Shown: one piece after another, positions 1 to 64,000 of the stretch
Position numbering within the stretch: the stretch's first letter is position 1
How the letters are laid out: the number at the start of each line of letters is the position of its first letter
NCBI RefSeq assembly: GCF_964213995.1
Contig: NW_027590120.1
Span: 434,001-498,000, forward strand
Source of the DNA: Mustelus asterias
Taxonomy: Eukaryota
Length of the DNA stretch: 64,000 bases
Direction of reading: 5' to 3'
The notes under the pieces: generated by a model
Database searches by the model: none
What the model was told of the DNA's origin: nothing
What the model saw: the letters and a program-made list of their open reading frames with translations, nothing else
Made by a program: the position numbers and the translations under genes

Positions 1-428
1 TGATGGACAAGTTGTCTTCATTCTGAACAATGGGGAACAAGCTCCTCCCATTCACTGACAATTTGCCCCTTACAAAGATGGTGATCGCCCATCCACACAT
101 CACCATCTTTATTGGGGGCAGTCATTAAGATCTCAGGGATCTTTGACCTGCTTGATGCAAATGAGGGAACTGGTGAATTTTCTTTCTGCACTGTGAAGAA
201 GCTGTGATGTGAGTTCCTGACTGATGGGGAATGATCACAGACAGCAGTTCTTAAAGGGAAATGGCAACCCTGAAAACACAATCAGCTCTAGATCCAGAAT
301 ATTAAACTCCAGCCCAGTTACAGGGGTTGTTAACATCAGCAGAAACAAACCTCAGATGTCAGAATGAATGTGGCTCACTCCTGGATGTGATTAACAGCAG
401 CAGCTACAGCAGAATCCACTCCCTGCAC

Positions 429-956
<528 letters not shown>

Positions 957-1385
957 GTTGAGTGATTAGTTGAAGCCTCGTCCACACACACAACACATGC
1001 ACAGATTCACATTGCTGTGAATGGTGTGATCTTTTTACAGGCTGTTGACTGGAAAACTAATTTGGTTGTGTGCGCGTCTCGGTGCTTTTCCAGTCACGCT
1101 GAGTCCAGTCATCTTTTCCCACACTCCACATTCAAAGGCTGATGGTGTTCAGGTGCTGCTGAATTGAGCGACTGTTAAATCTTGGTGTGAAACTTGATTC
1201 CATTTTGCTGACTGTAAATCTTCCCCTTCAAATATCCTGCAAAAGGAGTTTACAAAACTACTGTCAGTCCAGGATTGAAATTCTGATCAGACAAGTCTAA
1301 TTTCAAAAAGGAACAACTTTTCTGGTCCTGTTGCCCAAAACAGTAAATCTATGTCCCACACACTCTCCCTCCTCCCTGAGTTGAG

Positions 1386-1668
1386 GGCAGCATGGTGGCA
1401 GTAGTTAGCACTGCTGCCTTACAGCACCACAGACCCAAGTTTGATTCCCAGCTTGGGTCACTATCTGTTTGCACATTCTCCCTGTGTCTGCATGGGTTTT
1501 CTCCAAGTGCTCTGGTTTCCTCCCACGGTCCAAACAGGTGGTTAGGTGGATTGGCTATGCTAAATTACCCTTAGTGTCAGGGGGACTAGCTAGGGTAAAT
1601 GCATGGGGTAATGGGGATAGGGCAGACTCGATGGGCTGAATGGCCTCCTTCTGCACTGTCGGATTCTA
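1386..1668 (+). mobile_element. tRNA-derived SINE (shark HE1-like)
   Basis: A-box/B-box-like head (ggtggcagtagttagc...gtttgattccc), typical body (tgcacattctccctgtgtctgcatgggttt) and CR1-like 3' tail (gggctgaatggcctccttctgcactgt). Confidence 0.8.
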
Positions 1669-1869
1669 TGAGATCTAAATGAAATGTTGCATATTTTTCA
1701 TTCATCCCAACAACTAATTTTTCCAGATCACTCCAAGGCCTGTTCTTCCCCATCTCTGGAATCACCTCTGGCATTGCTCCGATTCTGGCTTCCTGCACAT
1801 TCCCTATTTTAATCACTCCACCATTAGTGACTAGACCTTCAGTGCACAGGGATGACTTCTCAAAGAAGT

Positions 1870-2180
1870 CCTACAGTGCAGAAGGAAAGCATTTGGCCCA
1901 TCAAGTCTGCACCAACTCTGAATATTTTATCCCTGATCTATACCTGTAACCCATGTTTTTACCCCACTAATCCACCTTACCTGTACATCTTTGTACACGA
2001 AGGGGCAATATAGCATGGCCAATCCCCCCTGAGCGTCACATCTTTGGACAGTGGGAGGAAACCAGAGCATCCAGAGGAAACCCACACAATCACAGGGATA
2101 ACGTGCAAACTCCACACAGACAGTGACCCAAGGCTGGAATCGAACCTGGGTCCCTGGAGCTGAGAGGCAGTGTTAACCAC
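1870..2180 (-). mobile_element. tRNA-derived SINE (HE1-like)
   Basis: Reverse complement of the same family; B-box ggttcgattcc near 2135-2146. Confidence 0.8.
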
Positions 2181-2329
2181 CCTGATATTAATGGTGTTTT
2201 ATCAATAGAAGTTGTTGTTGGCTGTAACCCCAAGTTCCAGTTTTCAACAACACAGTTTGTTATGAAATCAATCTGATTTTTTGTGTCCCCTGTGGGTTAT
2301 TCATTTGGTTTCACCCCCAAGAAATACGG

Positions 2330-2425
2330 TGGCTGTGCATGCGTTGTTCCAAATTACCCTCAATAAAGATGGCGGATGCGCAGGCACTTTGCAGTACGTG
2401 GATCCCTATAAAGATGGCGGATATT
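2330..2425. promoter_or_regulatory. Putative promoter with two YY1 motifs (AAGATGGCGG) and an NRF1-like GTGCATGCG
   Basis: aagatggcgg at 2366-2375 and 2411-2420, upstream of ZNF gene 1. Confidence 0.4.
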
Positions 2426-2574
2426 AACTCGGTCCTGAAGCCTTCGGAAGGCCCAAGGAATTTGCTTTGCTAATTGAGGCCAACACCGGGTGTTTATAAA
2501 GCCTCACCACTCACCCACCAACTCCATTTATGTTTCCAGTTTTATTTCGGGCTCTGCATCCGCACTCAGTCTTT

Positions 2575-4845
2575 GTAAACACATTCCTCTTAGAGTGAAG
2601 GGCAAGGCTGGCAGAAGTCGGGAACCCTGGATGACTCGGGATATTGAGGCCCTGGTCAAGAAGAAAGAGGCACATGACATGCATAGGGAGCTGGGATCAA
2701 GTGGATCCCTTGGCGTAAGGGGGTGTAGGAGTAGAGTTAAGCGATAAATCAGGAGGGCAAAAAGGGGACACGAGATTGTTTTGGCAGATAAGGCAAAGGA
2801 GAATCCAAAGAGCTTCTACAAATACATAAAGGGCAAATGAGTAACAAGGGAGAGGGTAGGGCCTCTTAAGGATCAACAAGGTCACCGATGTGAGGATCCA
2901 CAAGAGATGGGTGAGTTCCTATATGAATATTTCTCATCAGTATTTAGTGTTGAGGAAAGCATGGAACTTGGGGAAATAAATAGTGATGTCTTGAGGAGTG
3001 TACATATTACAGAGGTGGTGGTGCTGGAAGTCTTAAACCGCATCAAGGTAGATAAATCCCCAGGAACTGATGAAGTGTATCCCAGGACATTGTGCGAGGC
3101 TCGGGAGGAAATTGCGGTTCCCCTAGCCGAGATATTTGAATCATCGTTAGTCACGGGTGAGGTGCCTGAAGATTGGAGAGTGGCAAATGTTGTGCCTTTG
3201 TTTAAAAAGGGCTGCAGGGGAAAGCCTGGGAACTACAGGCCAGTGAGTCTCACATCTGTGGTGGGTAAATTGTTGGAAGGTATTTTGATCGACAGGCATT
3301 TAGAGACGCAAGGACTGATTAGGGATTTCTTTTTGTTTATTACAAATACGTTAATACAAAACAATTACAAATACACAAAGAACAAATGTGAAAAAAATAC
3401 ATTACCAATGGCTAACGCCATCCATTTATCAGTTACTACCTTCCATTTCGGAAGGGTTCATCGTCAATTACAGTTTTCCAGGGCATTGCCCTCAAAATAC
3501 ACCTCCATTTACAAATCATAATCTACAAATCTACAAACATTAACACAACACTACAACTGTACACAACAAAAAATAAACACTGAAGCATAAGGGCACCGTC
3601 CCCTGGGTTTGTCCACCTGCCGGGGGATGCAACCCTCCAGTGGTACTCATATCCGGGGGTTACACCTTACGGATGTTCAGCCGGAGGGGGGAAATGGGGG
3701 AAACCACCCCGCCTACTCAATCCGGAATCCCTTCCGGAATTTCAGCCGGGGCGGTGGGAGAGTCTCTCCAGGGTACTCAGTTCGGGCCTGCCTTCCCAAT
3801 TTTTCTCCCGGAGAATAAAAATCCCTCTGGTGTTACTATGTCCGGGGCTTCACCACCCAGAACTTTCCCCAAGTGGATGTCACACCCCCCGGGGGTGACT
3901 TTATCCAGGGGGGGATGCCCCCCAGGCCACAAATAACGCAAGAAAATAGACGGGGGCCGGAACAAACCACCAACTATCATAACAGGAACAACATAGCTTT
4001 CTGAGTGGAAAATCATGTCTCACAAACGTGACTGAGTTTTTTGAAGGGGTAACCAAGAAGGTAGATGAGGAGAGTGTAGTTGATGTTGTCTACATGGACT
4101 TTAGCAAGGCCTTTGACAAGGTACCACATGGTAGGTTGTTACACAAGGTTAAATCTCACAGGATCCAGGGTGAGGTGCCTAAATGGATACAAAATTGGCT
4201 TCTTGACAGAAGCCAGAGGATGGTTGTAGTTAACTGTTTTTCAAACTGGAGGCCTGTGACCAGCGGTGTGCCTCAGGGATCAGTGCTGGGTCCACTGTTA
4301 TTTGTCATTTATATTAATGATTTGCATGAGAACATAGGAGGCATGGTTAGTAAGTTTGCAGATGACACTAAGATTGGTGGCATAGTGGACAGTGAAGAAA
4401 GTTATCTCCAATTGCAACAGGATCTTGATCAATTGGACCAGTGGGCTGACAAATGGCAGATGGAGTTTAATTTGGATAAATGCAAGGTGATGCATCTTGG
4501 TAGATCAAACCAGGGCAGGAATTACTCAGCTCAGGAGAGTTATAGAACAAAGAGACCTAGGGGTACAAGTTCATAGCTCCTTGAAAGTAGAGTCACAGAT
4601 GGACAGAGTGGTGAAGAAAGCATTTGGCATGCTTGGTTTCATTGGTCAGAACATTGAATGCAGAAGTTGGCACAATTTGCTGAAGTTGTACAAGACATTG
4701 GGAAGACCACATTTGGAATACTGTGTACAGTTCTGGTCACCCTATTATAGGAAGGATAATATTAAACTAGAAAGTGTGCAGAGAAGTTTTACGAGGATGC
4801 TACCAGGACTTGGTGTGAATTATAAGGAGAGGCTGGATAGAGGGG
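2575..4845 (+). mobile_element. CR1 LINE ORF2 fragment (RT), interrupted at ~3327-3990
   Basis: Peptides [42 protein letters not shown] and RPHLEYCVQFWSP, with stops and frameshifts. Confidence 0.92.
3327..3990 (-). mobile_element. Insertion resembling a 5'-truncated non-LTR retroposon 3' UTR (AATAAA plus A-rich end), nested in CR1
   Basis: Splits the CR1 between ...gattaggga and catagcttt.... The minus strand ends gtaataaacaaaaagaaa after a GT-rich tract. Confidence 0.6.
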
Positions 4846-5589
4846 AGGGGAGGGTAGGGAAGGGGAGGTAGGCAGGCAGGCAGGCAGGCCCCGGCTCCCC
4901 CACTCTCAGGGCACTGAGCTGTGCCTGCCTCCCCACAGGCAGCACTAACTCCAGGCCCAGGCCCTAGCGGGCAGGAGGGGGTGAAGCAGATCCTTACCTG
5001 GGAGGCACTGACATTTCCCCCAGGGCTGTGCAGGGCAGGGTGTGTCAGTGCAGGGGGTCCCGCTCTCTCTGGGCCACGGCCCGAGGCACTGACCAGTCCT
5101 TCCGCACCAACCTAACCTGCTGGCACCGGAGAACCTGCAATTTTCTCCCTAGCCTCCCACTCCTGGGATACACTTCATCAGGTCCTGGGGATTTATCTAC
5201 CTTGGTGCACTTGAAGACATCCAGCACCTCCTCCTCTGCAGCACTATTTTAACCTCAAACAATGAATATAAAACAACATTAGCTATGGAGATAAATTAAA
5301 TTTTAAAAAACAAATTATTGCAAGCTGATCTGCTATGTTAAATTTCTCAAAGTTCTCCTGTGGGACTAGAGATTTAGAAGCTTTTACATTGTCTCCTCTC
5401 TCTCCCCTTCCTCAACTCGGGCTGGATTCAATCACAGTCATTGGTTCCTCTCATTCTGTCTCTTCCTGATTCTGAATATTCATTGTTTTACAGAATGATA
5501 CAGCACAGATGGAAACCATTCAGCTCAGCATGCCTGGAAGATCTATCCAATAAATTCAATAGCCCTGTTGGCAAAGTCAGAATAATAAG

Positions 5590-6135
5590 GCCACACTTGG
5601 AATACTGTGTGCAGTTCTGGTCACCCTATTTTTGAAAGGATATTATTAAACTAGAAAGAGTGCAGAAGAGATTTACTAGGGTGCTACCAGGACTTGATGG
5701 TTTGAGTTATAAGGAGAGGCTGGGACTTTTTTCTCTGGAGCGTAGGAGGCTGAGGGGTGACCTTATAGAGGTCTATAAAATAATGAGGGGCACAGATCAG
5801 CTAGATAGTCAATATCTTTTCCCAATGGTAGGGGAGTCTAAAACTAGAGGGCAGAGGTTTAAGGTGAGAGGGGAGAGATACAGAAGTGCCCAGAGGGGCA
5901 GTTTGTTCACACAGAGGGTGGTGAGTGTCTGGAACAAGCTGCCAGAGGCAGTAGTAGAGGGGGGTACAATTTTGTCTTTTAAAAAGCATTTAGACAGTTA
6001 CATGGGTAAGATGGGTACAGAGAGATATGGGCCAAACGCAGGCAATTGGGACTAGCTTAGGGGTTTTAAAAAGTGCAGCATGGATAAGTTGGGCCGAAGG
6101 GCCAGTTTCCAGGCTGTAAACCTCTGACTCTATAA
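5590..6135 (+). mobile_element. CR1 LINE 3' end
   Basis: ORF 5660-6055 (LERRRLRGDLIEVYKI...) and tail gggccgaagggcc...ctctgactcta. Confidence 0.9.
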
Positions 6136-6386
6136 AAATCCCCATTTAAAACCCGCTCGCTCGAGCTCCTTATCGTCTGCTGTAGGCACTGCGCATGCTC
6201 CAGCTCCCAAACCAGGATGTGGCCGTTAACCTGGGCCTGTTCCCGGGAGGGAGGGAGAAGCCCCGCAGCTGCAAACCAGGGAGCTGACAATGATTCTGAA
6301 GGGTTTGCGGATCCTCCCCAATCTCCAACCGCCGGCTCCGCCGCTGCGATGTTGACTCCGCCCCCACCAGGTTTTATCTGAGTGTT

Positions 6387-6615
6387 GGTCCTCCAGCCCC
6401 GCCCCTCATTCATTCTGATTGGTTGGAGGACCAGCCGCTCCCGCTCGGTCCCCCAGCCCCGCCCCTCATTCACTCCGATTGGTTGGAGGACCAGCCGCAC
6501 CCGCTCGGACCTCCAGACCCGCCCCTCATTCACTCTGATTGGTTGGACGACCAGACGCTCCCGCTCGGTCCTCCAGCCCCGCCCCCTCTTCCTATTGGTC
6601 CGGAGCTGCCGTCAA
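6387..6615 (+). promoter_or_regulatory. 60-bp minisatellite (~3.7 copies), each unit carrying a GC box and an inverted CCAAT box; probable promoter of ZNF gene 2
   Basis: Unit ggtcctccagccccgcccctcattcactctgattggttggaggaccagccgctcccgctc. CpG-rich flank 6150-6380; splice donor gtgagt at ~6749. Confidence 0.7.
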
Positions 6616-7360
6616 TCAGTCCCGGGGCATTGTCCTGATTTAATTTGAGTTTGTTTACTTGGTTTGACCTAAAAAGAGGTCTGAAGCTCAATCTCAATGA
6701 AGATTGAGCTTGAGACAGACTCAAACTTCCTCCTGTCTCTCCAACATCTGTGAGTAAAACACTTTCTTTTCTCCCCCTTTCCATTTCTTTTCTCATTCTG
6801 GGGGAAATTGGGGACTTGCAGCAACTGAAGGAAAAGGAAGTGAATCTAGGGAGGGTGCAGACTCTGGAAAGGTTGGCCCGGGTCTCTCTCTCTCTCTTTT
6901 AAAGACATTTGCTCCCTCAGCTTGACACATTGATTTGTCTGGCTAAAAGGTCCCTTTCCTCGTGTTCACAATTAAAGGGCTGGTTTCCCCAGGAGATGGC
7001 TGACATTTAAAAGAACAATAAATTAATATAGGACAGAGATATGCCTAGTGTTGTTATATTGTAGATTTGATATATTATTTATGGTTCTGTAACAAAGTAC
7101 ATTTATTGTTATTTCTCGTTTTGTAATGTAACACTGAAGCTATGTTATATATTTTCATTCATCGAGTCATTACAGCGCAGAAGGAGTCCATTCAGTAACT
7201 CGAATCCATGCCGACTCTCTGTAGAACAATCCAGTCAGTCCCATTCCCTTTCTATATTCCCTTTCCCCAGCAACTTTATTTCCTTCATGTGCCCATCTAA
7301 TTTCTGAAATATATTAAAGGGGACAGTAAACTAATATCGGACAGAGACACGTCTGATGTT

Positions 7361-7752
7361 TTTTTTATTCATCCTTGGGACACGGGCATTGCCGGCTGGG
7401 CCAGCATTTATTGCCCATCCCTAATTGCCCCTTGAACTGAATGGCTCGCTGGGCCATTTCAGAAGCTGGTTAAGAGTCAACTACATTGCTGTGGCCTCTG
7501 GAGTCACATGTGGGCCAGACTGGGTAAGGACGGCAGATTTCCTTCCCTGAAGCACATTAATGAACCAGATGGGTTTTTAAGTCAATCGACAATGGTTTCA
7601 TGGTCATCAGTAGATTCTTAATTCCAGATTTTGTTTTTAAATTCAAATTCCACCATCTGCTGTGGCAGGATTCGAACCTGGGTCCCCCAGAACATCAGCT
7701 GAGTTTCTGGATTAATAGTCTAGCGATAATACCACGAGGCTATCAGCTCCCC
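7361..7752 (-). mobile_element. tRNA-derived SINE, second family
   Basis: Minus-strand head with B-box ggttcgaatcc near 7667-7680 and an A-rich tail. A related copy lies at ~12590-12965. Confidence 0.65.
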
Positions 7753-9045
7753 TGTTGTTATATGGTACAGATTAGATATATTATTTATAGCTCTGTAATA
7801 AAATACACTTATTATACCTGGCTGTGTAATTTTGGACTGCAGCTATATTATATATTTCCAACAATCTCTTCCCTCAGAGAATTGTTAGATTTCTCTTCCA
7901 TAGGGACCAGTGGAGGGATTGAATATATTCAAGGATGAGTTAGACAGTTTTTGAATGACAAGGGAGTCAATAATTATTGGGGACAGGCTGGAAAATGGAG
8001 AGAAAGCTCAGATGAGACAGGATTTCTTCACTCAAGGATGTGGTGACGTTTTGGATTCTCTACCCCAGAGGACTATGGAGCCTCAGTCATCAAGAATTTT
8101 CAAGAGAGGGGTTGATAGGTTTCTAGATATTGAAGATATCGATGGATATGGGGGACAGTGTGGGGAAAATAATGCAGAGGTAGATCAACCAATAATCTGA
8201 ATGAATGGTTGAGCAGACTCGATGGGCCGAATGCTGACTGCGGCTCCTATTTGTTATGATTTCTGTGCTGGACAGGAAGCAGTGAGCATGGATCTGTCAA
8301 TCAGCCTCAATCAGCACCTTCAGGAGAATTGGGAGGGTGAATATTAGATACAGCAGAGTGAGAATGGAGGGAGAGTGTGTGGGATGGAGATTCACAGCTT
8401 TTGGGGAATGGGAGAGGAAAGAATGTTCATTAGAATCATAGAATTGCTCCATCTTATCAACCGTCCCTGAGCTTTCACAATGAATCCCACTTCTGAGGAC
8501 ACCCTTATCTCTGACTTGTCTGTACTGCTGGCAGTCTCACAAAGCAGCTGCCTGTGTGCTGATACGGGAGGCCCTGCTCGGCAAGTTTAATGCTCCATGA
8601 CTGTGTCTTTAATGAACGCTCCATAGAAACGAGAAATGTCGATTTGAATTTCGATCGTATTCTGAATTGTGATGTTTTTTCTAAATTGACTTACAGGATA
8701 TTAGACAAGGAGAAATCAGACAGAAATCTCCAACATCACATCGAGATCTGACAGAGTGACTCGATCTCTTGGGACCTGAATATCATTGGCCTTTGAATCT
8801 AACAGGAGAAATGTTTGTTTGGCCTCTTGGCTTCAAAAGATTGTAAACATCGCTGTGACTAGAACTGCAGTGAGATACACACACCCGAGTGAGAGTGTTC
8901 CAGTGCAGTGAGTGTGGAAAGAGCTTTAACCAGTTACACAGCCTGAAAATACATCACAGCATTCACAGCGGGAGAGACTGTACCCGTGTTCTGTGTGAGA
9001 TTTAACTGATTGTTTAACCTGGAGAGTCACAAGGACACCCGCACC

Positions 9046-10365
9046 ATGGAGAAACTGTGCAAATGTGGGGACTGTGGGAAGGGATTCAGATACCCATCTG
9101 CACTGGAAATTCATCAACGCAGTCACACTGGGGAGAGGCCATTCACCTGCTCTGTGTGTGGGAAGGCATTCACTCATTCATCCCACCTGCGCAGACACAA
9201 TCTCACTCACACCAATGAGAAACCCTTTAAATGCACTGACTGTGGGAGCGGATTCAGAAGCTCTCAGGATCTGGTGTCCCACCAGCGCACTCACACTGAG
9301 GAGAGACCGTTCAGCTGCTCTCACTGCTCAAAGAGGTTTAAATGGTCATCCACCCTGCGGGTACACCAGCGAGTTCACACTGGGGAGAATCCATTCACCT
9401 GCTCGGTATGTGGAAAGGGATTCACTCTTTCATTCCACCTGCGCAGACACAATCTCACACACACCAATGAGAGACTGTTTAAATGCACTGACTGTGGGAG
9501 CGGATTCAAAAGCTCTGGGGAACTGATGTCCCACCAGCGCACTCACACTGAGGAGAGACCGTTCAGCTGCTCTCACTGCTCAAAGAGGTTTAGAACTTCA
9601 TCCACACTGCAGAGACACCAGCGACTTCACACCGGGGAGAGACCGTTCACCTGCTCTGTGTGTGGGAAGGGATTCACTCAGTTATCCATCCTACTGAAAC
9701 ACAATCTCACTCACACCAATGAGAGACCATTTAAATGCTCTGACTGTGGGAGTGGTTTCAAAAGCTCTGGAGATCTGGTGTCCCACCAGCGCATTCACAC
9801 TGAGGAGAGACCGTTCAGCTGCTCTCACTGCACAAAGAGGTTTAGAAAGCCATCCAGCCTGTGGGGACATCTGCGAATTCATACCGGGGAGAGACCATTC
9901 ACCTGCTCTGTGTGTGGAACAGGATTCACTCAGTTATCCCACCTGCGCAGACACAATCTCACTCATACTAATGAGAGACCGTTTAAATGCTCTGACTGTG
10001 GGAGCGGATTCAAAAGCTCTGGGGAACTGATGATCCACCAGCGCATTCACACTGAGGAGAGACCGTTCAGCTGCTCTCACTGCTCAAAGAGGTTTAGAAC
10101 TTCATCCAACCTGCGGAGACACCAGCGAGTTCACACTGAGGAGAGACCGTTCAGCTGCTCTCAATGCACAAAGAGGTTTAAAAGGTCATCCAACCTGTGG
10201 GAACATCAGCGAGTTCACACTGGGGAAAGACCATTCCCCTGCTGTGTGTGTGGGAAGGGATTCACTACTTCATCCAACCTGCTGACACACAAAGCCACTC
10301 ACTCCAAGGAGAGACCCTTTATTGCTCTGCCTGAGAGGCCGGCTTCAGAAGCTCTCAGGAACTGA
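9046..10365 (+). CDS. C2H2 zinc-finger protein 2 (15 fingers, no KRAB), with degenerate fingers on both sides
   Basis: ORF 9010-10365 with ATG at 9046 (MEKLCKCGDC). Decayed fingers at ~8810-9040 and 10366-10715. Acceptor ttacag at 8691-8696. Confidence 0.92.
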   Translation: MEKLCKCGDCGKGFRYPSALEIHQRSHTGERPFTCSVCGKAFTHSSHLRRHNLTHTNEKPFKCTDCGSGFRSSQDLVSHQRTHTEERPFSCSHCSKRFKWSSTLRVHQRVHTGENPFTCSVCGKGFTLSFHLRRHNLTHTNERLFKCTDCGSGFKSSGELMSHQRTHTEERPFSCSHCSKRFRTSSTLQRHQRLHTGERPFTCSVCGKGFTQLSILLKHNLTHTNERPFKCSDCGSGFKSSGDLVSHQRIHTEERPFSCSHCTKRFRKPSSLWGHLRIHTGERPFTCSVCGTGFTQLSHLRRHNLTHTNERPFKCSDCGSGFKSSGELMIHQRIHTEERPFSCSHCSKRFRTSSNLRRHQRVHTEERPFSCSQCTKRFKRSSNLWEHQRVHTGERPFPCCVCGKGFTTSSNLLTHKATHSKERPFIALPERPASEALRN

Positions 10366-10799
10366 TGATCCCCGAGCACATTCACACCGGGGAGAGGCCG
10401 TTCAGCTGCTCTCACTGTTCAAGGAGGTTTAGAATATCATCAACACTGCTGAAACACCAGTGAGTTCACACCGGGGAGAAACCATTCACCTGCTCGGTGT
10501 GTGAGAAAGGATTTACTCAGTTATCCAGCCTGTCCAGACACAACATCATCACACCCAGGAGAGACCCTTTAAATGTGGGCGTGGCTTCAAAAGCTCTCGG
10601 GAACTAATGTCCCACCAGTGAGTTCACACCAGGCAGAGGCTGGTCACCTGCTCTGACTGGGAAGGGATTCACTCAGTCAGCAAACTTGGTGAAACACCAG
10701 TGAGTTCACAAGTGATTACAGTTCTGGGATTATTCTTGTGAATCTTTCTTGCCCCTTCTCCAGTGCCTCTATTTCCTTTTTCTAAATGGAGATCACAAA

Positions 10800-11955
10800 T
10801 AGAACGTAGAACAGCACAGCACAGGAACAGACCCTTCAGCCCACCATGTTGTGTCGAACATGATGCCAAATTAAACTATTCCTTTCTGCCTGCCCTTGGT
10901 CCATATTCCTCTATTCCTTGCATATTCATGTGTTTATTTAAAACCCCCTTAAACGCCCCTATCGTATCTGCCTCCACCACCACTCCCAGCAACACATTCC
11001 AGACACCTACCACTCTCTGTGTAAAAAACCTTACCTCTCACATCTCCTTTGAACTTTCCCTGTCTCGCCTTATGTACATGCTCCCTGGTATTAGACATAT
11101 CAACTCTGGGGGAAAAGATTCTATGTCTCTCATTTTATAGACTGCTATCAGGTCTCCACTCTCCCTCCACCGCTATCGAGAAAACAACCCTCGTTTGTCA
11201 GTCGCCCACACACTCCAATCCAGGCAACATCCTGGGAAACCTCTTCTGCACCCTCATCAAAGACCAGAACTGAACACAATATTCTAAGTGTGGCCCAAAC
11301 AAAGTTTTATAAAGCTGCAACATGGCATGCTGACTCTTGTACTCAATAAAGGCAAGCATGCCATATGCCTTCTTTACCGACTAAATATTTGTGTGGCTAA
11401 TTTCAGGGAGCTCTGGACTTGAACCCCAAGATCCCTCTGTACATTAACTGTATACTTATCCTTAATATTTGATCTCCCAAAGTGCAGCACCTCACACTTG
11501 CCCGAATTAAAATCCATCTGCCATTTCTCCGCTCATATCTGCAGCTGATCTACATCCCACTGTATCCTTTGACAACCTTCTACACTATCTACAACTCCAT
11601 CTAGCTTTGTGTCGTCTGCAAGCTTACTAACCCACCCATCCACGTTTTCATCCAAGTCATTTATATATATCACAAAGAGCGCAGGTCCCAGTACGGATCC
11701 CTGCAGAACACCACTAGTCATGGACCTCCAGTCAGAAAAACACCCTCCACCACTACTCCCTGACTTCTATGGGCAAGTCAATTCTGAATCCAAGTGGCCA
11801 AGTCACCGTGAATCCCATGCATCTTAATCTTCTGGATGAACCGACCATGAGGGACCTTGTCGAAAGCCTCACTAAAATCCATGTACACAACATCCACTGC
11901 TCTACCCTCATCGATCACCTTCGTCACCTCCTCGATAAAATCGATCAAGTCAGTA
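10800..11955 (-). mobile_element. Degraded CR1 LINE 3' portion
   Basis: GVLQGSVLGP and LADDTK in ORF 11533-11721; CR1 tail at ~10800-10850. Confidence 0.85.
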
Positions 11956-13632
11956 AGATGTTGACGGTGCTCCCACTGCAGTCCTGTGATGAAAATATAG
12001 ACTGGTTGGTGAAATGTAGATAACAGGTAGAATTGATATCTAATGAGGACTTTATACTTTAGAATTGAATACAGGGCTCATTGTTACTAACGGGGAAAGA
12101 AGGGTTAAAACCCTTACCCAGAACCCTTTTCACACACACGTGGACATCTCTCAATCTGACACACACCAAATGGAACGTTACACAAGGGGCTGGAATTCAC
12201 TGGAATTTCTTAACAACCTTTCAATAGAAATGTCCTGGTACCGACTGTGACAAAGGACACAACAGACAGCAAGAACCAGGAGGAACCTTTAACACAGAGA
12301 ATGTTAATAACCTTGTTCAGGACACCGGTGCCAGGCACAGGAGGATCCCAGGAAAAACGGAACATTTAATTTCTGTCTGTTTCACAATTCTAAATGACTG
12401 ATTCTTTAACAAAGGAATGTTTAAAAACAGCATTGTGATATTCCAAGGTCAGTGTGTCTGGGAAAGGGGCACACTGATGTGTTTTTATTTTAAACAGGAG
12501 GATCCATTGAAAAGCAGCTCTGGACGATACGAGCACCTCCTGACCTACTTTCAATTCATTTCAAATCACCCATCACTTTCCGTGGAATATTCTTTATTCT
12601 TTCCTGGGATGTGGACACTGCTGGCAAAGCCCCAGCACACGTTGCTCAGCTCCTAATTGCCCTTGAACAGAGTGACTTGCTCGACCATTTCAGAGGGACA
12701 GTTAAGATTCACCCACATCGCTGTGTGGGTCTGGATTCACATGTAGGCCAGACCGGGTAAGGATGGCAGATTTCCTTCCCTAATAGGGAGCATTAATAGG
12801 GTGAACCGGGCAGGTTTTTACAACAATCGATGATAGTTTCATGGTCACCGTTACTGAGACTAACTTTATATAATTCCAGATTGATTCACTGAATTCAAAT
12901 CCCACCAGCTGCCTGTCCCCGGATCCTTTGCTGGGTCTCTGCATTACTCGGCCAATGACACTCCCACTGTGAACCAGCTGTGGGAGTGGGAGCTGTGAAC
13001 CAGCTGTGGGAGCGGGAGCTGTGAACCAGCTGTGGGACTAGAAGCCTTGAGGATCATGAGGGACCAGGGCTGTTCCAAATGTTTAAATCCCTCAGCAAGA
13101 AGGCAGTGAAGCTCAGGCTTGGACTGAGGAGTTCCACAGTTTTGAGACCTTGAAGGAAAGTTGGAGGGTTGTTCAGTCAAAAGTTAATGAAAAGACCCCC
13201 ATGAAATCTTGGAAAATAGCTGGAATACTGAGGAGAATTAAAGTGAATTCTGGGGAGCTTTAACGTACCTTCCATATGTTCACAGGAACAGAACTGAATG
13301 AACCTTCAAGATATCGTTTAGAAGGGAAATCTTGGGGGTAGAAGTTAAAAAGTAGAACTGAGTTTATAATGTAGTCTTTCTAAACTACAGTGTTCTGTTT
13401 GTCGTATTGGTTTTTAATTTTCTTTTGTTTTTCATATCCAATAAAGTTTGTTTTTGTTTACATGCATAGAATTTTGTGGCGTACTTCTTTGTTACTCACT
13501 GGGTGTTCAAATTTCTCTCTCAACAGTCCCAACCAGGATCATAACAATATGCAATAACAATAATTCAAAACAAATCAAAGATCAAAATATCAAATGTCCC
13601 TTATTTTGTGTGGCTTAACCAGCTCTGCCTTC

Positions 13633-14935
13633 AGACCCTTTATTTAGACCATTTAGAAAGATGCGGATTAATCCGGGATAGTCAGCACGGATTCGTGAAG
13701 AGCAAGTCGTGCCTCACACATTTGATTGAATTTTTTGAGGAGGTAACTAAGTGTGTTGATGAAGGTAGAGCAGTTGATGTCATATACATGGATTTTAGTA
13801 AGGCGTTTGATAAGATCCCCCACGGTCGGCTTATGATGAAAGTGAGGAGGTGTGAGATAGAGGGAAAGTTGGCCGATTGGATAGGTAACTGGCTGTCTAA
13901 TCGAAGAAAGAGGGTGGTGGTGGATGGAAAATTTTCGGATTGGAGGCAGGTTGCTAGCGGAGTGCCACAGGGATCAGTGCTTGGTCCTCTGCTCTTTGTG
14001 ATTTTTATTAATGACTTAGAGGAGGGGTTTGAAGGGTGGATCAGTAAATTTGGTGATGACACCAAGATTGGTGGAGTAGTGGATGAGGTGGAGGGCTGTT
14101 GTCGGCTGCAAAGAGACATAGATAGGATGCAAAGCTGGGCTTAAAAATGGCAAATGGAGTTTAACCCTGATAAATGTGAGGTGATTCATTTTGGTAGGAC
14201 TAATTTAACTGTGGATTACAGGGTCAAAGGTAGGGTTCTGAAGACTGTGGAGGAACAGAGAGATCTTGGGGTCCATATCCACAGATCTCTAAAGGTTGCC
14301 ACTCAAGTGCTGTGAAGAAGGCCTATAGTGTGTTAGCTTTTATTAACAGGGGGTTGGAGTTTAAGAGCCGTGGGGTTATGCTGCAACTGTACAGGACCTT
14401 GGTGAGACCACATTTGGAATATTGTGTGCAGTTCTGGTCACCTCACTATAAGAAGGATGTGGAAGCGCTGGAAAGAGTGCAGAGGAGATTTACCAGGATG
14501 CTGCCTGGTTTGGAGGGTAGGTCTTATGAGGAAAGGTTGAGGGAGCTAGGCCTGTTCTCTCTGGAGCGGAGGAGGCTGAGGGGAGACTAAATAGAGGTTT
14601 ATAAAATGATGAAGGGGATAGAGTGAATGTTGAAAGACAATTTCCTCGGGTGGATGGAGCTATTACAAGGGGGCATAACTATAGGGTTCGTGGTGGGAGA
14701 TATAGGAAGGATATCAGAGGTAGGTTCTTTACGCAGAGAGTGGTTGGGGTGTGGAATGGACTGCCTGCAGTGATAGTGGAGTCAGACACTTTAGGAACAT
14801 TTAAGCGGTTATTGGATAGGCACATGGAGCACACCAGGATGATAGGGAGTGGGATAGCTTGATCTTGGTTTCAGATAAAGCTCGGCACAACATCGTGGGC
14901 CGAAGGGCCTGTTCTGTGCTGTACTGTTCTATGCT
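13633..14935 (+). mobile_element. CR1 LINE 3' part (young subfamily, near-identical to the copy at 63300-64000)
   Basis: RT ORFs 13608-14144, 14312-14590 and 14623-14862, ending RHMEHTRMIGSGIA. Confidence 0.93.
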
Positions 14936-15139
14936 GAATATTCTGTTTTGTGGAACGCTACATCACAGATGGAAACCATTTGGCACATCCTGCCCAGTCG
15001 GGCTGTCTTTAAGATCTGAATAATTAATCCCACAGCCCTGCTGGCAGAGTGAGAACAATATCTATATACTGCAGCAACGCAGGAGGTGAATGGAAAATGT
15101 TTTCCAGTTGCATACCTCTCAGAGACACTCACCCCTTGA

Positions 15140-15478
15140 AAGATAAATTGGCTTTATGTCACACTATCAGTAACCCCCACAGCTTGCCTCCTGGACTTGC
15201 TGAATCTCACTGGTTGTCCTGTCTGCAGATAATACACATCTCTTTAACCTGTGCTTAATGCTCCCTCCACTCACATTGTCTGTATCTTTAAGACCTGGTT
15301 GGCTGTTGAGATTCACATTCTAATCAGTATTCTGTAAATTGATTTTGTGTCTCTGTGCCCTGTTTGGGAGCAGATTTCCACTCCAACTGATGAAGGAGCA
15401 GCGCTCTGAAAGCTAATGGCATTTGCTACCAAATAAACCTGTTGGACTTTAACCTGGTGTTGTGAAAACTCTCACTGT
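15140..15478 (+). mobile_element. Penelope-like element terminal repeat with a degenerate minimal hammerhead ribozyme motif
   Basis: CTGATGA-aggagcagcgctct-GAAA-gcta at 15387-15415, followed by aaataaacctgttggactttaacctggtgttgtg. The same tail recurs at 21449-21488 (minus). Confidence 0.6.
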
Positions 15479-16356
15479 CCTTCAATTGTAACAGAATATG
15501 TGGCTGTATGTAGCTGCCTCGGCCATGGTCAACCCCAACACTGCCTTCTTAAACTGCTACAATGCCTCAGGTGTAAGTACACCCATAAGGAGGGATTTCC
15601 AGCTACACATTCCAGATTTTCACTAACTATAGGTGGATAGCAGATTGATATATTCCATTCAACCACACCCCCCCCAAGGTGAGTTATTCCAATTCCTTTA
15701 TTGTCCAGGACAAGATATTTACAATATCGTTAAAACTGAAATTCAACAATCCCATTTGATTTCAGGTGTTAACATATTCTGTTAGTTTGTTCTTTATTGT
15801 CAATGTCAGGCTGGGGTTGTTCCTCTTGGAGCAAAGGAGGTTGAGGGGAGATTTGATAGAGGTGGACAAGATTCTGACAGGTTTAGATAAGGTGGACAAA
15901 GAAAAGCTGTTCCCATTCGCTGATGGAACAAGGACGAGGGGCGTCACCGATTTATGGTTTTGGGTCAGAGATGCAGGGGAGGGATGTGAGGAAGAAAATT
16001 TTGATGCAGCGAATGGTAATGACCTGGAACTCGCTGCCTACGAGGGAGGAGGAAGTGGAGACAATAAACAATTACAAAGGAAATTGGATGGGCATTTGAG
16101 GGGGTTTCAAACAGAAATAGTGACTCTGAACTTCCTAACACCCTGTCACTCTGTGATCCGGGTGAAATTTGAAACCAGGTATTCGCAACAAGTCTCAAAG
16201 AGCATCAGCTCACTGGAGGCAAAGTCATGAGACCGGCCAGTCCAGCAGAAAGAAACCCTCCGACCCTCCCCATTGACCAACTGTGAGAATGAACAAAATG
16301 CAGTCCTGGCTGTAATTGAGAGCAGAAACAATAACAGCAGAATCCAACCCCTCGAA

Positions 16357-17199
16357 TCACTTGTGAACTCGCTGGTGTCTCCGCAGGTGGGATGAAAGAC
16401 TGAATCTCTTCTCACACACAGAGCAGGTGAACGGCCTCTCCCCAGTGTGAACTCGCTGGTGTATCCGCAGACTGGATGAATCACAGAATCCCTTCCCACA
16501 CTGAGGGCAGGTGAACGGCCTCTCCCCAGTGTGAACACGATGGTGTTTGTGCAGGTGGGATGACTGAGTGAATCCCTTCCCACACTGAGAGCAGGTGAAT
16601 GGCCTCTCCCCAGTGTGGACTCGCTGGTGTTTCTGCAGGTCATGTGACCGAGTGAACCCCTTCCCACACTGAGAGCAGGTGAATGGCCTCTCCCCAGAAT
16701 GAATGTGCTCATGTGTCCGCAGGTCGGAAGGCCGAGTGAATCCCTTCCCACACTGAGAGCAGGTGAACGGCCTCTCCCCAGTGTGAACCCACTTGTGTGC
16801 CCGCAGGTTGGATGAACAAGCGAATCCCTTCCCACACTGAGGGCAGGTGAATGGCCTCTCCCCAGTGTGAACTCGCTGATGTGTGCGCAGGCTGGATAAA
16901 TAACTGAATCCCTCCCCACACTGAGAACACGTGAACGGTCTCTCCCCAGTGTGAACTCGCTGGTGTGTCTGCAGGCTGGATGACTGAGTGAATCCCTCCC
17001 CACACTGAGAGCAGGTGAATGGTCTCTCCCCAGTGTGAACTCGCTGGTGTGTCTGCAGGCTGGATGACTGAGTGAATCCCTCCCCACACTGAGAGCAGGT
17101 GAATGGTCTCTCCCCAGTGTGGCTGCGCCGATGAGCTTCCAGCTCTGATGGGGCTCTGGATCTCTTCCCACAGTCCCCACATTTCCATGGTTTCTCCAT
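16357..17199 (-). CDS. C2H2 zinc-finger protein 3 (10 fingers, no KRAB)
   Basis: ORF 16357-17235 with likely ATG at 17199 ([10 protein letters not shown]). Fingers 2 and 3 have identical amino-acid sequence. Decayed fingers upstream to ~17450. Confidence 0.92.
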
Positions 17200-18225
17200 G
17201 GTGCAGGTGTCCTTGCCTCTCCCTTGGGTGGACAATCAGTTGAAGCCTTGTCCACACACAGGACACTGGTACAGTCTCTCCCCGCTGTGAATGGTGTGAT
17301 ATTTATTCAGGCTGTGTAACTGGTTAAAGCTCTTTAGTCAGTGCACTGGAACACTCTCACTCGAGTGTGGCAGTGTGTTGGTGCTTTTCCTGTCACACTG
17401 ACATTTGAAATCTTTTCAAATCAACAGACTGGACAATCATTTCTCCTTCCAGATTCAAAGGCCGATGATATTCAGCTCCCAAGGAATATGACTCTGTCAG
17501 ATCTAGATGTGACGTTTGAGATTTCAGTCTGTGATTCCTCTTTCAATATCCTGTAAAACAAGTTTATAAAAGTCATCAGTGTCAGTACAGGATAGAAATT
17601 CAGAACAGACAATTCCAGTTTCTATGGAACATTCTTTCCTATTTCAGTCCCAAAAAGCTGTAAATCTCCATCCCACACACTCTCCCTCCATTCTCACTCT
17701 GCTGTATCTAATATTCACCCTCCCAATTCTCCTGAAGGTGCTGATTGAGGCTGATTAACAGATCCATGCTCACTGCTTCCTGTCCTGGATACAGAGACCA
17801 TTACAAATAGGAGCTGCAGTCGGCCATTTGGCCCATCGAGCCTTTTAAACTATTCAATGAGATAATTTGTTCATCTACCTCAGCATCATTCTCCCCACAC
17901 TAAACCCATATCCCTTGATATCTTCAATATCTAGAAACCAATCAATCTCTCTCTTGAAAATAGTTGATGACTGAGGCTTCACTGTCCTCAGGGGTTGAGA
18001 ATTCCAAAGCTTCACCAGATCCTTGAGTGAAGAAATCCCCTCACACGGGACGAAGAAAAGAAATAATAGCTGAGGAATGGAAAATTGAGAGAAATCTTTC
18101 GAGCCTTAATCACACTGTGTCCGTGCTGTATCAAAAAAAGAAGAGATATCAACGTTTTCCCATTTTGGAGCTCTTGATCTACAAGAAACGAAGATACAGA
18201 TAAAACAACTGATTTGGATTCCAAA

Positions 18226-18360
18226 NNNNNNNNNNNNNNNNNNNNNNNNNNNNNNNNNNNNNNNNNNNNNNNNNNNNNNNNNNNNNNNNNNNNNNNNNNN
18301 NNNNNNNNNNNNNNNNNNNNNNNNNNNNNNNNNNNNNNNNNNNNNNNNNNNNNNNNNNNN
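18226..18360. other. Assembly gap
   Basis: Run of N. Confidence 1.
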
Positions 18361-19139
18361 GTCTATCTCATACGCCCACACACAGATATATATGGACAGG
18401 CACACTTATAAACACAGAGACACTCACTCACACAGAGCAGAACAGACCAAAAAAAACAGAATTTTTCACAAGCACCCACAAATTAACAAAAAGACCATCA
18501 CAGACACAAACAAAAAGAGGAACCAAGTTCGCATATCAGGAAGTAGTCCTAAATCTTGATAAAATATACTATGTGTTTCAGCTGGTGTAGTATGCTAATT
18601 GCTGGACCCCACACTTTGGGAAGCACATGAACACTTCCTTTAAGGCACAGAGATTTACTGGAATGGTCCCCAGGATAAGATCGAACAGTTTCTCAGAGGG
18701 GCTGGTGAAAGTTGGGATATTTACCTCCGAACAGAGGTTTAATGGAGCAGTTTAAAATCATGACATGTAAATCAAGTCCTAAAATCTCCAACAAGAGGAG
18801 GTAGTTGCTCTTTATCAATCCTCTCCATTGCCATTAAGGTTTGATTGAAACTATATATGATATCATTCCTTCACTCTAACACCAGGGATTCAGTGTAAAG
18901 CTTCACCTCCACTGCAGATCCAAAAGTCCAAAGCCTGCTGGGAGTGGATTTATTTACAGTTTAAAATTCCCTCCGCTCTATCCTAGTGTCGTTTGAGATT
19001 TTTAATATGGAAATCAACCTCAAGATTCACAGCTCATCAGTGTGGGATTTTAAATCTGATTTTTCTTCTCCCCTCACTTATCTTTTGCACTTTTGCAGTC
19101 ACTCACGGTCTGGTTTTGCACTCCAAAGAAGTGTTCCGC

Positions 19140-19990
19140 GGTGGTTGAATTATCCAATGCTGGAGATGGAGACTCTGCCACAGCTTTCTTCGGTGGTGGG
19201 CAGGTGGGACACTCTGGATAATGTGCTCTCTTTCTGATGTTGATGTTTTGCCACCATGTGCTGTGCCCAGTGATGCTCGAGATGATTCACGGATGTTTCT
19301 TCTCCATTTTGGTCATTCTACGGCAAGCAATTCCCAAGTGTCGATTCGGATGCTGTATTAATTTAGGGAGGCTTTCCGAGTGTCCCTATTCCTCTCCCCT
19401 CGAGTGATCGCTTACCTATACAGAGCTCGGTGCAGAGCACATGTTTTGGGAGATTTGAGTATGGCATGCGATTATGTGCCTTGTCGGTCACAGCTGGTCG
19501 AGTGTGACCAGTGCCTCGATATTGGGGATATTTGCATGGGAGAGGACACTCACATTCGTACGTCTATCCTCCCTGTTGCTCGAATTTGCAAAGGCAATAT
19601 TGGTGATATCTCCAAATGGATTTGAGATGTCTGCAGTACATAACCCATGTTTCTCATGATTACAGCATGGTGGGGACCACGAGCCTAGTGCTGGGTTTGA
19701 GATTTCCGTGTTTGAACATTCTGTTTCAGGCGTCCAAAGACTGCACTGGCACACTGGGGTCGATGCTGAATTTCATCGCCAATTTCTGTTCCTGCCGAGA
19801 GGAGGCACCTGACTTATTGGAAATGATCCACGTTGTCCAAGGACTCCCCTTGGATCCTGATGGCTTGGAGGGTAGCTTTGTGTTGCAGGGGAGCACTGGT
19901 AGAGAACTTTTTAATTTTTACTGTTTAGTCCGACGCCCATCCTGTCATATGCCTTGCTGAATGTGTCCACAAATGCACTGCCTGTTGATC
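19140..19990 (-). mobile_element. Degraded RTE-clade LINE fragment
   Basis: Peptides such as DRRTNVSVLSHANIPNIEALVTLDQL (ORF 19488-19754) resemble the RTE ORF C-terminus. Confidence 0.65.
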
Positions 19991-20637
19991 GAATCGTTTG
20001 AGCTTTTAGTGGTGGAGTATTGACAAATGGGGTAACTTAATCAATCTCTTTGCACATGAGAAGTATCTAAATGGTGTCTGTCTGGTGAAAAGTAGTTGAG
20101 ACCTGCTCATATCGGACATTATCTTCTTGAATGGCGGGTCAGGCGTGAGGGACCAACAGATTTCTCATATAGCAAACCTGCCATCCCAGGAATCAGCCTG
20201 GTAAACCTTCGCTCTACTCCCTCTATACCAAGGATATCCTTCCTCAAATAGTAAAGCTCTGATTTCAATCAGTCAATATTTCTTCTCCACAAATATAAAA
20301 TGGGACAATTCTGAAGCTGCATTTGATAATTGATCACTTTTAAAATGTGTCGCCTGACAGAAAGGCACCTGATCCATATCTTTTCTAAGTACAGCTTAAC
20401 GAAGTTATTCACCTGGGGTAATCTGCAAATTTGTTCGAATTTGATCGGAGAATGATTGGATTTGATCCGGGAATAATATGACCGCCAAATGTGACATTTC
20501 ACAATACTGATAATGGATGAGCTCTGCGGGGAATATCGTTCAGCTGGGGCTGTATTGTCCCCTTCCCTTTCTGTGCATTTTCGATGAGATCCGACTCTCT
20601 TTTCCTGACACAGAACACTTGATTATCGACCTGCACT

Positions 20638-20676
20638 AGTTTTTGTATGAGGCCCATGGGAGGCTCATGCACTGTG
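20638..20676 (-). other. 23-bp-spacer recombination signal sequence (CACAGTG-23-ACAAAAACT)
   Basis: cactgtg at 20670-20676, spacer 20647-20669 (23 nt) and agtttttgt at 20638-20646, immediately 3' of the YYCALRP codons. Confidence 0.95.
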
Positions 20677-20986
20677 GGTCTCAGTGCACAGTAATACACG
20701 GCGCTGTCTGGCATCTTCAAATCTTTCATTGACAAGTGAAAAGTGCTTTGTTTCTGGTTGAGGTTCCCGCTGAAATGTTCAAAGCCGGGAGCCGTCTCGT
20801 TAAACCCATAACTATCGGCTCTGAGCAGATACCGAGGAGCTCGATGTGTATACTGGCGATACCAGAACAGGTAATGTTGTACAGCTGAACTCGGTACCGA
20901 GTAACTGCAGGGTGTTGCTGAATCTTCACCCTCTGCTGCTTCAACTCCTGGTTCTGACTGGGACACTGAGTCTCCGTTACTCACGT
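20677..20986 (-). pseudogene. T-cell receptor alpha/delta-type V exon (open frame; leader and intron disrupted)
   Basis: DSVSQ...CSY...LFWYRQ...DSAVYYCALRP Ig V-set pattern, acceptor gcag at 20987-20990 and a 23-RSS. Confidence 0.88.
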
Positions 20987-20988
20987 CT

Positions 20989-21292
20989 GCCTTTGGCTAA
21001 GATCAAGTGTAGTATGGATCGCCTGCACTTGGTTGAGGTCATTAGGTTACGCTGAGGCTTCATATGTTTCATATGAAGCAATTTTTAAAAGCGGCATCTC
21101 GGCCTTTTGGCTAAGATGCAAATGAGCTCAAGTCTTGGAGGAGGAACCTCCCCCTTCTCCAATCAGCTTGACTCATGTAGATCAGGCCCAGGACAGGGGG
21201 GTTTTGGTCTCCCGTCCTGTCTTGTCAGCCTGGATCTGAAATGTCTCAACTTGTTGAGACTCTGAATTGGATTTGATTTGATTGAATTGGAA
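20989..21292 (+). mobile_element. U2 snRNA-headed SINE-like element, copy 1 (5'-truncated), antisense in the V intron
   Basis: U2 nt ~12-39 at 20989-21015 and a second U2 piece (nt 7-27) at 21097-21117. Aligns along its length with 28331-28649. Confidence 0.85.
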
Positions 21293-21432
21293 AAGTATAA
21301 AAAAAAAGAAAATATACAGCGGATACAAAGCGGGTTAGGAGACAGAGGAAGACAATAGTCACACAGAGCTGGGAAACGGAAATTGCACAAGGGTTGAAAT
21401 ATACTTTACAATATAAGATCAGAATCACTGAC

Positions 21433-21450
21433 CTGGGATCAGAGCAATAG
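21433..21450 (-). pseudogene. Probable 3' remnant of the TCR V leader exon (…IALIP-D) with donor GTCAGT
   Basis: ATT GCT CTG ATC CCA G|gtcagt joins in phase 1 to AC GTG AGT AAC GGA GAC of the V exon. The 5' part is replaced by a Penelope tail. Confidence 0.55.
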
Positions 21451-21777
21451 TAAGAAGTCTCACAACACCAGGTTAAAGTCCAACAGGTTTTTTTTTATTT
21501 CAAAAATATACTTTATTCACACAAAAAAAACTCTCCAATAAAACATTGCAAAATTACAGATCCAAAAGTCATAAACAGTGTAAAAAAGAATCATTTTTAC
21601 AGTACAATACCGTGCTCATTTACAAAAACATTACATTCCGTTACATTTCATTTCTTAAAACTATATACATGTGTCAGAGTTTACTGTGTGCCGTTGTTTT
21701 TCAGGTTGGCACACAGTTATGCAGGCCGAGAGTATTCTGCAGTTACCCGGCCCTCGGTCTGCCTCGGTTGAGACGCT

Positions 21778-24700
21778 TTACACGGTGGCCTTTCCCCATT
21801 GTGCCTTGGCGGCGGCTGCCCCAAGCTTGAGCGCGTCCCTGAGCACGTAGTCCTGGACCTTGGAATGTGCCAGTCTGCAACACTCGGTCGAGGACAATTC
21901 TTTCAGCTGGAAGATCAGCAAGTTTCGGGCGGACCAAAGTGCGTCCTTCACCGAGTTGATGACCCTCCAGCAGTAGTTGATATTTGTCTCGGTACGCGTC
22001 CCCGGAAACAGCCCGTAGAGCACAGAGTCCTGCGTCACCGAGCTGCTCGGGACGAACCGCGACAAATACCACTGCATCTCGTTCCAGACCTTCTTTGCAA
22101 AGGCACATTCCACAAGGAGGTGTGCGACCGTCTCATCAGCCCCGCAGCCGCTTCGAGGGCAGCGTGCGGTGAGGTTGAGACCCCGGGCATGCATAAAGGA
22201 TCTGACGGGGAGTGCCCTTCTCACCACCAGCCAAGCCAGGTCTTGGTGCTTGTTTGTGAGTTCTGGTGATGAGGCATTCTGCCAAATGACATTGACAGTC
22301 CGCTCAGGGAACCATCCGACAGGATCTGCCGTCTCCTTTTCTCTCAGGGCCTCAAGGACATTACGTGCTGACCACTGCTTGATAGCCATGTGGTCAAAGG
22401 TGTGTTTCCGGAAGAATTTCTCCACGAAGGACAGGTGCTGCGGTACGGTCCAACTACTTGGAGCGTTCCGCGGCAATGTGGCCAGACCCATCCTCCGCAA
22501 CACTTGGGACAGGTAGAACCTCAAAAAATAGTGGCACTTGCTGTTACTGTACCGAGGATCTACACACAGCTTGATGCAGCCGCACACAAAGGTGGCCATC
22601 AGGATGAGGGCGGCGTTGGGAACGTTTTTCCCTCCGTTCTCTGGAGATTTGTGCATCGCCTCCCTCCGGACACGATCCATCTTTGATCTCCAGATGAACT
22701 TGAAGATGGCCCGGGTCACTGCTGCTGCGCAGGACTTGGGGAGAGGCCACACCTGCGCCACGTACAACAACACGGACAGAACCTCGCATCGGATCACAAG
22801 GTTCTTCCCAGTAATGGAGAGGGAGCGTTGCTCCCACAATCCCAATTTTTGTTTGGCTTTGGCGATGCGCTCCTCCCAGTTTTTGGCGCATGCCCCTGCC
22901 GCTCCGAACCATATCCCCAGCACCTTGAGGTAGTCTACCCTAATGGTGAAAGGGACAAAGGATGTGTCAGGCCAGTTCCCAAAGAACATGGCCTCACTCT
23001 TACCCTGGTTGACTTTGGCTCCCGAGGCCAGCTCGAACTGCTCACAGACTCGAAGAAGCCTGCGAACAGACGAGGGGTCCGAGCAGAAAACAGCCACGTC
23101 ATCCATGTAGAGGGAGGCTTTGACTTGCGTCCCTCCGCTGCCTGGGATTGTAACCCCTTTGATGCCTGAGTCGCTTCTGAGGGCCTCGGCAAAGGGTTCA
23201 ATGCAACACACAAAAAGGACGGAGGAGAGAGGGCAGCCCTGCCTGACTCCAGACCTGATTTGAAACATATCTGATTCTCACCCATTGATTGAAACTGCGC
23301 TACTGATGTCTGTGTAGAGCAGTTGGATCCAATTGCAGATTCCCTCCCCAAATCCCATTTTGGACAGCACATCCATCATGTAGCTGTGCGATATTCTGTC
23401 AAACGCCTTCTCCTGGTCTAGACTGATGAGGCAGGTGTCCACCCGCCTGTCCTGCACGTAGGCGATCGTATCCCTGAGTAGCGCAAGGCTATCAGAGATC
23501 TTCCTGCCGGGTACAGCACAGGTTTGATCAGGATGGATTACTGACCCCAGAGCAGACTTGACCCGGTTGGCGATGACCTTGGCCAGAATCTTGTAATCCA
23601 CATTCAATAGTGAAATAGGTCTCCAATTTCTAATTTCTTCCCTTTCCCCCTTCTGCTTGTAGATGAGAGTAATGATGCCTTTCCTCATGGATTCTGACAT
23701 GCTGCCTTCCAGAAGCATACTCTCGTATACTTCCAGGAGGTCCGGGCCCGTCAAGTCCCACAACGCCGAGTAAAACTCAGCCGGTAAGCCGTCGCTACCG
23801 GGAGTTTTACCCTTCTGAAGGGACTCGACGGCCTTTGTCAGCTCATCCAGAGCTACCGGTCTGTCCAGGCTCTCCCGCTCGCCGTCGTCCATGACTTGCG
23901 TGATGGACGACAGGAAAGACTGGGAGGCCGTGCTGTCTGTTGGCTTCAGGTCATACAGTCCGGCATAGAAGGATTTGCAGATCCTCAGAATGTCAGACTG
24001 CGATGACCCTACAGAGCCATCTTCTTCCTTCAGGCTTGTGATCACAGAGGATTCTCTGTGCACCTTCTGGAAGAAGAAGCGCGAGCACGTTTCGTCCTGC
24101 TCCACGAAGTGGACCCAGGACCGGAAGATAACCTTGGAGGCCTCCGAGACAAAGAGCGAGGCTTGCTGGCTCTTCACCACCCGGAGGTCCTCCTTGACAT
24201 CCACCCCCATCGACTGCAGTTGGAGTAGCTCCTGCATGCTTTTCTGGAGTCGGGACATTTCCCCCCGTCTCTCCCTGGCCTTCTGAACCCCTTTTCGGAT
24301 GAAGAACCTCTTGATGTTGCCCTTGATGGTTTCCCACCAGAGCGATGGAGACTCAAAGAAGGGTTTCACGGTCCTCCAACCGTGGTAAACCCTCTTGAGT
24401 TCCTCGAGGTTCTCTGGGGTCAACAGTTCTACATTAAGCTTCCAGGACCCCCTGCCCACTTTCTGGTTTTGCTCCAGCTGACAGTCTGCCAGCAGGAGGC
24501 AGTGGTCAGAGAAGAACACCGGCTTGACGTCGGTGGACCTGACCGTGAGCGTGCGGGATGCAAACATGAAGTCGATCCTGGAGCGGACAGACCCGTCTGG
24601 CCGCGACCACGTGTATCTACGCTGCCCTCCGTCTGCTGGATTGCTGAAGACGTCGAGCAGCCTGGCATCTTTGACTGTTTCCAGCAGGGCTCTGGACGTA

Positions 24701-25186
24701 GCGTCCAGTTTACTTTCGGCCCTGTTGGATCGGCCGGCCTTGTCAATGATGCAGTTAAAGTCCCCACCCAGTATGATTGGCCTGGAGGTGGTGAGTAGCA
24801 GTGGCAGCTGTTCGAAGAGTGCCAGCCGCTCGGTCTTGATGGCAGGGGCATACACATTGATCAGCCTGAGAGGGCAGTTTTTGTACGTGACATCTGCTAC
24901 GAGGAGGCGTCCTCCCACCACCTCCTTAACTTCGGAGACGGTGAAGTTGCCCCCCCCGCAGCAGAATGCCTAGGCCTGATGAACGGCAGTCGTTCCCACC
25001 TGACCAGATGGACGGTCCGTGGGACCACACACTCGACCAGCGCCTGTAGTTGCTGAGGTGTGGTATTCCACACTCCTGCAGGAACAGCAGGTCGGCCTTG
25101 ATCTTGGCCAGGTAGGACAAGCTGGCCGCACATCTCAGGCTGTCTTTAACACTGCGAACATTTAAGGATGCAAACTTTAAAGACAT
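21778..25186 (-). pseudogene. Tx1 ORF2 (endonuclease-reverse transcriptase), one frameshift and one in-frame stop
   Basis: MSLKFASLNVRS...LQE, GGDFN, SRIDF, SDH, WRPISLLN, QGCPLS, YMDD, CPRSGC...H...C. Frameshift in the G-run at ~24950; TGA at 23278-23280 followed by in-frame continuation. Confidence 0.93.
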
Positions 25187-25224
25187 TTTAATGTTTAAGA
25201 GGTTTGTCAGTTCTTACGTGTCCT

Positions 25225-26617
25225 TCAGTCAGCCTCCTCCAGGTGCTGCATTCCTGTGGCGCTGACGAAATTCTGCAGGGCTGCAGGGCTGAGGTAGCAG
25301 TCCGACCCTGCCTCAGGTCCCCGACCACGACTGGGTGACATGGTCGGTGTCGTGTAGCCCTCGGTTGGTGCCGGGCTTGCGGGCCGATCTCCGCCTTGGG
25401 CGTTGTCGGTGTCCTCGTTCCTGTTGTCCGGGGTTTCGGGGGCCTCGGCCGCACTGCTGCATCCGTCGGCTGGATGGTCCCCGGCTGCTTTGTGGTCATT
25501 GGTCCGAGTCCATTGTGGTTCCCGTGCCGCTTTCCTAATGCACCGTTTGAGGCTTTGTCGGCTGCCCGCTTTCTTTTCCTCGTCTGAGGAGACGTCGCCC
25601 CTGGAGACCCTGGCTGCGCAGGATTTCCTTTTCTGGGTGCTTTTCTTCTTCTTTACCACCTGCCAGGGGCCCTCGGGATCTCCGTTCTCCTGCTCCATGT
25701 CCTCTGCGCCCTCTGCTGGTGGTGGTGTGGATGTGTCATCATCCTGCTGCACTGGGGGGGGGGGGGGGGGGGGGCACCTTTGCTTCAGAAGCTTTCTCCG
25801 TGCCAGGATCTTTTGCGGTGGGCTTCTTGTTCCCTGAGGCGGCAGGAGCACTCGCCTTCCTCGCTCCGCCTCCGGTGATCTGGGCGTAAGTGACCTTCCG
25901 CTTGGGGCAGACTCTGTAAACGCGGCCAGTCTCCCCACACAGGGTGCAACATTTGCTGTCTTTGCACTCGTCGGTCGAGTGCCCCTCCTTCAGGCAGTTT
26001 CTGCATACGGTGACACTGCAGCTCGCGGCAAAATGGCCGGTTTTGCCACAGTTGCGGCACAGTCGTGGCTGGCCCGTGTAGTACAGGAAGCCTCGATTCC
26101 CTCCGATGGTAAAATTGGAGGGCGGGTGCAGAAGGCCTCCCTTGGGGTCAGTCTTCAGGGTGACTCTCACCTACCTTTTACAGGTCCATATTCCATACTG
26201 GTCCATGACGTCCACGCTCTCTCCCTTCACCTCCACGTACCGGGAGAGGAACGTCAGCACGTCAGCCGCAGGGACGTAGTGGTTATACATTTGGAATGTG
26301 ATAACCCGGTTCCGCTGGGACGGCATGGTGAACAGGGGCTCCGCCGTCAGGATAGAGAGGGGCTCCTCTTTGCCTTTCTCCTTCACCGCTGTCAGGAGCT
26401 TGACGCATCCTGACAGGCTTCTGAAGCTGACATCCACATGTGGCGGCTTGCTGTACTCAGCCACACCATAGATGTCTGCTGCTTGGAATCCGCAGCACTC
26501 GAACAATACCTTCTTCACGAGGTAATCGCGGCCCAGAGGCGAGCCTCCTCCCGAAGGCTTCACCCGGATGGTGTTGGGCTGCCTTTGGCCTGTAGCTTTC
26601 AGAGCAGCTGCAGCCAT
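25225..26617 (-). pseudogene. Tx1 ORF1 (ZCCHC3-like zinc-knuckle protein), one in-frame TAG and a homopolymer frameshift
   Basis: CRNCGKTGHFAASC, CRNCLKEGHSTDEC, CTLCGETGRVYRVC. TAG at 26171-26173; frameshift in the homopolymer at ~25754-25774. Confidence 0.88.
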
Positions 26618-26819
26618 AGCTCGAAAACACTGAGTCTTACTGTACCGGCGTTAGGTCCAAGCCAGAGGCTTGAAACCAGCATAAAGGTCCACCAGTAGCA
26701 GCAGAGCTCAAGTGTTGCAGACGGTCGTCTGCCGGTCGTCTGACGCCTGCTTCTTCAATCCACAATCCCCATCGAAACTCGATAGCTCCTTGCGAAATCC
26801 GAGCCCTTGGCTTTGATCA

Positions 26820-26854
26820 TACACTTGATCTTAGCCAAAAGGCCGAGAAGCGAT
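26820..26854 (-). ncRNA. U2 snRNA 5' fragment (nt 1-35) as the 5' end of the Tx1 element; not a U2 gene
   Basis: Reverse complement reads ATCGCTTCTCGGCCTTTTGGCTAAGATCAAGTGTA, matching the vertebrate U2 5' end. No U2 3' part is present. Confidence 0.95.
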
Positions 26855-27690
26855 CGTCTCTCTTGCCCGTGACGCTCCTTGCATTGAAGCAGATGCACTC
26901 CAGACCTCCAGGCTCACTGAGGTCATCCTCCCCCAGAATGCTCTTCCTCTTAGGTAGCCTTGTCTTGTCCCCAGCCTCTATGCTTATTGACCTATTGTTC
27001 TGATCCCCCCCCCCCCCGCCACATTAGTTTAAACCCACCCGAACCGCACTCGCAAAACTCCCAACTAGGATATTCTTGCCCCTCCAGTTTAGGTGTAACC
27101 CATCCTTCTTGTACAGGTGCCATCCTCTCTTGAAGACTTTCCAGTGATCCACGAATTTGAATCCCTCCCTCCTGCACCAGTCTTTTAGCCACGTGTTCAG
27201 CTTTACAATCTCCCAGTTCCTCGCCTCACCAGCTTGTGGCACTGGGAGTTGTCCAGAGATCGCTACCCTTAGAGGTCCTGCTTTTCAGCCTACTACCCAA
27301 CTCCCTGAATTGCTCTCTCAGGACCTCCCTGCTCTTTCTGCCTATGTCATTTGCACCAATGTGGACAATGATGTCTGTCTGGTTACCCGCCCCTTTTAGG
27401 ATGCTTCCTTCCCGTTAAGAGACATCCAGGACCCTGGTACCAGGGAAGCAGACTACCATCCTGGAGTCTCGTTCACGCCCAGAGAACCGCCTGCCTGTGC
27501 CTCTAACTGTTGCATCCCCACTACTATTGCTCTCATAGTCCCCCCTCTTTCCCTTCTGAGCCACAGAGCCCGAATCCGTGCCAGTGACCCAGTCACCGTG
27601 GCTTCCCCCTGGAGGGTCATCCCCCCCCCCCCCCCACCCCACAGTATCCAAAACTGTATACTTATTCTGGAGGGGGACAACCCCTCCATT
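26855..27690 (-). mobile_element. CR1 LINE 5' part: ORF1 esterase region and start of ORF2, cut by the Tx1 element
   Basis: VVCFPGTRV, WLKDWCRREGF and KDGLHLN (SGNH-like). ORF2 start GLECICFNARSVTGKRD abuts U2 +1. Confidence 0.85.
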
Positions 27691-27719
27691 CGTCAGATCT
27701 CGAAGCTTAAGTCCTGAAG

Positions 27720-28330
27720 AATATTCAGGCTTAACCTGATAAATGGCAAGTAATGTTTCACTGCACAAGTGCCAGGCAAGGACCATCTCCAACAGAAAGG
27801 AATCTAACCATATTCCCTTTACTTTGAATGGCAGCACCATTGCTGAATCCTTAACCATCAACATCCTGGCTGGTGGGGGCACACTGGGACCATTGGCCAG
27901 ACACGGAACTGTAAACGCTACGGCTCCAAGAGTTGGTCAGAGTCTGTGAATTCAGATGAGCAATTTGCTTCCTGTTTCTCAAATGCTTGTCCTCCATCTA
28001 CAAGGCACAAATCAGCAGTATGATGGAATCCACTCATCTTGATGGAATGAGTGCAGCTTCAAAAACACTCAAGAAACTCATCCATGACAAAGGAGCCACT
28101 GGATCAGCAGGCCGTTTACCAAATTAAACATTGACTCCACCACTGACACACAGTGGCAGCATTGTGTACCACATACAAGGTGGACTGTAGCAACTCACCA
28201 GGGCTCCTGAGACAGCATCTTCCAAACACGTACTACCTATCACCTAGATGGGCAAAGATATCAGATGAATGGAACAACAACGACCTTCAGATTCCCTTCC
28301 GAGCCAGACACCATCCTGACTTGGAATATA
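27720..28330 (+). mobile_element. Degraded LINE 3' region (CR1/L2 superfamily), host of the second U2-SINE
   Basis: aagtgccaggcaaggaccatctccaaca and catctacaaggcacaa motifs, ending caccatcctgacttggaa; the repeat resumes after 28650. Confidence 0.55.
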
Positions 28331-28649
28331 TTCGCTTCTCGGCCTTTTGGCTAAGATCAAGTGTAGTATGGATTGGATGCTGCACTTGGCTGAGGTCATT
28401 ATGTTACACTGAAGCTTCATATGTTTCATATCAAGCAATTTTTAATAGCGGCACCTCGGCCTTTTGGCTAAGATGCAAATGAGCTCAAGTCTTGGAGGAG
28501 GTGTTGCTTTGCTCCTCCAATCAGCTTGCCTCATGTAGATCAGGCCCAGGACAGGGTGGTTTGGTCGCTCGCCCTGTCTTGTCAGCCTGGATCTGAAATG
28601 TCTCAACTTGTTGAGACTTTGAATTGGATTTGATTTGATTGAATTGGAA
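28331..28649 (+). mobile_element. U2 snRNA-headed SINE-like element, copy 2 (near full length)
   Basis: U2 nt 2-39 at 28332-28369, second U2 piece (nt 8-27) at 28455-28474. Candidate TSD ttggaatat at 28321-28329 and 28644-28652. Confidence 0.88.
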
Positions 28650-28799
28650 TATTGCTTTTGCATCAGTGCTGTGGGATCAAATCCTGGACATCTCTTCCTA
28701 ACGGCATTGTACCAGATGGCTGCAGATTTTAAGAAGTTGATTCACCACCACCTTCTCTAGGGCAATTGGGGATGGGCTACAAGTCCTCGCATTGCCAAT

Positions 28800-30130
28800 G
28801 ACACCATGAAGGTCACCAATCTCTCGCTGGAGGATGTCATTTATGTTCATACCTGAGACATGGTAACACTGCTGGCCTGGATTGACTCCTCCATGCTTCA
28901 TGTATGGAGACACGTAGCCTTTGTAAACTCCACCAGATGTTCAAACAGCTTACGCTGCAGCTCCAGTATCTGCCGCCTTGTTAAAGACTTTAGTGATTTT
29001 TCATCTTCCTGAAGCTGGCAATACTCTGTCCTCAGAGTGTGAGTGAACTCAGCTATTACTGCCTCCATCAGCTGCTCGGGTTTCTCTGTGCTGTCCTGTG
29101 CTGCCAGATTGTGACCCCTTTGCTAATCGCGTGAGACAGTATCTGCTCTGGTGGAGGTCACGGTGGAATAATATGACAGTGCATCCTCTGAGGACCCTTC
29201 CTCATCTTCCGAGATAGATACCTGTCTCCCGCTCACCGCAGCTGTTGATTTGTGAGAGTGAAGAATGTTCGAGGTTAATGCACATTCCAACATGTCCTGC
29301 AGACTGTTCCAAATCTGGAACTCCATGTGACCAATGGTGAATACACAGGCTCTAGGTTTTGGTCTCAGCAGCAGAGTCTCTCCTGTGTCCATCCATTCAC
29401 TCACTCACTCTCTCTGGATCCACAACCCATCTCACCATCAGCGATTGCCCACCCAGCCTCCAGGTCTCCCAGCTCCAGCACTTCATCTTCCATTGGCATA
29501 AGGATGACACAATCCGCACACTGTCACTCTTGGCTCCTTCTCTGACATTTTGTGCTCTCTTCTACAAGCACATAAATTTACATTGTTACTCACCCATCGA
29601 AGACACGCCCTATCCTATGGGTGCTGCCTGCCTGACAGACCATCATGAGACCACCAGGCTGGTCACTCAGACTCGGCAGTACAGCAGTCACCTCTGACTG
29701 ACCAGAACCCTTCACAGAGAGGCTGGCATGTTCCTGACAGTCAATGCTGCTGTCAGATACATTGCCAAAGTATCTGGATTTCTCTTTCATTCTCATACAC
29801 ACATCAGCCTGTAGGTTTAACGCTCACCTTGTCAGAACATTTCAGTTTATTGATCCTTTTGCCTCACGGCAACCACGTACTGCCTGCTCAGGCCCTCGGC
29901 AGTTTCCATGCAGATCTGCTTGGGTTGATGTGACAGATCTCCTCCTCCAGTCCTGAGGGAACAGAACCTCCCTCCAAATCCATATAGCCTTGAGAATTTC
30001 CAGGGAAGTGTCAGCGAATTGGGTTTAATCTGCCTTCTGCCATTTCAGCCCTTTGTTCATTAACCAGGGCTCCCTCACTGGTCTCTGCAGAGCTGCTGCC
30101 TTGGAAAGTGCTGCTGGCTGCCTTTAAATA
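28800..30130 (-). pseudogene. Decayed Harbinger-type Myb/SANT gene remnants
   Basis: Exon ~29828-30043 gives fragments FADTSLEIL / EEVLFPQDWRRR / GKRIN with donor gtgagc, resembling Myb/SANT-like domains of PIF/Harbinger elements. Heavily frameshifted. Confidence 0.45.
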
Positions 30131-30659
30131 TGGTGCCAGCATTGCCTGAACCGGATCTTCCTCTGCAGCGAGTGGTTGAGGTCTGGAATGCACAGGGTTA
30201 CAGGGAGAAGGTGGGGAAATGACATTTAGTGCATTGCTCATTGGAGAGTCAGTGCAGACACCATGGGCCGAATGGCCTCCTTCTGCTCTGTAACAATTCT
30301 CTGATTCTGCCTGTGTTGCTTGAGTGGCGGCTTCCCCTCGCCGGTCAGACATTAATGTGCTGGTTCGAACTATCGTGTTGGGTTTGTTCCATTGGTTCGG
30401 TGTCTACAGTGTGATGTAAAATGACGTTAATGAAGTGGGTTTGATCCCTGTACCGGCTATGGGAGTTCATGGAGTCCCACCTCCTCCCATTGCCCCACAT
30501 TTACTGAGTTGTGTCCCTGAAACTACAAATAATAAATTGTCTCATACTGACCTGCAGGAGTCTGGAGTGTATCTGGTGAGTGTTTTTGTTGTTTTTTAGT
30601 GTAGTAATTAAAATATCAATTGGATTTAAAATATGAAGCTGCTGCATATTTCTCCCGGG

Positions 30660-31015
30660 ATCTTCAGCACAGTGACTCCAGGGAGCTCAATCAGAACAGA
30701 GTAGAATCAGGGAAGAGAGAGCACACGCCCTATTTACAGCACAGTGACCCTGGGAGCTGCATCAGAGCAGAGCATAGACAGGGAAGAGAGAGTACACACC
30801 CTATTTACAGCACAGTGACTCCGGGGAACTCCGTCACAGCAGAGTAGAGTTGGGGAAGAGTGAGCACACACCCTATTTACAGCACAGTGACCCCGGGGAA
30901 CTCTGTCACAGCAGAGTAGAGTTGGGGAAGAGAGAGCACACACCCTATTTACAGCACAGTGACTCCGGGGAACTCCGTCACAGCAGAGTAGAGTTGGGGA
31001 AGAGAGAGCACATAC
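30660..31015. repeat. ~72-bp minisatellite, 5 copies
   Basis: cacagtga recurs at 30668, 30740, 30811, 30883 and 30955. Confidence 0.92.
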
Positions 31016-32059
31016 CCTGCACTGCGATAAGGTTAAAGGTCCAGACAATTAATGTTACTGAATACTGGTGTTTAAAGCCAGTTGAATGGTTCGTCGGGGA
31101 CGAGGGAACAGGACAGAAGAATAGTTGTGGGACTCAGGGGAGTTGGGGGGGTTTAGTTCTGGTTCATTGGGGGATGTTAGTTGGGGGTTTTGGATGGTGA
31201 TCATGTCATTGGGATCTAGTGGGATCTGGCTGAGTGCTGGGTTTTGTGGTTGATTAGGAGAATTGGAGAAGGCAGTGGAGTCACGTTGGGTCAGGGATAA
31301 TGAAGATAAACCAGGTTATCCAAGGTTGTTGTATGCTGGTCAGTGGGCGTGATTGGATGAATCGGTTGTGGCGTTACTCAGGTATTAGATTAGATTGTGC
31401 GCTGTCTAACATTACCTGAGTAACTATCCAGGTGATCATGTGAATCTGTCCCAAGTCTCCGATTCTAACTGCGAGTCAGAGATATTCACCCAGGGTCGCG
31501 GGCAGCAGGAAAATTCTCCATTGGCAATTTAAACCTCTCAGGCATTTCCGAGGTAGATCCGTGCGTCAGGACATCCAAAGGGTCCCGATGCTCATCTTCA
31601 GTTGTGTGTCTGGTCTCTGGCGATCCAGCAACCAGAAGATTTGTCCCATTAGCTCCAGTCTCCTGTTATTTACTCTGTTGTTCAATCTGTTTATTTTCTG
31701 TTTCTTCTTTAATCTATTTCAGGCTGAGGAGTAATCAGTTCAGTCCAAATGGAGAGAGACACCTGGAGTCACTGCGGGGATCCAGACCGGGACTGGAAGT
31801 GTTCGTGTGAACATTACAATTTATAAACATTGCTGCTCCACCGCGTGCAGTGAATTCCTGAACTGTGCAGTTCTGTGCACCATTTTTGTCTCCACATTGA
31901 AAGAACAATTGCTGCAAACCATTGTTTAAACAGCAATGCGTTGTCAGTGTTCTCAGCAATAAAGTCTTCACCCTCCTTTCAAAAGGGAGCAGCTAAGATA
32001 ATTCTCCAGAGAGAGAACAGTGGATGTGTGTGTGTGAGAGAGAGAAATTCTAACAGTAC

Positions 32060-32197
32060 CCAGCAGAGGGCAGATTGGTCAATCTTGTCAGAGTTTCCTC
32101 TCTGTCTCTGTGAATGAATTAAAGGCTCCACCAGCCTCTGCTCAAAACCTCTTTCATTGTCTTGTGATTAAAGTGATACAATGCCACCATCTGCTGG
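32060..32197. promoter_or_regulatory. Two convergent CTCF-like motifs
   Basis: CCAGCAGAGGGCAG (+, 32060-32073) and CCAGCAGATGGTGG (-, 32184-32197). Confidence 0.45.
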
Positions 32198-34319
32198 CGT
32201 TTCACAGCTACTACAGGCACTGCACTTTGTGAGACCCAGACAGGTTCAGTACCTCCCATGTCTGCATCTGGGAATCGGTTGCTGAAGTGTGAATATTGAA
32301 CAATATTGTCAGGGATTGAAGTTTGCAGCAGGAACCTCGGCTGGTGAATTAACCCTTTTATCACCAGACATTGTACATGAGCTCGGTTTCCTGATTTGGG
32401 AGATATTGTCTGGAGATTGTCGATGGGGATGATCTCAGACTGTAATGTGCACATTTGGTGCAGTTATCAGACACTAATCCCATTCAGAATGGGAGTGGGT
32501 AAACTGTGCTGCACTCTGTAATTCCTGTATCAGACATTGTCAATGTTAATCTTCCACGATGGATCTTGCTAACGGTTTTTTAATATTTCCAAGATAACTG
32601 CCTCAATTTCACAGACTGATTCTTTCAACATTGAAAACACAAACATTTTAAGACACAATGACAGCCTTTATTCGCATTTTGTTTGTTCTCTGGCAAACAA
32701 AAATCAGTTCTAAACAAACTATTCCCATGTTGCAGCTCTTGCTGTACAATTCCACAGGTTTCGGTGATGCAGAGAGCAGCTCCATTGGAATCCAAATCCG
32801 CCCCTCCATCCCCGTTTACCCTGTCAGTTATCAACCTCAACAATGCTTCCCACATATTTATTAGGAAAAGTTTCAGTGTTGACGCTGGTGAAGCAGGGTG
32901 ACCATTCCTTAACCCACAACAAACACACACACACACGGTAAATGTTACTTCAATTATTTCTGGAACTGTTAATATCCCGAATGCACGGGTTGGTTAAGAT
33001 GATTCCAATACAAAAGTGGAAAGTGTTTCTGCTTTATAATCTCAACCTCACACAGACAATGACATTCCCACACAAAAACACACTATCACAAACATAATCT
33101 CACACAGAGCAATGTACACAGAGACACAATCATGAAAGCAATCACATACAGACACACGATCAGACACATACACACATCTGCAAATCCTATACACATCCCT
33201 CCAGACACACACAAAGATGCACACAGACACAAACTGAAACCCACACACATTTACACACTGACATGCTCACAGACACAGAGAAACACATTCAAACACACAC
33301 AAACCCACACACTTGCACATTCTTAGCCACGGGCTGACACACAGAAAGACTTACAGAGACAAACACAGAATCTGACTTAAATACACACAACACACAGCAA
33401 TACACCCACAGAAAGGCAGAGCACAAACCACAGCAAGCAACAAACACATGGACTGCAGTGGTTAACGAATTCTCAGCACCTCGAAGCCAAATGGAATTCA
33501 AGCTGGACAACAAGTGATCATGTTTCTTCTGAAACCGACATTCCTGAAACGAAAGCAAAAAAAGGAACACTGTCGTAGCATTGCAGAAGATGCAGTTTCC
33601 CCTTTCCTTGTTCCTTATATCTCACTGAGCAGATGCAGAGCTATAGCATAGAAAGCTCGAATTCACAATTCCTGTCTGTTCCTGCACACTCACCTTCGCT
33701 TTATTTAATTTTTGAATGCATGATTTATTTTGGATTATCCAAAGATCTCAGGACAGATGCATGATGTCAAATATTACCATTATTTATAAATCTGTTTGTT
33801 TTACCATGACAGATATTACCTGACGTTTGCCAGTTAGTTGCTTTTCATCCATCTGCAGTTGCAGCTGCCGGCGCTGAAAAGTGGACAGATATTCAACACC
33901 ATTAAAAGCGTCACATTGAATCAGGGAAATTCTTCAAAGACTATTAATTAATTACTTTCAAATTAGTATCATTCCTTCAGAACAATCTATTCATTTCATC
34001 CATTACTATAATTTAAATGAACTTTATTGTGTTGTCTGGTCTGTGCTAGTTTTAGCTTAATACTGCTCAGTCTGTGACATGATCTATGTTATTGAGTCTT
34101 GGAAGAGAAAAGGTTAATGCTGCTGCTCTGTAATTGTAATGAATATTCCTCATTTTATAATCGGTATAACAGTAGTAATTTGCAATTAAATTCTAGTTGG
34201 GGAATTAGTCAAATGCTAATTGGGAATCATTAGAATCCTGAAACTAATACGTACACTGAAGCGAATAAAGAGCGGGGGGCTAATATAAATACTGGAGCTA
34301 ACAATGAGCGTCACATTAA

Positions 34320-34925
34320 AAAGACCATAAAACCATAAAATGTAGGAGCAAAATTCAGCTATTCTGCTCATCGAGTCTACTCTGCCATTTAATTATGGCT
34401 GAAAAATTTCTCAACCCCATTATCCCACCTTTTCCCCATAACATTTGATCCCCTAACCAATAAAGAACGCATCTATCTCTGTCTTGAATACACTCAATGA
34501 ACTGGCCCGCACAACCTTTTGTGGCAATGAATTCCATCGATACACCACCCTTTGGCTGAAGAAAGTCCTCATCTCGATGCAAAAGGGTTGTTCCTTTTTC
34601 CTGGGCTGCGCCCTCGGATCATTGTCTCTCCTACGAGTGGAAGCATCTTCCCCACATCCACTCTATCCGGGTCTTTCAGTCTTCTGTAAGTTTCAATACG
34701 AGCCCCCCAACCCTTATCCTTCAAAACTCCATCGAGTTCAGACCCAGAGTCCTCAAACAGTCCTCATACATCAAGCTGCTCATTTCCGGGATCATTCCCG
34801 TGAACTTCCTCTTGACCATCTCCAGAACCAGCACATCCTTTCTCTGAGACAGAGCCCAAAATTGCTCACAATACTCCAAATATGGTCTGACCAGAGCTTA
34901 GAAAGCGTCAGCAGTACATCCCTGG
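34320..34925 (-). mobile_element. CR1 LINE 3' fragment
   Basis: CR1 3' coding remnants and tail on the minus strand. Confidence 0.75.
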
Positions 34926-35304
34926 GTTTGACGGCACGGGTTATTTCAATTTCTAAATGTTGGAAAGACCTTGAGGTGAACAATTGAAACTCAGCTGATA
35001 AAGTTATTTTTACATATCAATGTCCCAGATTGGTTTGTTGTGGTTGGCCTAACAGGAGGAGATTCAGGTACAGTTTCCAGTCGCTTTCTCATCCGCTGGG
35101 AGTTGAATTGATTTAACTGCTGTCTGTGATCGCCTTGAACAAATATTAAATTGGAGAGATGATAAAGTTTGAATTGTAATATCTAATGGTGTAAAGTATC
35201 TGGGAGCAGAGTGGATTTGATAAAGGCTGGATTACAGACTGGGGGAATTAGAGTGAAGCTGTTGTGCTGAGTGAATGATTCTTGTACGGAGATATGAGAG
35301 AGAA

Positions 35305-35530
35305 GGATGAATGAAGGGAGGGAGGGAGAGATGGGAGAGAGGGATGGATGGGAGGGTGAAATGGATGCAGAAAGGGAGGGAGGGATGGATTGAGGGAGGG
35401 AGAGATGGATTGAGGGAGGGAGAGATTGATGGAGAGTGGGAGCGATGGGGAGAGGAATGGATGGATAAAGGGATGGAGGGAGGGAGGAATTGATGGAGAG
35501 ATGGAGGGAGGGTGAGATGGATGGAGGGAA
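35305..35530. repeat. GGAT/GGAG simple repeat
   Basis: Direct inspection. Confidence 0.85.
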
Positions 35531-37679
35531 GGACCGGAATCTGCTGCGGAATTTATTGCGGTATGTGGAATTTGTTACTAGCTGCACACCATCTCTTAGC
35601 GTATCAAGCTCTGATATTATATCTGATGGACATTGACTCAGCTTCCACTGCAATGCAGGCTGACATCCGCCAACATCTCAGGTCTGCAGTGGAAGCTCAG
35701 GTTACAACGATTGGATCCATGCTTGCTGCCATGCAGCCTCAGGCAGCTATTCGCATGGAGTGAGGTCTTCACGGGGTCTGCATACACTCTTCAATCAAGA
35801 AATATGTGCTGCCATAGAACGTTACTATTGCTGCTGTCATGACTCATTGGAGTGGCAGTGGCTGAGCGGAGCAAGAAAATGCTGCTTTCTATCAGAATGC
35901 TCATCCCATTCACTGACAGTTTGTCAGTCTCCGTCATGTTGCCAATCAGCCAGTTCAGACAGCTGATACCCATCTCCAGATGTTGCAAAGAAAATCTGAG
36001 TCATCAACCACCAACTTTCTTGACTCTCTCCCAATGAACGGAAGCGGACGGGACGTTGAAACAACAACTGGACAAGATTGGTGTTAGGGCAGATAACTGC
36101 TTTGGAAAATAATGGGAATATTGGCGCCAAACAAGCGTCAGTCCGTGGCCATCGCCAACGAGACAGAATATTCCCATCTCCGTTTGAAATGCAATAGAAA
36201 TATCATCGCTGCATCCTCCAAAAGCAAAGCTTAAGAATTACCATTAACCATTAATGATTACCAGAGTTTAACCATTCTTTAAATAAATTATTTTATTGGA
36301 AATGATTTGGATGTTCGCTGGATAGTTTTCAGAAACACCTGAACTGCTGCAGAGAGTCAAAGATGTCAGCGATCAGCTCAAAGTCAAATGGTCTGTTTCA
36401 GGTGGAAAGGTTTTTTGTTCAGACTTTGATATTGACCAGAGAGAGGAATAGAATCATAGCACATGGGATGGAATAGGAGCTCCTGATTAAGATAATATAG
36501 AACATAGAACATAGAACATTACAGCGCAGTACAGGCCTTTCGGCCCTCGATGTTGCGCCGACCAGTGAAACCAATCTAAAGCCCATCTAACCTACACTAT
36601 TCCAATATCATCCATGTGTTTATCCAATGACCATTTAAATGCCCTTAATGTTGGTGAGTATCTTCTGTCTTCTCAAAATTTGATTGACAAGAATAGTAAT
36701 GCAATTAAACATGGTTTACACAATTAATGGCTGTCTAGGGAAACTTAACAGGAACACCAATGATTGCCAGAGTGGGATAGTAACCGGCATGAATGATCAA
36801 AATTGTGTATCAGATCCGATGAGCTAATGTTACCCAATAATAATCCATTGTCAGATAGAAAAGTCCCTCTGTTAATCTCCTGCTCATTATTGCAACATTC
36901 CAGTCCATTGGTCTCCGATTCTGATCTGCGGCTGTGCAATTCCAGTCTGTTGTTCTCGGACTCTGACCCATTGTTGTAACATATCAATCCATTGTACTCA
37001 GATTCGGATCTCTCCTCTCCCTCTTTCTGGAGCCGCTGATCCTTGTTTCTGATAGAAGTGCCGCTCCCACTGACACTTTGGGATAACTTACTGAAATGTG
37101 TGCTTTTTTGATAGTATCACAATTCGGATCCGTGGAGACTGATATGAATTGCAGTCACTGAACAAAGAGTTTCAGTTAACTCCATTCAATCCAGCACTTT
37201 CTTTATATCACCATGAAGTGAGACAATCAGATGTTCTGGATGACATATGTTGGTTTACAGAAGGATAGGATGGTGGAAATAGCGGAGGGACTAGTTTGAC
37301 CTTTCTGGTACGCTGGTGTTGTGCCAGAGTATTGAGGTTTGTAAGTTTTCCTCGTTCTAAAAGAAGAATGATTCACCGTGGTGCGTACATCAGCATAGAA
37401 TATGTGGTGAGGAAATCTGTACAGGCCTGAACACTAATAAAGATGAGACTTTTTAGTAAAGTATGTATTTCGAATGAAAAAGAAAACTTATACCAGTGTC
37501 AGTGGGATTTTGTTGGCCATGACTTCCTGGATCTCCAGTGTCCCATTTGGGGCTATCCCAAGGATGGGCTGGGGAATCCCTTTTTGCATTTCCTCACTTA
37601 ATTTTGTTTTCCTTAAATTCTCCAGAACATTCCATGAACTGCGCTGCGAGGCTTGGAACTTTTGATGTAGAATCATAGC

Positions 37680-38930
37680 ATCATTGAAACCCTATAATGC
37701 AGAATCAGGCACAGACTCTCTCTGACAAAGTACCTTTCCCTATCCCGGCATCCGCACCCATTTACCATAGCTAATCCATCTAACCAACACATCTTCGGAC
37801 ACTAAGGGGAATTTATCATGACCAATACACCTAAACAACACGCAGGAGAATGTGCATGTTGCACACAGACAGTCACCCGAGGCTGGAATGAACCTGGGTC
37901 CATGGTGCTGTGAGGCAGCAGTGCCAACCAATCTTTCACAGTGCTGCACTGTATGATGCCAATTTCTGACATTTTTGGCAATTTTAACCTCATTTTTACT
38001 TGGAACGAGTTCGAAGGGAAGAAAAAGAAACTTTAAACTTGAGACTAACTATGTTAGAGTGTTGGACAGAACCCTGCACAGAAGCCCGCCACACCCCTGC
38101 GCTCCATCCACTCTCCAGCATGGCCACCACCCTGGTGCACACACCCTCATCACATCTCTCTGCCTGTCCAGAGAAAATGTGTGTGAATCAATGGCGCGCA
38201 CCTGGGTGGGATATATGTGGGTTCTGCGAGGCTCAATATTTAGAACAATCTTCCCGGCCACGCTGGCAGAGTCCAAAAGCACTTCCCACCAGTGCTGCGC
38301 CAAAAAGATCACACACATAGGAAACTAAATGACATCTGTGTTAGCCAATCCACCCAACCCGCGCATCTTTGTACTATGGAAGGAATCAGAATCAAAGTAT
38401 CCCTACAGTGCTGAAGGAGGCAATTTGGCCCATCGATTCTGCACCGACTACAATCCCCCCAGGCCCTATTCCCATAACCCCCACTTACCGTGCTATATCC
38501 CCCTGACATTAGGGGAAATTTACCATGGCCAATCCACCTACCCTGCACATATTTGGACTGTGGGAGGAAACCGGAGCGCCTGAGGGAAACCCAAACACAC
38601 ACACACACACACACACAGGGAAAAAGTGCAAGCAGGAAATAGAAACAATGACAGAACATCATTGCTGGCCTTGTTCATGTACCTCCATGTATTTAACCCG
38701 CTTGCCCCCGAACACACACATCTTGGAACACTAATGGGCAATTTAGCATGGGAATCCACTGTCACCAATCGACTTAACCACACATTTTTCAACTGCAGGA
38801 GCACTTGGAGGATGGCCGCGCAGAAACTGGGAGAACATGTGAACTCCACACAGACAGGCACCCAAGACCAGAATTGAAGCAAGTGGCCTGGCACTCTGAG
38901 GCAGCAGTGCTAACCATTCTGCCACCATAG
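37680..38930 (-). mobile_element. Cluster of HE1-like SINE copies and fragments
   Basis: Heads near 37925 and 38925 (gaggcagcagtgc(t/c)aacca) and bodies at 38330-38600. Confidence 0.7.
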
Positions 38931-39436
38931 TGCACGTCTTACAATTAAAGGGCATAATTTCAGTATTTGCTGATTGCATATTACTCGGAGATCTAATGAA
39001 CTGATATCAGTTAGATTTTCTAGGACTCAAATAGGATCTCGACATGATCAGAGACACAACAGGTTAATATCCATACATGTATATGTTCCAGTGTATGTGT
39101 ACATATCAACGTATACAAAGTGGTGGGACATGCTTATGAGATGCTTTTAAACAAAAGCGACATGTTATTTGTTTTCCTGAATAGAGGCATAGAATAGTCA
39201 ATGCAAGAATGTCACCTTAACATTGCATTAATCTTTATTTAGTCCACAGCTAAAGCAAGGTGTTTAATTCTGTGTACCAAATTTCCTGGTCTGGGAGAAG
39301 GTGCTCAGGAAAGTAAGTAGATTGGTGATGATAATGAGTAGGAGCTTCAGTCACGTGGTGAGACTGACGAAGCTGGGACTTCTTTCCCGAGAGGAGGTCC
39401 AAAATATAAGATACTCAGCAGACGAATTTAAAAACC

Positions 39437-40136
39437 AGTCTGGGTTCACTCTGACCGTTGAGATTCAGTGTCTCAGGCCTGGTTGTGTTCACTCTGTCCT
39501 TTCAGATTCAGTGTCTCAGACCTGGCTGGGTTCCCACTGTCCTTTGAGATTCAATGTCTCAGGCCTGGTTGGGTTCACTGTGTCCTTTCAGATTCCGTGT
39601 CTCAGGGTTGGCTGGGTTCACTTTGTCCTTTGAGATTCAGTGTCACAGGCCTGGCTAGGTTCACTCTGTCCTTTGAGATACAGTGTCTCAGGCCTGGTTG
39701 GGTTCACTGTGTCCTTTCAGATTCAGTGTCTCAGGGCTGGCTGGGTTCACTTTGTCCTTTCAGATTCAGTGTCTCAGGGTTGGCTGGGTTAACTTTGTCC
39801 TTTGAGATTCAATGTCTCAGGGCTGGCTGGGTTCACTTTGTTCTTTCAGATTCAATGTCTCAGGGCTGGTTGGGTTCACTGTGTCCTTTCAGATTCAGTG
39901 TCTCAGGGCTGGCTGGGTTCACTTTGTCCTTTGAGATTCCGTGTCTCAGGCCTGGTTGGGTTCACTGTGTCCTTTCAGATTCAGTGTCTCAGGCCTGGTT
40001 GGGTTCACTTTGTCCTTTCAGATTCAGTGTCTCAGGCCTGGCTGGGTTCACGCTGTCCTTTGAGATTCAGTGTCTCAGGCATGGTTGGGTTCGCTGTGTC
40101 CTTTAAGATTCACTGTCACAGGCCTGGCTGGATGTG
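39437..40136 (-). repeat. 43-bp satellite block (~16 units), inverted relative to the block at 52.8-61.3 kb
   Basis: Unit ggttcactgtgtcctttgagattcagtgtctcaggcctggctg. Confidence 0.93.
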
Positions 40137-42584
40137 CTGACTCTCATGGTTCTTTAGAATTGAACGGAGTTGGACATTTTTGGGTTTCCGATGGGGTTGG
40201 GACAAAGTTTCTGTGGAGATAAAGATTTGCAGCAGCAGACAGATTTTCACCTCCCTCCCTCTCTGGTCAAACGGTTGTATTGAGGTGACCTTATTTCATG
40301 ATGTTGGAGGAAACTGATCTCTCTCTACTTCCTCTTACCAATCTCATAAAGCAATGCTAGCATCACTGCACATTTAGTTCTATATCTGGCCGCTGTCTTA
40401 TTCTCACTGTGCATCAGGTAACACATGGTCCTCACTTGGTACTCGCTCCACTCATCCAGGTAAATCAGTTATTCACTCGGAATATCACCCCGAATCCTGT
40501 AACATCACTGAGGTCGCCACTGATGTCACTAAACAACCAGGTTATAACAATTTCCTGACTTGTGTTATCAATAAGTATATCCAGAAACTTCACTGATCAC
40601 TGTCTTATTTCCATTACACAATCGGACACATCATTGAACTTATTTCACCATGGCTGATATTACCTGATGTTTGCCAGTTAGTTTGATTTCCATCCATCTG
40701 TAGTTGCAGATGCCAGCCTGAAAAGTGGATAGATTTTCTATGACAGGGAAGCACAACATTGAATCGGGAAAATTGTTTGAAAACTATCATTTATTGAGCT
40801 CCAAATTAGTGTCATTTCTTCAGAACACTAACAATTCATGTCATCTATTATTTCATTTTAAATTAACGTTGTTGTTGTCAGTACTCATTCAGGCACATAG
40901 CTGAATGGTCTTGCAGTTCTGTAAGGCGAGGTAAAGGCATGAAACATGTCTTCCCTTTGGGGAGGGTAGAAAAACTTTAAACCTCATCCCACAATATGGA
41001 GCGGTATATTTGGATTACCTTTGGAGTACTTTTATAGCACCGAGATTGGGATAACTTTGGAATCATGAATGTCATCAGGCGGTGACTGCTCGGTTAATGT
41101 GTGTATTCAAGATAAGGTCAATCGTTTTACAGATATAAAAGATATCAGCGTGTCGACGTGTAAGAAAATCAGATTTCCTCCCACATTCTGAAAGTCGTGC
41201 TGATTAGGTGCATTTACCCGGACTGTGAGAACGAGGGGAATTTCATAGTAACTTCATTGCAGTGTTAACGTAAGCCTACTTGTGACACTAATAAATATAC
41301 TAAAATAAAACTTTGATCTCAGCATATCGATTCCAGCAATTGGACCATTGTGAGAACCGGGCCTCTGGAAGTGATGAAACTGATCCTCAGGGGCGCTCCC
41401 AACAATTGGTTAATCGACATCAAGAAGGTGAATCTGTATGTGCAACCTCACACTGAAATCATCCTGCTCCCTGTGAGTTCACACAGTGTCTAAAGCCAGA
41501 TGTTTGTCTAAATCCAACGTTTACAATAGTTCACCGAGGAGAATGTTCTCTCCTGATTCCAAATCACCATTACCCCACTGCAATGTGTGATGAGCGTTAA
41601 CCATTATCCTCCCATTACACGATCCCTATCAGATTTTAGTGAACGGCATCAGTATACACTCGGCATGTGCACCTTCCATGAAGCGTCCATAATGGCCGAT
41701 CACATTCTGGGCATCAGTGAATCCTGAGGCTATGAGGGGCTCCGATCTCTGCTCCTGTTCTTGAGCTGATAGTGATTGTCAGTGCAACTGTCCAGCTGCA
41801 GAAAAAGTCCTGTGATACATACTCTACAAGGCTGTGGCGACTAGGGGAATTTCACAGTCACTTCATTGCAGTGTTAATGCAAGCCTTACTTGTGACTATT
41901 AAATAAACTTTAACTTTTGATGCTCTGCTGACCTGCTAGATTATGTAACACATTGCGAAATGCGTCCTTCATGATGGACTCGAACATTTTTGTCAAACGC
42001 AGATGTATTTGTATGTTTTACTAAGTACGCTATAATTACCAATTTATTTCCCTCTCCCTTTGTTGAACAAGGACAGCTTCCAAGTACGATGAGGCAGCCG
42101 TATAATTTAACTATCCGAGAAAAATTAGTACCAATGCATCCATTATCTCTGTAGGTCCTTGCAGAAGTATCCGAGGAAGCAACGCATCAGGTCAAGTAGA
42201 CGTATTGGTATTTAGACCATTTAGTTTCCCTGGTACTTTATTTTCCAGTGACAGCCATCGTAGTTATTGCCTTTCGCATGTTGAAACCATGATTATTTAG
42301 TATTTCTGGAATGTTTTTAGTGTCTTCCGCAATCAAGACTGACGGAAATCATTTCTTTAACTGCTCGGCCATTTGCCAGTTCCGTGCCGTACCCCCACCC
42401 ACCAAACCCCCTTATTATATCACTGGTATTGTTCGCTAAGGAAACGAAAATTGTTCAACGAAAGATAATGTTTGCCATGAGATTTGCCTCCTTCAGTCAA
42501 TCTGTATCAAAGATGACCTCATGTAAATCCCATGACAATGAAATCAGAAGTATGACGGGAGAAAAAGGGGATAAGGAGAGATTA

Positions 42585-43862
42585 GCGAGAGGCAACATGG
42601 TTTTGTGAAGGGGAGGTCATGTCTCACTAGCATGATCGAGTCTTTCGAGGAAGTGACGAAGAGGATTGATGCGGATAGGAAAGTGGCTGGATTTCAGGAA
42701 AGGCCTTTGACAAGGTCCCTCATGGCAGACTGGTGCAGAAGGTGAAGTCGCATGGGATCAGACGTGAGCTGGCAAGGTGGATATGGAACTGGCTCCATCA
42801 TAGAAGACAGACGGTAACATTGGAAGAGTGCGTTTCTGAATGGAGGGCTGTGACAGGGATCAGTGCTGGGTCCTTTGCTGTTGTAATATATATATAGATA
42901 TAAATGATTTGGAGGAAAATGTAACTGGTTTGATTAGTAAGTTTGCAGACAACACAAAGGTTGGTGGATTTCTGGATAGTGACGAGGACCATCAGAGGAT
43001 GCAGCAGGATGTAGACTGGTTGGCGGCTTGGGCAGAGAAATGGCAAATGAAGTTTAATCCGGACAAATTTGAGGTACTGCATTTTGGAAGATCCAATACA
43101 GATGGGAAATATACAGTAAATGGCAGAACCCTTCAGAGTATCGGTAGGCAGAGGGAACTGGGTGTTCAGGTACACAGGTCACTGAAAGTGGAAACACAGG
43201 TGGAGAAGACAGTCAAGACGGCATAGAACTGGCTTGCCTTCATCGGCCGGAGCATTGAGCTTAAAAATTGGCAAGTCATTTTGCAGCTTTATAGAACTTT
43301 AGTTAGGCCGCACTTGGAACATAATATTCAATTCTGGTCGGCACATTACCAGAAAGATGTGGAGGCTTTAGAGAGAGTACGGAAAAGATTTACCAGGATG
43401 TTGCCTGGTATGGAGGGCATTAGCTATGAGGAGAGGCTGGAGAAATTTGGTTTGTTCTCACTGGAACGACGGAGGTTGAGGGGAGACCTGATAGAAGTCT
43501 ACAAGATTATGAGGGGCGTGGACAGAGTGGATAGTCAGAAATTTCTTCCCAGGGTGGAAGAGTCAATTAGTTGGCATAGGTTTGAGGTGTGAGAGGCAAT
43601 GTTTAAAGGAGATGTATGAGGCACGTTTTTTACACAGAGGGTGGTGGGTGCCTGGAACTCACTGCCGGGGGAGGTAGTGGAAGCAGATAAAATAGTGAGT
43701 TTTAAGGGGCGTCTGAACAAAGACATGAATAGGATAGGAATAGAGAGATATGGTCCCAGTAATTGTAGGGAGTTTCTGTTCAGTCGAGCACCATGGAGGG
43801 TGTAGGCTTGGAGGGCCGAAGGGCCTGTTCCTGTGCTGTAATTTTCTTTGTTCTTTGTTCAA
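42585..43862 (+). mobile_element. CR1 LINE 3' part
   Basis: ORFs 42840-43226 and 43281-43592; tail ttctttgttctttgttc. Confidence 0.9.
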
Positions 43863-44939
43863 ACTATCAAGAGCTCTATGAGCCTTTGTGAGGGAGGCCA
43901 TCAAAAGCTGATGAGTGCTGCTTTTTGAGTCGCTGTACTAAATTTTCAATTTCTCGTTCCAATTCAATCTATTTTAATTTATTTTTCTTCTTTTGGAACA
44001 ACAACTGAGATGATGCAACCTCTTATACACACCATCACTCAGTCCAGTAATATCAGGGGTGAGGGATCTGGTGCTGCATTGAGTTCTTGATAGTGTTGAG
44101 ATTGTTGAAGAGTCCAGTGCCTGGAGCTGGGAGCGGTCACAAACTCCCCGTCCATTCAAACTGGCCACTGCAGCGGCTTTGTGACTCCATTGCAGGCCGC
44201 TGTGTGATTGGCTGCTGGCTGCTTTGTGATGTCACCTGGAGACAGGTTATCACCCCTGGTTCCGGCCAATCAGTTTGGGGTCACTCTGGGAGGTTGGGTT
44301 TCAGTACTGGTGTGATGCCAGCTACAGAGGATGCTGCCATGTGAGGCATGGCACACATCAGTTAAAATATGGATCTTATTCTGTATGGACATTGGACGCA
44401 GAAAGAGAGAGAGAGAGAAAGACAGACAGGGATCGTGAGAGAGGGAGAGAATGAGGGGAAAACAGGAAGAGGTGAGGTTTGTGGGGGTGCGGGAAGAGAC
44501 AAAGGATCACAATGACCCAAGCCGGGAATTGAACCCGGGTTCCTGGAGCAGTGAGGCAGCAGCGCTGACCACTGTGCCACCGTGCCGCCCGACATGTTAT
44601 GATTCAATTCTGAGGGTCCCGGGGGAAGGGGGGTGGATTTCACTGTCTCAGCCCCTCTCTGCCTCACTGTCTCTGTATAAACATTTACCAAATTAAAAAA
44701 CACTCAACACTGCACCTTCTGAGATCTTGCTGTGCATCACAGGGATGTTGCTATTAAAAGGGTTTGGCTTAGTTTTAAGAGGGAGTTCAACCCTTTCTGG
44801 AAATGTGGGAACACGCACACACACAGACACAGACACACAGAAACACACACACAGGGTAATGAGTGGGGAAGGGGGCTCACAGCAGGTGATAGTGTGGGGG
44901 TCTGTTGGGGAGGATTGTGACAAGATGGGGGTCGCGGGG

Positions 44940-45350
44940 GTGGTGGGGGGGGGGGGGTGGAGAGAGAGAGAAAGTCAGAGGGAGAGAGAAAGACAAGTGG
45001 AGAGAGAAAGACAGATGAAGATGGAGGGAGTGGGAGAGAGAGAGAGAAAGCAGAGAAAAATAGAGTGAAGGAGAGAGAAAGACAGTCAGGGAGAGAGAGA
45101 GAAAGACAGACAGGGAGGGAATGAGAGAGAAAAATAGACCGGGAGAGAGAGAAACAGACAGGGAGGGAGAGAGAGAGAGAAAGACAGACAGACAGGGAGA
45201 GAAAGGGAAAGGGTGAGAGAGAGAAAGACAGACAGGGAAGGAGAGAGCGAGAAAAAGACAGACAGGGAGGGAGAGAGAGAGAGAAAGACAGACAGGGAGG
45301 GAGAGAGAGAGGAAGACCGACAGGGAGGGAGGGAGAGAGGGAGGGTGAAG
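44940..45350. repeat. GA-rich simple repeat
   Basis: (GA)n/GACA mosaics; a similar tract lies at 46075-46200. Confidence 0.85.
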
Positions 45351-45900
45351 GGAAAACATGAGGTTTGTGGGGTGCAGCGAGGGGGTGGGAAGAGACACAG
45401 GATCACAGTCACCCAAACCGGGAATCGAACCTGGGTCCTTGGAGCTGTGGGATCTTGTTGCGTACGCACTGAGCCTGTGGCCGTTGCCCGGACTGCAACA
45501 GTGACCACATTTTTTAAAACAAAATCTTGCTCAGTGGGTTCGAAGGAAAAAAAGTTGAAACGGAGGTCGGGTAAATTCAAGGACTTAAATCGCCGAGGCA
45601 TCGTAGGCTCTGCAGCAAGTGCTGGGGAATGGGAGTCGTCTAGATTGGTATTTGATAGCCAACATAGACCTGGTGAGCCGAAGGTCCCGTTTCTGTGCTG
45701 TGTGACTCCATATTCTTTTCTCTCTCTCTTTTCCCAGGAATTTATATTTGGATGGGGGGTTTAGAATTTCCCTGTCTCTCTCTCCAGCGTTCTTACCAAT
45801 CCCTGCACCCCACCCCTCCCTCTCTCCCCAGACACTCCTGTCTATATTTCACCTTTCAATCAAATGTGAAAGATAACACCAATGTGAATTGTTGTCAATT

Positions 45901-46072
45901 NNNNNNNNNNNNNNNNNNNNNNNNNNNNNNNNNNNNNNNNNNNNNNNNNNNNNNNNNNNNNNNNNNNNNNNNNNNNNNNNNNNNNNNNNNNNNNNNNNNN
46001 NNNNNNNNNNNNNNNNNNNNNNNNNNNNNNNNNNNNNNNNNNNNNNNNNNNNNNNNNNNNNNNNNNNNNNNN
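45901..46072. other. Assembly gap
   Basis: Run of N. Confidence 1.
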
Positions 46073-47999
46073 GAATGACAGGCAGGGCGAAAGAGAGAGA
46101 GAGAGCGAGGGAGAGAGAGGACAGGGAGGGAGAGAGAAAGACAGGGAGGGAGGGAAAGAGAGAGAGAGAAAGATAGGGAGGGAGAGAGTGAGGGGGAATA
46201 CAGGGAAAGACAGCAAGAGGTGAGGTTTGTGAGGGGTGCAGTGAGGGGGTGGGAAGAGACACAGGATCTGGGGGGTCTCCCGTGGGGAGTCAGTGTCCAG
46301 CTCCCAGTCTCTGGAGAAAATCCTCAGTCACACCCTTCTGGGATTCCTGATGCGCAAAAATAAACCAATGCTGGGAGAGTGATTTAAAGAAAGTGTCTCC
46401 TTCTGGTCACAGCTTGTTCCCAGTTGAAAGAAGGGAGATTAGCTCTCCCTGGAGACTGAGGGGGGGAGGGGGTTATATATCCAGATTCTGAATGGTGTTC
46501 AGGGGGATGGGGGGTGGAGAATGATTACACCAGGCGTGAGGCTGGGGTAATGAAATGTGTCCCCCTTTTGTCCTCTCCGGGTATGATCACATTGCTGGCC
46601 ATGGGATCCTGCTGTGCCATCAATGGCCCGCCGCCTTTCCTGAACTGCAATTGGATAACACACAATTTAAAAGCAAAGCTTGCTCAGTGAGTGTGAAGCC
46701 CCTGGGAGGGAGGGAGGGGGAGAGAGGGGGCTGAAATTAAACCTTTCCTGCCCCGCCACCCTCTCAGTTTTCTTTTGATTGTGGGTTTTATTTTAAATGA
46801 TCTGACAGAAATTTAGAGAGAGCATTTCAATCCCGATTCACCTTGAGATAAAGAACCAGAGCAGAGATCAGTACAGGTTATCGAGAGACAGGAGCAGAGA
46901 CGGGGTATTGGACAGATATAGATCTGGGGAACTGTGTACGAGACAGAGAGGGAGAAACAGAGGGGGGCGGGGTCTGATAGAAGTGGGAACTTCATTGGGG
47001 CCTCCTGCGTTTATTCACTGGCCTGTCTGTGCAGTAAAGCCCCCAGAATGCTTTGATGGGTTTAATAAATTCAATACTGGGACAGTCAGGAGGCATTTGG
47101 AGGTTCATTGCATTTGAAATGTGTTCCCATTTTGTCAGGGTTTAATAATGAGGATGTGAAAATGAGTGTTTCCACCACTCCCAGTGAGATTGTGAATTTC
47201 TGCAAGTCCTGGGATCTTGCTGTGCCTTTTATTGTTTTCAATCAGCTTTTGTTTTGGTTTGAATCAAACTTCATTTTTTTTCTCTTTCGCTCTTCCAAGG
47301 AGAATTTCTTTTGGAATCTTTGACGATGCAGAGAGCGAATAATTTTGCCGTGAGGATTCCTCCGACAAGAGCTACAACCAGAGAGAAAAATATTAATAAA
47401 AGTCCACGTGTCTTTGTCATTCATTTCCATGCACAGACTTGTGGGGTTTTAACACCGAGGGTTAGTGGTCTGTGTGTCAGGGGGAGGGGACATTCCGAGT
47501 GATCCCTGCTCCAATGCAATCCCACAGATTTCAATCCCTCTCCCTGAAGCTGTTTGTGCAACTCCCCCATCCTCAGAACTGTTTTACCACTTCTTTCTAA
47601 TCCCTGTCTCTCCCCATCCTTTACACTTCAGCCTCTCAAAATGGCAGCGTCTTTCCCTTTTTCTCTCCTTCTATCTTACACTCTCTCTTTGAAACATTGT
47701 CACTGTCTTTCTATTTCCCTGGACATCTCACTTTGTATCTCAGCCTCTCTGCACATCTCCCTCTCTCTCTCTGTGGATAATTTTATCTCAATCACAGCAG
47801 CCTCCTCCCTCTTTCTCTGCCCGCACCCCCCCTCTCTCTCTCTGCTCCCCCCTCTCTCGCTGTAGTTATCTCTGCTGCTCTCTCTCTGTGAATCTCTGTG
47901 CGAATTACAGTAGTGTCCCCTCCATCTCTATCTCTCTGCCTCTTATCTCTCTCTCTGCTCTCTTCTGGAAGACGGGTCAGATCATGGGTTTGCTGTTCC

Positions 48000-49810
48000 C
48001 AAGGAGCGAAGAGCCAGGAACATAGCGGAGGGGAGGTAGAAATCGGTGAAATGGGGAAGAATTTGTAATACAGGGGCTTGTTCAGAGCCAGGGGTGATTA
48101 GACAGAGGGAAGGGGGTGGGGGGGGGGGGGAATCAGACAGGTACAAGAGGGGGGAATATTGTTCAGAGGGATTGCAGGGAAGGACGACAGAGATTCGGCA
48201 GGGAGGGAGTCGGGAGGACTTGAGAGTGATTGAAGGAGAGAACCGAGAGGGATTTTGGGGAGTTGAAAGGAAATGGGGGAAACTTAGGGCGGAGGGGGGT
48301 GTTTGGGATTCAGGGAACACTGAGGGAATGTGGGGGGGGGGATTAGAGGGATGTAAACCAGGGTTTGGTGAGGATTTAGCAGTCGGGAATTAGGGAGACA
48401 ATCAGGGGAGAATTGGAGGGATTCGTGAAGGGCGGCCCTCGAGAGGGATTTCTGGGGGTGGGAGGGATCTGGGGGGGCTTCGGGGGATTCAGCAGTGGGG
48501 GGATTAAGACATGTCGTGTGGCTTAGACAGATTGGAGGGGGTGGGATTTGAGAGGGAGAGGGATGCAGCGAGGGCGGAGGGACCCATTCAGGGGGATTGG
48601 AGAGGAATCTGAGGCTCAGAATCGAGAGGGATTCTGGGGGCGGGGGGTGGGGGAGGCTGTGTTCGAGGGAGTCAGGGCGGAGAAGGGGGAGTTAGGGTCA
48701 GAGGGAAAGGGATTTAGGGTGGGGCTTTGCATCAGGGTTAATGTGGTGGGGGCAGAGAGGGGGGAAGGACTTAGAGAGGGATTGGGATTCAGCGGGGGGG
48801 GGGGGCATTGACAGAGATAAAGGGGAGGTTTGAGAGACTTGTGTTGAGGAAGGCTGAGTGAGGCATTTGCAGGTGACAGCAGGATTGAGAGGTGGACTGA
48901 GAGGTATTTAGGGTGGGGGGCATTAGATGGCGGTGGTGGGGGTGACACCCAAGGGATTCAAGAGAGGGACTTTTGGGGAATCGGGGGGGGGTGGGGTGGG
49001 GAGAGAGGGAAAGAGAGGGAGAGTGCCGGGGGTAGAGAGAGGGAGAGTGTGGGGGAGGGAGAGAGTGTGGTGAGGGGAGAGAGAGCAGGGAGGGGTAGAG
49101 AGAGCAGGGTGGGAGGAGAGAGAGCGAGAGTGCGGCAGAGGTAGAGAGAACGAGAGTGCAGGGGGAGAGAGAACGAGAGTGCAGGGGGAGAGAGAGCGAG
49201 AATGTTAGGGGAGAGAGAGCGAGAGTGCAGAGGGGGAGAGAGTGGACTTGGGGGAGAACAGGGGGGGTGGGGGGAGGGCAGGGCGGTGGGGGAGAGACAG
49301 AGAGTGGGGGAGTGGAGGGAGAGAGCGGGGGAGTGGGGGGAGAGAGAGCGGGGGACTGGGGGGCGAGAGAGCGTTCGATGGGGGGAGAGAGAGAGCGGTG
49401 GGGGGACAGAGAGCGGGTGGGCGGTGGGGAGACAGAGAGCGGGTGGGTGTGGGGGGGGGGACAGAGAGCGGGTGGGTGGCGGGGGCACAGAGAGTGGGGT
49501 GGGTGGGAGACAGAGAGCAGCGGGGTGGGAGAGAGAGAAGAAGGACAGAGAGAGAAGGACAGAGAGAGAGAGAAAGGACAGAGAGACAGAGAAAAAGGAC
49601 AGAGAGAGAGAAAAGAGACAGAGAGAGAGAGAAAGGACAGAGAAAGAGAGAAAAGGACAGAGAGAAAGACAGAGAGAGAGATAGACTGAGCGGGAAAAAC
49701 AGAGAGAAAGAGAAGAGAGAGAACAAAGAGAGAGAGAGATAGACTGAGTGGGAAAGACAGAGAAAGAACAGAGAGAAAAAAGAGAGAGAAAAAGTCAGAG
49801 ATAAAGATTG
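48000..49810 (+). repeat. G-rich and GA-rich low-complexity tract
   Basis: Many G4-G13 runs on the + strand, followed by (GA)n. Confidence 0.85.
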
Positions 49811-52785
49811 AGAGATTGAAATTTGAGAGATCACAAGTTAAAGATGGACAGAAATTGAGAAGAGGCTGCAAACAAAGAGAAAAAGCAGAGGTGGGTAAAT
49901 GGGCAGACAGAATTTGTAGAGCTCCATACTCACCATGGGAATGTCCTCCCTCGGTGATCTCTCAAACTCTTTCCATCCCCTCTCCCATGGTGCGGGGGAG
50001 AGATCCAAGGCCAGGGGCTTTGTGCTGGGTAAAGGGGGGTTTAAAATATCAGTGCAAGCACGCACATACGCACATTCACAAAGACAAAGTTACCCTCATA
50101 CTTACCAATCCACGTGTAGAGAGACAGAACAATGAATCCCCAGCCTTTTCATACCCTCACCGAGTCACACAAACTGCCCACACCTCCCCAATCAACCCCC
50201 ATCCAACCACATCTCCTACACCTCACCTGAACCCACCTACTCCAGGTATGGCCCAGTCCAACACCAATCTGTCTCTGAGAGGATGGGTGAGGGTTGTGTG
50301 TGTGGGTTGGTGAGCACCATGCAAATGATTTATCCCAAGGCTCTCTCTCACTCTTCACATCACCAGCACTGGGGGCTGAGAGAAAATGGGTTTAAAGTAA
50401 CTAGCAGCCCTGCCCAGACAGAGAGAGACCAGGTCTGAATGTGCATTGCACAACTTGTTCATTCAGGACTCCATCGGCTACAGATTTGCATCTTTTGCTG
50501 ATTCTTGCAAAGTTCATTTTTTGCTTATGTTGCCTGAACTCAAACACTTTCTTGCAAAGTTCTTTGTTGCTGCACTTACAATTCAATTTCTGATTTCCAA
50601 ACCAACCTCTGATGTTGTCTGTCCAGGTGACTGAATGCGTGCGCCCTTGCTTAATGTTTAATAAGTCACCACAGATCAGAGCTGCCAAAGAAGCGTTCAG
50701 ACTTTTTTGAGAGCAGAAGCACTGATTGGGGGAGGGGATGGAGAGAATAAGAGTGAAGTTTCATTCAGATAAATGTTGTCAATGCGTCTTTAACCAGCAA
50801 CTCTGCAGAGAGAGAGAGATGCAGGATTTCAAACTCTCTGGGAACTGTACCTAGGGACACACACATACGCACAGATAGGCATCAGCTCATGTTTATAGGA
50901 ACAACCAGGCTGGAGTCTGCAGCTAATTCCCGCCCCCCACCTCCCCTCTTAAAAAAATGTGCTTCATTCATGAAGTCTATGAGGGTTCCATGACTTCCCA
51001 TTCAGTGTAATCCAGTTCAGTTTGTTAGAATACAGTGTGTGACCCTCTGAAGGAGTTGACAGATGAGTTAGATTTCTAATCTTCATTTCCGATCAAACAT
51101 TCTCCAGTGTGTTGGGCTGCACAGATCAGATCGAGCTGGGCACGAGCAAGACCACAGCAGATCAGCCAGAGTGATCCCTGCCTCCCTCTGCAGCCCTATC
51201 GATCCTGGATCTACAGATGACTGTTTTAACTAGGGTCTGGAGCAGGTCCAGGGGAAATCTTCCCACTCACCCAGCCCCTCCACACTGTACAGCCTTCTGG
51301 ACTCAACATCCAGTCCAACAGTTTCGGAAAGTAAACTCTGAGTCCATTCTGTTTCCTTTTCCTTGATTCCTTTCCCCTTCTTTCAGTCAGCAGTCCCCCT
51401 GCTCCAGGCACAGCTTCTTTGTTTCTTTTCTCTCTCCATCTCCATTCCCTTTGGCGCTTGGGGATTCACTTTTCTCTCATTCAAACTCTCCTGCCTATCA
51501 CAGACCTTCCCTTAGTCCTTGTCACAGCCACCCCCTTCTCCAAACCTGCAACATTTATAACTGTTCACCAAATGCCCTATTCAAGAGGGATAAAAAACAT
51601 CATGTATCTTTGCTTAAATTCTGACCTACAATATGGTCAAAGCGTGATCTCAATGAGCGGGATTTTAACTTCCCCGAATTTGGAGCTTTGCTTCTTCAGG
51701 ATTAAGAGGAAATGGGTGCAGTCTCATCATCTCTCATGTCCCAGGAAGTTCCACACCACCCTAACATTTCCCAGTAGCTGCCGCGAATAATGTAGCTGTC
51801 TAAAACTCTCCTTATCATCTCCTTACCATCCCAGCAAGATCCAAACCCTGCAGTATTTCCAGCAGTGAATTACAATGAAAGTATCAGACAGAAGGTGCAG
51901 TGTGTTTTAGATAAAAAATAAACAGCCGGTTGGACTTGGGAATATTGTAAAACAAATACAAGTACATGTGATGTGTTGAGCTGATTGTGGAATTGGTTGT
52001 AATTCTCACACTATTTCTTTTACAGTTTTAGGTAATAGTCATCAATAAATCCAAATCCAGGATGTGGTGTCCTCAGATAGATGACTCTGCATTACATCAA
52101 AGGGGAGACCCCTGAACTTTTCCCCAAATATCACTGTGGAATATGCTTCAACTCCAGCTATAGGTCTTGTAATTTCTGAATCAGTCGGGTCATTCCTCCT
52201 GGTTTTTTATGAATTGGCATTTAGCTTCTCATTTTGAGTGAGTCTGCATTCTGTTCAATGAGAAACAGAATAGAATGTATATCGGATATTGCACTGTCCG
52301 TATTAAAGCTCTTATATCACATTACATTGTGGAGCAGAGCCGGGATTATAATTCAAAATTTGGTGCTTATTATTGTCATATGTATTTGAATTCCATTTCG
52401 TAGCAGCTTCCATTCTTACACCATTAAATAAAGATTATGACAGATAAAGACACGGTTTGATTCCTTTCTCTTCATTTTTGTGCTCTAGATCGACACATCG
52501 AGAACTACATTTCCCCAATAACTGAACACAGCACCTTGCTGCATTCCAGCACTAACCCAAATACACAAATCCTCTGCTATCCGCACAGTTTAGCACATTT
52601 CATCCATTTGCTGCCTCCTCCCAAATCCTGTTGTTATCCTCACGCTTTATTATATTCCACCAATCTGCCATTGGCTTACTAAATCCTGCTTTTACCATCA
52701 CCCTTTCTAACATTTCAGCAATCCGTGCGTGTTCTCCAAAACACTGCTGTTATCCACAATGTTTACTGCATTTCACCATTCTGTC

Positions 52786-53392
52786 CACATCCAGGCCTGT
52801 GACACTGAATCTCAAATAAAAGTTTGAACACAGCCAGGCCTGTGACACTGAATCTCAAAATACACATTGAACCCAGCCAGGCCGAAGAGCTTGAATCTCA
52901 AAAGACAGAGTGAATCCAGCTAAGACTGTGACACTGAATCTCAAAAGACTGAATGAACCCAGCCAGGTCTGAGACACTGAAACTCAAAGAACAGAGTGAA
53001 CACAGCCAGGCCTCTGACACTGAATCTCAAAGGACAGAGTGAAGCCAGCCAGGCCTGTGACACAGAATATCAAATGTCAGAGTGAACCCCGTGAGGCCTG
53101 AGCCACTGAATCTCAAGGGACAGAGTGAATCTAGCCAGGCCTGTGGCACTCAATCTCAAATAGCAGTGGGAACACAGCCGGGCCTGTGACACTGAAGCTC
53201 AAAGGACAGAATGTATCCAGCCAGGTCTGTGACACTGAATATGAAAGGACACAGTGATTCCAACCAGGCCTGTGACACTGAATCTCAAAGGACGCAGTGT
53301 ATCCAGCCGGGCCTGTGACACCCAAACTGAAAGGATACACTGATCCCAACCAGGCCTGTGACACTGAATCGGAAAGAACAGAGTGAACGCAG
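52786..53392 (+). repeat. 43-bp satellite, left of the Gypsy insertion
   Basis: Unit cagccaggcctgtgacactgaatctcaaaggacagagtgaacc. Confidence 0.93.
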
Positions 53393-54152
53393 TCATGCGC
53401 GATTAAATCACTCGGGATGCTGTACGTACCCGGGAAATAAAGGCTTTTATTAGTAACAAGAATGGAGCACACTATATTACAATACAATCCCAGACTAAAG
53501 GGTCACCAGGCAGTGCAGTGACCTTTGTACTGCTACAGGTAGGCGGAGCCAACTGGAGTGTACCACAAAACAATACCAACAGGTAGAACACCCCAACCCT
53601 AACCCCAACAGTGTCAACAGTAGTATATACACGAGATACCCATAGTGCTAACCATCTATGGTTCAGTACCCATAGTGGTAACCATCTATGGTTCACCACA
53701 TTCACCCCTCCTTTAAGACAAAAGGCCAGTGGGGCAAACAAAAGAAGAGAAAAAAAAAGTGCAAACTGTCCATAATGTCACAGGTTCAGTCTTTTCGGAG
53801 GGCCGCACCGTCTCTGCAATCTCCTCAACACTGGCGGTAGCGCCGGTTCTGGTGACCGTGATGACCCTCTCTCCAAAACGGTGTCCAGAGACTCCTCCAG
53901 TTCCTCACGGACAGGTGGACCACGAGGTGGCGATGACCTCCTGGACTCAAGCACGCCCCGAGGTGGCGACAATCTCCTGGACTCAGGCAAGCTGTACACA
54001 GGAGTAAGAGGGTTAAGTGGTGGTCCCGATACTGCCCGCGCCTTGTCAGGAGGGGAGATAATGGTCAAGGGGTCCCTAACCAGGGGTGCGCGAGCGACAG
54101 GGGTTTCCAAGTCCCCTGCAGGTGCCAGATCTCGAATAGAGACCGTGTCCTC

Positions 54153-55637
54153 TCACCCGTCAGGATATGCCACATAGGCATATGGAGGGTTGGCGTGTAG
54201 GAGGTGGACCTGTTCAACCAAAGGGTCAGACTTGCAGGTCCTAACATGCCGCCGCAGGAGGACAGGTCCTGAGTACATCAACCAAGACGGCAGTGAGGTC
54301 CCAGAGGAAGACTTCCTAGGGAAGGTAAACATCCGCTCATGTGGGGTAGCGTTGGTTGCCGTACACAGGAGGGACCGGAATGAGTGGAGCGCATCAGAAA
54401 GTACCTCTTGCCAACGGGAGACTGGAAGACCCTTGGACCTCAAGGCCAGTAAGACAGCCTTCCAGACTGTAGCATTTTCTCTTTCAACCTGCCCGTTACC
54501 CCTGGGATTGTAACTCGTCGTACGACTTGTGGCAATCCCTTTTGAGAGCATGTATTGCCTCAAGTCGTCACTCATAAATGACGAGCCCCTGTCACTATGT
54601 ATATAGCTGGGGTAACCGAACAGTGTGAAAAGATCCCTCAACGCTTTAATAACCGTGGCAGTGATCATGTCTGAACAGGGAATGGCAAAAGGGAATCGGG
54701 AGTACTCGTCAATCACATTGAGGAAGTACACATTCCGATCTGTCGAAGGAAGGGAGCCCTTGAAGTCCACACTCAGTCTTTCAAAGGGCCGAGTGGCCTT
54801 AATGAGATGTGCCCTGTCAGGTCGGTAGAAGTGCGGCTTGCATTCAGCACATACCTGGCAGCTTCGGGTTATTGACATGACATCCTCCACTGAGTGGGGT
54901 AGATTTCGGGCCTTTATGAAATGGAAGAGCCGAGTGATCCCCGGATGGCAGAGATCATTGTGGAGGGCCTGTAATCGATCCTCCTGCACACTGGCACATG
55001 TTCCACGCGACAGGGCGTCTGGGGGCTCATTGAGCTTCCCCGGACGGTACATGATATCATAGTTGTAGGTGGAGAGTTCAATTCTCCACTTCAAGATTTT
55101 ATCATTTTTGATCTTACCCCGTAACGTGTTGTTGAACATGAACGCCACGGACCGCTGGTCCATGAGCAGGGTAAATAATTTCCCAGCCAAGTAATGGCGC
55201 CAATGCCGTACGGCCTCCCCAGTGGCCTGAGCCTCGTTTTCCACCGCGGAGTGCCGAATTTCAGGGCCTTGGAGGGTGCGAGAGGAAATGGCGACGGGCC
55301 TGCCCACTTGGTTGAGTGTGGCGGCCAGGGCGAAGTCAGATGCATCACTCTCCACCTGAAAGGAGATGGATTCATCAACAGCGTGCATCGTGGCCTTCGC
55401 GATGTCAGCTTTTATCCCTTCAAAGGCTAAGCGTGCCTCTGCTGCCAGGGGAAAAGAAGTAGACTTAATAAGTGGACGGGCTTTGTCCGCATAGTTGGGG
55501 ACCCACTGTGCGTAGTATGAGAAGAAGTCTATGCATCTTCTCAGTGCTTTAATGCTCGTGGGTAAGGGAAGTGCAAGGAGGGGACACATGCAGTCTGGAT
55601 CAGGGCCAAGGACCCCGTTTTCCACCACGTAATCCAA
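54153..55637 (-). pseudogene. Gypsy RNase H-integrase
   Basis: SDASD RNase H, HHCC (H..HPG..CQVC), and the DDE core (SVDF, HSDRG, GQVER). Confidence 0.92.
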
Positions 55638-55716
55638 GAATAGCTAGGCGGCGGTTGCTAAAGACACACTTCTCCCTGTTATAGGTCAAATTCAGGCGAG
55701 ACGCATTGCGTAAGAA

Positions 55717-57768
55717 CTATAGGAGGTTTGCGTCGTGGTCCTGCTGGTCATGGCCGCAGATAGTGACGTTGTCCAGGTACGGGAAGGTAGCCCGTCGCCC
55801 GTTTTGGTCCACCATTCGGTCCATTGAATGCTGGAAGACCGAGACCCCATTCGTGACGCCAAAGGGGACCCTTAAGAAATGATAGAGACGACCATCCGCC
55901 TCAAAGGCCATGTATGTTCGGTCCTCTGGGCGAATGGGGAGCTGGTGGTAGGCTGACTTCAAGTCGATGGTGGAGAACACCCAGTACTGCGCAATCTGGT
56001 TGACCATGTCAGATATGCGCGGGAGAGGATACGCATCCAACTGCGTGTATCTATTAATGGTCTGACTATAGTCTATGACCATCCGGGGTTTGTCTCCAGT
56101 TTTAACCACCATGACTTGTGCTCTCCATGGGCTAGAGCTAGGTTGAATGATCCCTTCCCTGAGGAGCCGCTGAACCTCAGATCGAATAACGATCCGATCC
56201 TCAGCGCTGTAACGCCTGCTCTTAGTTGCAATGGGCTTGCAGCCTGGCACGAGATTCTCGAATAAAGATGGCGGGGTGATTCTGAGTGTCGAGAGGCTAC
56301 ACGTGGAGTGCGCTGGGCAATTTGGAGGCTGCTGTTCTCCCACTGAAAGTGAAGGGAGTGGCCCATTGTACTGCAGGGTCACCCTCCGCAGGTGGACCAT
56401 AAAGTCTAGCCCCAGGAGTATCGGAGCACCAAGGTGCGGTGACACGAGGAGCCTGAAGTGCTCGTAAACTGTGCCTCGCACCGTTAGGTTGACCACGCAG
56501 CTCCTGAGCACAGTAACAGATCGGGACCTCGACGCCATCGAAATTGTCTGTCTGACAGTCTGTACTCGGAGTCCGCACCGTTTTACAGTGTCAGGGTGAA
56601 TAAAAGTCTCCGTGCTCCCACTATCAAACAGACAATGAAATGGGCGTCCATTTACCTCTATGCCCATCATGGACTTGTCGAGTCTGTGAGGCTTGGCCTG
56701 GTCCAGGACGACTGACGCCACCGTTGAGCCTGGATTGCAACTGTACGCAGCTGAGATGGTTGATGGAAGATGACCCTGCTGGTCGTCTGTGGTTGGTGCC
56801 GACCAAAATGGCTGCGCCCATGGATCGCACATGGTCGGTGGCGCTGAAAGTGGCGGCACCTGCAGGTCGCATGCGTCTTGCGCCGTCGTCGTCAGGAATG
56901 GCGGCGTCCATGAACCGCACGTGGTGGAAGACCTCGATGAAGCCTGAGACAAGGAGACAGATTCTGGAGAATCACACGCCGCACTGCTATTCTTCGAAGG
57001 TGGTTTAGCTCTACATACTTTGGCATAGTGCCCTTTCTTCCCACACGCAGAGCAAAATACCGTTCTGGCCGGACATCGCTGCCGAGGGTGTTTCGCCAAA
57101 CCACAGAAATAGCACCATGGGCCTCCTGGAGCAGCCACCGTCGTCAGGTCCGAGGTTGCAGGCACGATCGCGCAGTTTCTCAGAGCCGCTGAGTAATGTT
57201 GGTTCGGTGGCTGTACTTGCCACGACGTTCCCACGTGGTCGGTGGGGTAGGTTTCTCGGCTTCTGGAGGCCGTTTCCATCATGTCAGCCAATTCCACCGT
57301 CTTAGCTAGGTCTAGGTTGCCTTGCTCTAGCAGCCGCAGGCAAATGTAGGATGAGCTGATTCCCGCCACAAACGCATCTCGGATCAAATCGTTAGTATAC
57401 TGGGCCACCGACACAGGCTTGCAATTGCAGGCTCTGGCTAGCTGCTGAAGTTTGCACAGGTACTGCCCCGTCGTTTCACCGGGCTGCCGCCGTCGGGTGG
57501 CTAGAAGGTGTCGAGCATGAATCTCGTTTGGCGATTTGTTGTACAGTTTCTTAAGTAGTTCGATGGCCGCTTTGTAGTCAGGGGCATCGCGGATTGATGA
57601 GTATACAGTGTCGCTTACCCTTGCGTGGAGGACCCGCAGTCGATCGGCGTCGCTTTGAATGGCTGTTGAGGCCTTGACATAATCTTGGAAACACTTGAGC
57701 CAATGATCGAACATGATTGACGCACGCGGATCTAACGTCAGTCGATCAGGTTTCAACAGTTGCTCCAT
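55717..57768 (-). pseudogene. Gypsy Gag-protease-RT (ends in a premature stop)
   Basis: CYFC...H...C and CSAC...H...C knuckles, protease LFDSGS, RT YLDN (YxDD mutated). Confidence 0.92.
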
Positions 57769-58120
57769 GGTTCTTTTTTTTTCTTGTTAACCAAATTTGT
57801 TACTAATAAAATTGATGCGTGATTAAATCACTCGGGATGCTGTACGTACCCGGGAAATAAAGGCTTTTATTAGTAACAAGAATGGAGCACACTATATTAC
57901 AATACAATCCCTGACTAAAGGGTCACCAGGCAGTGCAGTGACCTTTATACTGCTACAGGTAGGCGGAGCCAACTGGAGTGTACCACAAAACAATACCAAC
58001 AGGTAGAACACCCCAACCCTAACCCCAACAGTGTCAACAGTAGTATATACACGAGATACCCATAGTGCTAACCATCTATGGTTCAGTACCCATAGTGGTA
58101 ACCATCTATGGTTCACCACA

Positions 58121-61100
58121 CGCAGCCAGACCTGTGACATTGAATCTGAAAGGACACAGTGAACCTAGGCAGGCCTGTGACACTGGATCTCAAATAACAG
58201 TTCGAACCCAGCCAGTCCTGTGACATTGAATATGAAAGGATGGGGTGGATCCAGCCGGGCCTGTGACACTGAATCGCAAATAACAGTTCGAACACATCCA
58301 GGACTGTTTCACTGAATCTCAAAAGGACAGAGTGAACACAGCCAGGTCTGTGACCCCAAATTTCAAAGGACACAGTGAACCCAGCCAGGCCTGTGACACT
58401 GAATCTCAAAGGACACAGTGTATCCAGGCAGGCCTGTGACACCCAAACTGAAAGTATACACTGATCCCAACCAGGCCTGTGACCCTGAATCTGAAAGTAC
58501 AGAGTGAGCAGAGCCAGGCCTGTGACACTGAATCTCAAAGGACACAATGTATCCAGCCAGGTCTGTGACTCTGTATATGAAAGGGTACAGTGATCCCAAC
58601 CAGGCCTGTGACACTGAAGCTCAAAGGAATGAGTGAACCTAGCCAGGCCTGAGACCTTAAATCTCAAATAGCAGTTCTAACACAGCCAGGCCTGTGAAAC
58701 TGAATATTAAATGACAGAGTGAACCCAGTGACGCCTGAGACACTGAATCTCAAGGGACAGAGGGAATCTAGCCAGGCTTGTAGCACTAAATTGCAAATAG
58801 CAGTGCGAACACAGCCCGGCCTGTGACACTGAAGCTCAAAGGACATAGTGTATCCAACCAGCCCTGTGACACTCGAACTGAAAGGATACACTGATACCAA
58901 CCAGGCCTGTGACACTGAATCGGAAAGAACAGAGTGAACGCAACCAGGCCTGTGACACTGAATCGGAAAGAACAGAGTGAACGCAACCAGGCCTGTGACA
59001 CTGAATCTGAAAGGACAGATTGAACCAAGCCAGGTCTGTGACCCCAAATTTCAAAGGACACAGTGAACCCAGCCAGGCCTGTGACTCTGAATCTCAAAGG
59101 ACAGAGTCAATCAGCCAGGCCTGTGACACTGAATCTCAATGGGCAGAGTGAACCAGCCAGGCATTTGACACTGAATCAAACCAGGACTGTGACACTGAAT
59201 CTGAAAGGAAAGAGTGAACTCAGCCAGGCCGATAACACTCAAACTGAAAGGACAGAGTGAACCCAGGCAGGCCCGTGACACTGAATCTCAAATAACAGTT
59301 TGAAAACCGCTAGGCCTGTGACACTGAATCTCAAATAACAGTTTGAAAACCGCTAGGCCTGTGACACTGAATCTCAAGTAACAGTTTGAAAACCGCTAGG
59401 CCTGTGACACTGAATCTCAAATAACAGTTTGAAAACCGCTAGGCCTGTGACACTGAATTTCAAAGTACAGAGGACCCCGGCCAGGCCTGAGACCTCAAAT
59501 CTCAAATAACAGTTCGAACACAACCAGGCCTATGACACTGAAGCTCAAAGGACAGATTGAACCCAGCCATGCCTGTGACACTGAATATGAAGGGACACAT
59601 GTATCCAGCCAGGTCTGTGACACTGAATCTCAAAGGACAGAGTGAATCCAACCAGGCCTGTGACACTGAATCTCAAAGGAAACTGTGTATCCTGCCAGCC
59701 CTGTGACACTCAAACTGAAAGGATACACTGATCCCAACCAGGCCTGTGACACTGAATCTGAAAGAACAGAGTGATCACAGCCAGGCCTGTGACATTGAAT
59801 CTGAAAGGACACAGTGAACCTAGGCAGGCCTGTGACACTGAATCTCAAATAACAGTTCAAACCAGCCAGTCCTGGGACATTGAATATGAAAGGAGAGAGT
59901 GGATCCAGCCAGGCCTGTTTCACTGAATCTCAAAGGACAGAGCGAACCCAGCCAAGCCTGTGACACTGAATCTCAAAAGACACAGTGAACCAAGCCAGGC
60001 CTGTGACACTGAATCTCAAATCACAGTGAATCCAGCCAGGTCTGTGACACTCAAATTGAAAGGATACACTGATCACAACCAGGCCTGTGACACTGAATCG
60101 GAAAGAACAGAGTGAACGCAGCCATGCCTGTGACATTGAATCTCAAAAGACAGAGTGAACCCAGCCAGGCCTGTGACACTGAATTTCAAAGGACACAGTT
60201 TATCCAGTCGGGCCTGTGACACTGAATCTGAAAGGACAGAGTGACCTCGGCCAGGCCGGAGACCTTAAATCTCAAAGGACAGAGTGAACACAGTCAGGCC
60301 TGTGACACTGAATCTGAAAGGAATGAGTGAACCCTGCCTGTCCGGAGACCTTAAATCTCAAATAACAGTTCGAACACAGCCAGGCCTGTGACACTGAATC
60401 TCAAAGGACAGAGTGAACCCCATGAGGCCTGAGACACTGAATTTCAAAGGACAGAGTGAAGCCAGAAAGGCCTGTGATACTGAATCTGAAAGGACAGAGT
60501 GAATCCAGCCGGGTCTGTGACACAAAATCTCAAATAGCAGTTCGAACACAGCCAGGCCTGTGACACTGAATCTCAAATGACAGAGTGAACCCAGTGACGC
60601 CTGAGACACTGAATCTCAAGGGACAGAGTGAATCTAGCCAGGCCTGTGGCACTAAATCTCAAATAGCAGTGCGAACACAGTCGGGCCTGTGAAACTGAAT
60701 CTCAAAGGACACAGTGTATCCAGCCTGGTCTGTGACACTGAATATGAAGGGACACAGTGATTCCAACCAGGCCTGTGACACTGAATCTCAATGGACACAG
60801 TGTATCCAGCCAGGCCTGTGGCACCCAAACTGAAAGGATACAGTGATCCCAACCAGGCCTGTGACACTGAATCTGAAAGTACAGAGTAAGCAGAGCCAAG
60901 CCTGTGACACCGAATCTCATAGCACACAGTGAATCCAGCCAGGCCTGTGACACTGCACCTCAAAGGACACAATGTATCCAGCCAGGTCTGTGACACTGAA
61001 TATGAAAGGGTACACTGATCCCAACCAGGCCTGTGAAACTGAATCTCAAGGGACAGAATGAATCCTGCCAAGCATGTGACACTGAATCTCAAAAGACACA

Positions 61101-61326
61101 GTGAACCAAGTCAGGCCTGTGACACTGAATCTGAAAGGAAACAGTGTATCCTGCCAGCCCTGTGACACTCAAACTGAAAGGATACACTGATCCCAACCAG
61201 GCCTGTGACACTGAATCGGAAAGAACAGAGTGAACGCAGCCAGGCCTGTGACATTGAATCTGAAAGGACACAGTGAACCATGTCAGGCCTGTGACACTGA
61301 ATCTCAAAGGACAGAATGAATCCAGG
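58121..61326 (+). repeat. 43-bp satellite with higher-order variants
   Basis: Continuation of the array after the LTR; four near-identical variant units at ~59279-59450. Confidence 0.95.
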
Positions 61327-61689
61327 AGATGACTTGTGATTTCTGTCTTCAATCTCATGAACTTCACGACGATGATTCAGAAGCAGTAAACGATAACAAA
61401 TTTCAACTATAAAGCTGGTTGCTATCAATATTTACACCGCAGCTGTTAAAGTCCTTGGCATTTATTGTAAACAGACATTTCCCCTTTACAGTAGTGCCCG
61501 GGCTATACATCACACACCTCCCTGGCAGCAAGCATTATCTGCCCACAAATCAAATAGCCATATCCGAATGATCGAACTCTACACAGATCAACAGATATTG
61601 GACAAATATGCTTGTTCAGCAAGATAAACCGATGCGCACTGACAAACTGAACCAGCACCAATGACTGGCTCAGAGTCACAGGGTCAGAA

Positions 61690-62960
61690 TGTCACACAGT
61701 ACAGAAGAGGCCCTGCGGCCATTTGTGTCTGCAACGACAAAACTACATTAATCGCACTCCTCAGCACTTGGCCCAGAATCTTGCATAATTTGATCTTTCA
61801 GGAGCTCATCCACGTAGCTTTGATGGTTGTAAGGTTTTCTACCTCTTCACCCTCCCAGGCACTGCATTCCAGACTGCCGGCGCCCTCTGGATGACGACAC
61901 CCCCCACCTCTCTCAGTTCCTCAACTTAGATTTTGTGCCCCCTCATCCTTTATCCTTCAATTGGGAGGAACAGCCACTTCATATCCACCATGGACATATG
62001 CCTCATAATCTTGTACACCTCAATCAGGTCCCCACTTCACCTTCTCTGTTGTAATAAAAGCAACAAGAGGCTAACCGGCCTCTCTTCATTGTTCAAATGT
62101 TCCTGGTGAATCTCATCAACACTTTCTCCGTCGCCACAAAATCCTTCCTATCGTGTGACGACCAGAACTGCACACAGTTATCCACCTGTGGCCTACACAA
62201 AGTTTTGTGCAGCTCCAATATAACCTCTCTCCTTAATAATCCCTGCAAGATCGATGATGATAAGTTTCCCATATGCATTTTAAACTACCCTATTCAAGTG
62301 CTCTGCTGCCTTTCAGGACCTGTGGAGCAGGCCAGAAGCTTCTATGGTCTTGCAATTCATTGATTACGCCCTTGCCTTGTCAATCCTTTCAAAATGCATC
62401 AGATCGCCCTTCTTGGCGTTCAATCGGTCACCGATCTGCTCATTTTACCAACTCGGCTACATCTTCGTGCAAACTAAGACCTGCTTCCTCACTACTAAGC
62501 ATTCTGCCAATCTTGGTGTCATCTGTAATCGAGCACAATCATCCCGTCGCTCCTACCCCCACAAATGCACACACACACACACACATTCCCATACTAATCA
62601 TTGATATTTATATCATGAACAATAAGGCAACGAGCACTGATCCCTGTGGTACACCTCTGGATACCGGTCTCCAGTTCGACAAAGCGCCTTCTACCACCGC
62701 TTTCTGTGTCTTAACACTGAGTCAGTTATGGATCCAACTTGTCAAGTTGCCCTGGATCCAATGTACTTTTATCTTATTGATCAGTCTGCACTACAATAAA
62801 TTGTCAAAGGTTTTGCTGGGATCCATAGAAGCTACATCAATTGTACTTCCCTCATCTACACATCCAATCACCTTGTTGAAAAATGCATCACATTTATTCG
62901 GCATCATCTCCCTCTGACAAAGTTCTGCTGACTGTCGCTGAGTAAACCTGGACTCGCCAA
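61690..62960 (-). mobile_element. Degraded CR1 LINE
   Basis: RPQVDNCVQFWS remnants and GVPQGSVL reverse complement near 62635-62655. Confidence 0.75.
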
Positions 62961-63297
62961 GTGGAGATTGATACTCTGCTTCTGAATTATCTCCAGTTTG
63001 CTGAAAACTGATGTTTTAAACATTTACCAATAATTCACATGTACATCCACGAACAGCAAAAAATAAACAAATCCCATCATCTAATAAACAGTAATTAGTG
63101 AAGTTTGCAAACATGGTCAGACTCAGTGACCATAGTATAATTCCAAGCAATTTAAAATGATCTCGCGACAATTGGTACTCAGTCTGTCCTGAAACTGACA
63201 TACTAATGATAGGTTGACAACAAACCATGCTTTGACCAAGAACTTGTTAACTGACTGAATTCACTGATGGAATCTTATTGATGTTCCACGATCTGAT

Positions 63298-64000
63298 CAT
63301 AGAACATAGAACATAGAACAGTACAGCACAGAACAGGCCCTTCGGACCACGATGTTTTGCCGAGCTTTATCTGAACCCAGGATCAAGCTATCCCACTCCC
63401 TATCATCCTGGTGTGCTCCATGTGCCTATCCAATAACCGCTTAAATGTTCCTAAAGTGTCTGACTCCACTATCACTGCAGGCAGTCCATTCCACACCCCA
63501 ACCACTCTCTGCGTGAAGAACCTACCTCTGATATCCTTCCTATATCTCCCACCATGAACCCTATAGTTATGCCCCCTTGTAATAGCTCCATCCACCCGAG
63601 GAAATAGTCTTTGAACGTTCACTCTATCTATCCCCTTCATCATTTTATAAAGCTCTATTAAGTCTCCCCTCAGCCTCCTCCGCTCCAGAGAGAACAGCCC
63701 TAGCTCCCTCAACCTTTCCTCATAAGACCTACCCTCCAAACCAGGCAGCATCCTGGTAAATCTCCTTTGCACTCTTTCCAGTGCTTCCACATCCTTCTTA
63801 TAGTGAGGTGACCAGAACTGCACACGATATTCCAAATGTGGTCTCACCAAGGTCCTGTACAGTTGCAGCATAACCTTCCGGCTCTTAAACTCCAACCCCC
63901 TGTTAATAAAAGCTAACACACTATAGGCCTTCTTCACAACTCTATCCACTTGAGTGGCAACCTTTAGAGATCTGTGGATATGGACCCCAAGATCTCTCTG
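63298..64000 (-). mobile_element. CR1 LINE 3' end (young), runs off the window edge
   Basis: Intact ORF 63383-63949 and (GTTCTAT)n tail at 63298-63320. Confidence 0.93.

Follow-up and report, generated by a model that had tools for sequence, protein, structure and literature searches.

U2-Derived Pieces and Retroelements in the Window

The window, a DNA stretch of 64,000 nucleotides, contains a Tx1 LINE, two copies of a SINE, and five pieces of the U2 5' region. Their positions are as follows.

20989..21312, + strand: SINE copy 1, 98% identical to family copy L082
20992-21015, + strand: U2 nt 16-39 piece, outer head of SINE copy 1
21094-21117, + strand: U2 nt 4-27 piece, inner piece of SINE copy 1
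21488..26854, - strand: Tx1 LINE, full extent 5.37 kb, 97% identical to L224, A-tail at the 21488 end
21778..25186, - strand: ORF2, with APE endonuclease, reverse transcriptase, and zf-RVT; frameshift near 24950, stop near 23278
25225..26617, - strand: ORF1, with two ZCCHC3-type RNA-binding domains and a CCHC knuckle; stop near 26171, frameshift near 25760
26854-26820, - strand: U2 nt 1-35 piece, the LINE head, an integral feature of the family
28332..28650, + strand: SINE copy 2, with a U2 nt 2-39 head and an inner U2 piece
28332-28369, + strand: U2 nt 2-39 piece, head of SINE copy 2
about 28451-28474, + strand: U2 nt 4/8-27 piece, inner piece of SINE copy 2

A sequence-only reading had counted five U2 5' fragments without the rest of U2. 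All five were located by BLAST of the 64-kb window against a genomic U2 gene (E 1e-5 to 1e-14), and none of the five ran on into the remaining U2. SINE copy 1 consisted of a head from about U2 nt 13-16, a spacer of ~80 nt, the inner U2 piece, a structured body, and a short A-tail, with no clear target-site duplication in its flanks. SINE copy 2 lacked an A-tail, and its last ~9 nt matched the flank upstream of it. The two copies were 87% identical over the aligned region, flanks included. Copies L004 and L008 shared the flanks of the window SINE and L036 shared a flank of the window LINE, indicating segmental duplication for these copies. For a zinc-finger protein encoded in the window, the match of highest identity was to a horn shark protein (61% over 38% of the query), and the matches with the best scores came from other vertebrates.

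The Keno-Type Tx1 LINE

The domains found with Pfam fit a Tx1-type ORF1 and an APE-RT ORF2. The closest proteins to ORF2 were unnamed amphibian ORF2s with 44-47% identity. The full-length extent and U2 head proposed for this LINE were borne out, but the element is dead, each ORF having one stop and one frameshift. The two flanks of the window LINE formed no target-site duplication. In L224, ORF2 was open and had APE and RT motifs, and none of the 22 LINE copies checked had both ORFs open. U2 sequence was present at all 30 LINE 5' ends read out of 51 LINE 5'-UTR matches, nine of the 30 being units of one amplified array. The concern that other Tx1 copies might lack the U2 head did not hold among those read.

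The SINE Family

The SINE is non-coding and ~320 nt long, and exact 3'-end matching gave at least 4,139 copies genome-wide. An A-tail was present in 28 of 30 sampled copies. Target duplications of at least 8 nt were called in 62 of 129 copies, some of them artefacts of A-runs. The copy number, the A-tails, and duplications of ~11 nt bore out the earlier reading of the ~300-bp repeat as a SINE. Local duplication, with only two copies in existence, was rejected as the origin of the repeat by the genome-wide copy number. One recurrent repeat in the flanking DNA was counted, and it matched only 2 of 129 SINE 3' flanks.

When 5' ends were tabulated against U2 +1, they piled up at nt 1-13 (23/30 in a positional sample); overall, 104 of 129 copies began at about U2 nt 1-13/14. 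The tree and the junction set were built from these 104 copies, which start at U2 nt 14 or earlier. Head-to-body junctions fell into 30 classes, one of which held 33 copies. That this is a true family was shown by subfamilies with common junctions and by a star whose copies are nearly identical. U2-linked SINEs occupied at least nine separate places in the tree. None of the U2-embedded SINEs was at zero distance from the star of the youngest subfamily, and nearest-neighbour distances were 1.3-8.7%.

Strong structure marked the SINE body in five of six copies (z -4 to -7), and two column pairs had compensatory changes, so the body is evidently under some selection. In one copy scanned with consensus patterns, there was no B-box, only loose A-box-like matches were seen, and T4/T5 runs lay inside the element. 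None of the SINE copies read had a U1 head; a 14-mer resembling U1 in front of L239 was not significant (E 0.46). None of six RNA runs from three organisms was listed as containing the SINE, a result that speaks neither for nor against its expression.

Target Site and the Probable LINE-SINE Partnership

Both LINE and SINE inserted before U2 nt 38/39. This is the quoted Keno target and agrees with the expectation of Keno-type insertion near nt 35-40. Nine SINE tails adjoined U2 nt 39-47 (10 matches, control 0). Among ~282 LINE 3' ends, 25 tails adjoined the U2 site, 15 of them in one amplified array; the counts of 25 and ~282 came from two slightly different search patterns. About 9 of 4,139 SINE 3' ends and about 11 independent LINE 3' ends of ~282 were thus at the U2 site. 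The other 99.8% of SINE copies and about 90% or more of LINE 3' ends lay outside U2, and the LINE is not strictly U2-specific. Of 19 distinct U2 3' remainders, 13 began at nt 38, directly after a LINE or SINE tail.

The off-target logos of LINE and SINE were compared after tandem copies had been removed, along with those lacking a called duplication and six sites that did not start with A. A pyrimidine preceded the A in 28/30 SINE and 14/15 LINE sites, and A/T followed it in 28/30 and 12/15, respectively. This weak motif agreed in both elements. Median duplication lengths at off-target sites were 11 nt for the SINE (n=30) and 12 nt for the LINE (n=15). The target behaviour of the SINE thus matched the Tx1 element, and not CR1/L2, the match that had been named as adverse to the partnership. 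At 3 of 30 LINE 3' ends, a SINE followed across a common duplication, forming a mixed stack. The sequence-only reading saw no clear 3' tail shared by LINE and SINE; this was overturned by a short common 3' terminus, whose similarity becomes weak once the final 22 nt are removed (p about 0.05-0.07).

Mobilisation of the SINE by an unrelated CR1/L2 or L1 LINE would make the common U2 head a coincidence. The common tail is short, its significance is only modest, and A-tails with 10-15-nt duplications are also compatible with L1. The identical U2 nt 38/39 junction, the matching logos and duplication lengths, and the mixed stacks at one duplication argue against such a LINE, and this explanation is very improbable. 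As judged from sequence, the SINE is probably mobilised by a Tx1-clade LINE, given the common insertion site, the agreeing logos and duplication lengths, and the mixed stacks. A second Keno-like family had the same terminal motif at its 3' end and also inserted in U2, so the exact LINE partner is not fixed.

U2 Loci as Probable Sources

Type B is a compact variant U2 locus with 448-bp units, four of them intact and seven interrupted. In three type-B units, an element was fused exactly at +1: two LINEs and one SINE. Source copies had been predicted to sit in U2 genes, and these loci accordingly had the upstream U2 flank, the element at +1, and the U2 remainder downstream. The downstream remainder expected of a source locus was therefore found; the upstream PSE/DSE motif was not demonstrated by comparing U1 with U2 flanks. 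No significant upstream motif linked U1 to either type of U2; the octamer was confined to U1 flanks and did not occur within 300 nt of either type. A 3'-box-like motif, judged by eye, followed U1, U2A, and U2B. The C24 array (8,035-bp, 16 units) was rejected as a master locus and was amplified passively; its LINE had no adjacent U2 upstream flank, was broken by a ~350-bp insert, and had broken ORFs.

In 13 of 14 rows, an extra U2 piece ahead of the head had its end within nt 43-59, that is, at site 38 plus one duplication length. Nine own-head rows of a SINE subfamily and seven full-length U2 were left out of the tables of extra pieces and U2 remainders. Duplications of 21 nt (L061), 15 nt (L129), and 14 nt (L062) were seen directly in U2 genes. 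Nine dispersed composites carried type-B spacer ahead of the head (2 of the 21 matches in the underlying search were chance), and seven of the nine had 10-18-nt duplications. In three of these seven, the outer end was reset to U2 nt 6-12. To judge from their structure, the composites establish RNAs initiated upstream; they do not establish initiation at the +1 of the element itself. Some source RNAs would have begun upstream of that point by read-through of the array. In the LINE tree, which left out L153, L157, and the array duplicates L160-L167, the dispersed LINE L140 was sister (100/99) to the type-B-fused L156, with 98.8% identity, inside the type-B clade.

The heads might instead arise case by case, by the reverse transcriptase jumping to abundant U2 snRNA, with element RNAs coming from unrelated host read-through. 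The junction behind the head does vary between subfamilies, the head of L261 runs on to U2 nt 94, and template switching was argued for the 5' extensions of crocodilian SINEU (Kojima, PMC4494074). The sharing of junctions within subfamilies, the nt 43-59 ends of the extra pieces, and the matching duplications in U2 genes oppose it, and mature snRNA cannot supply intergenic spacer. Template switching is improbable as the origin of the heads.

Transcription could also start at the head from an internal promoter in the SINE body and the LINE 5' UTR. U2 genes would then be mainly a preferred sink and the spacer-bearing composites rare side products. L1-type LINEs have internal Pol II promoters. 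The large off-U2 majority of SINE copies, the youngest subfamily without an assembled U2-embedded master, and the selection suggested by the structured body are in keeping with this. Against it, no B-box was present and the T-runs would stop Pol III; the outer end of compound copies is reset to U2 nt 6-12 even where spacer lies between it and the SINE body; L140 falls among the type-B copies; and snRNA genes are not reported to have an internal promoter (PMC4494074). An internal promoter is considered unlikely, though less so than template switching.

Proposed Mechanism

The interpretation of the sequence-only reading is largely supported. The locus probably represents a SINEU-like element mobilised by a Keno-type Tx1 LINE, both using U2 gene arrays as source loci. 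From the insertion pattern observed, the LINE endonuclease would prefer the site before U2 nt 38/39 and mostly cut relaxed RGY|AW sites elsewhere. U2 nt 1-35/39 is the own 5' end of both LINE and SINE RNAs. Insertion into a U2 gene could have two outcomes, and both structures were observed. In the first, the head would replace the first ~38 nt of the gene and place the element exactly at +1 behind the upstream flank. Joining may proceed by homology between head and target, by analogy with R2. In the second, the duplication would leave U2 1-(43 to 59) in front of the element.

The U2 locus would drive transcription of U2-embedded copies, either from +1 or through read-through of upstream units, and the RNAs would be reverse-transcribed from an internal A-tract and then scattered. 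Some scattered copies carry U2-locus DNA, which suggests transcription from U2 gene clusters rather than from an own promoter; spacer-carrying retrocopies evidence this for a minority of copies, and for the majority we infer it. Dispersed copies would be promoterless and mostly dead ends, so the family would last only by re-entering U2 genes, above all type B. A bolder version, somewhat short of even chances, is that the U2 head is a promoter-reacquisition device. The promoterless SINE and LINE would persist only by re-fusing at U2 +1, with the type-B locus, possibly germline-expressed, as the nursery of nearly all ~4,000 dispersed copies. The idea of a germline-variant U2 is speculation, since a literature search on it gave nothing relevant.

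Comparison with Known Systems

SINEU and a U2-headed Tx1 are already known in crocodilians (PMC4494074). SINEU-1/-2/-3 were found there only in crocodilians and target Mariner-N4, with no LINE sharing their 3' end (Kojima 2015, PMC4494074). No SINEU source was found there in snRNA genes, and SINEU transcription was left as an open question (PMC4494074). Set against crocodilian SINEU by description, the present SINE has an snRNA head, a non-coding multicopy unit of <500 bp, an A-tail, duplications, and family structure. Both are short non-autonomous retroposons with a U2-derived head, repeated U2 pieces, an A-tail, and duplications of ~10 nt. They also have in common tandem insertions with a duplication sandwiched between them, oligo-T, the lack of a Pol III promoter, a Tx1-clade partner, and 5' snRNA extensions. 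The present family differs in a partner LINE that still targets U2 itself, in the short 3' terminus common to LINE and SINE, in the absence of a U1 head from the SINE copies read, and in U2-embedded copies and spacer-bearing retrocopies that point to the source.

Keno (Kojima and Fujiwara 2004), a U2-specific LINE of the Tx1 clade as described in papers that cite it (PMC6136364, PMC4640811, PMC4494074), targets a 20-nt U2 site 37-38 nt into U2 (PMC6136364, PMC4640811). The present LINE resembles it in having APE endonuclease and RT and a 3' junction before that quoted 20-nt target. Compared with Keno as so described, its specificity is relaxed, with about 90% or more of the 3' ends at other sites, the U2 head belongs to the element even at non-U2 sites, and it has an abundant SINE. 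Tx1-Mar (Tx1-11_Crp, PMC4494074) is likewise a LINE related to Keno, and its U2 head is almost the same as that of its presumed SINE; it prefers a Mariner element, whereas the present LINE keeps the U2 site. In R2 (PMC4494074), co-transcription with 28S similarly makes the target gene the source of transcription, and re-integration may be helped by 5' sequence derived from the target. R2 differs in endonuclease class and in its Pol I rDNA locus, compared with the Pol II snRNA locus here, where most progeny are off-target. Utopia (PMC4640811) uses the same U2 site and makes 20-bp duplications in reptile families. Identity with Utopia was rejected, as Utopia has a restriction-like endonuclease and the present LINE an APE.

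No report of SINEU outside crocodilians was found in the literature searched, which lay outside most subscription journals and Repbase Reports. If confirmed, the present family would extend SINEU beyond crocodilians and represent a SINE class living on an external Pol II snRNA promoter. It would also explain how a LINE that is site-specific and has only about 100 targets gives rise to thousands of off-target copies. Promoter reacquisition, if true, would account for the transcription of snRNA-headed SINEs and would give a second SINEU origin, directly from Keno. The present genome provides addressable loci, namely +1-fused elements, spacer-carrying dispersed daughters, and a partner LINE still targeting U2, and the variant U2 locus is flagged as being under heavy retroelement load.

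Elements in the window

The five U2 5' pieces named in the sequence-only reading were found at their positions in the window, and none (0/5) ran on into further U2. One piece heads a LINE, and the remaining four are parts of two copies of one ~320-nt repeat, as had been described. The elements are:

20989..21312, plus strand, U2-headed repeat (SINE)
21488..26854, minus strand, U2-headed Keno-type Tx1 element (LINE)
28332..28650, plus strand, second copy of the SINE

The LINE is 5.37 kb long, with a Tx1-type ORF1 (ZCCHC3-like RNA-binding domains and a CCHC knuckle) and an ORF2 of APE-RT-zf architecture. The claimed U2-headed Tx1 element was thus present, but this copy is dead: each ORF contains one stop and one frameshift. 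No target-site duplication (TSD) was found around it. Its 3' flank is a different repeat from its 5' flank, which suggests deletion or recombination. The 5' flank (26855-26930) and a SINE-bearing insertion on contig C24 (L065:2930-3030) map to an identical nucleotide position in a shared host repeat. Read 5' to 3', the SINE begins with U2 nt 1-39 and a ~80-nt spacer that closes on a T/A run; U2 nt 4-27 come next, then the structured body and finally a short A-tail.

The SINE and LINE families

The 23-nt 3' motif of the SINE gave 4,139 matches in the 3.68-Gb genome and the reversed control gave none, so the repeat is a SINE rather than a two-copy duplication. The 5' ends were tabulated relative to U2 +1, as had been proposed, for the 30 matches that come first on contig C1. 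Of these, 23 began within U2 nt 1-13, one began at nt 29, and six were truncated more deeply. An A-tail was present in 28 of these, and at least eight stood in tandem stacks. Among 129 distinct copies, a set enriched for full-length copies by the manner of locus choice, 104 began within nt 1-13. In 5/6 copies the fold of the body was much stronger than in shuffles (z -4 to -7); one body hairpin had two compensatory column pairs. Consensus box patterns found no B-box in the one copy scanned; T4/T5 runs lay inside it.

At four loci (L029, L010, L030 and L179), 3-6 SINEs from different subfamilies are stacked, with identities of about 80-98% to a reference copy; the same duplication separates the members, and some stacks include a LINE piece. 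Each marks repeated use of a single site over a long period. The junction directly behind an existing SINE's U2 head is a secondary insertion hot spot, with antisense SINE and LINE insertions (L012, L182 and L237). At L261 (G000:C1:112.24 Mb), the left half of an old SINE is tandemly duplicated; its inner head extends into type-B U2 as far as nt 94, beyond which the sequence is unrelated. This locus may record the origin of the SINE double head.

The LINE 5'-UTR motif downstream of the head gave 51 matches. U2 sequence preceded it in all 30 that were read, nine of which were units of one amplified array; one had only 7 nt of U2 and another had U2 nt 10-59 instead. The U2 head is an integral part of the LINE. 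Among 22 copies surveyed, only L224 had an open ORF2 frame (1,144 codons), and none had both ORFs open. An internally deleted derivative, in which the U2 head and 5' UTR are joined directly to the 3' end, was found at L239:544-1021 (G000:C24:41.72 Mb). Its junction region matched at 8/40 places scored, several near U2 remainders; these may represent either another non-autonomous family or segmental copies.

Common target site of the LINE and the SINE

Insertion in U2 near nt 35-40, as predicted, was found for both elements. U2 nt 39-47 directly followed 25 of about 282 LINE 3' ends (15 of the 25 in one amplified array), and a SINE tail followed by U2 nt 39-47 gave 10 matches, nine with the A-tail directly adjoining. 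At the loci read, 13/19 distinct U2 3' remainders began at nt 38 right behind the tail (LINE 9, SINE 4). The Keno target, as quoted in PMC6136364 and PMC4640811, is this site.

Comparison of targets away from U2 gave a weak RGY|AW site common to both elements. Against background A-run starts, GC before the A occurred at 12 SINE sites (n=30, p 6e-6) and 4 LINE sites (n=15, p 0.04). The median TSD was 11 nt for the SINE and 12 nt for the LINE. Three of 30 LINE 3' ends were followed by a SINE across a common TSD, chance adjacency being about 1e-4 per site by our own arithmetic; at a fourth, the LINE was inserted antisense into a SINE head. The view that the two have no clear 3' likeness needs amending: the final ~75 nt of the SINE can be aligned with the 3' UTR of the LINE (500 dinucleotide shuffles; p 0.004-0.02 for the seven young-subfamily tails shown, p 0.05-0.4 for four others), a similarity that is borderline once the terminal 22 nt are removed. 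It is very improbable that an unrelated partner LINE moves the SINE. Another Keno-like family, more distantly related, ends in a similar 3' terminus, and this is followed by the U2 remainder from nt 38-40 onward (L064:8223-8466, L065:1778-1960 and L200); the Keno-type LINE is therefore a candidate partner, not the only one.

U2 loci holding elements

U2 nt 40-72 gave 118 genome matches, 100 of them listed. The predicted source-type loci, with a SINE or LINE at +1 behind a U2 upstream flank, were present for both U2 gene types. Type A forms a 1,833-bp array on C24 of about 41 units, judged by spacing. A SINE was fused at +1 in one of the last three units, which were those read; the type-A pattern matched nowhere else. 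Another C24 array repeats an 8,035-bp unit 16 times (G000:C24:44.815-44.936 Mb; L061, L064 and L065), and every unit combines a single intact U2 gene with a single dead, interrupted LINE. This LINE has a 21-nt U2 duplication at its flanks and lacks its own upstream U2 flank; the array is a broken LINE amplified along with U2.

Type B is a structurally intact variant about 90% identical to type A (175 vs 186 bits), and its last stem contains one compensatory pair. Its 448-bp units lie at G000:C21:28.04-28.08 Mb (L128-L132), with inversions; four are intact and 7/11 are interrupted, with two LINEs and one SINE beginning exactly at +1 behind the spacer.

As expected of source loci, U2 flank lay upstream of such elements and the U2 remainder downstream. 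In the look for a PSE/DSE, no upstream motif significantly common to U1 and U2 genes was found, nor an octamer within 300 nt for either U2 type. A 3'-box-like motif was seen by eye after U1 and both U2 types.

Probable progeny of the U2 loci

The type-B upstream pattern gave 21 matches: eight at C21, two by chance and 11 dispersed, which collapse to nine composites carrying type-B spacer. Inspection by eye placed 10-18-nt TSDs around 7/9; these composites are therefore retrocopies of RNAs containing intergenic spacer. They prove RNAs initiated upstream, as distinct from RNAs that start at +1 of the element itself. At L112, three successive units each hold a SINE, and U2 remainders separate the SINEs. 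L108, L122 and L126 have U2 beginning at nt 6-12 and ending at nt 43-48, then a spacer piece and the SINE, a layout that we interpret as two rounds: a read-through RNA would have inserted in a U2 gene with a TSD and then been re-transcribed from the gene start.

Extra U2 pieces ahead of the head ended at nt 43-59 in 13/14 rows (11 loci). These end points lie one TSD length beyond site 38, and TSDs of 14, 15 and 21 nt are observed directly in U2 genes. Addition of heads case by case by template switching, which PMC4494074 favours for crocodilian SINEU, is improbable, since such ends do not resemble the outcome of random switching over 190 nt.

The dispersed LINE L140/L224 has an 8-nt deletion in common with the C21 copies and 98.8% identity over 1 kb with the +1-fused L156, whose sister it is (100/99) inside the C21 clade of the LINE tree. 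On the SINE tree, U2-locus context (13 SINEs) required 12 changes, of which well-supported branches force nine or more; re-entry into U2 has thus recurred, in subfamilies both old and young. A bias toward type B as source is suggestive only, since the type-A and type-B searches were unsymmetrical.

A Keno-type LINE and its SINE, both with the U2 5' end, would re-enter U2 genes at nt 38, sometimes displacing the gene's first bases. The U2 locus would transcribe the re-entered copies, and most progeny would settle at relaxed sites as dead ends. We regard this account as probable. An internal promoter driving the elements, with U2 genes as a sink, would accord with the location of about 99.8% of SINEs outside U2 and with the finding of no U2-embedded copy identical to the youngest subfamily; it is rather unlikely.

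Comparison with known systems

The U2-headed LINE/SINE system is real. In PMC4494074, SINEU are described in crocodilians only, moved by the Keno-related Tx1-Mar, and some of them carry a U1 or U2 head; no common 3' end with the LINE was found there, and transcription was left open, with upstream promoters suggested. PMC5786205 and PMC5381603 repeat this account. A literature search outside Repbase, Dfam and the 2004 Keno paper returned no SINEU beyond crocodilians. The SINE here has the structure of a SINEU, a likeness of anatomy that may or may not extend to homology with the named crocodilian families, and works alike with Keno as partner. Keno is strictly U2-specific, whereas the LINE here is not. 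The system is of interest because the open question of SINEU transcription becomes testable at defined loci.

Other features of the window

9010-10365, plus strand, C2H2 zinc-finger array exon (Pfam)
16362-17121, within 16146-17306, minus strand, second array with 84-bp period
53637-58115, minus strand, LTR-type retroelement with protease, RT, RNase H and integrase in two open stretches
30660-31041, 39440-40131, 52791-53392 and 58123-61325, 72-bp minisatellite and several 43-bp satellite blocks

The surroundings of the zinc-finger arrays are segmentally duplicated on C147 and C158. The LTR-type retroelement has a 30-bp tandem repeat at both ends and sits inside the 43-bp satellite.

Follow-up and report, generated by a model that had tools for sequence, protein, structure and literature searches.

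The window analysed here, a stretch of 64,000 nucleotides, carries two copies of a short retroposon whose 5' end derives from U2 snRNA. On balance we read it as a SINEU-like element, likely moved by a Tx1-type LINE, whose RNA is predicted to fold its U2 sequence into a hairpin that was likely edited by ADAR before reverse transcription and that likely keeps this U2 end away from splicing. The features concerned are given below, in window coordinates except for the last.

20989..21307, plus strand: SINE copy 1 (U2-headed, 5'-truncated, with an A-rich tail)
20989..21015, plus strand: U2 head of SINE copy 1, equal to U2 nt 12–39 minus one U
21023..21048, plus strand: antisense arm of SINE copy 1, opposite U2 36–11 (15 Watson–Crick pairs, 7 G-U pairs, 4 mismatches)
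21054..21079, plus strand: predicted local hairpin 2 of SINE copy 1
21094..21119, plus strand: second U2 fragment (U2 7–27), its extended stem I predicted to be kept (P = 1.0 in nine of nine consensuses)
21123..21175, plus strand: predicted hairpin 3 of SINE copy 1
21180..21236, plus strand: predicted hairpin 4 of SINE copy 1, with a 3' strand resembling U2 40–62
21217..21274, plus strand: diverged U2 39–105-like segment of SINE copy 1
21292..21307, plus strand: Tx1-like 3' end (AAAGTAT) and A tail of SINE copy 1
28331..28649, plus strand: SINE copy 2, near full length (head 28331–28369, arm 28377–28405)
21488..26854, minus strand: Tx1-type LINE, frameshifted, the likely mobilising partner
26820..26854, minus strand: U2 1–35 head of the Tx1 LINE
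26801..26819, minus strand: Tx1 antisense arm, in the register of the SINE arm over U2 29–14
G000:C1:27463239–27463459, minus strand (L120): older U2-derived SINE family, also at L088 and L301–L330

The complementarity of head and arm is beyond chance. As originally predicted, CTGCACTTGGTTGAGGTCATTAGGTT lies at 21023–21048, downstream of the U2 head at 20989–21015, and is complementary to U2 nt 11–36 through 22 pairs; the pairing had been described as largely G-U, but only 7 of the 22 pairs are of this kind, the other 15 being Watson–Crick. Compared with the genome's own U2 gene, the copy 1 head begins at G12 through 5' truncation, and the arm, read from U2 36 to 11, is mismatched at A24, A23, U17 and U16. 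No duplex as good as that of copy 1 (−37.8 kcal/mol) was obtained among 1000 dinucleotide shuffles or 2000 random 45-mers from the window. For copy 2 (−30.5 kcal/mol) the corresponding numbers were 2/1000 and 7/2000, and for the head and arm of the Tx1 LINE (−28.0 kcal/mol) they were 6/1000 and 10/2000.

Within the SINE RNA, U2 nt 11–36 or 11–39 are predicted to fold into a hairpin of 22–25 pairs. The head paired with the arm in all nine subfamily consensuses, with the probability of its native stem I at most 0.003, while the second U2 fragment kept its extended stem I in every one of them. A further pairing claimed for copy 2, between GAAGC and U2 4–8, did not survive this check: it formed only in the isolated 5' domain and had a probability of 0.00–0.16 in the nine full-length consensuses. 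The arm was also expected to cover the branch-point recognition sequence, U2 33–38 (PMC13019295). Elements of the copy 2 type do cover all of it, but those of the copy 1 type cover only 33–36 and leave 37–38 open, and a 32-copy subfamily with a long loop leaves U2 35–39 unpaired; coverage is full in some SINE subfamilies and partial in several others. The predicted fold depends on the strand, the sense SINE RNA folding at −28 to −36 kcal/mol and the minus strand, treated as RNA, at −10 to −21 kcal/mol. In the SINE cDNA at most a 6-bp arm stem is predicted and U2 1–27 stays free of the arm, whereas with an exact-antisense control arm the cDNA would snap back at −33 kcal/mol. The Tx1 hairpin has no such asymmetry (−26.7 vs −24.7), which weakens the argument from strand asymmetry as a general rule.

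The rest of the SINE is likewise predicted to be a chain of hairpins (z = −6.4 for the entire element). This would suit a simpler account, in which the hairpin serves only to shield the 5' end or to make the RNA more stable, a role that any stem could fill, and a U2 complement simply came most readily to hand through inverted insertion; inverted U2-headed insertions into heads do occur (L012, L102, L150, L230). Yet U2 stem I would close the 5' end already, the second U2 fragment retains precisely that stem, and U2 1–10 lies outside the main helix. We regard mere protection as quite unlikely.

The family is large. A search of the 3.68 Gb genome, which its repeat motifs suggest to be shark-like, returned 4130 exact matches to U2 15–36 and 2645 exact matches to the SINE 3' motif, which sets the number of copies at 2645 or more. 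Our sample comprised 98 head matches, out of the first 100 on contig C1, together with 3'-motif matches and the best hits to copy 2; the resulting 239 alignments of at least 150 nt came down to 222 copies once duplicates with the same flanks were removed. From 93 of the 98 sampled heads the sequence runs straight into the arm, the remainder being two members of the older family, two extra U2 pieces standing before a SINE and one broken head. The 205 near-full copies fell into 57 clusters, and the nine clusters with at least four copies (140 in total) gave consensuses of 298–329 nt, for an element length of ∼320 nt. The head, U2 1–39, is identical to the genome's U2 gene. Copies carry A tails, and tandem runs share one target site duplication (TSD); a crude scan found a repeat of 7–23 nt at both ends of 83/144 copies, the shortest of which may be due to chance. 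The arm was also recovered in sequencing-run contigs filed under two other organism labels (X2, X3, X5) and in none from X1; these contigs span the arm and not the head, contain one A>G site, and cannot show editing.

Several arrangements around the copies deserve mention. Extra U2 pieces, reaching up to about nt 57, precede some SINE and Tx1 heads (L012, L029, L075, L125, L162, L040), much like the 5' extensions of SINEU-2. At the four loci with inverted insertions, oppositely oriented SINE or Tx1 elements with TSDs sit in the head or loop of other SINE copies, and such insertions are a possible origin of the antisense arm. An abundant short repeat, ACCTGTTGGACTTTAACCTGG, adjoins or hosts several insertions (window 21445–21487; L015, L020, L027) and is possibly a second preferred target.

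The helix is well conserved among copies, as the original prediction required. At least 21 of the 22 pairs are kept in 188 of the 204 sampled copies that span the arm (22 in 131, 21 in 57, 20 in 14 and fewer in two). The idea that pairing was retained while the sequence diverged was also borne out, pair-keeping transitions occupying 234/2855 cells and pair-breaking ones 50/1629 (per-site p = 0.04); 38 of these 50 breaks fall at a single site, the partner of A35, in one subfamily that has a longer stem beyond it. Counted by parsimony, the bias towards pair-keeping gave p = 0.04, or p = 0.08 without A sites, so that after correction for descent it is modest. RNAalifold, applied to 32 copies (from every cluster with at least two members, the two nearest its consensus), recovered 19 head–arm pairs with 35 one-sided pair-keeping changes and two breaks; 97.9% of 682 cells were paired in these copies, compared with 25–44% in slid registers. 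The same 32 copies showed no two-sided covariation in the head–arm helix, and the shuffle control was not exceeded (500/500), but because the head does not vary this test is without power. We are highly confident that the head–arm hairpin has been kept by selection on the source RNAs. Were the arm instead a neutral relic, an old inverted duplication decaying unselected and its A>G changes the product of DNA-level or reverse transcription errors, the missing two-sided covariation and the weak significance after descent correction would be unsurprising; the loop between head and arm, however, is free to change in both sequence and length, yet the pairs are maintained.

The pattern of substitutions bears on the same question. 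When A>G and T>C changes were polarised on the five nearest neighbours of each of the 222 copies, A>G stood at 264/13615 and T>C at 178/18385 (19.4 vs 9.7 per 1000; p = 3e-13), and the other five complementary substitution pairs were symmetric. Genome-wide, U2 A35>G in the context UAG occurs in 358 heads, compared with 34 for its strand mirror, T22>C in CTA, and in the sampled copies A35>G must have arisen independently about eight times on the tree. In one copy there are 20 A>G with a single other change, and others have 15, 14 and 10 A>G; at the background rate, 20 such changes among about 72 A would have a probability of 1e-23. Copies rich in A>G occur on both genomic strands with TSD-like flanks. 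In eight copies high in A>G, the 5' neighbours rank U (30.8%), A (18.8), C (11.4) and G (9.6), the order of preference reported for ADAR (PMC11019741); depletion of 5' G is confined to these eight copies and is absent over all SINE copies. Strand-specific, clustered A>G with this order of neighbours in the eight copies is the mark of an ADAR substrate.

With the hyper-mutated copies set aside, the excess concentrates in the arm (66/692 A>G vs 22/1067 T>C, 144 copies assigned), and outside the arm there is none (66/5444 vs 71/6606). In the head, 10/780 vs 7/1231 was not significant in a sample picked largely by exact head match. Among 154 position-sampled copies without the three hyper-edited ones, the element-wide rates were 15.9 and 12.1 per 1000 (p = 0.05). 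The main arm hotspot is polymorphic in seven of nine subfamilies; copies with G at this position do not have more A>G otherwise (p = 0.63) and are the younger ones, from which it follows that part of the signal is inherited from source copies. A35>G heads did not differ significantly from control heads in further A>G (19 of the first 100 listed vs 4/34, p = 0.43), and the older U2-derived family showed no A>G excess (28/776 vs 34/1037).

Errors of the reverse transcriptase were considered as the source of the A>G changes and rejected, because 14 Tx1 copies (L170, L219–L230 and window 21488–26854) have the opposite bias on their sense strand (T>C 7.5 vs A>G 3.7 per 1000, p = 1e-4). This opposite bias, the 358 vs 34 mirror counts and the hyper-edited copies all argue against the neutral relic, which we consider very improbable. 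The SINE copies very probably carry an ADAR imprint. The marks on one strand suggest that the fold-back forms in cells, where ADAR likely edits it before it is copied back into genomic DNA; in our reading, the A>G changes would reflect ADAR acting on the folded RNA, some of the edits having been inherited from source copies. The earlier proposal that A-to-I editing was fixed by reverse transcription is thus supported for individual copies, but it does not account for all of the fixed wobbles. Tallied against the exact U2 antisense, the arm has 11 fixed differences, namely three A>G, four C>T and four transversions, so that editing explains only part of them.

The Tx1-type LINE encodes, by Pfam, ZCCHC3-like RNA-binding domains in ORF1 and APE, RT and zf-RVT domains in ORF2. 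Exact Tx1 5' ends number 44 in the genome, 16 of them in one tandem array, and many full-length Tx1 copies lie outside U2 genes. A common 3' end motif and a common insertion site in U2 genes, between nt 38 and 39, make it likely that this LINE mobilises the SINE. The arms of the two elements had been described as differing in register and as independent solutions to the same task. The difference in register does not hold, since over U2 29–14 neither arm needs a gap when aligned to the exact antisense, and both leave A23 and A24 in a 2 × 2 purine loop; with these features shared, the independence of the arms is unproven. Their extents do differ (36 or 39 to 11 in the SINE; 29 to about 10, then 4–9, in Tx1).

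Such similarities raise the alternative that the hairpin is mainly a retrotransposition signal, mimicking the Tx1 5' hairpin for Tx1 protein binding or for the 5' junction, with the hiding of U2 as a side effect. The shared register and purine loop fit this, as do one SINE subfamily with the Tx1-type U2 1–35 junction and the uneven branch-point coverage among subfamilies. Against it, the two arms agree at only eight of 16 positions, nearly all of them forced by complementarity, 5'-truncated SINE copies without head and arm still integrate, and the older family has no such arm. Mimicry as the main role seems to us unlikely, if deserving of weight.

Insertions in U2 genes offer a view of how the SINE may be transcribed. 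Two kinds of U2 gene occur. Type A genes are arranged in 1833-bp repeats and type B genes, which differ in their 3' half, in repeats of about 448 bp; arrays lie at G000:C24:42.98–43.06 Mb, C24:44.81–44.94 Mb and C21:28.05–28.08 Mb. An 8035-bp repeat, present in 16 units, has in each unit an intact U2 and a Tx1 with its tail joined to U2 39 onward. An A tail is joined to U2 39–52 at 33 genomic places, and the 19 junctions at U2 39 that we examined comprised seven SINE, ten Tx1-type and two other tails, which is the evidence that both SINE and Tx1 insert at 38|39. Other LINE-like tails joined to U2 39–52 (L263, L264, L266, L270) indicate that several families may use this site. At 38|39 insertions the 5' junction is often seamless, U2 1–39 standing behind U2 upstream DNA. 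Ten exact type-B upstream junctions continued as SINE in four cases, as Tx1 in two and as U2 in four; for type A, one SINE (L170) lies in register behind the upstream DNA, and it was the only one among the 40 scored of 1096 candidates. At L292, about 105 nt of type-B spacer (U2-B) lie inside the TSD, so that this copy came from RNA made at a U2-array locus. U2 upstream DNA directly ahead of SINE copies is a likely source of promoters, and we think it probable, with reasonable assurance, that the SINE has captured U2-gene promoters.

The older U2-derived family sheds light on how the element was assembled. Its members were 82–90% identical among the 40 scored of 2487 first-look candidates, and each is an almost complete U2 into which a strand has been inserted that pairs with the element's own diverged U2 40–62. 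The Sm site and stem III are retained (score 96, 0/1000 shuffles), and the branch-point bases are mostly mutated. The SINE 3' half matches the middle part of this family, so that the SINE amounts to a patchwork of U2 pieces and the strands they pair with, to which a new head and arm have been added at the 5' end, comparable to the stepwise 5' additions in SINEU-1. The U2 39–105-like segment at 21217–21274 is weak on its own (p about 0.01–0.04) and clear by way of the older family. An antisense match of the 5' strand of hairpin 4 to true U2 37–70 was not significant, and its partner is therefore the diverged U2 copy, not U2 itself.

How these pieces might work together can be sketched as follows. 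Source SINE copies would owe their transcription to U2 promoters or to read-through within U2 arrays. Annealing of its cDNA to U2 1–38 in the target gene, which would renew the fusion to the promoter, would be the reason that the head is kept, by analogy with R2. With the head held to true U2, two-sided changes would be impossible and the arm could drift only to G-U, through C>T or through A>G, the latter supplied by ADAR; this would explain both the excess of wobbles and the strand asymmetry of the hairpin. Wobbles and mismatches would confine the hairpin to the RNA strand, leaving the head of the cDNA free. In the RNA, the hairpin would abolish native stem I and hide the U6-pairing bases and most of the branch-point bases, which would prevent a transcript from a U2 promoter acting as a defective U2. 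Whether masking of U2 is the main purpose of the hairpin we judge to be close to evenly balanced, leaning slightly against. The combined proposal, of a U2-gene promoter parasite with an antisense hairpin on the RNA strand only, in which ADAR-fed wobbles hide the splicing bases and the cDNA stays free to re-fuse, is tentative and in its entirety somewhat doubtful.

The closest known relatives in kind are SINEU-1, -2 and -3, crocodilian retroposons with a U2-derived head that target Mariner-N4 (Kojima, 2015; PMC4494074). Going by the main text of that report, SINEU and the present SINE have in common (i) a short, non-coding sequence with a U2-derived head, an A tail and TSDs, (ii) tandem insertions sharing a TSD, extra 5' U2 pieces and internal oligo-T and (iii) a Tx1 partner that is itself U2-headed. 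The present element has a U2 head, multiple non-coding copies of < 500 nt, an A-rich tail with TSDs and a target shared with Tx1, and we class it as the same kind of element as SINEU without filing it as one of the three crocodilian families. The main text on SINEU describes no antisense arm and no editing, and leaves transcription open; its figure 1B alignments or supplements could show arms (PMC4494074). Unlike SINEU as so described, here an arm folds over the head, A>G marks are present, and copies stand at U2 38|39 behind U2 upstream DNA. In the available parts of two further papers SINEU is mentioned for crocodilians only (PMC5786205, PMC5381603). Our literature search covered titles and abstract openings, with Repbase, Dfam and subscription journals outside its scope, and within it we found no U2-headed SINE beyond crocodilians, no antisense arm on a U2 head and no ADAR-edited genomic SINE copies. 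The present family extends snRNA-headed SINEs beyond crocodilians, and named loci at which U2 upstream DNA leads in register into the SINE make the question of SINEU transcription testable.

The non-LTR retrotransposons Keno (Tx1 clade) and Utopia target U2 genes with a 3' junction at U2 nt 39 (PMC4640811). The elements here share this junction and, in the partner LINE, an APE-type endonuclease; as an APE-RT non-LTR element at U2 38|39 (by Pfam and 10 of 19 junctions), the Tx1 partner bears the mark of Keno. Unlike Keno and Utopia, the SINE is non-autonomous, and the majority of its copies, like many of Tx1, are found away from U2 genes and bring the U2 head with them; the available portion of the report on Keno and Utopia mentions no arm (PMC4640811).

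R2 is co-transcribed from its target gene with upstream 28S sequence in its RNA, and its cDNA is proposed to anneal there and so yield precise 5' junctions (PMC3774820). In R2 as in the SINE, 5' sequence derived from the target is paired by sequence of the element, but the R2 pairing, as given in the available part of that paper, belongs to an HDV-like ribozyme, and the SINE has a plain hairpin in which no ribozyme was found (PMC3774820). That the arm might supply the P1 pairing of an HDV-like self-cleaving ribozyme is encouraged by this pairing in R2 and by the existence of read-through copies (L292). Three observations count against it: no Rfam ribozyme family matched 20500–29000 at E ≤ 10, a loose descriptor matched two of nine consensuses and not Tx1, and copies start near U2 +1, which is an A. 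On the Rfam and descriptor results we rejected an HDV-like ribozyme (a nested double pseudoknot cleaving 5' of a G), and self-cleavage is the least credible of the explanations considered.

ADAR hyper-editing of viral and Alu double-stranded RNA has been described, and genomic retroelements are reported to retain DNA editing by APOBEC (PMC11019741, PMC2873906). The SINE copies resemble these, so far as the available parts of the papers describe them, in their clusters of a single mismatch type and in a preference for 5' U and 3' G; here the clusters are A>G, fixed in genomic copies on the sense strand, whereas the published genomic cases seen there are G>A by APOBEC. The SINE would provide an example, on the scale of a genome and with a strand control, of ADAR edits that retrotransposition has apparently fixed. 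The A>G marks would at the same time footprint the hairpin in vivo, with A35 of the branch-point recognition sequence as a main site, and, if this is true, the copies in the genome would amount to an inherited archive of RNA structure and ADAR activity in the germline. The element also suggests a design rule for capturing part of an essential RNA, which is to retain it for targeting and conceal it in the transcript.

Some further observations concern short motifs in the SINE and the remainder of the window. An octamer, ATGCAAAT, which we take to be the snRNA enhancer core, occurs inside the SINE at 21116–21123, where it overlaps the second U2 fragment, and at 28473–28480. It is intact in 192/221 copies, is partly constrained by pairing, and in tandem runs sits roughly 200 nt ahead of the next head. 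At 21080–21088, AATTTTTAA is spaced about as the U2 Sm site and is conserved across SINE copies; it lacks the final G of the Sm-site consensus. The SINE has internal oligo-T runs, and Rfam gave no tRNA, 5S or 7SL match within it. Elsewhere, the window contains arrays of a 43-bp tandem repeat in both orientations (39434–40133, 52700–53500 and 58070–61325), open reading frames of an LTR-type retroelement on the minus strand (54153–57786; protease, RT, RNase H and integrase in two frames), and, on the plus strand at 9010–10365, an open reading frame with about 14 C2H2 zinc fingers.

Follow-up and report, generated by a model that had tools for sequence, protein, structure and literature searches.

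Why should the RNA of a protein-coding retrotransposon begin with the 5' end of a host small nuclear RNA, and why should the element follow this head at once with a stretch that can fold back over it? These questions are raised by a 5.4-kb LINE on the minus strand (26854 to 21488) of the window, by which we mean the whole 64,000-nucleotide stretch of Mustelus asterias DNA that was analysed. A preliminary description had noticed that the element starts with U2 nt 1-35 and had proposed that the antisense arm behind it masks or remodels the U2 head; the letters are as quoted there, 26854-26820 (minus strand) being U2 nt 1-35 and 26819-26798 reading as given. The arm is 22 nt long and lies directly after U2 nt 35, and in the element's RNA the head presumably forms the 5' end (Table 1).

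Table 1. Features of the LINE and of the two U2-headed SINE-like copies in the window
Feature	Position	Strand	Remarks
U2 snRNA nt 1-35 head	26820..26854	-	100% match to intact U2 genes of the same genome
Antisense arm, element nt 36-57	26798..26819	-	predicted pairing with U2 nt 25-29, 11-22 and 7-9
Second predicted 5' UTR hairpin, element nt 59-96	26759..26796	-	no U2 involved; prediction only
Element-encoded 5' UTR, element nt 36-237	26618..26819	-	ORF1 ATG at element nt 238 in 30/30 loci
ORF1, two ZCCHC3-type RNA-binding domains and zinc knuckles	25225..26617	-	domains scored on open copy L009
ORF2, AP-type endonuclease, reverse transcriptase and zf-RVT	21778..25186	-	three pieces in the window copy
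3' UTR, AATAAA and poly(A) tail	21488..21777	-	no U2 after it, no target-site duplication
U2-headed SINE-like copy carrying an antisense arm of its own and, internally, another U2 piece	28332..28650	+	family comparison
Second copy of the same U2-headed SINE-like family, head slightly truncated	20990..21310	+	family comparison

The window copy is a dispersed, off-target copy of an on-target family and is broken in both frames, ORF1 being interrupted after 148 codons. It lies outside U2 genes, flanked by other repeats with neither a U2 remainder nor a duplication; its 5' flank is common with that of one other copy (L002) over 1.5 kb, and the 3' flanks of the two differ. ORF1 of the open copy gave the domains PF23057 and PF23058, which are of Tx1 type and have relatives with CCHC knuckles, and ORF2 gave PF03372 (E 7.7e-11) and RVT_1 within 23281-24969, the endonuclease being N-terminal to the reverse transcriptase. 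Proteins related to ORF1 occur in other sharks, rays and gar, the closest being those of cartilaginous fishes. Judged by its AP endonuclease, its Tx1-type ORF1 and its U2 insertion site, the family can be assigned to Keno, which is described as a U2 snRNA gene-specific, AP-endonuclease LINE of the Tx1 clade (Kojima and Fujiwara 2004, as cited in PMC6136364, PMC4640811 and PMC4494074). Elsewhere in the window, LTR-retrotransposon-like gag/pol frames and two C2H2 zinc-finger array frames, labeled from the look of their translations, occupy 54153-57768 (minus strand), 9046-10365 (plus strand) and 16357-17199 (minus strand).

A search of the genome with the 5' UTR gave 40 scored matches of 93-100% identity, and in each of the 30 loci that were read, spread over many unrelated sites and one tandem array, head and arm are both present. 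The UTR is also covered, at 80-99% identity, by contigs of four other organisms, the match extending into the arm in two of these; among the sequencing runs listed as holding the element none was of RNA. The dispersed copies led to an early idea that the family had departed from U2 genes, which was overturned by the copies in U2 arrays. On C21 and C24, array copies are preceded by U2 upstream DNA and U2 nt 1-35 (or 1-33) and followed by poly(A) and U2 nt 38 onward. A tail was present in 11 of the 20 3' regions fetched, five LINE 3' ends on C21 and the array copies on C24 run into U2 nt 38 onward, and 22 poly(A)-U2 nt 38 junctions were found with LINE and SINE pooled, many of them from one array. 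The insertion point is 37 nt from the 5' end of the U2 gene, in agreement with the site reported for Keno (PMC6136364, PMC4640811). Since sister copies are flanked by U2 nt 1-35 on one side and by nt 38 onward on the other, the head is a piece of the target that has been taken along, and because target-site duplications lie outside the head (clear in 5 of the 10 dispersed copies compared), it travels within the RNA; several dispersed copies begin at U2 nt 1. Seamless 5' junctions were found twice on C21 and also on C7, C15 and C19 (the last three without recovered 3' ends), and the other 5' junctions have a duplicated U2 nt 38-52 or 38-57 ahead of a second head, a pattern for which template switching to U2 RNA had been considered and was dropped in favor of target-site duplication in U2 genes. 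Seamless and duplicated junctions are described as the two outcomes for R2 templates that carry target sequence (PMC3774820, PMC11331408). We propose that transcription starts at the U2 gene promoter, so that the RNA would begin with host U2 nt 1-35, and that the head would be reverse-transcribed and its cDNA anneal upstream of the nick, rebuilding a promoter-driven copy, as for R2.

Among the U2 loci, there is at G000:C24:44.81-44.94 Mb (L010-L024, L195) a tandem array of about 16 units of ~8,035 bp, each holding one intact U2 gene and one Keno-interrupted U2 gene. Two types of U2 gene, ~90% identical, are found at G000:C21:28.05-28.08 Mb (L115, L116) and C24:42.98-43.06 Mb (L119-L140); they differ in upstream sequence and repeat unit (~448 bp and 1,833 bp), and LINE and SINE have hit both. 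At the 3' junction of L204 (G000:C1991), U2 nt 38 adjoins another kind of repeat, which has an A run as its end; this suggests that an unrelated RNA was mobilized into the Keno site. An older, internally deleted Keno copy at L198:5640-5720 is without the arm and stands behind an apparent short U1 5' piece, so labeled from its motif.

The head and arm together (26795-26854) have a predicted fold of -23.3 kcal/mol (z -3.93; 0/200 shuffles), and the first 100 nt of the element also fold better than shuffled controls (z -3.40; 1/200), as expected under the pairing first proposed. Much of the hairpin drawn by hand stands in the ensemble prediction, namely the upper helix (25-29/36-40, P 1.0), the 2x2 A:A loop, the AGUGUA loop and U22-A43 (P 0.97); its lower stem, however, was one register off, C13-G51 (P 0.99) taking the place of C14-G51 (P 0.01) with one U bulged, and the predicted stem extends further, to U2 nt 11-12 and 7-9. 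The hand-drawn structure scored alone gives -16.6. Of the 35 head bases, about 22 have a predicted partner in the sequence of the element, and native stem-loop I falls from P 1.00 in the U2 gene to 0.00 in the element, alike in 80-, 120- and 200-nt folds of the 5' end, so that the remodeling of the U2 head is borne out as a prediction. Whole-sequence shuffles flatter the hairpin score, because the head is itself a hairpin, folding alone as stem-loop I at -10.4. With the head fixed, 4/100 shuffles were as good by a duplex measure (z -2.0) and 18/100 by expected cross-pairs (z 1.1), and the performance of the arm was matched by 34 of 879 other 30-nt windows of the element and 21 of 2,824 background 45-nt windows. 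Under these stricter nulls p is 0.007-0.04, with one measure at 0.18, and the window arm by itself exceeds chance only moderately. The idea that wobble pairs give a hairpin in RNA and leave the cDNA open was rejected, since sense and antisense strands of the window arm fold alike, with no RNA-versus-cDNA asymmetry.

That the 5' structure is part of an R2-like self-cleaving ribozyme is extremely unlikely. The argument for it is one of analogy only, R2 being likewise co-transcribed with its target (PMC3774820), and against it the predicted fold is a plain hairpin, the dispersed copies that start at U2 nt 1 mean that the head is not cut off, and an Rfam search with relaxed thresholds over the window region and seven metagenome loci returned no ribozyme family.

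Among 37 distinct shark LINE copies the sole change common to several is G50A (5 copies), which turns U-G into U-A in the originally proposed register and still folds (-21.6). The substitution rate is 0.019 in the arm versus 0.037 in the UTR (29 gap-free of the 37 copies), a difference that we set aside because most copies were found through the arm. A mobile subfamily of eight copies, counted by exact matches and including the C21 array copies, has U2 1-33 followed at once by the arm's second half. Its lower stem is retained and its upper stem missing, so that the upper stem is dispensable; stem-loop I is still lost in prediction, but the pairing is no better than in shuffles (z -1.6; duplex p 0.80).

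Support comes from other elements with arms of their own. Two copies of a U2-headed SINE flank the LINE in the window. This family is non-coding and ~320 nt long, with a U2 head and an A tail, and comprises several subfamilies, one 34-nt internal motif having at least 2,795 exact matches; it has no sequence in common with the LINE beyond the head. U2 genes carry the SINE too, again at nt 38 and frequently arranged in tandem with LINE copies, so that it has likely been moved by the Keno LINE. Its arm sets 17 nt against U2 nt 18-22 and 25-34, with a LINE-like 2x2 purine loop at A23-A24. By a fixed score (at least 18 cross pairs, and stem-loop I below 0.1, within the first 80 nt) 41 of 44 copies pass, with a spacer of seven different lengths before the arm. 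The pair is kept in 38 of the 44 variant cells; the six that break it are all singletons, and the variants common to several copies all preserve pairing, although several of them are what CpG decay gives anyway and the copies are not independent.

More distant families were sought by scanning metagenome contigs for U2 heads that do not run on into U2; the pattern demanded a head intact through nt 35 and any base but C at nt 40, and so misses shorter heads. This gave 77 loci, two of them too short to score. Fifteen of the 77 are Tx1-like elements preceded by a single kind of animal U2 upstream sequence; their assignment to Tx1 comes from ORF1/ORF2 matches or from 5' sequence common with such loci. 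Families A-D resemble Keno in 5' context and ORF1 only. Family A (8 loci), whose ORF1 is 26% identical to that of the shark over 110 aa, has an arm that differs in sequence and whose pairing covers U2 nt 6-31. The fixed score was passed by 8/8 family A loci versus 5/60 other U2-headed loci; among the Tx1 loci it was passed by 8/15, all of family A, and by 9 at a looser cut. In family A, 95.8% of 192 cells pair, versus 29-60% when the arm is slid; four arm columns switch between Watson-Crick and wobble on one side, and both bulge columns vary. Four pairs have breaks, C28-43 being broken in 4/8 and U22-49 in 2/8, and some copies (L269) lose the hairpin in 200-nt folds. The arm is 73-100% identical between copies, versus 24-40% over the next 120 columns in 13 of 15 pairs, the remaining two being close relatives. 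The arm is not universal, as six of the 15 Tx1 loci (5/6 of family B, and family C) keep stem-loop I without a full arm: family B has an arm in 1/6 loci and family C a partial arm only. In a single element, L281:861, the head measures 23 nt and a 12-bp arm lies over U2 nt 9-20 (z -1.96). The supporting loci are not independent and represent about three well-supported lineages, and screening of three U2 matches in viral contigs found nothing. Related families complementary to U2, on which the first proposal depended, were thus found in the arms of family A and of the shark SINE. The compensatory changes also looked for between families were absent in their two-sided form (0 observed) and seen only one-sided; two-sided changes could not be expected, because the head, the 5' strand, is fixed host sequence.

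Several other features of the metagenome loci were observed. In columns 207-216 of alignment A1 (L228, L259, L260, L295 and others) family A has conserved the motif GGTGAGTAC although the UTR around it has diverged; it lies ~40-50 nt ahead of the start of ORF1, with no obvious acceptor before the ATG, is 5' splice-site-like and is possibly a U1-binding site. A repeated element with an altered U2 head and no ORF1 match (L236, L257, L276, L282, L283) may represent a further non-autonomous family with a U2 head. U2 genes are interrupted at ~nt 35-38 by short inserts whose ends are splice-site-like, the same spot as Keno (L221, L235, L237, L238, L244, L250, L261, L263, L264, L268, L277, L280, L292, L297 and others); we take them to be spliceosomal introns in U2, which are known from fungi.

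Given similar arms in a distant relative and in a short parasite SINE, the arm of the LINE was likely kept by selection, and the persistence of the arms very probably points to selection on pairing, whether their ancestry is common or separate; either history would look alike in sequence, as all arms approach one reverse complement. The preliminary description had also allowed that the arm is a snap-back relic of reverse transcription. A functionless relic, left by a one-time snap-back copy of the upstream target or by chance complementarity, would fit the closeness of the arm to the reverse complement of U2 7-29, the modest p values of the window arm and the families B and C that do without, and snap-back junctions are described at low frequency in R2 insertions (PMC11331408). 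It is nevertheless unlikely, since the arm of family A is conserved amid unalignable UTR, outlasting its neighborhood, since the SINE arm stays constant while its spacer changes, and since none of the U2-gene 5' junctions examined has a fresh perfect inverted repeat. As an origin snap-back is possible: the arm may have begun as such a duplication and then been kept.

What the pairing is kept for is less certain. We give slightly better than even credence to a mask acting in cis, the arm having been kept by selection so that the modeled RNA would present no working U2 5' end. This reading is favored because all arms capture stem-loop I and the U6-pairing segment, both of which have functional roles in U2; G19-G20 of stem-loop I are captured by each arm observed, and the reach beyond differs between lineages. 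The arm is predicted to replace stem-loop I and to cover the U2 segments that pair with U6, and the mask would prevent U6, the guides for U2 modification and factors that bind U2 from engaging a 5.4-kb RNA whose export and translation are presumably required. Two other purposes of masking fit poorly. Avoidance of snRNP assembly, which the preliminary description had suggested, is not supported, as the Sm site, on which assembly depends, lies at about nt 99-105 in the U2 of this genome, outside the head; nor is hiding of the branch-site recognition region, as only nt 33-35 of it remain, predicted to be unpaired in the loop.

A possible but rather doubtful alternative is that the hairpin is selected as a generic structured 5' module, for RNA stability, as a binding site for an element protein or for control of the reverse-transcription end, U2 being used merely as the available 5' sequence. 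R2 gives precedents, in that the P1 stems of its ribozyme use upstream 28S sequence (PMC3774820) and a stable 5' fold raises insertion efficiency (PMC11331408), and the differing reach of the arms and the two rearranged shark 5' ends (L062 and the deletion subfamily), which break inside the arm, would also suit a generic stem. Stem-loop I, however, already provides a 5' stem without any arm and is destroyed by every arm found, and the absence of RNA-versus-cDNA asymmetry in the window arm also speaks against a generic module; a mask and any stable 5' stem are nonetheless indistinguishable by the evidence here. It is very unlikely that the arm instead acts in trans on free or nascent U2 snRNA, bringing the RNP to U2 genes or interfering with U2. 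Co-folding with the U2 5' end does give a comparable duplex, and in both shark elements the upper and lower helices flank A23-A24, an arrangement that we take to resemble the pairing of U6 with U2. The gain over the cis hairpin is only -1.3 kcal/mol, though, so that folding within the molecule should prevail; many copies have inserted away from U2 genes, and target-site duplication of U2 38-52/57 accounts for the double heads with no template switching.

Keno, U2-headed Tx1 LINEs and SINEU are already published (PMC4494074, PMC4640811, PMC6136364, PMC5786205, PMC4758252). The shark family is like Keno in its AP endonuclease, its two ORFs and its 3' junction at U2 nt 38 in U2 arrays, and unlike the accounts of Keno in that its many copies outside U2 genes carry the U2 head; the passages on Keno in PMC6136364, PMC4640811 and PMC4494074 mention no antisense arm. 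Utopia has the same U2 insertion site and a restriction-like endonuclease, whereas that of the shark element is of AP type (PMC4640811). Crocodilian genomes have U2/U1-headed Tx1-Mar LINEs and SINEU, the latter described only from crocodilians, and thus likewise combine a U2-derived head on a Tx1 LINE with a short poly(A) element, with repeated 5' additions of snRNA (PMC4494074). The crocodilian heads are, however, ascribed there to template switching and the target is a Mariner transposon (PMC4494074), whereas the shark LINE and SINE are still in U2 genes behind U2 upstream DNA. The shark SINE answers to the description of SINEU (short, with poly(A), a U2 head and many copies), a likeness of build. 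With R2 the shark element has in common a presumed co-transcription with the target, predicted pairing of the element with upstream target RNA, and seamless and duplicated 5' junctions (PMC3774820, PMC11331408); unlike it, the R2 pairing as described sits inside an HDV-like ribozyme, of which none was found in the shark element, whose head is whole. A literature search outside the original Keno paper, figures, Repbase and the SINEU supplements gave no report of the arm, of its recurrence or of a shark SINE targeting U2 genes.

We tentatively suggest a more general picture, in which U2-gene retrotransposons and their SINEs have repeatedly evolved U6-like arms that refold the U2 head, the mask allowing RNA transcribed from such a promoter to avoid being handled as an snRNA and to function as mRNA and as template for retrotransposition, and in which snRNA-headed SINEs may be transcribed from master copies inside snRNA genes. 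Expression of snRNA-gene elements is described as an open matter for SINEU (PMC4494074). The shark genome holds both a LINE and a SINE behind U2 upstream DNA, together with a short 5' RNA feature that is testable. If the arm is needed, it would identify what an snRNA-promoter transcript has to conceal in order to function as an mRNA, and would be a design point for target-specific LINE tools.

What the first reader, a model, noticed from the sequence alone, without database searches (positions are those of the whole stretch)
28331..28649. Dimeric U2-headed SINE-like RNA with conserved stems and variable loops
Seen layout: U2(1-39), antisense arm, hairpin gcttcatatg/catatgaagc, AATTTTTAA, U2(7/8-27), long hairpin (atgag..tcaag..ttggaggag / ctcctccaa..cttg..ctcat), hairpin agatcaggc/gcctggatct enclosing gacagg/cctgtc, palindrome gtctcaac-tt-gttgagac, then an (ATTTG)-like tail. 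The two copies lie in unrelated hosts (a TCR intron and a LINE tail) and differ mostly in loops (aacctccc versus gtgttgctttg). Inference: this is a mobile structured RNA under selection. The second U2 piece may be a fossil target duplication from serial insertion into a U2 gene.
Basis: partly seen in the sequence, partly recalled or inferred. Interest (0 to 1): 0.85.

Follow-up and report, generated by a model that had tools for sequence, protein, structure and literature searches.

The report
U2-headed SINE family in a shark
This is a roughly 320-base mobile DNA element whose front end is copied from the U2 spliceosomal RNA, a shark counterpart of the SINEU retroposons known from crocodilians, and it looks like a genomic parasite and not a working RNA gene.

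Summary
The layout is real. Copy 1 (28331-28649) starts with U2 snRNA nt 1-39 and holds a second U2 piece (nt 8-27). It also has a chain of hairpins (body fold z -4.0; -6.7 in copy 2) and a TTTGA-repeat tail. A 5'-truncated copy, about 90% alike, lies at 20992-21292. A 9-bp direct repeat flanks copy 1.

The best reading is a SINEU-type non-autonomous retroposon (Kojima 2015, crocodilians), here in an elasmobranch. The head ends where Keno and Utopia LINEs cut U2 genes (nt 38/39). An L1/Tx1-like LINE in the same window (26853-21488, minus strand) also starts with U2 nt 1-35. I infer that the head comes from co-transcription with a U2 gene; this is not shown.

Selection on structure is not shown. 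None of 92 predicted pairs changed on both sides. Outside one loop block, differences fall in stems about as often as the stems' share predicts.

First readers of this scan noted the same family elsewhere in this genome (31 notes). No paper in the library links SINEU with sharks.

Verdict: new member of a known kind, moderate interest.

The parts
28321..28329 (+). 5' copy of the 9-bp direct repeat (candidate target-site duplication)
   Evidence: Read. It is identical to 28644-28652. Six of the nine letters also end copy 2, so part of the repeat may be the element's own 3' end or microhomology.
28331..28369 (+). U2 snRNA-derived head (model positions 1-39: stem-loop I and the branch-point recognition sequence)
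   Evidence: Rfam RF00004 alignment. After this stretch was not sent to any tool.
28381..28397 (+). Arm complementary to U2 stem-loop I letters
   Evidence: In the two-copy consensus fold it forms 17 pairs with 28458-28477, the internal U2 piece and its edges. Pairing with the head was judged by eye only.
28414..28436 (+). Hairpin, perfect in copy 2, one mismatch in copy 1
   Evidence: alignment column 55, C versus G.
28437..28445 (+). AATTTTTAA: a T5 run. It would stop RNA polymerase III and resembles an Sm site.
   Evidence: Rfam aligned it to the U2 Sm-site region. Identical in copy 2.
28455..28474 (+). Internal U2 piece (U2 nt 8-27), taken as an older, eroded head
   Evidence: 20/20 identity to the head. 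Identical in copy 2.
28479..28534 (+). Long hairpin whose loop differs as a block between the copies
   Evidence: Without the head it gives no U2 hit in Rfam.
28536..28595 (+). Long hairpin (outer stem plus inner stem)
   Evidence: Only a chance-level mir-26 match (17.4 bits against a gathering score of 57).
28600..28617 (+). 7-bp hairpin just before the tail
   Evidence: Identical in both copies.
28618..28649 (+). Tail of TTTGA-like repeats ending in GAATTGGAA; no poly(A) in copy 1
   Evidence: period 5, 4.4 copies. The 23-nt tail motif occurs only in the two copies, against 0 expected in shuffles.
28644..28652 (+). 3' copy of the 9-bp direct repeat
20992..21292 (+). Copy 2 of the family: 5'-truncated within the head, followed by an A-rich stretch, abutting a V-set exon on the other strand
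21488..26853 (-). L1/Tx1-like LINE whose 5' end is U2 nt 1-35. It has ORF1 (RNA-binding domains plus CCHC), ORF2 (endonuclease, reverse transcriptase, zf-RVT), an AATAAA signal and an A tail.

Best explanation
The element is a copy of a SINEU-type family: a short, non-coding retroposon copied into new sites by the reverse transcriptase of a LINE.

Shown here:
- Its first 39 bases are the 5' end of U2 snRNA.
- A second, shorter U2 piece lies inside it.
- The rest folds into a chain of hairpins and ends in a short-repeat tail.
- A second, 5'-truncated copy lies 7 kb away.
- Copy 1 is flanked by a 9-bp direct repeat.
- An L1/Tx1-like LINE in the same window starts with the same U2 piece.

Inferred:
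- The head is the stretch of a U2 gene that lies upstream of the site (between nt 38 and 39) where U2-targeting LINEs (Keno, Utopia) insert.
- A founder copy sitting in a U2 gene was transcribed by RNA polymerase II from the U2 promoter as a U2(1-38)-element chimera, and that RNA was then copied elsewhere.
- A repeat of this cycle left the older internal U2 piece.
- Copies outside U2 genes, like the two here, have no promoter of their own and are probably dead on arrival.
- The 3' hairpin and repeat tail are the part the partner LINE recognises. Which LINE that is remains open.
For: - U2 head: Rfam hit of 50.8 bits with positions 1-39 matched.
- Internal U2 piece: 20/20 identity to the head.
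- Copies: two copies with the same complex layout, 90.5% identical over 305 columns, in unrelated flanks, one 5'-truncated. A profile of the body finds only these two in the window.
- Direct repeat: 9 bp at both ends of copy 1.
- No coding capacity: the only ORF of 80 aa or more that reaches the element starts in the 5' flank and ends within the element.
- Pol III: the T5 and T4 runs inside argue against polymerase III, as Kojima argued for SINEU (PMC4494074, section 18).
- LINE with a U2 head: U2 nt 1-35 at 26853. It carries endonuclease, RT, zf-RVT, and an ORF1 with RNA-binding domains and CCHC. Its best solved relative is human L1 ORF2p at E 9.8e-48. Relatives are at 66-83% identity in sharks and rays and at 42-45% in amphibians.
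- SINEU literature (PMC4494074, sections 9 and 18): SINEU has U1/U2 heads and recurrent 5' addition of U2 pieces. Tx1 LINEs there carry the same U2 head, and the Tx1-Mar group clusters with Keno.
- Cut site: PMC4640811 section 6 says U2 downstream of Utopia starts at nt 39 and that the site is the same for Keno. A PMC6136364 passage gives Keno's 3' target sequence, which begins at that base.
- Family size (leads only): 31 first-reader notes of U2-headed SINE-like elements elsewhere in this genome. Sampled 31-letter words of the element are held by runs of three coded organisms at shares of 0.24-0.52.
Against: - Only two copies could be studied.
- Copy 1 has no poly(A) tail, whereas Kojima states that all SINEU groups have one.
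- The LINE in the window ends in poly(A) and shares nothing with the element beyond the U2 head, so it is not shown to be the partner.
- Six of the nine direct-repeat letters may belong to the element's own 3' end.
- Copy 2 shows no direct repeat.
- Kojima favoured template switching to U2 snRNA, not co-transcription, for the origin of the heads.
- No U2 gene carrying the element was seen, and the LINE's own U2 head ends at nt 35, not 38.
- No run on record as RNA holds the element.
- The LINE's clade (Tx1/Keno) was not tested by phylogeny.
Confidence: 0.75

Rival explanations
1. Same kind of element, but the U2 pieces were added by template switching. At the end of reverse transcription the LINE enzyme jumped from the 5' end of the element's RNA onto a U2 snRNA, as proposed for SINEU and for U6-L1 chimeras.
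For: This is the mechanism Kojima prefers for SINEU heads and 5' extensions (PMC4494074, section 18, read in full). The head of the LINE here ends at nt 35 and that of the SINE at nt 39, so the junction is not strictly fixed.
Against: An end-to-end jump onto mature U2 should copy it from its 3' end. That would put the whole snRNA, or its 3' part, next to the element. Here only nt 1-35/39 are present. Both junctions lie within 4 nt of the Keno/Utopia cut site (PMC4640811 section 6; PMC6136364 passage). This is inference, not a test.
Confidence: 0.3
2. It is not a SINE in the strict sense but an internally deleted, non-autonomous derivative of a U2-targeting (Keno-like) LINE. It would keep that LINE's U2 leader, the start of its 5' UTR with the fold-back arm, and its 3' UTR.
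For: The LINE in the window also has a U2 leader followed at once by a stretch partly complementary to it. The SINE has the same arrangement.
Against: No similarity between the element's body and this LINE beyond the U2 letters. The tails differ: repeat tail against poly(A). No other LINE with that tail is in the window.
Confidence: 0.25
3. It is a family of host RNA genes, a structured non-coding RNA or variant U2, kept by selection on its stems.
For: The body folds much better than shuffles (z -3.98 and -6.67). The six one-sided changes within predicted pairs all keep pairing through G-U. One hairpin keeps its stem while its loop is replaced as a block.
Against: None of 92 pairs changed on both sides. 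The consensus fold leaves out pairs that break, so 6 of 6 kept is partly circular. On single-sequence folds, 9 (copy 1 fold) or 11 (copy 2 fold) of the 17 differences outside the loop block lie in paired positions. Paired positions make up 69-71%, so there is no depletion, and each copy has stem-breaking changes. Copies are 5'-truncated, inserted in other repeats, and lack a U2-type 3' half (no U2 hit in 28373-28451 or 28477-28649). No run on record as RNA holds it.
Confidence: 0.05
4. It is a decayed U2 snRNA gene or retropseudogene, as an Rfam-based annotation would call it.
For: It passes Rfam's gathering score for U2 (50.8 against 46), with the alignment stretched over model positions 1-192.
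Against: The score rests on the first 39 positions. Both parts of the body searched alone give no U2 match at E up to 10. Copy 2, which lacks the start of the head, is not called. The element extends 116 bases beyond the U2 alignment and is repeated with that extension.
Confidence: 0.03

Closest known systems
SINEU (SINEU-1/2/3 of crocodilians; Kojima 2015, PMC4494074)
   Same: Both are short non-coding retroposons under 500 bp with a 5' head from the 5' end of U2 (or U1) snRNA. Both carry more than one U2 piece, from repeated 5' addition, and have oligo-T runs that exclude polymerase III. In both, L1/Tx1-type LINEs in the same genome carry the same U2 head.
   Different: The host differs: an elasmobranch, whereas in 2015 none was found outside crocodilians. 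This element has a repeat tail after a hairpin, not poly(A). No preferred target was established here. Sequence relatedness to crocodilian SINEU could not be tested because no consensus is at hand, and an independent origin is likely. The head boundary at the Keno/Utopia site is not discussed in that paper.
Keno (Tx1 clade) and Utopia, LINEs that insert into U2 snRNA genes (PMC4640811; PMC6136364)
   Same: The U2 piece carried by the element (nt 1-38/39) and by the LINE here (nt 1-35) is what lies upstream of their shared insertion site.
   Different: Those are autonomous, site-specific elements found inside U2 genes. The copies here lie outside U2 genes, and the SINE encodes nothing. Whether the LINE here belongs to the Keno lineage was not tested.
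snRNA-LINE/Alu chimeric retrocopies made by template switching (Buzdin 2002 and Garcia-Perez 2007, as cited in PMC4494074)
   Same: An snRNA sequence is joined to the 5' end of a retrotransposed sequence.
   Different: Those are one-off products. Here the same composite recurs as a family with shared internal structure, and only the first 35-39 nt of U2 are present.
Known elasmobranch SINEs (HE1 V-SINE, SacSINE1 DeuSINE, SINE2-1_CM; table passage in PMC3747384)
   Same: Same host group. They have LINE-derived 3' tails of the hairpin-plus-repeat type; this last point is my recollection of how CR1/L2-type tails are usually described, not taken from that passage.
   Different: All listed ones have tRNA-derived heads and polymerase III promoters. 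This one has a U2 head.

Membership tests
SINEU | 5' head derived from the U1 or U2 snRNA gene | tested here: met
   Rfam U2 model positions 1-39 are matched at 28331-28369.
SINEU | Short (under 500 bp) and non-coding | tested here: met
   About 320 bp between the direct repeats. No ORF of its own: the 109-aa ORF starts in the flank and the 73-aa antisense ORF has its ATG in the flank.
SINEU | Dispersed repeat family whose copies share one composite structure, and so are not independent chimeras | tested here: met
   Two copies in the window have the same layout and are 90.5% identical. A larger family size rests on unverified first-reader notes and shared words in runs.
SINEU | Hallmarks of LINE-mediated insertion (target-site duplication, 5' truncation) | tested here: inconclusive
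   A 9-bp direct repeat flanks copy 1, but six of its letters may be the element's own end. Copy 2 is 5'-truncated and shows no repeat.
SINEU | 3' poly(A) tail (stated for all SINEU groups in PMC4494074) | tested here: not met
   Copy 1 ends in TTTGA-like repeats and GAATTGGAA with no A run. Copy 2 is followed by an A-rich stretch that may or may not be a tail.
SINEU | Mobilised by Tx1-clade LINEs that share head or target preference | tested here: inconclusive
   An L1-superfamily LINE with a U2 head lies in the window. It shares no tail with the element, and neither clade nor target preference was tested.
U2 snRNA gene | Full U2 architecture (stem-loops II-IV, Sm site) beyond the 5' end | tested here: not met
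   No U2 match at E up to 10 in 28373-28451 or 28477-28649. Non-standard pairs are marked in the aligned stem-loop III region.
Non-autonomous derivative of Keno/Utopia | Located in a U2 gene at nt 38/39, with U2 nt 39 onward downstream | tested here: not met
   For these two copies the downstream flanks are not U2, and Rfam finds no other U2 in the window. Master copies elsewhere could not be searched.
Structured RNA under selection | Compensatory (two-sided) changes that keep stems | tested here: not met
   0 of 92 predicted pairs. With two sequences the test has very little power.

The most novel reading that the evidence does not exclude
The family, and the U2-headed LINE beside it, live on the snRNA gene system. 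Master copies sit in U2 genes at the Keno site and are transcribed by polymerase II from the U2 promoter as capped U2(1-38)-led RNAs. Two features are adaptations that let the chimera use, or at least not poison, the snRNP pathway. One is the arm that follows the head and folds back on U2 stem-loop I and the branch-point recognition sequence. The other is the Sm-like AAUUUUUAA between hairpins. If so, this would answer the open question of how SINEU elements are transcribed, and it would be an snRNA-promoter-driven class of retroposon shared by sharks and crocodilians.
Probability: 0.25. Interest if true: 0.7.

Novelty: new member of a known kind. Interest (0 to 1): 0.45.

Why it matters
- SINEs with snRNA heads are so far described only from crocodilians. 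A family in elasmobranchs widens the class to the base of jawed vertebrates.
- The shark copies here differ by only about 6-10%. They may therefore be young enough to find master copies.
- The head boundary at the Keno/Utopia cut site gives a concrete, testable answer to the question Kojima left open: how SINEU is transcribed.
- There is a practical consequence. A full-length copy passes Rfam's gathering score for U2 (50.8 against 46). Infernal-based annotation of shark genomes is therefore likely to report such copies as U2 genes.
- One copy lies directly against a T-cell-receptor-like V exon. This may matter for that gene segment.

Tried and rejected
Searches for more copies, all without result:
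- Two exact-pattern scans of metagenome contigs with invariant body motifs found 0 loci.
- A protein search with the 57-aa antisense reading frame of the body found no candidate.
- A profile of the body found only the two known copies in the window, plus U2-letter matches.
- The flanks of copy 1 have no paralogue in the window that could serve as an empty site.

Rejected readings:
- Full-length U2 derivative: searches give no U2 signal outside the U2 letters.
- microRNA precursor: mir-26 at 17.4 bits against a gathering score of 57.
- True dimer: no internal repeat beyond 20 nt.
- The LINE at 26853-21488 as donor of the tail: no similarity.

The apparent enrichment of differences in unpaired columns of the RNAalifold consensus was 25 of 94 unpaired against 6 of 184 paired, Fisher p 2e-8. 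I reject it as evidence for three reasons. The consensus fold drops pairs that break. Five of the columns were an end gap. Nine belong to one loop block. The single-sequence folds show no depletion.

Literature:
- No paper in the library holds both 'SINEU' and 'shark' in a relevant sense. There was 1 hit, a crab microplastics paper.
- 23 papers hold 'SINEU' as a whole word and 21 were listed. From titles and abstract starts, none concerns cartilaginous fish.
- 5 papers hold 'U2 snRNA', 'SINE' and 'shark'; none is relevant by title.
- Repbase and Dfam could not be consulted.
- I did not ask for supplementary files, and figures are not held. Fig. 1B and the supplements of PMC4494074, and S1 Fig of PMC4640811, may show exact head lengths and junctions that bear on the cut-site argument.

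What I saw of each paper:
- PMC4494074: outline, sections 9 (both parts) and 18, and passages.
- PMC4640811: passages and section 6.
- PMC5786205, PMC6136364 and PMC3747384: passages only.
- All others: search listings only.

Full report
**Observation.** Rfam's U2 model is the only family in the 64-kb window that reaches its gathering score. It matches 28331-28533 at 50.8 bits against 46. In the alignment, model positions 1-39 match 28331-28369 almost letter for letter. That stretch covers stem-loop I and the branch-point recognition sequence. The rest of the model is stretched over the body with many non-standard pairs. A local BLAST of the element against the window gave three results: a second copy at 20992-21292 (90.5% over 305 columns), an exact 20-letter repeat of the head inside the element at 28455-28474 (U2 nt 8-27), and a 34-letter exact match to the head on the minus strand at 26853-26820. 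The tail is a period-5 TTTGA run. The last 23 letters occur only in the two copies, with 0 expected in shuffles.

**Boundaries.** The two copies align from within the head to GAATTGGAA and are unrelated beyond that on both sides. Copy 2 lacks about the first 15 head positions, so it is 5'-truncated. Copy 1 is flanked by an exact 9-bp direct repeat at 28321-28329 and 28644-28652. A repeat of that length at both edges would be rare by chance, of the order of 1 in 10,000 when a few offsets are allowed; this is my estimate, not a computation. Six of its letters also end copy 2. Part of the repeat may therefore be the element's own 3' end, with the target chosen or primed by microhomology. No paralogous empty site exists in the window. 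Copy 2 abuts, on the other strand, an ORF with an immunoglobulin V-set domain (PF07686, E 1.8e-12) that ends in a T-cell-receptor-like YYCA motif. I did not find a leader exon, so 'intron' is unverified. By my reading, the host of copy 1 is the decayed C-terminal region and 3' UTR of another LINE. No tool tested this.

**Structure.** The body beside the head folds far better than shuffles:
- Copy 1: -100.4 kcal/mol, z -3.98.
- Copy 2: -111.9 kcal/mol, z -6.67.
- In each case 0 of 200 shuffles did as well.

In the consensus fold, the arm at 28381-28397 forms 17 pairs with the internal U2 piece and its edges. By eye it can also pair with the head, but I could not compute that.

**Is the structure under selection?** The two-copy alignment has 273 columns, of which 26 differ.
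- RNAalifold predicts 92 pairs. None changed on both sides, and 6 changed on one side, all to or from G-U.
- Nine of the 26 differing columns are one block in the loop of the first long hairpin.
- Of the other 17, 9 lie in paired positions of copy 1's own fold and 11 in those of copy 2's fold. Paired positions make up 69% and 71% of each fold, so stems are not spared.
- Both copies carry stem-breaking changes. For example, column 55 breaks the short hairpin in copy 1 and column 152 opens a pair in the long hairpin.
- A first count on the consensus fold looked striking, but it is circular and I reject it.

The element is therefore truly structured, but two copies give no evidence of selection on that structure. 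The loop block with a retained stem is a hint that needs many copies to test.

**What is U2-like and what is not.** Searched alone, 28373-28451 and 28477-28649 give no U2 match at E up to 10. Copy 2, with its shortened head, is not called as U2. U2 ancestry is therefore shown only for the head and the internal 20-nt piece. The AATTTTTAA at 28437-28445 was aligned by Rfam to the Sm-site region and is conserved in copy 2, but that is a resemblance only. The T5 run and the T4 runs would stop polymerase III.

**The LINE.** On the minus strand from 26853 to 21488 lies a LINE whose first 35 bases are U2 nt 1-35.
- ORF1 pieces carry ZCCHC3-type RNA-binding domains and a CCHC knuckle.
- ORF2 pieces carry endonuclease, reverse transcriptase and zf-RVT domains.
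- It ends with AATAAA and an A run.
- Its best solved relative is human L1 ORF2p, E 9.8e-48.
- Of the 8000 candidates scored, 103 proteins reached E 1e-20 or better.
- The closest named ones are from sharks and rays: Cetorhinus 81%, Scyliorhinus 83%, Heptranchias 81%, Hemiscyllium 78%, Heterodontus 76%, Mobula 66-68%.
- Amphibian proteins follow at 42-45%.

That fits the Tx1 branch of the L1 clade, but I ran no tree. Beyond the U2 letters this LINE shares nothing with the SINE.

**Known relatives.** Kojima (PMC4494074; sections 9 and 18 read) described SINEU in crocodilians. These are short retroposons with U1 or U2 heads and recurrent 5' addition of U2 pieces. They have oligo-T runs that exclude polymerase III. 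Their Tx1 LINEs carry the same U2 head, and their Tx1 group clusters with Keno, the Tx1-clade LINE that targets U2 genes. At that time none was found outside crocodilians, and all had poly(A). Kojima and Jurka (PMC4640811, section 6) state that U2 downstream of Utopia insertions starts at nt 39, so that nt 1-38 are expected upstream, and that Keno uses the same site. A passage of PMC6136364 gives Keno's 3' target sequence, which begins at that base. The SINE head here ends at nt 38/39 and the LINE head at nt 35.

**Mechanism.** The following are shown: a composite, repeated, non-coding element with a U2 5' leader; a LINE with the same leader; 5' truncation; and a flanking repeat. I infer the rest.
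- The leader is the upstream half of a U2 gene split at the Keno/Utopia site.
- It was acquired when a founder in a U2 gene was transcribed from the U2 promoter.
- A second round left the internal piece.
- Dispersed copies lack a promoter.

Template switching, which Kojima prefers, is the main rival for this step. I give it less weight because only the first 35-39 nt of U2 are present and both junctions sit at the known cut site. The hairpin-plus-repeat tail without poly(A) looks like the recognition module of a stringent-type LINE. That classification is from my own recollection of the field, as I recall described for the eel LINE UnaL2, and comes from no call. The partner may therefore not be the poly(A) LINE seen here.

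**Distribution.**
- Twenty runs were listed for the element. Two hold half of the 29 sampled words or more, both from organism A.
- Runs of organisms A, B and C hold shares of 0.24-0.52. The rest hold 0.14 or less, which may be the U2 letters alone.
- None is on record as RNA.
- First readers of this scan noted U2-headed SINE-like elements in 31 notes elsewhere in this genome. Among them are tandem copies at one site, an empty paralogous site, and three copies in 30 kb. They also noted the LINE-SINE pair on this window. These notes are unverified leads.

**Limits.** The metagenome scans and a peptide search were blank. Copy number, subfamilies, covariation, target preference, master copies, and the partner LINE therefore remain untested.

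**Verdict.** The finding is real, and it is a mobile element. It is a new member of the SINEU kind in a new host group, with a testable link to the U2-targeting LINEs. The claim of selection on structure is unsupported so far.

Noticed in passing
window 21488-26853 (minus strand): A near full-length L1/Tx1-like LINE whose 5' end is U2 snRNA nt 1-35. The stretch that follows at once is partly complementary to that leader. ORF1 and ORF2 are each broken into pieces.
   Followed up: partly
window 20676-20984 (minus strand): A V-set exon with a T-cell-receptor-like YYCA end. The antisense SINE copy 2 starts 8 bases upstream of the ORF, so the insertion may have displaced the leader exon or intron of this V segment.
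   Followed up: partly
window 28331-28533: A SINE copy passes Rfam's gathering score for U2 (50.8 against 46). Infernal-based annotation is likely to over-count U2 genes in this genome.
   Followed up: partly
window 21293-21318: An A-rich stretch directly after copy 2. It could be a decayed poly(A) tail, which copy 1 lacks.
   Followed up: no
window 9123-10290 and 16362-17121: Arrays with an 84-bp period (252-bp super-period in the first), as expected of C2H2 zinc-finger repeats, on opposite strands.
   Followed up: no
window 39440-40131, 52791-53392, 58123-61325: A 43-bp satellite in three blocks, the first in the opposite orientation to the other two. The largest block has about 75 units.
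   Followed up: no
window 21319-21487: Between copy 2 and the LINE's A tail lies a short stretch that I recognise, from recall only, as the end of a common shark SINE-like repeat. The SINE, this repeat and the LINE form a nest of insertions.
   Followed up: no
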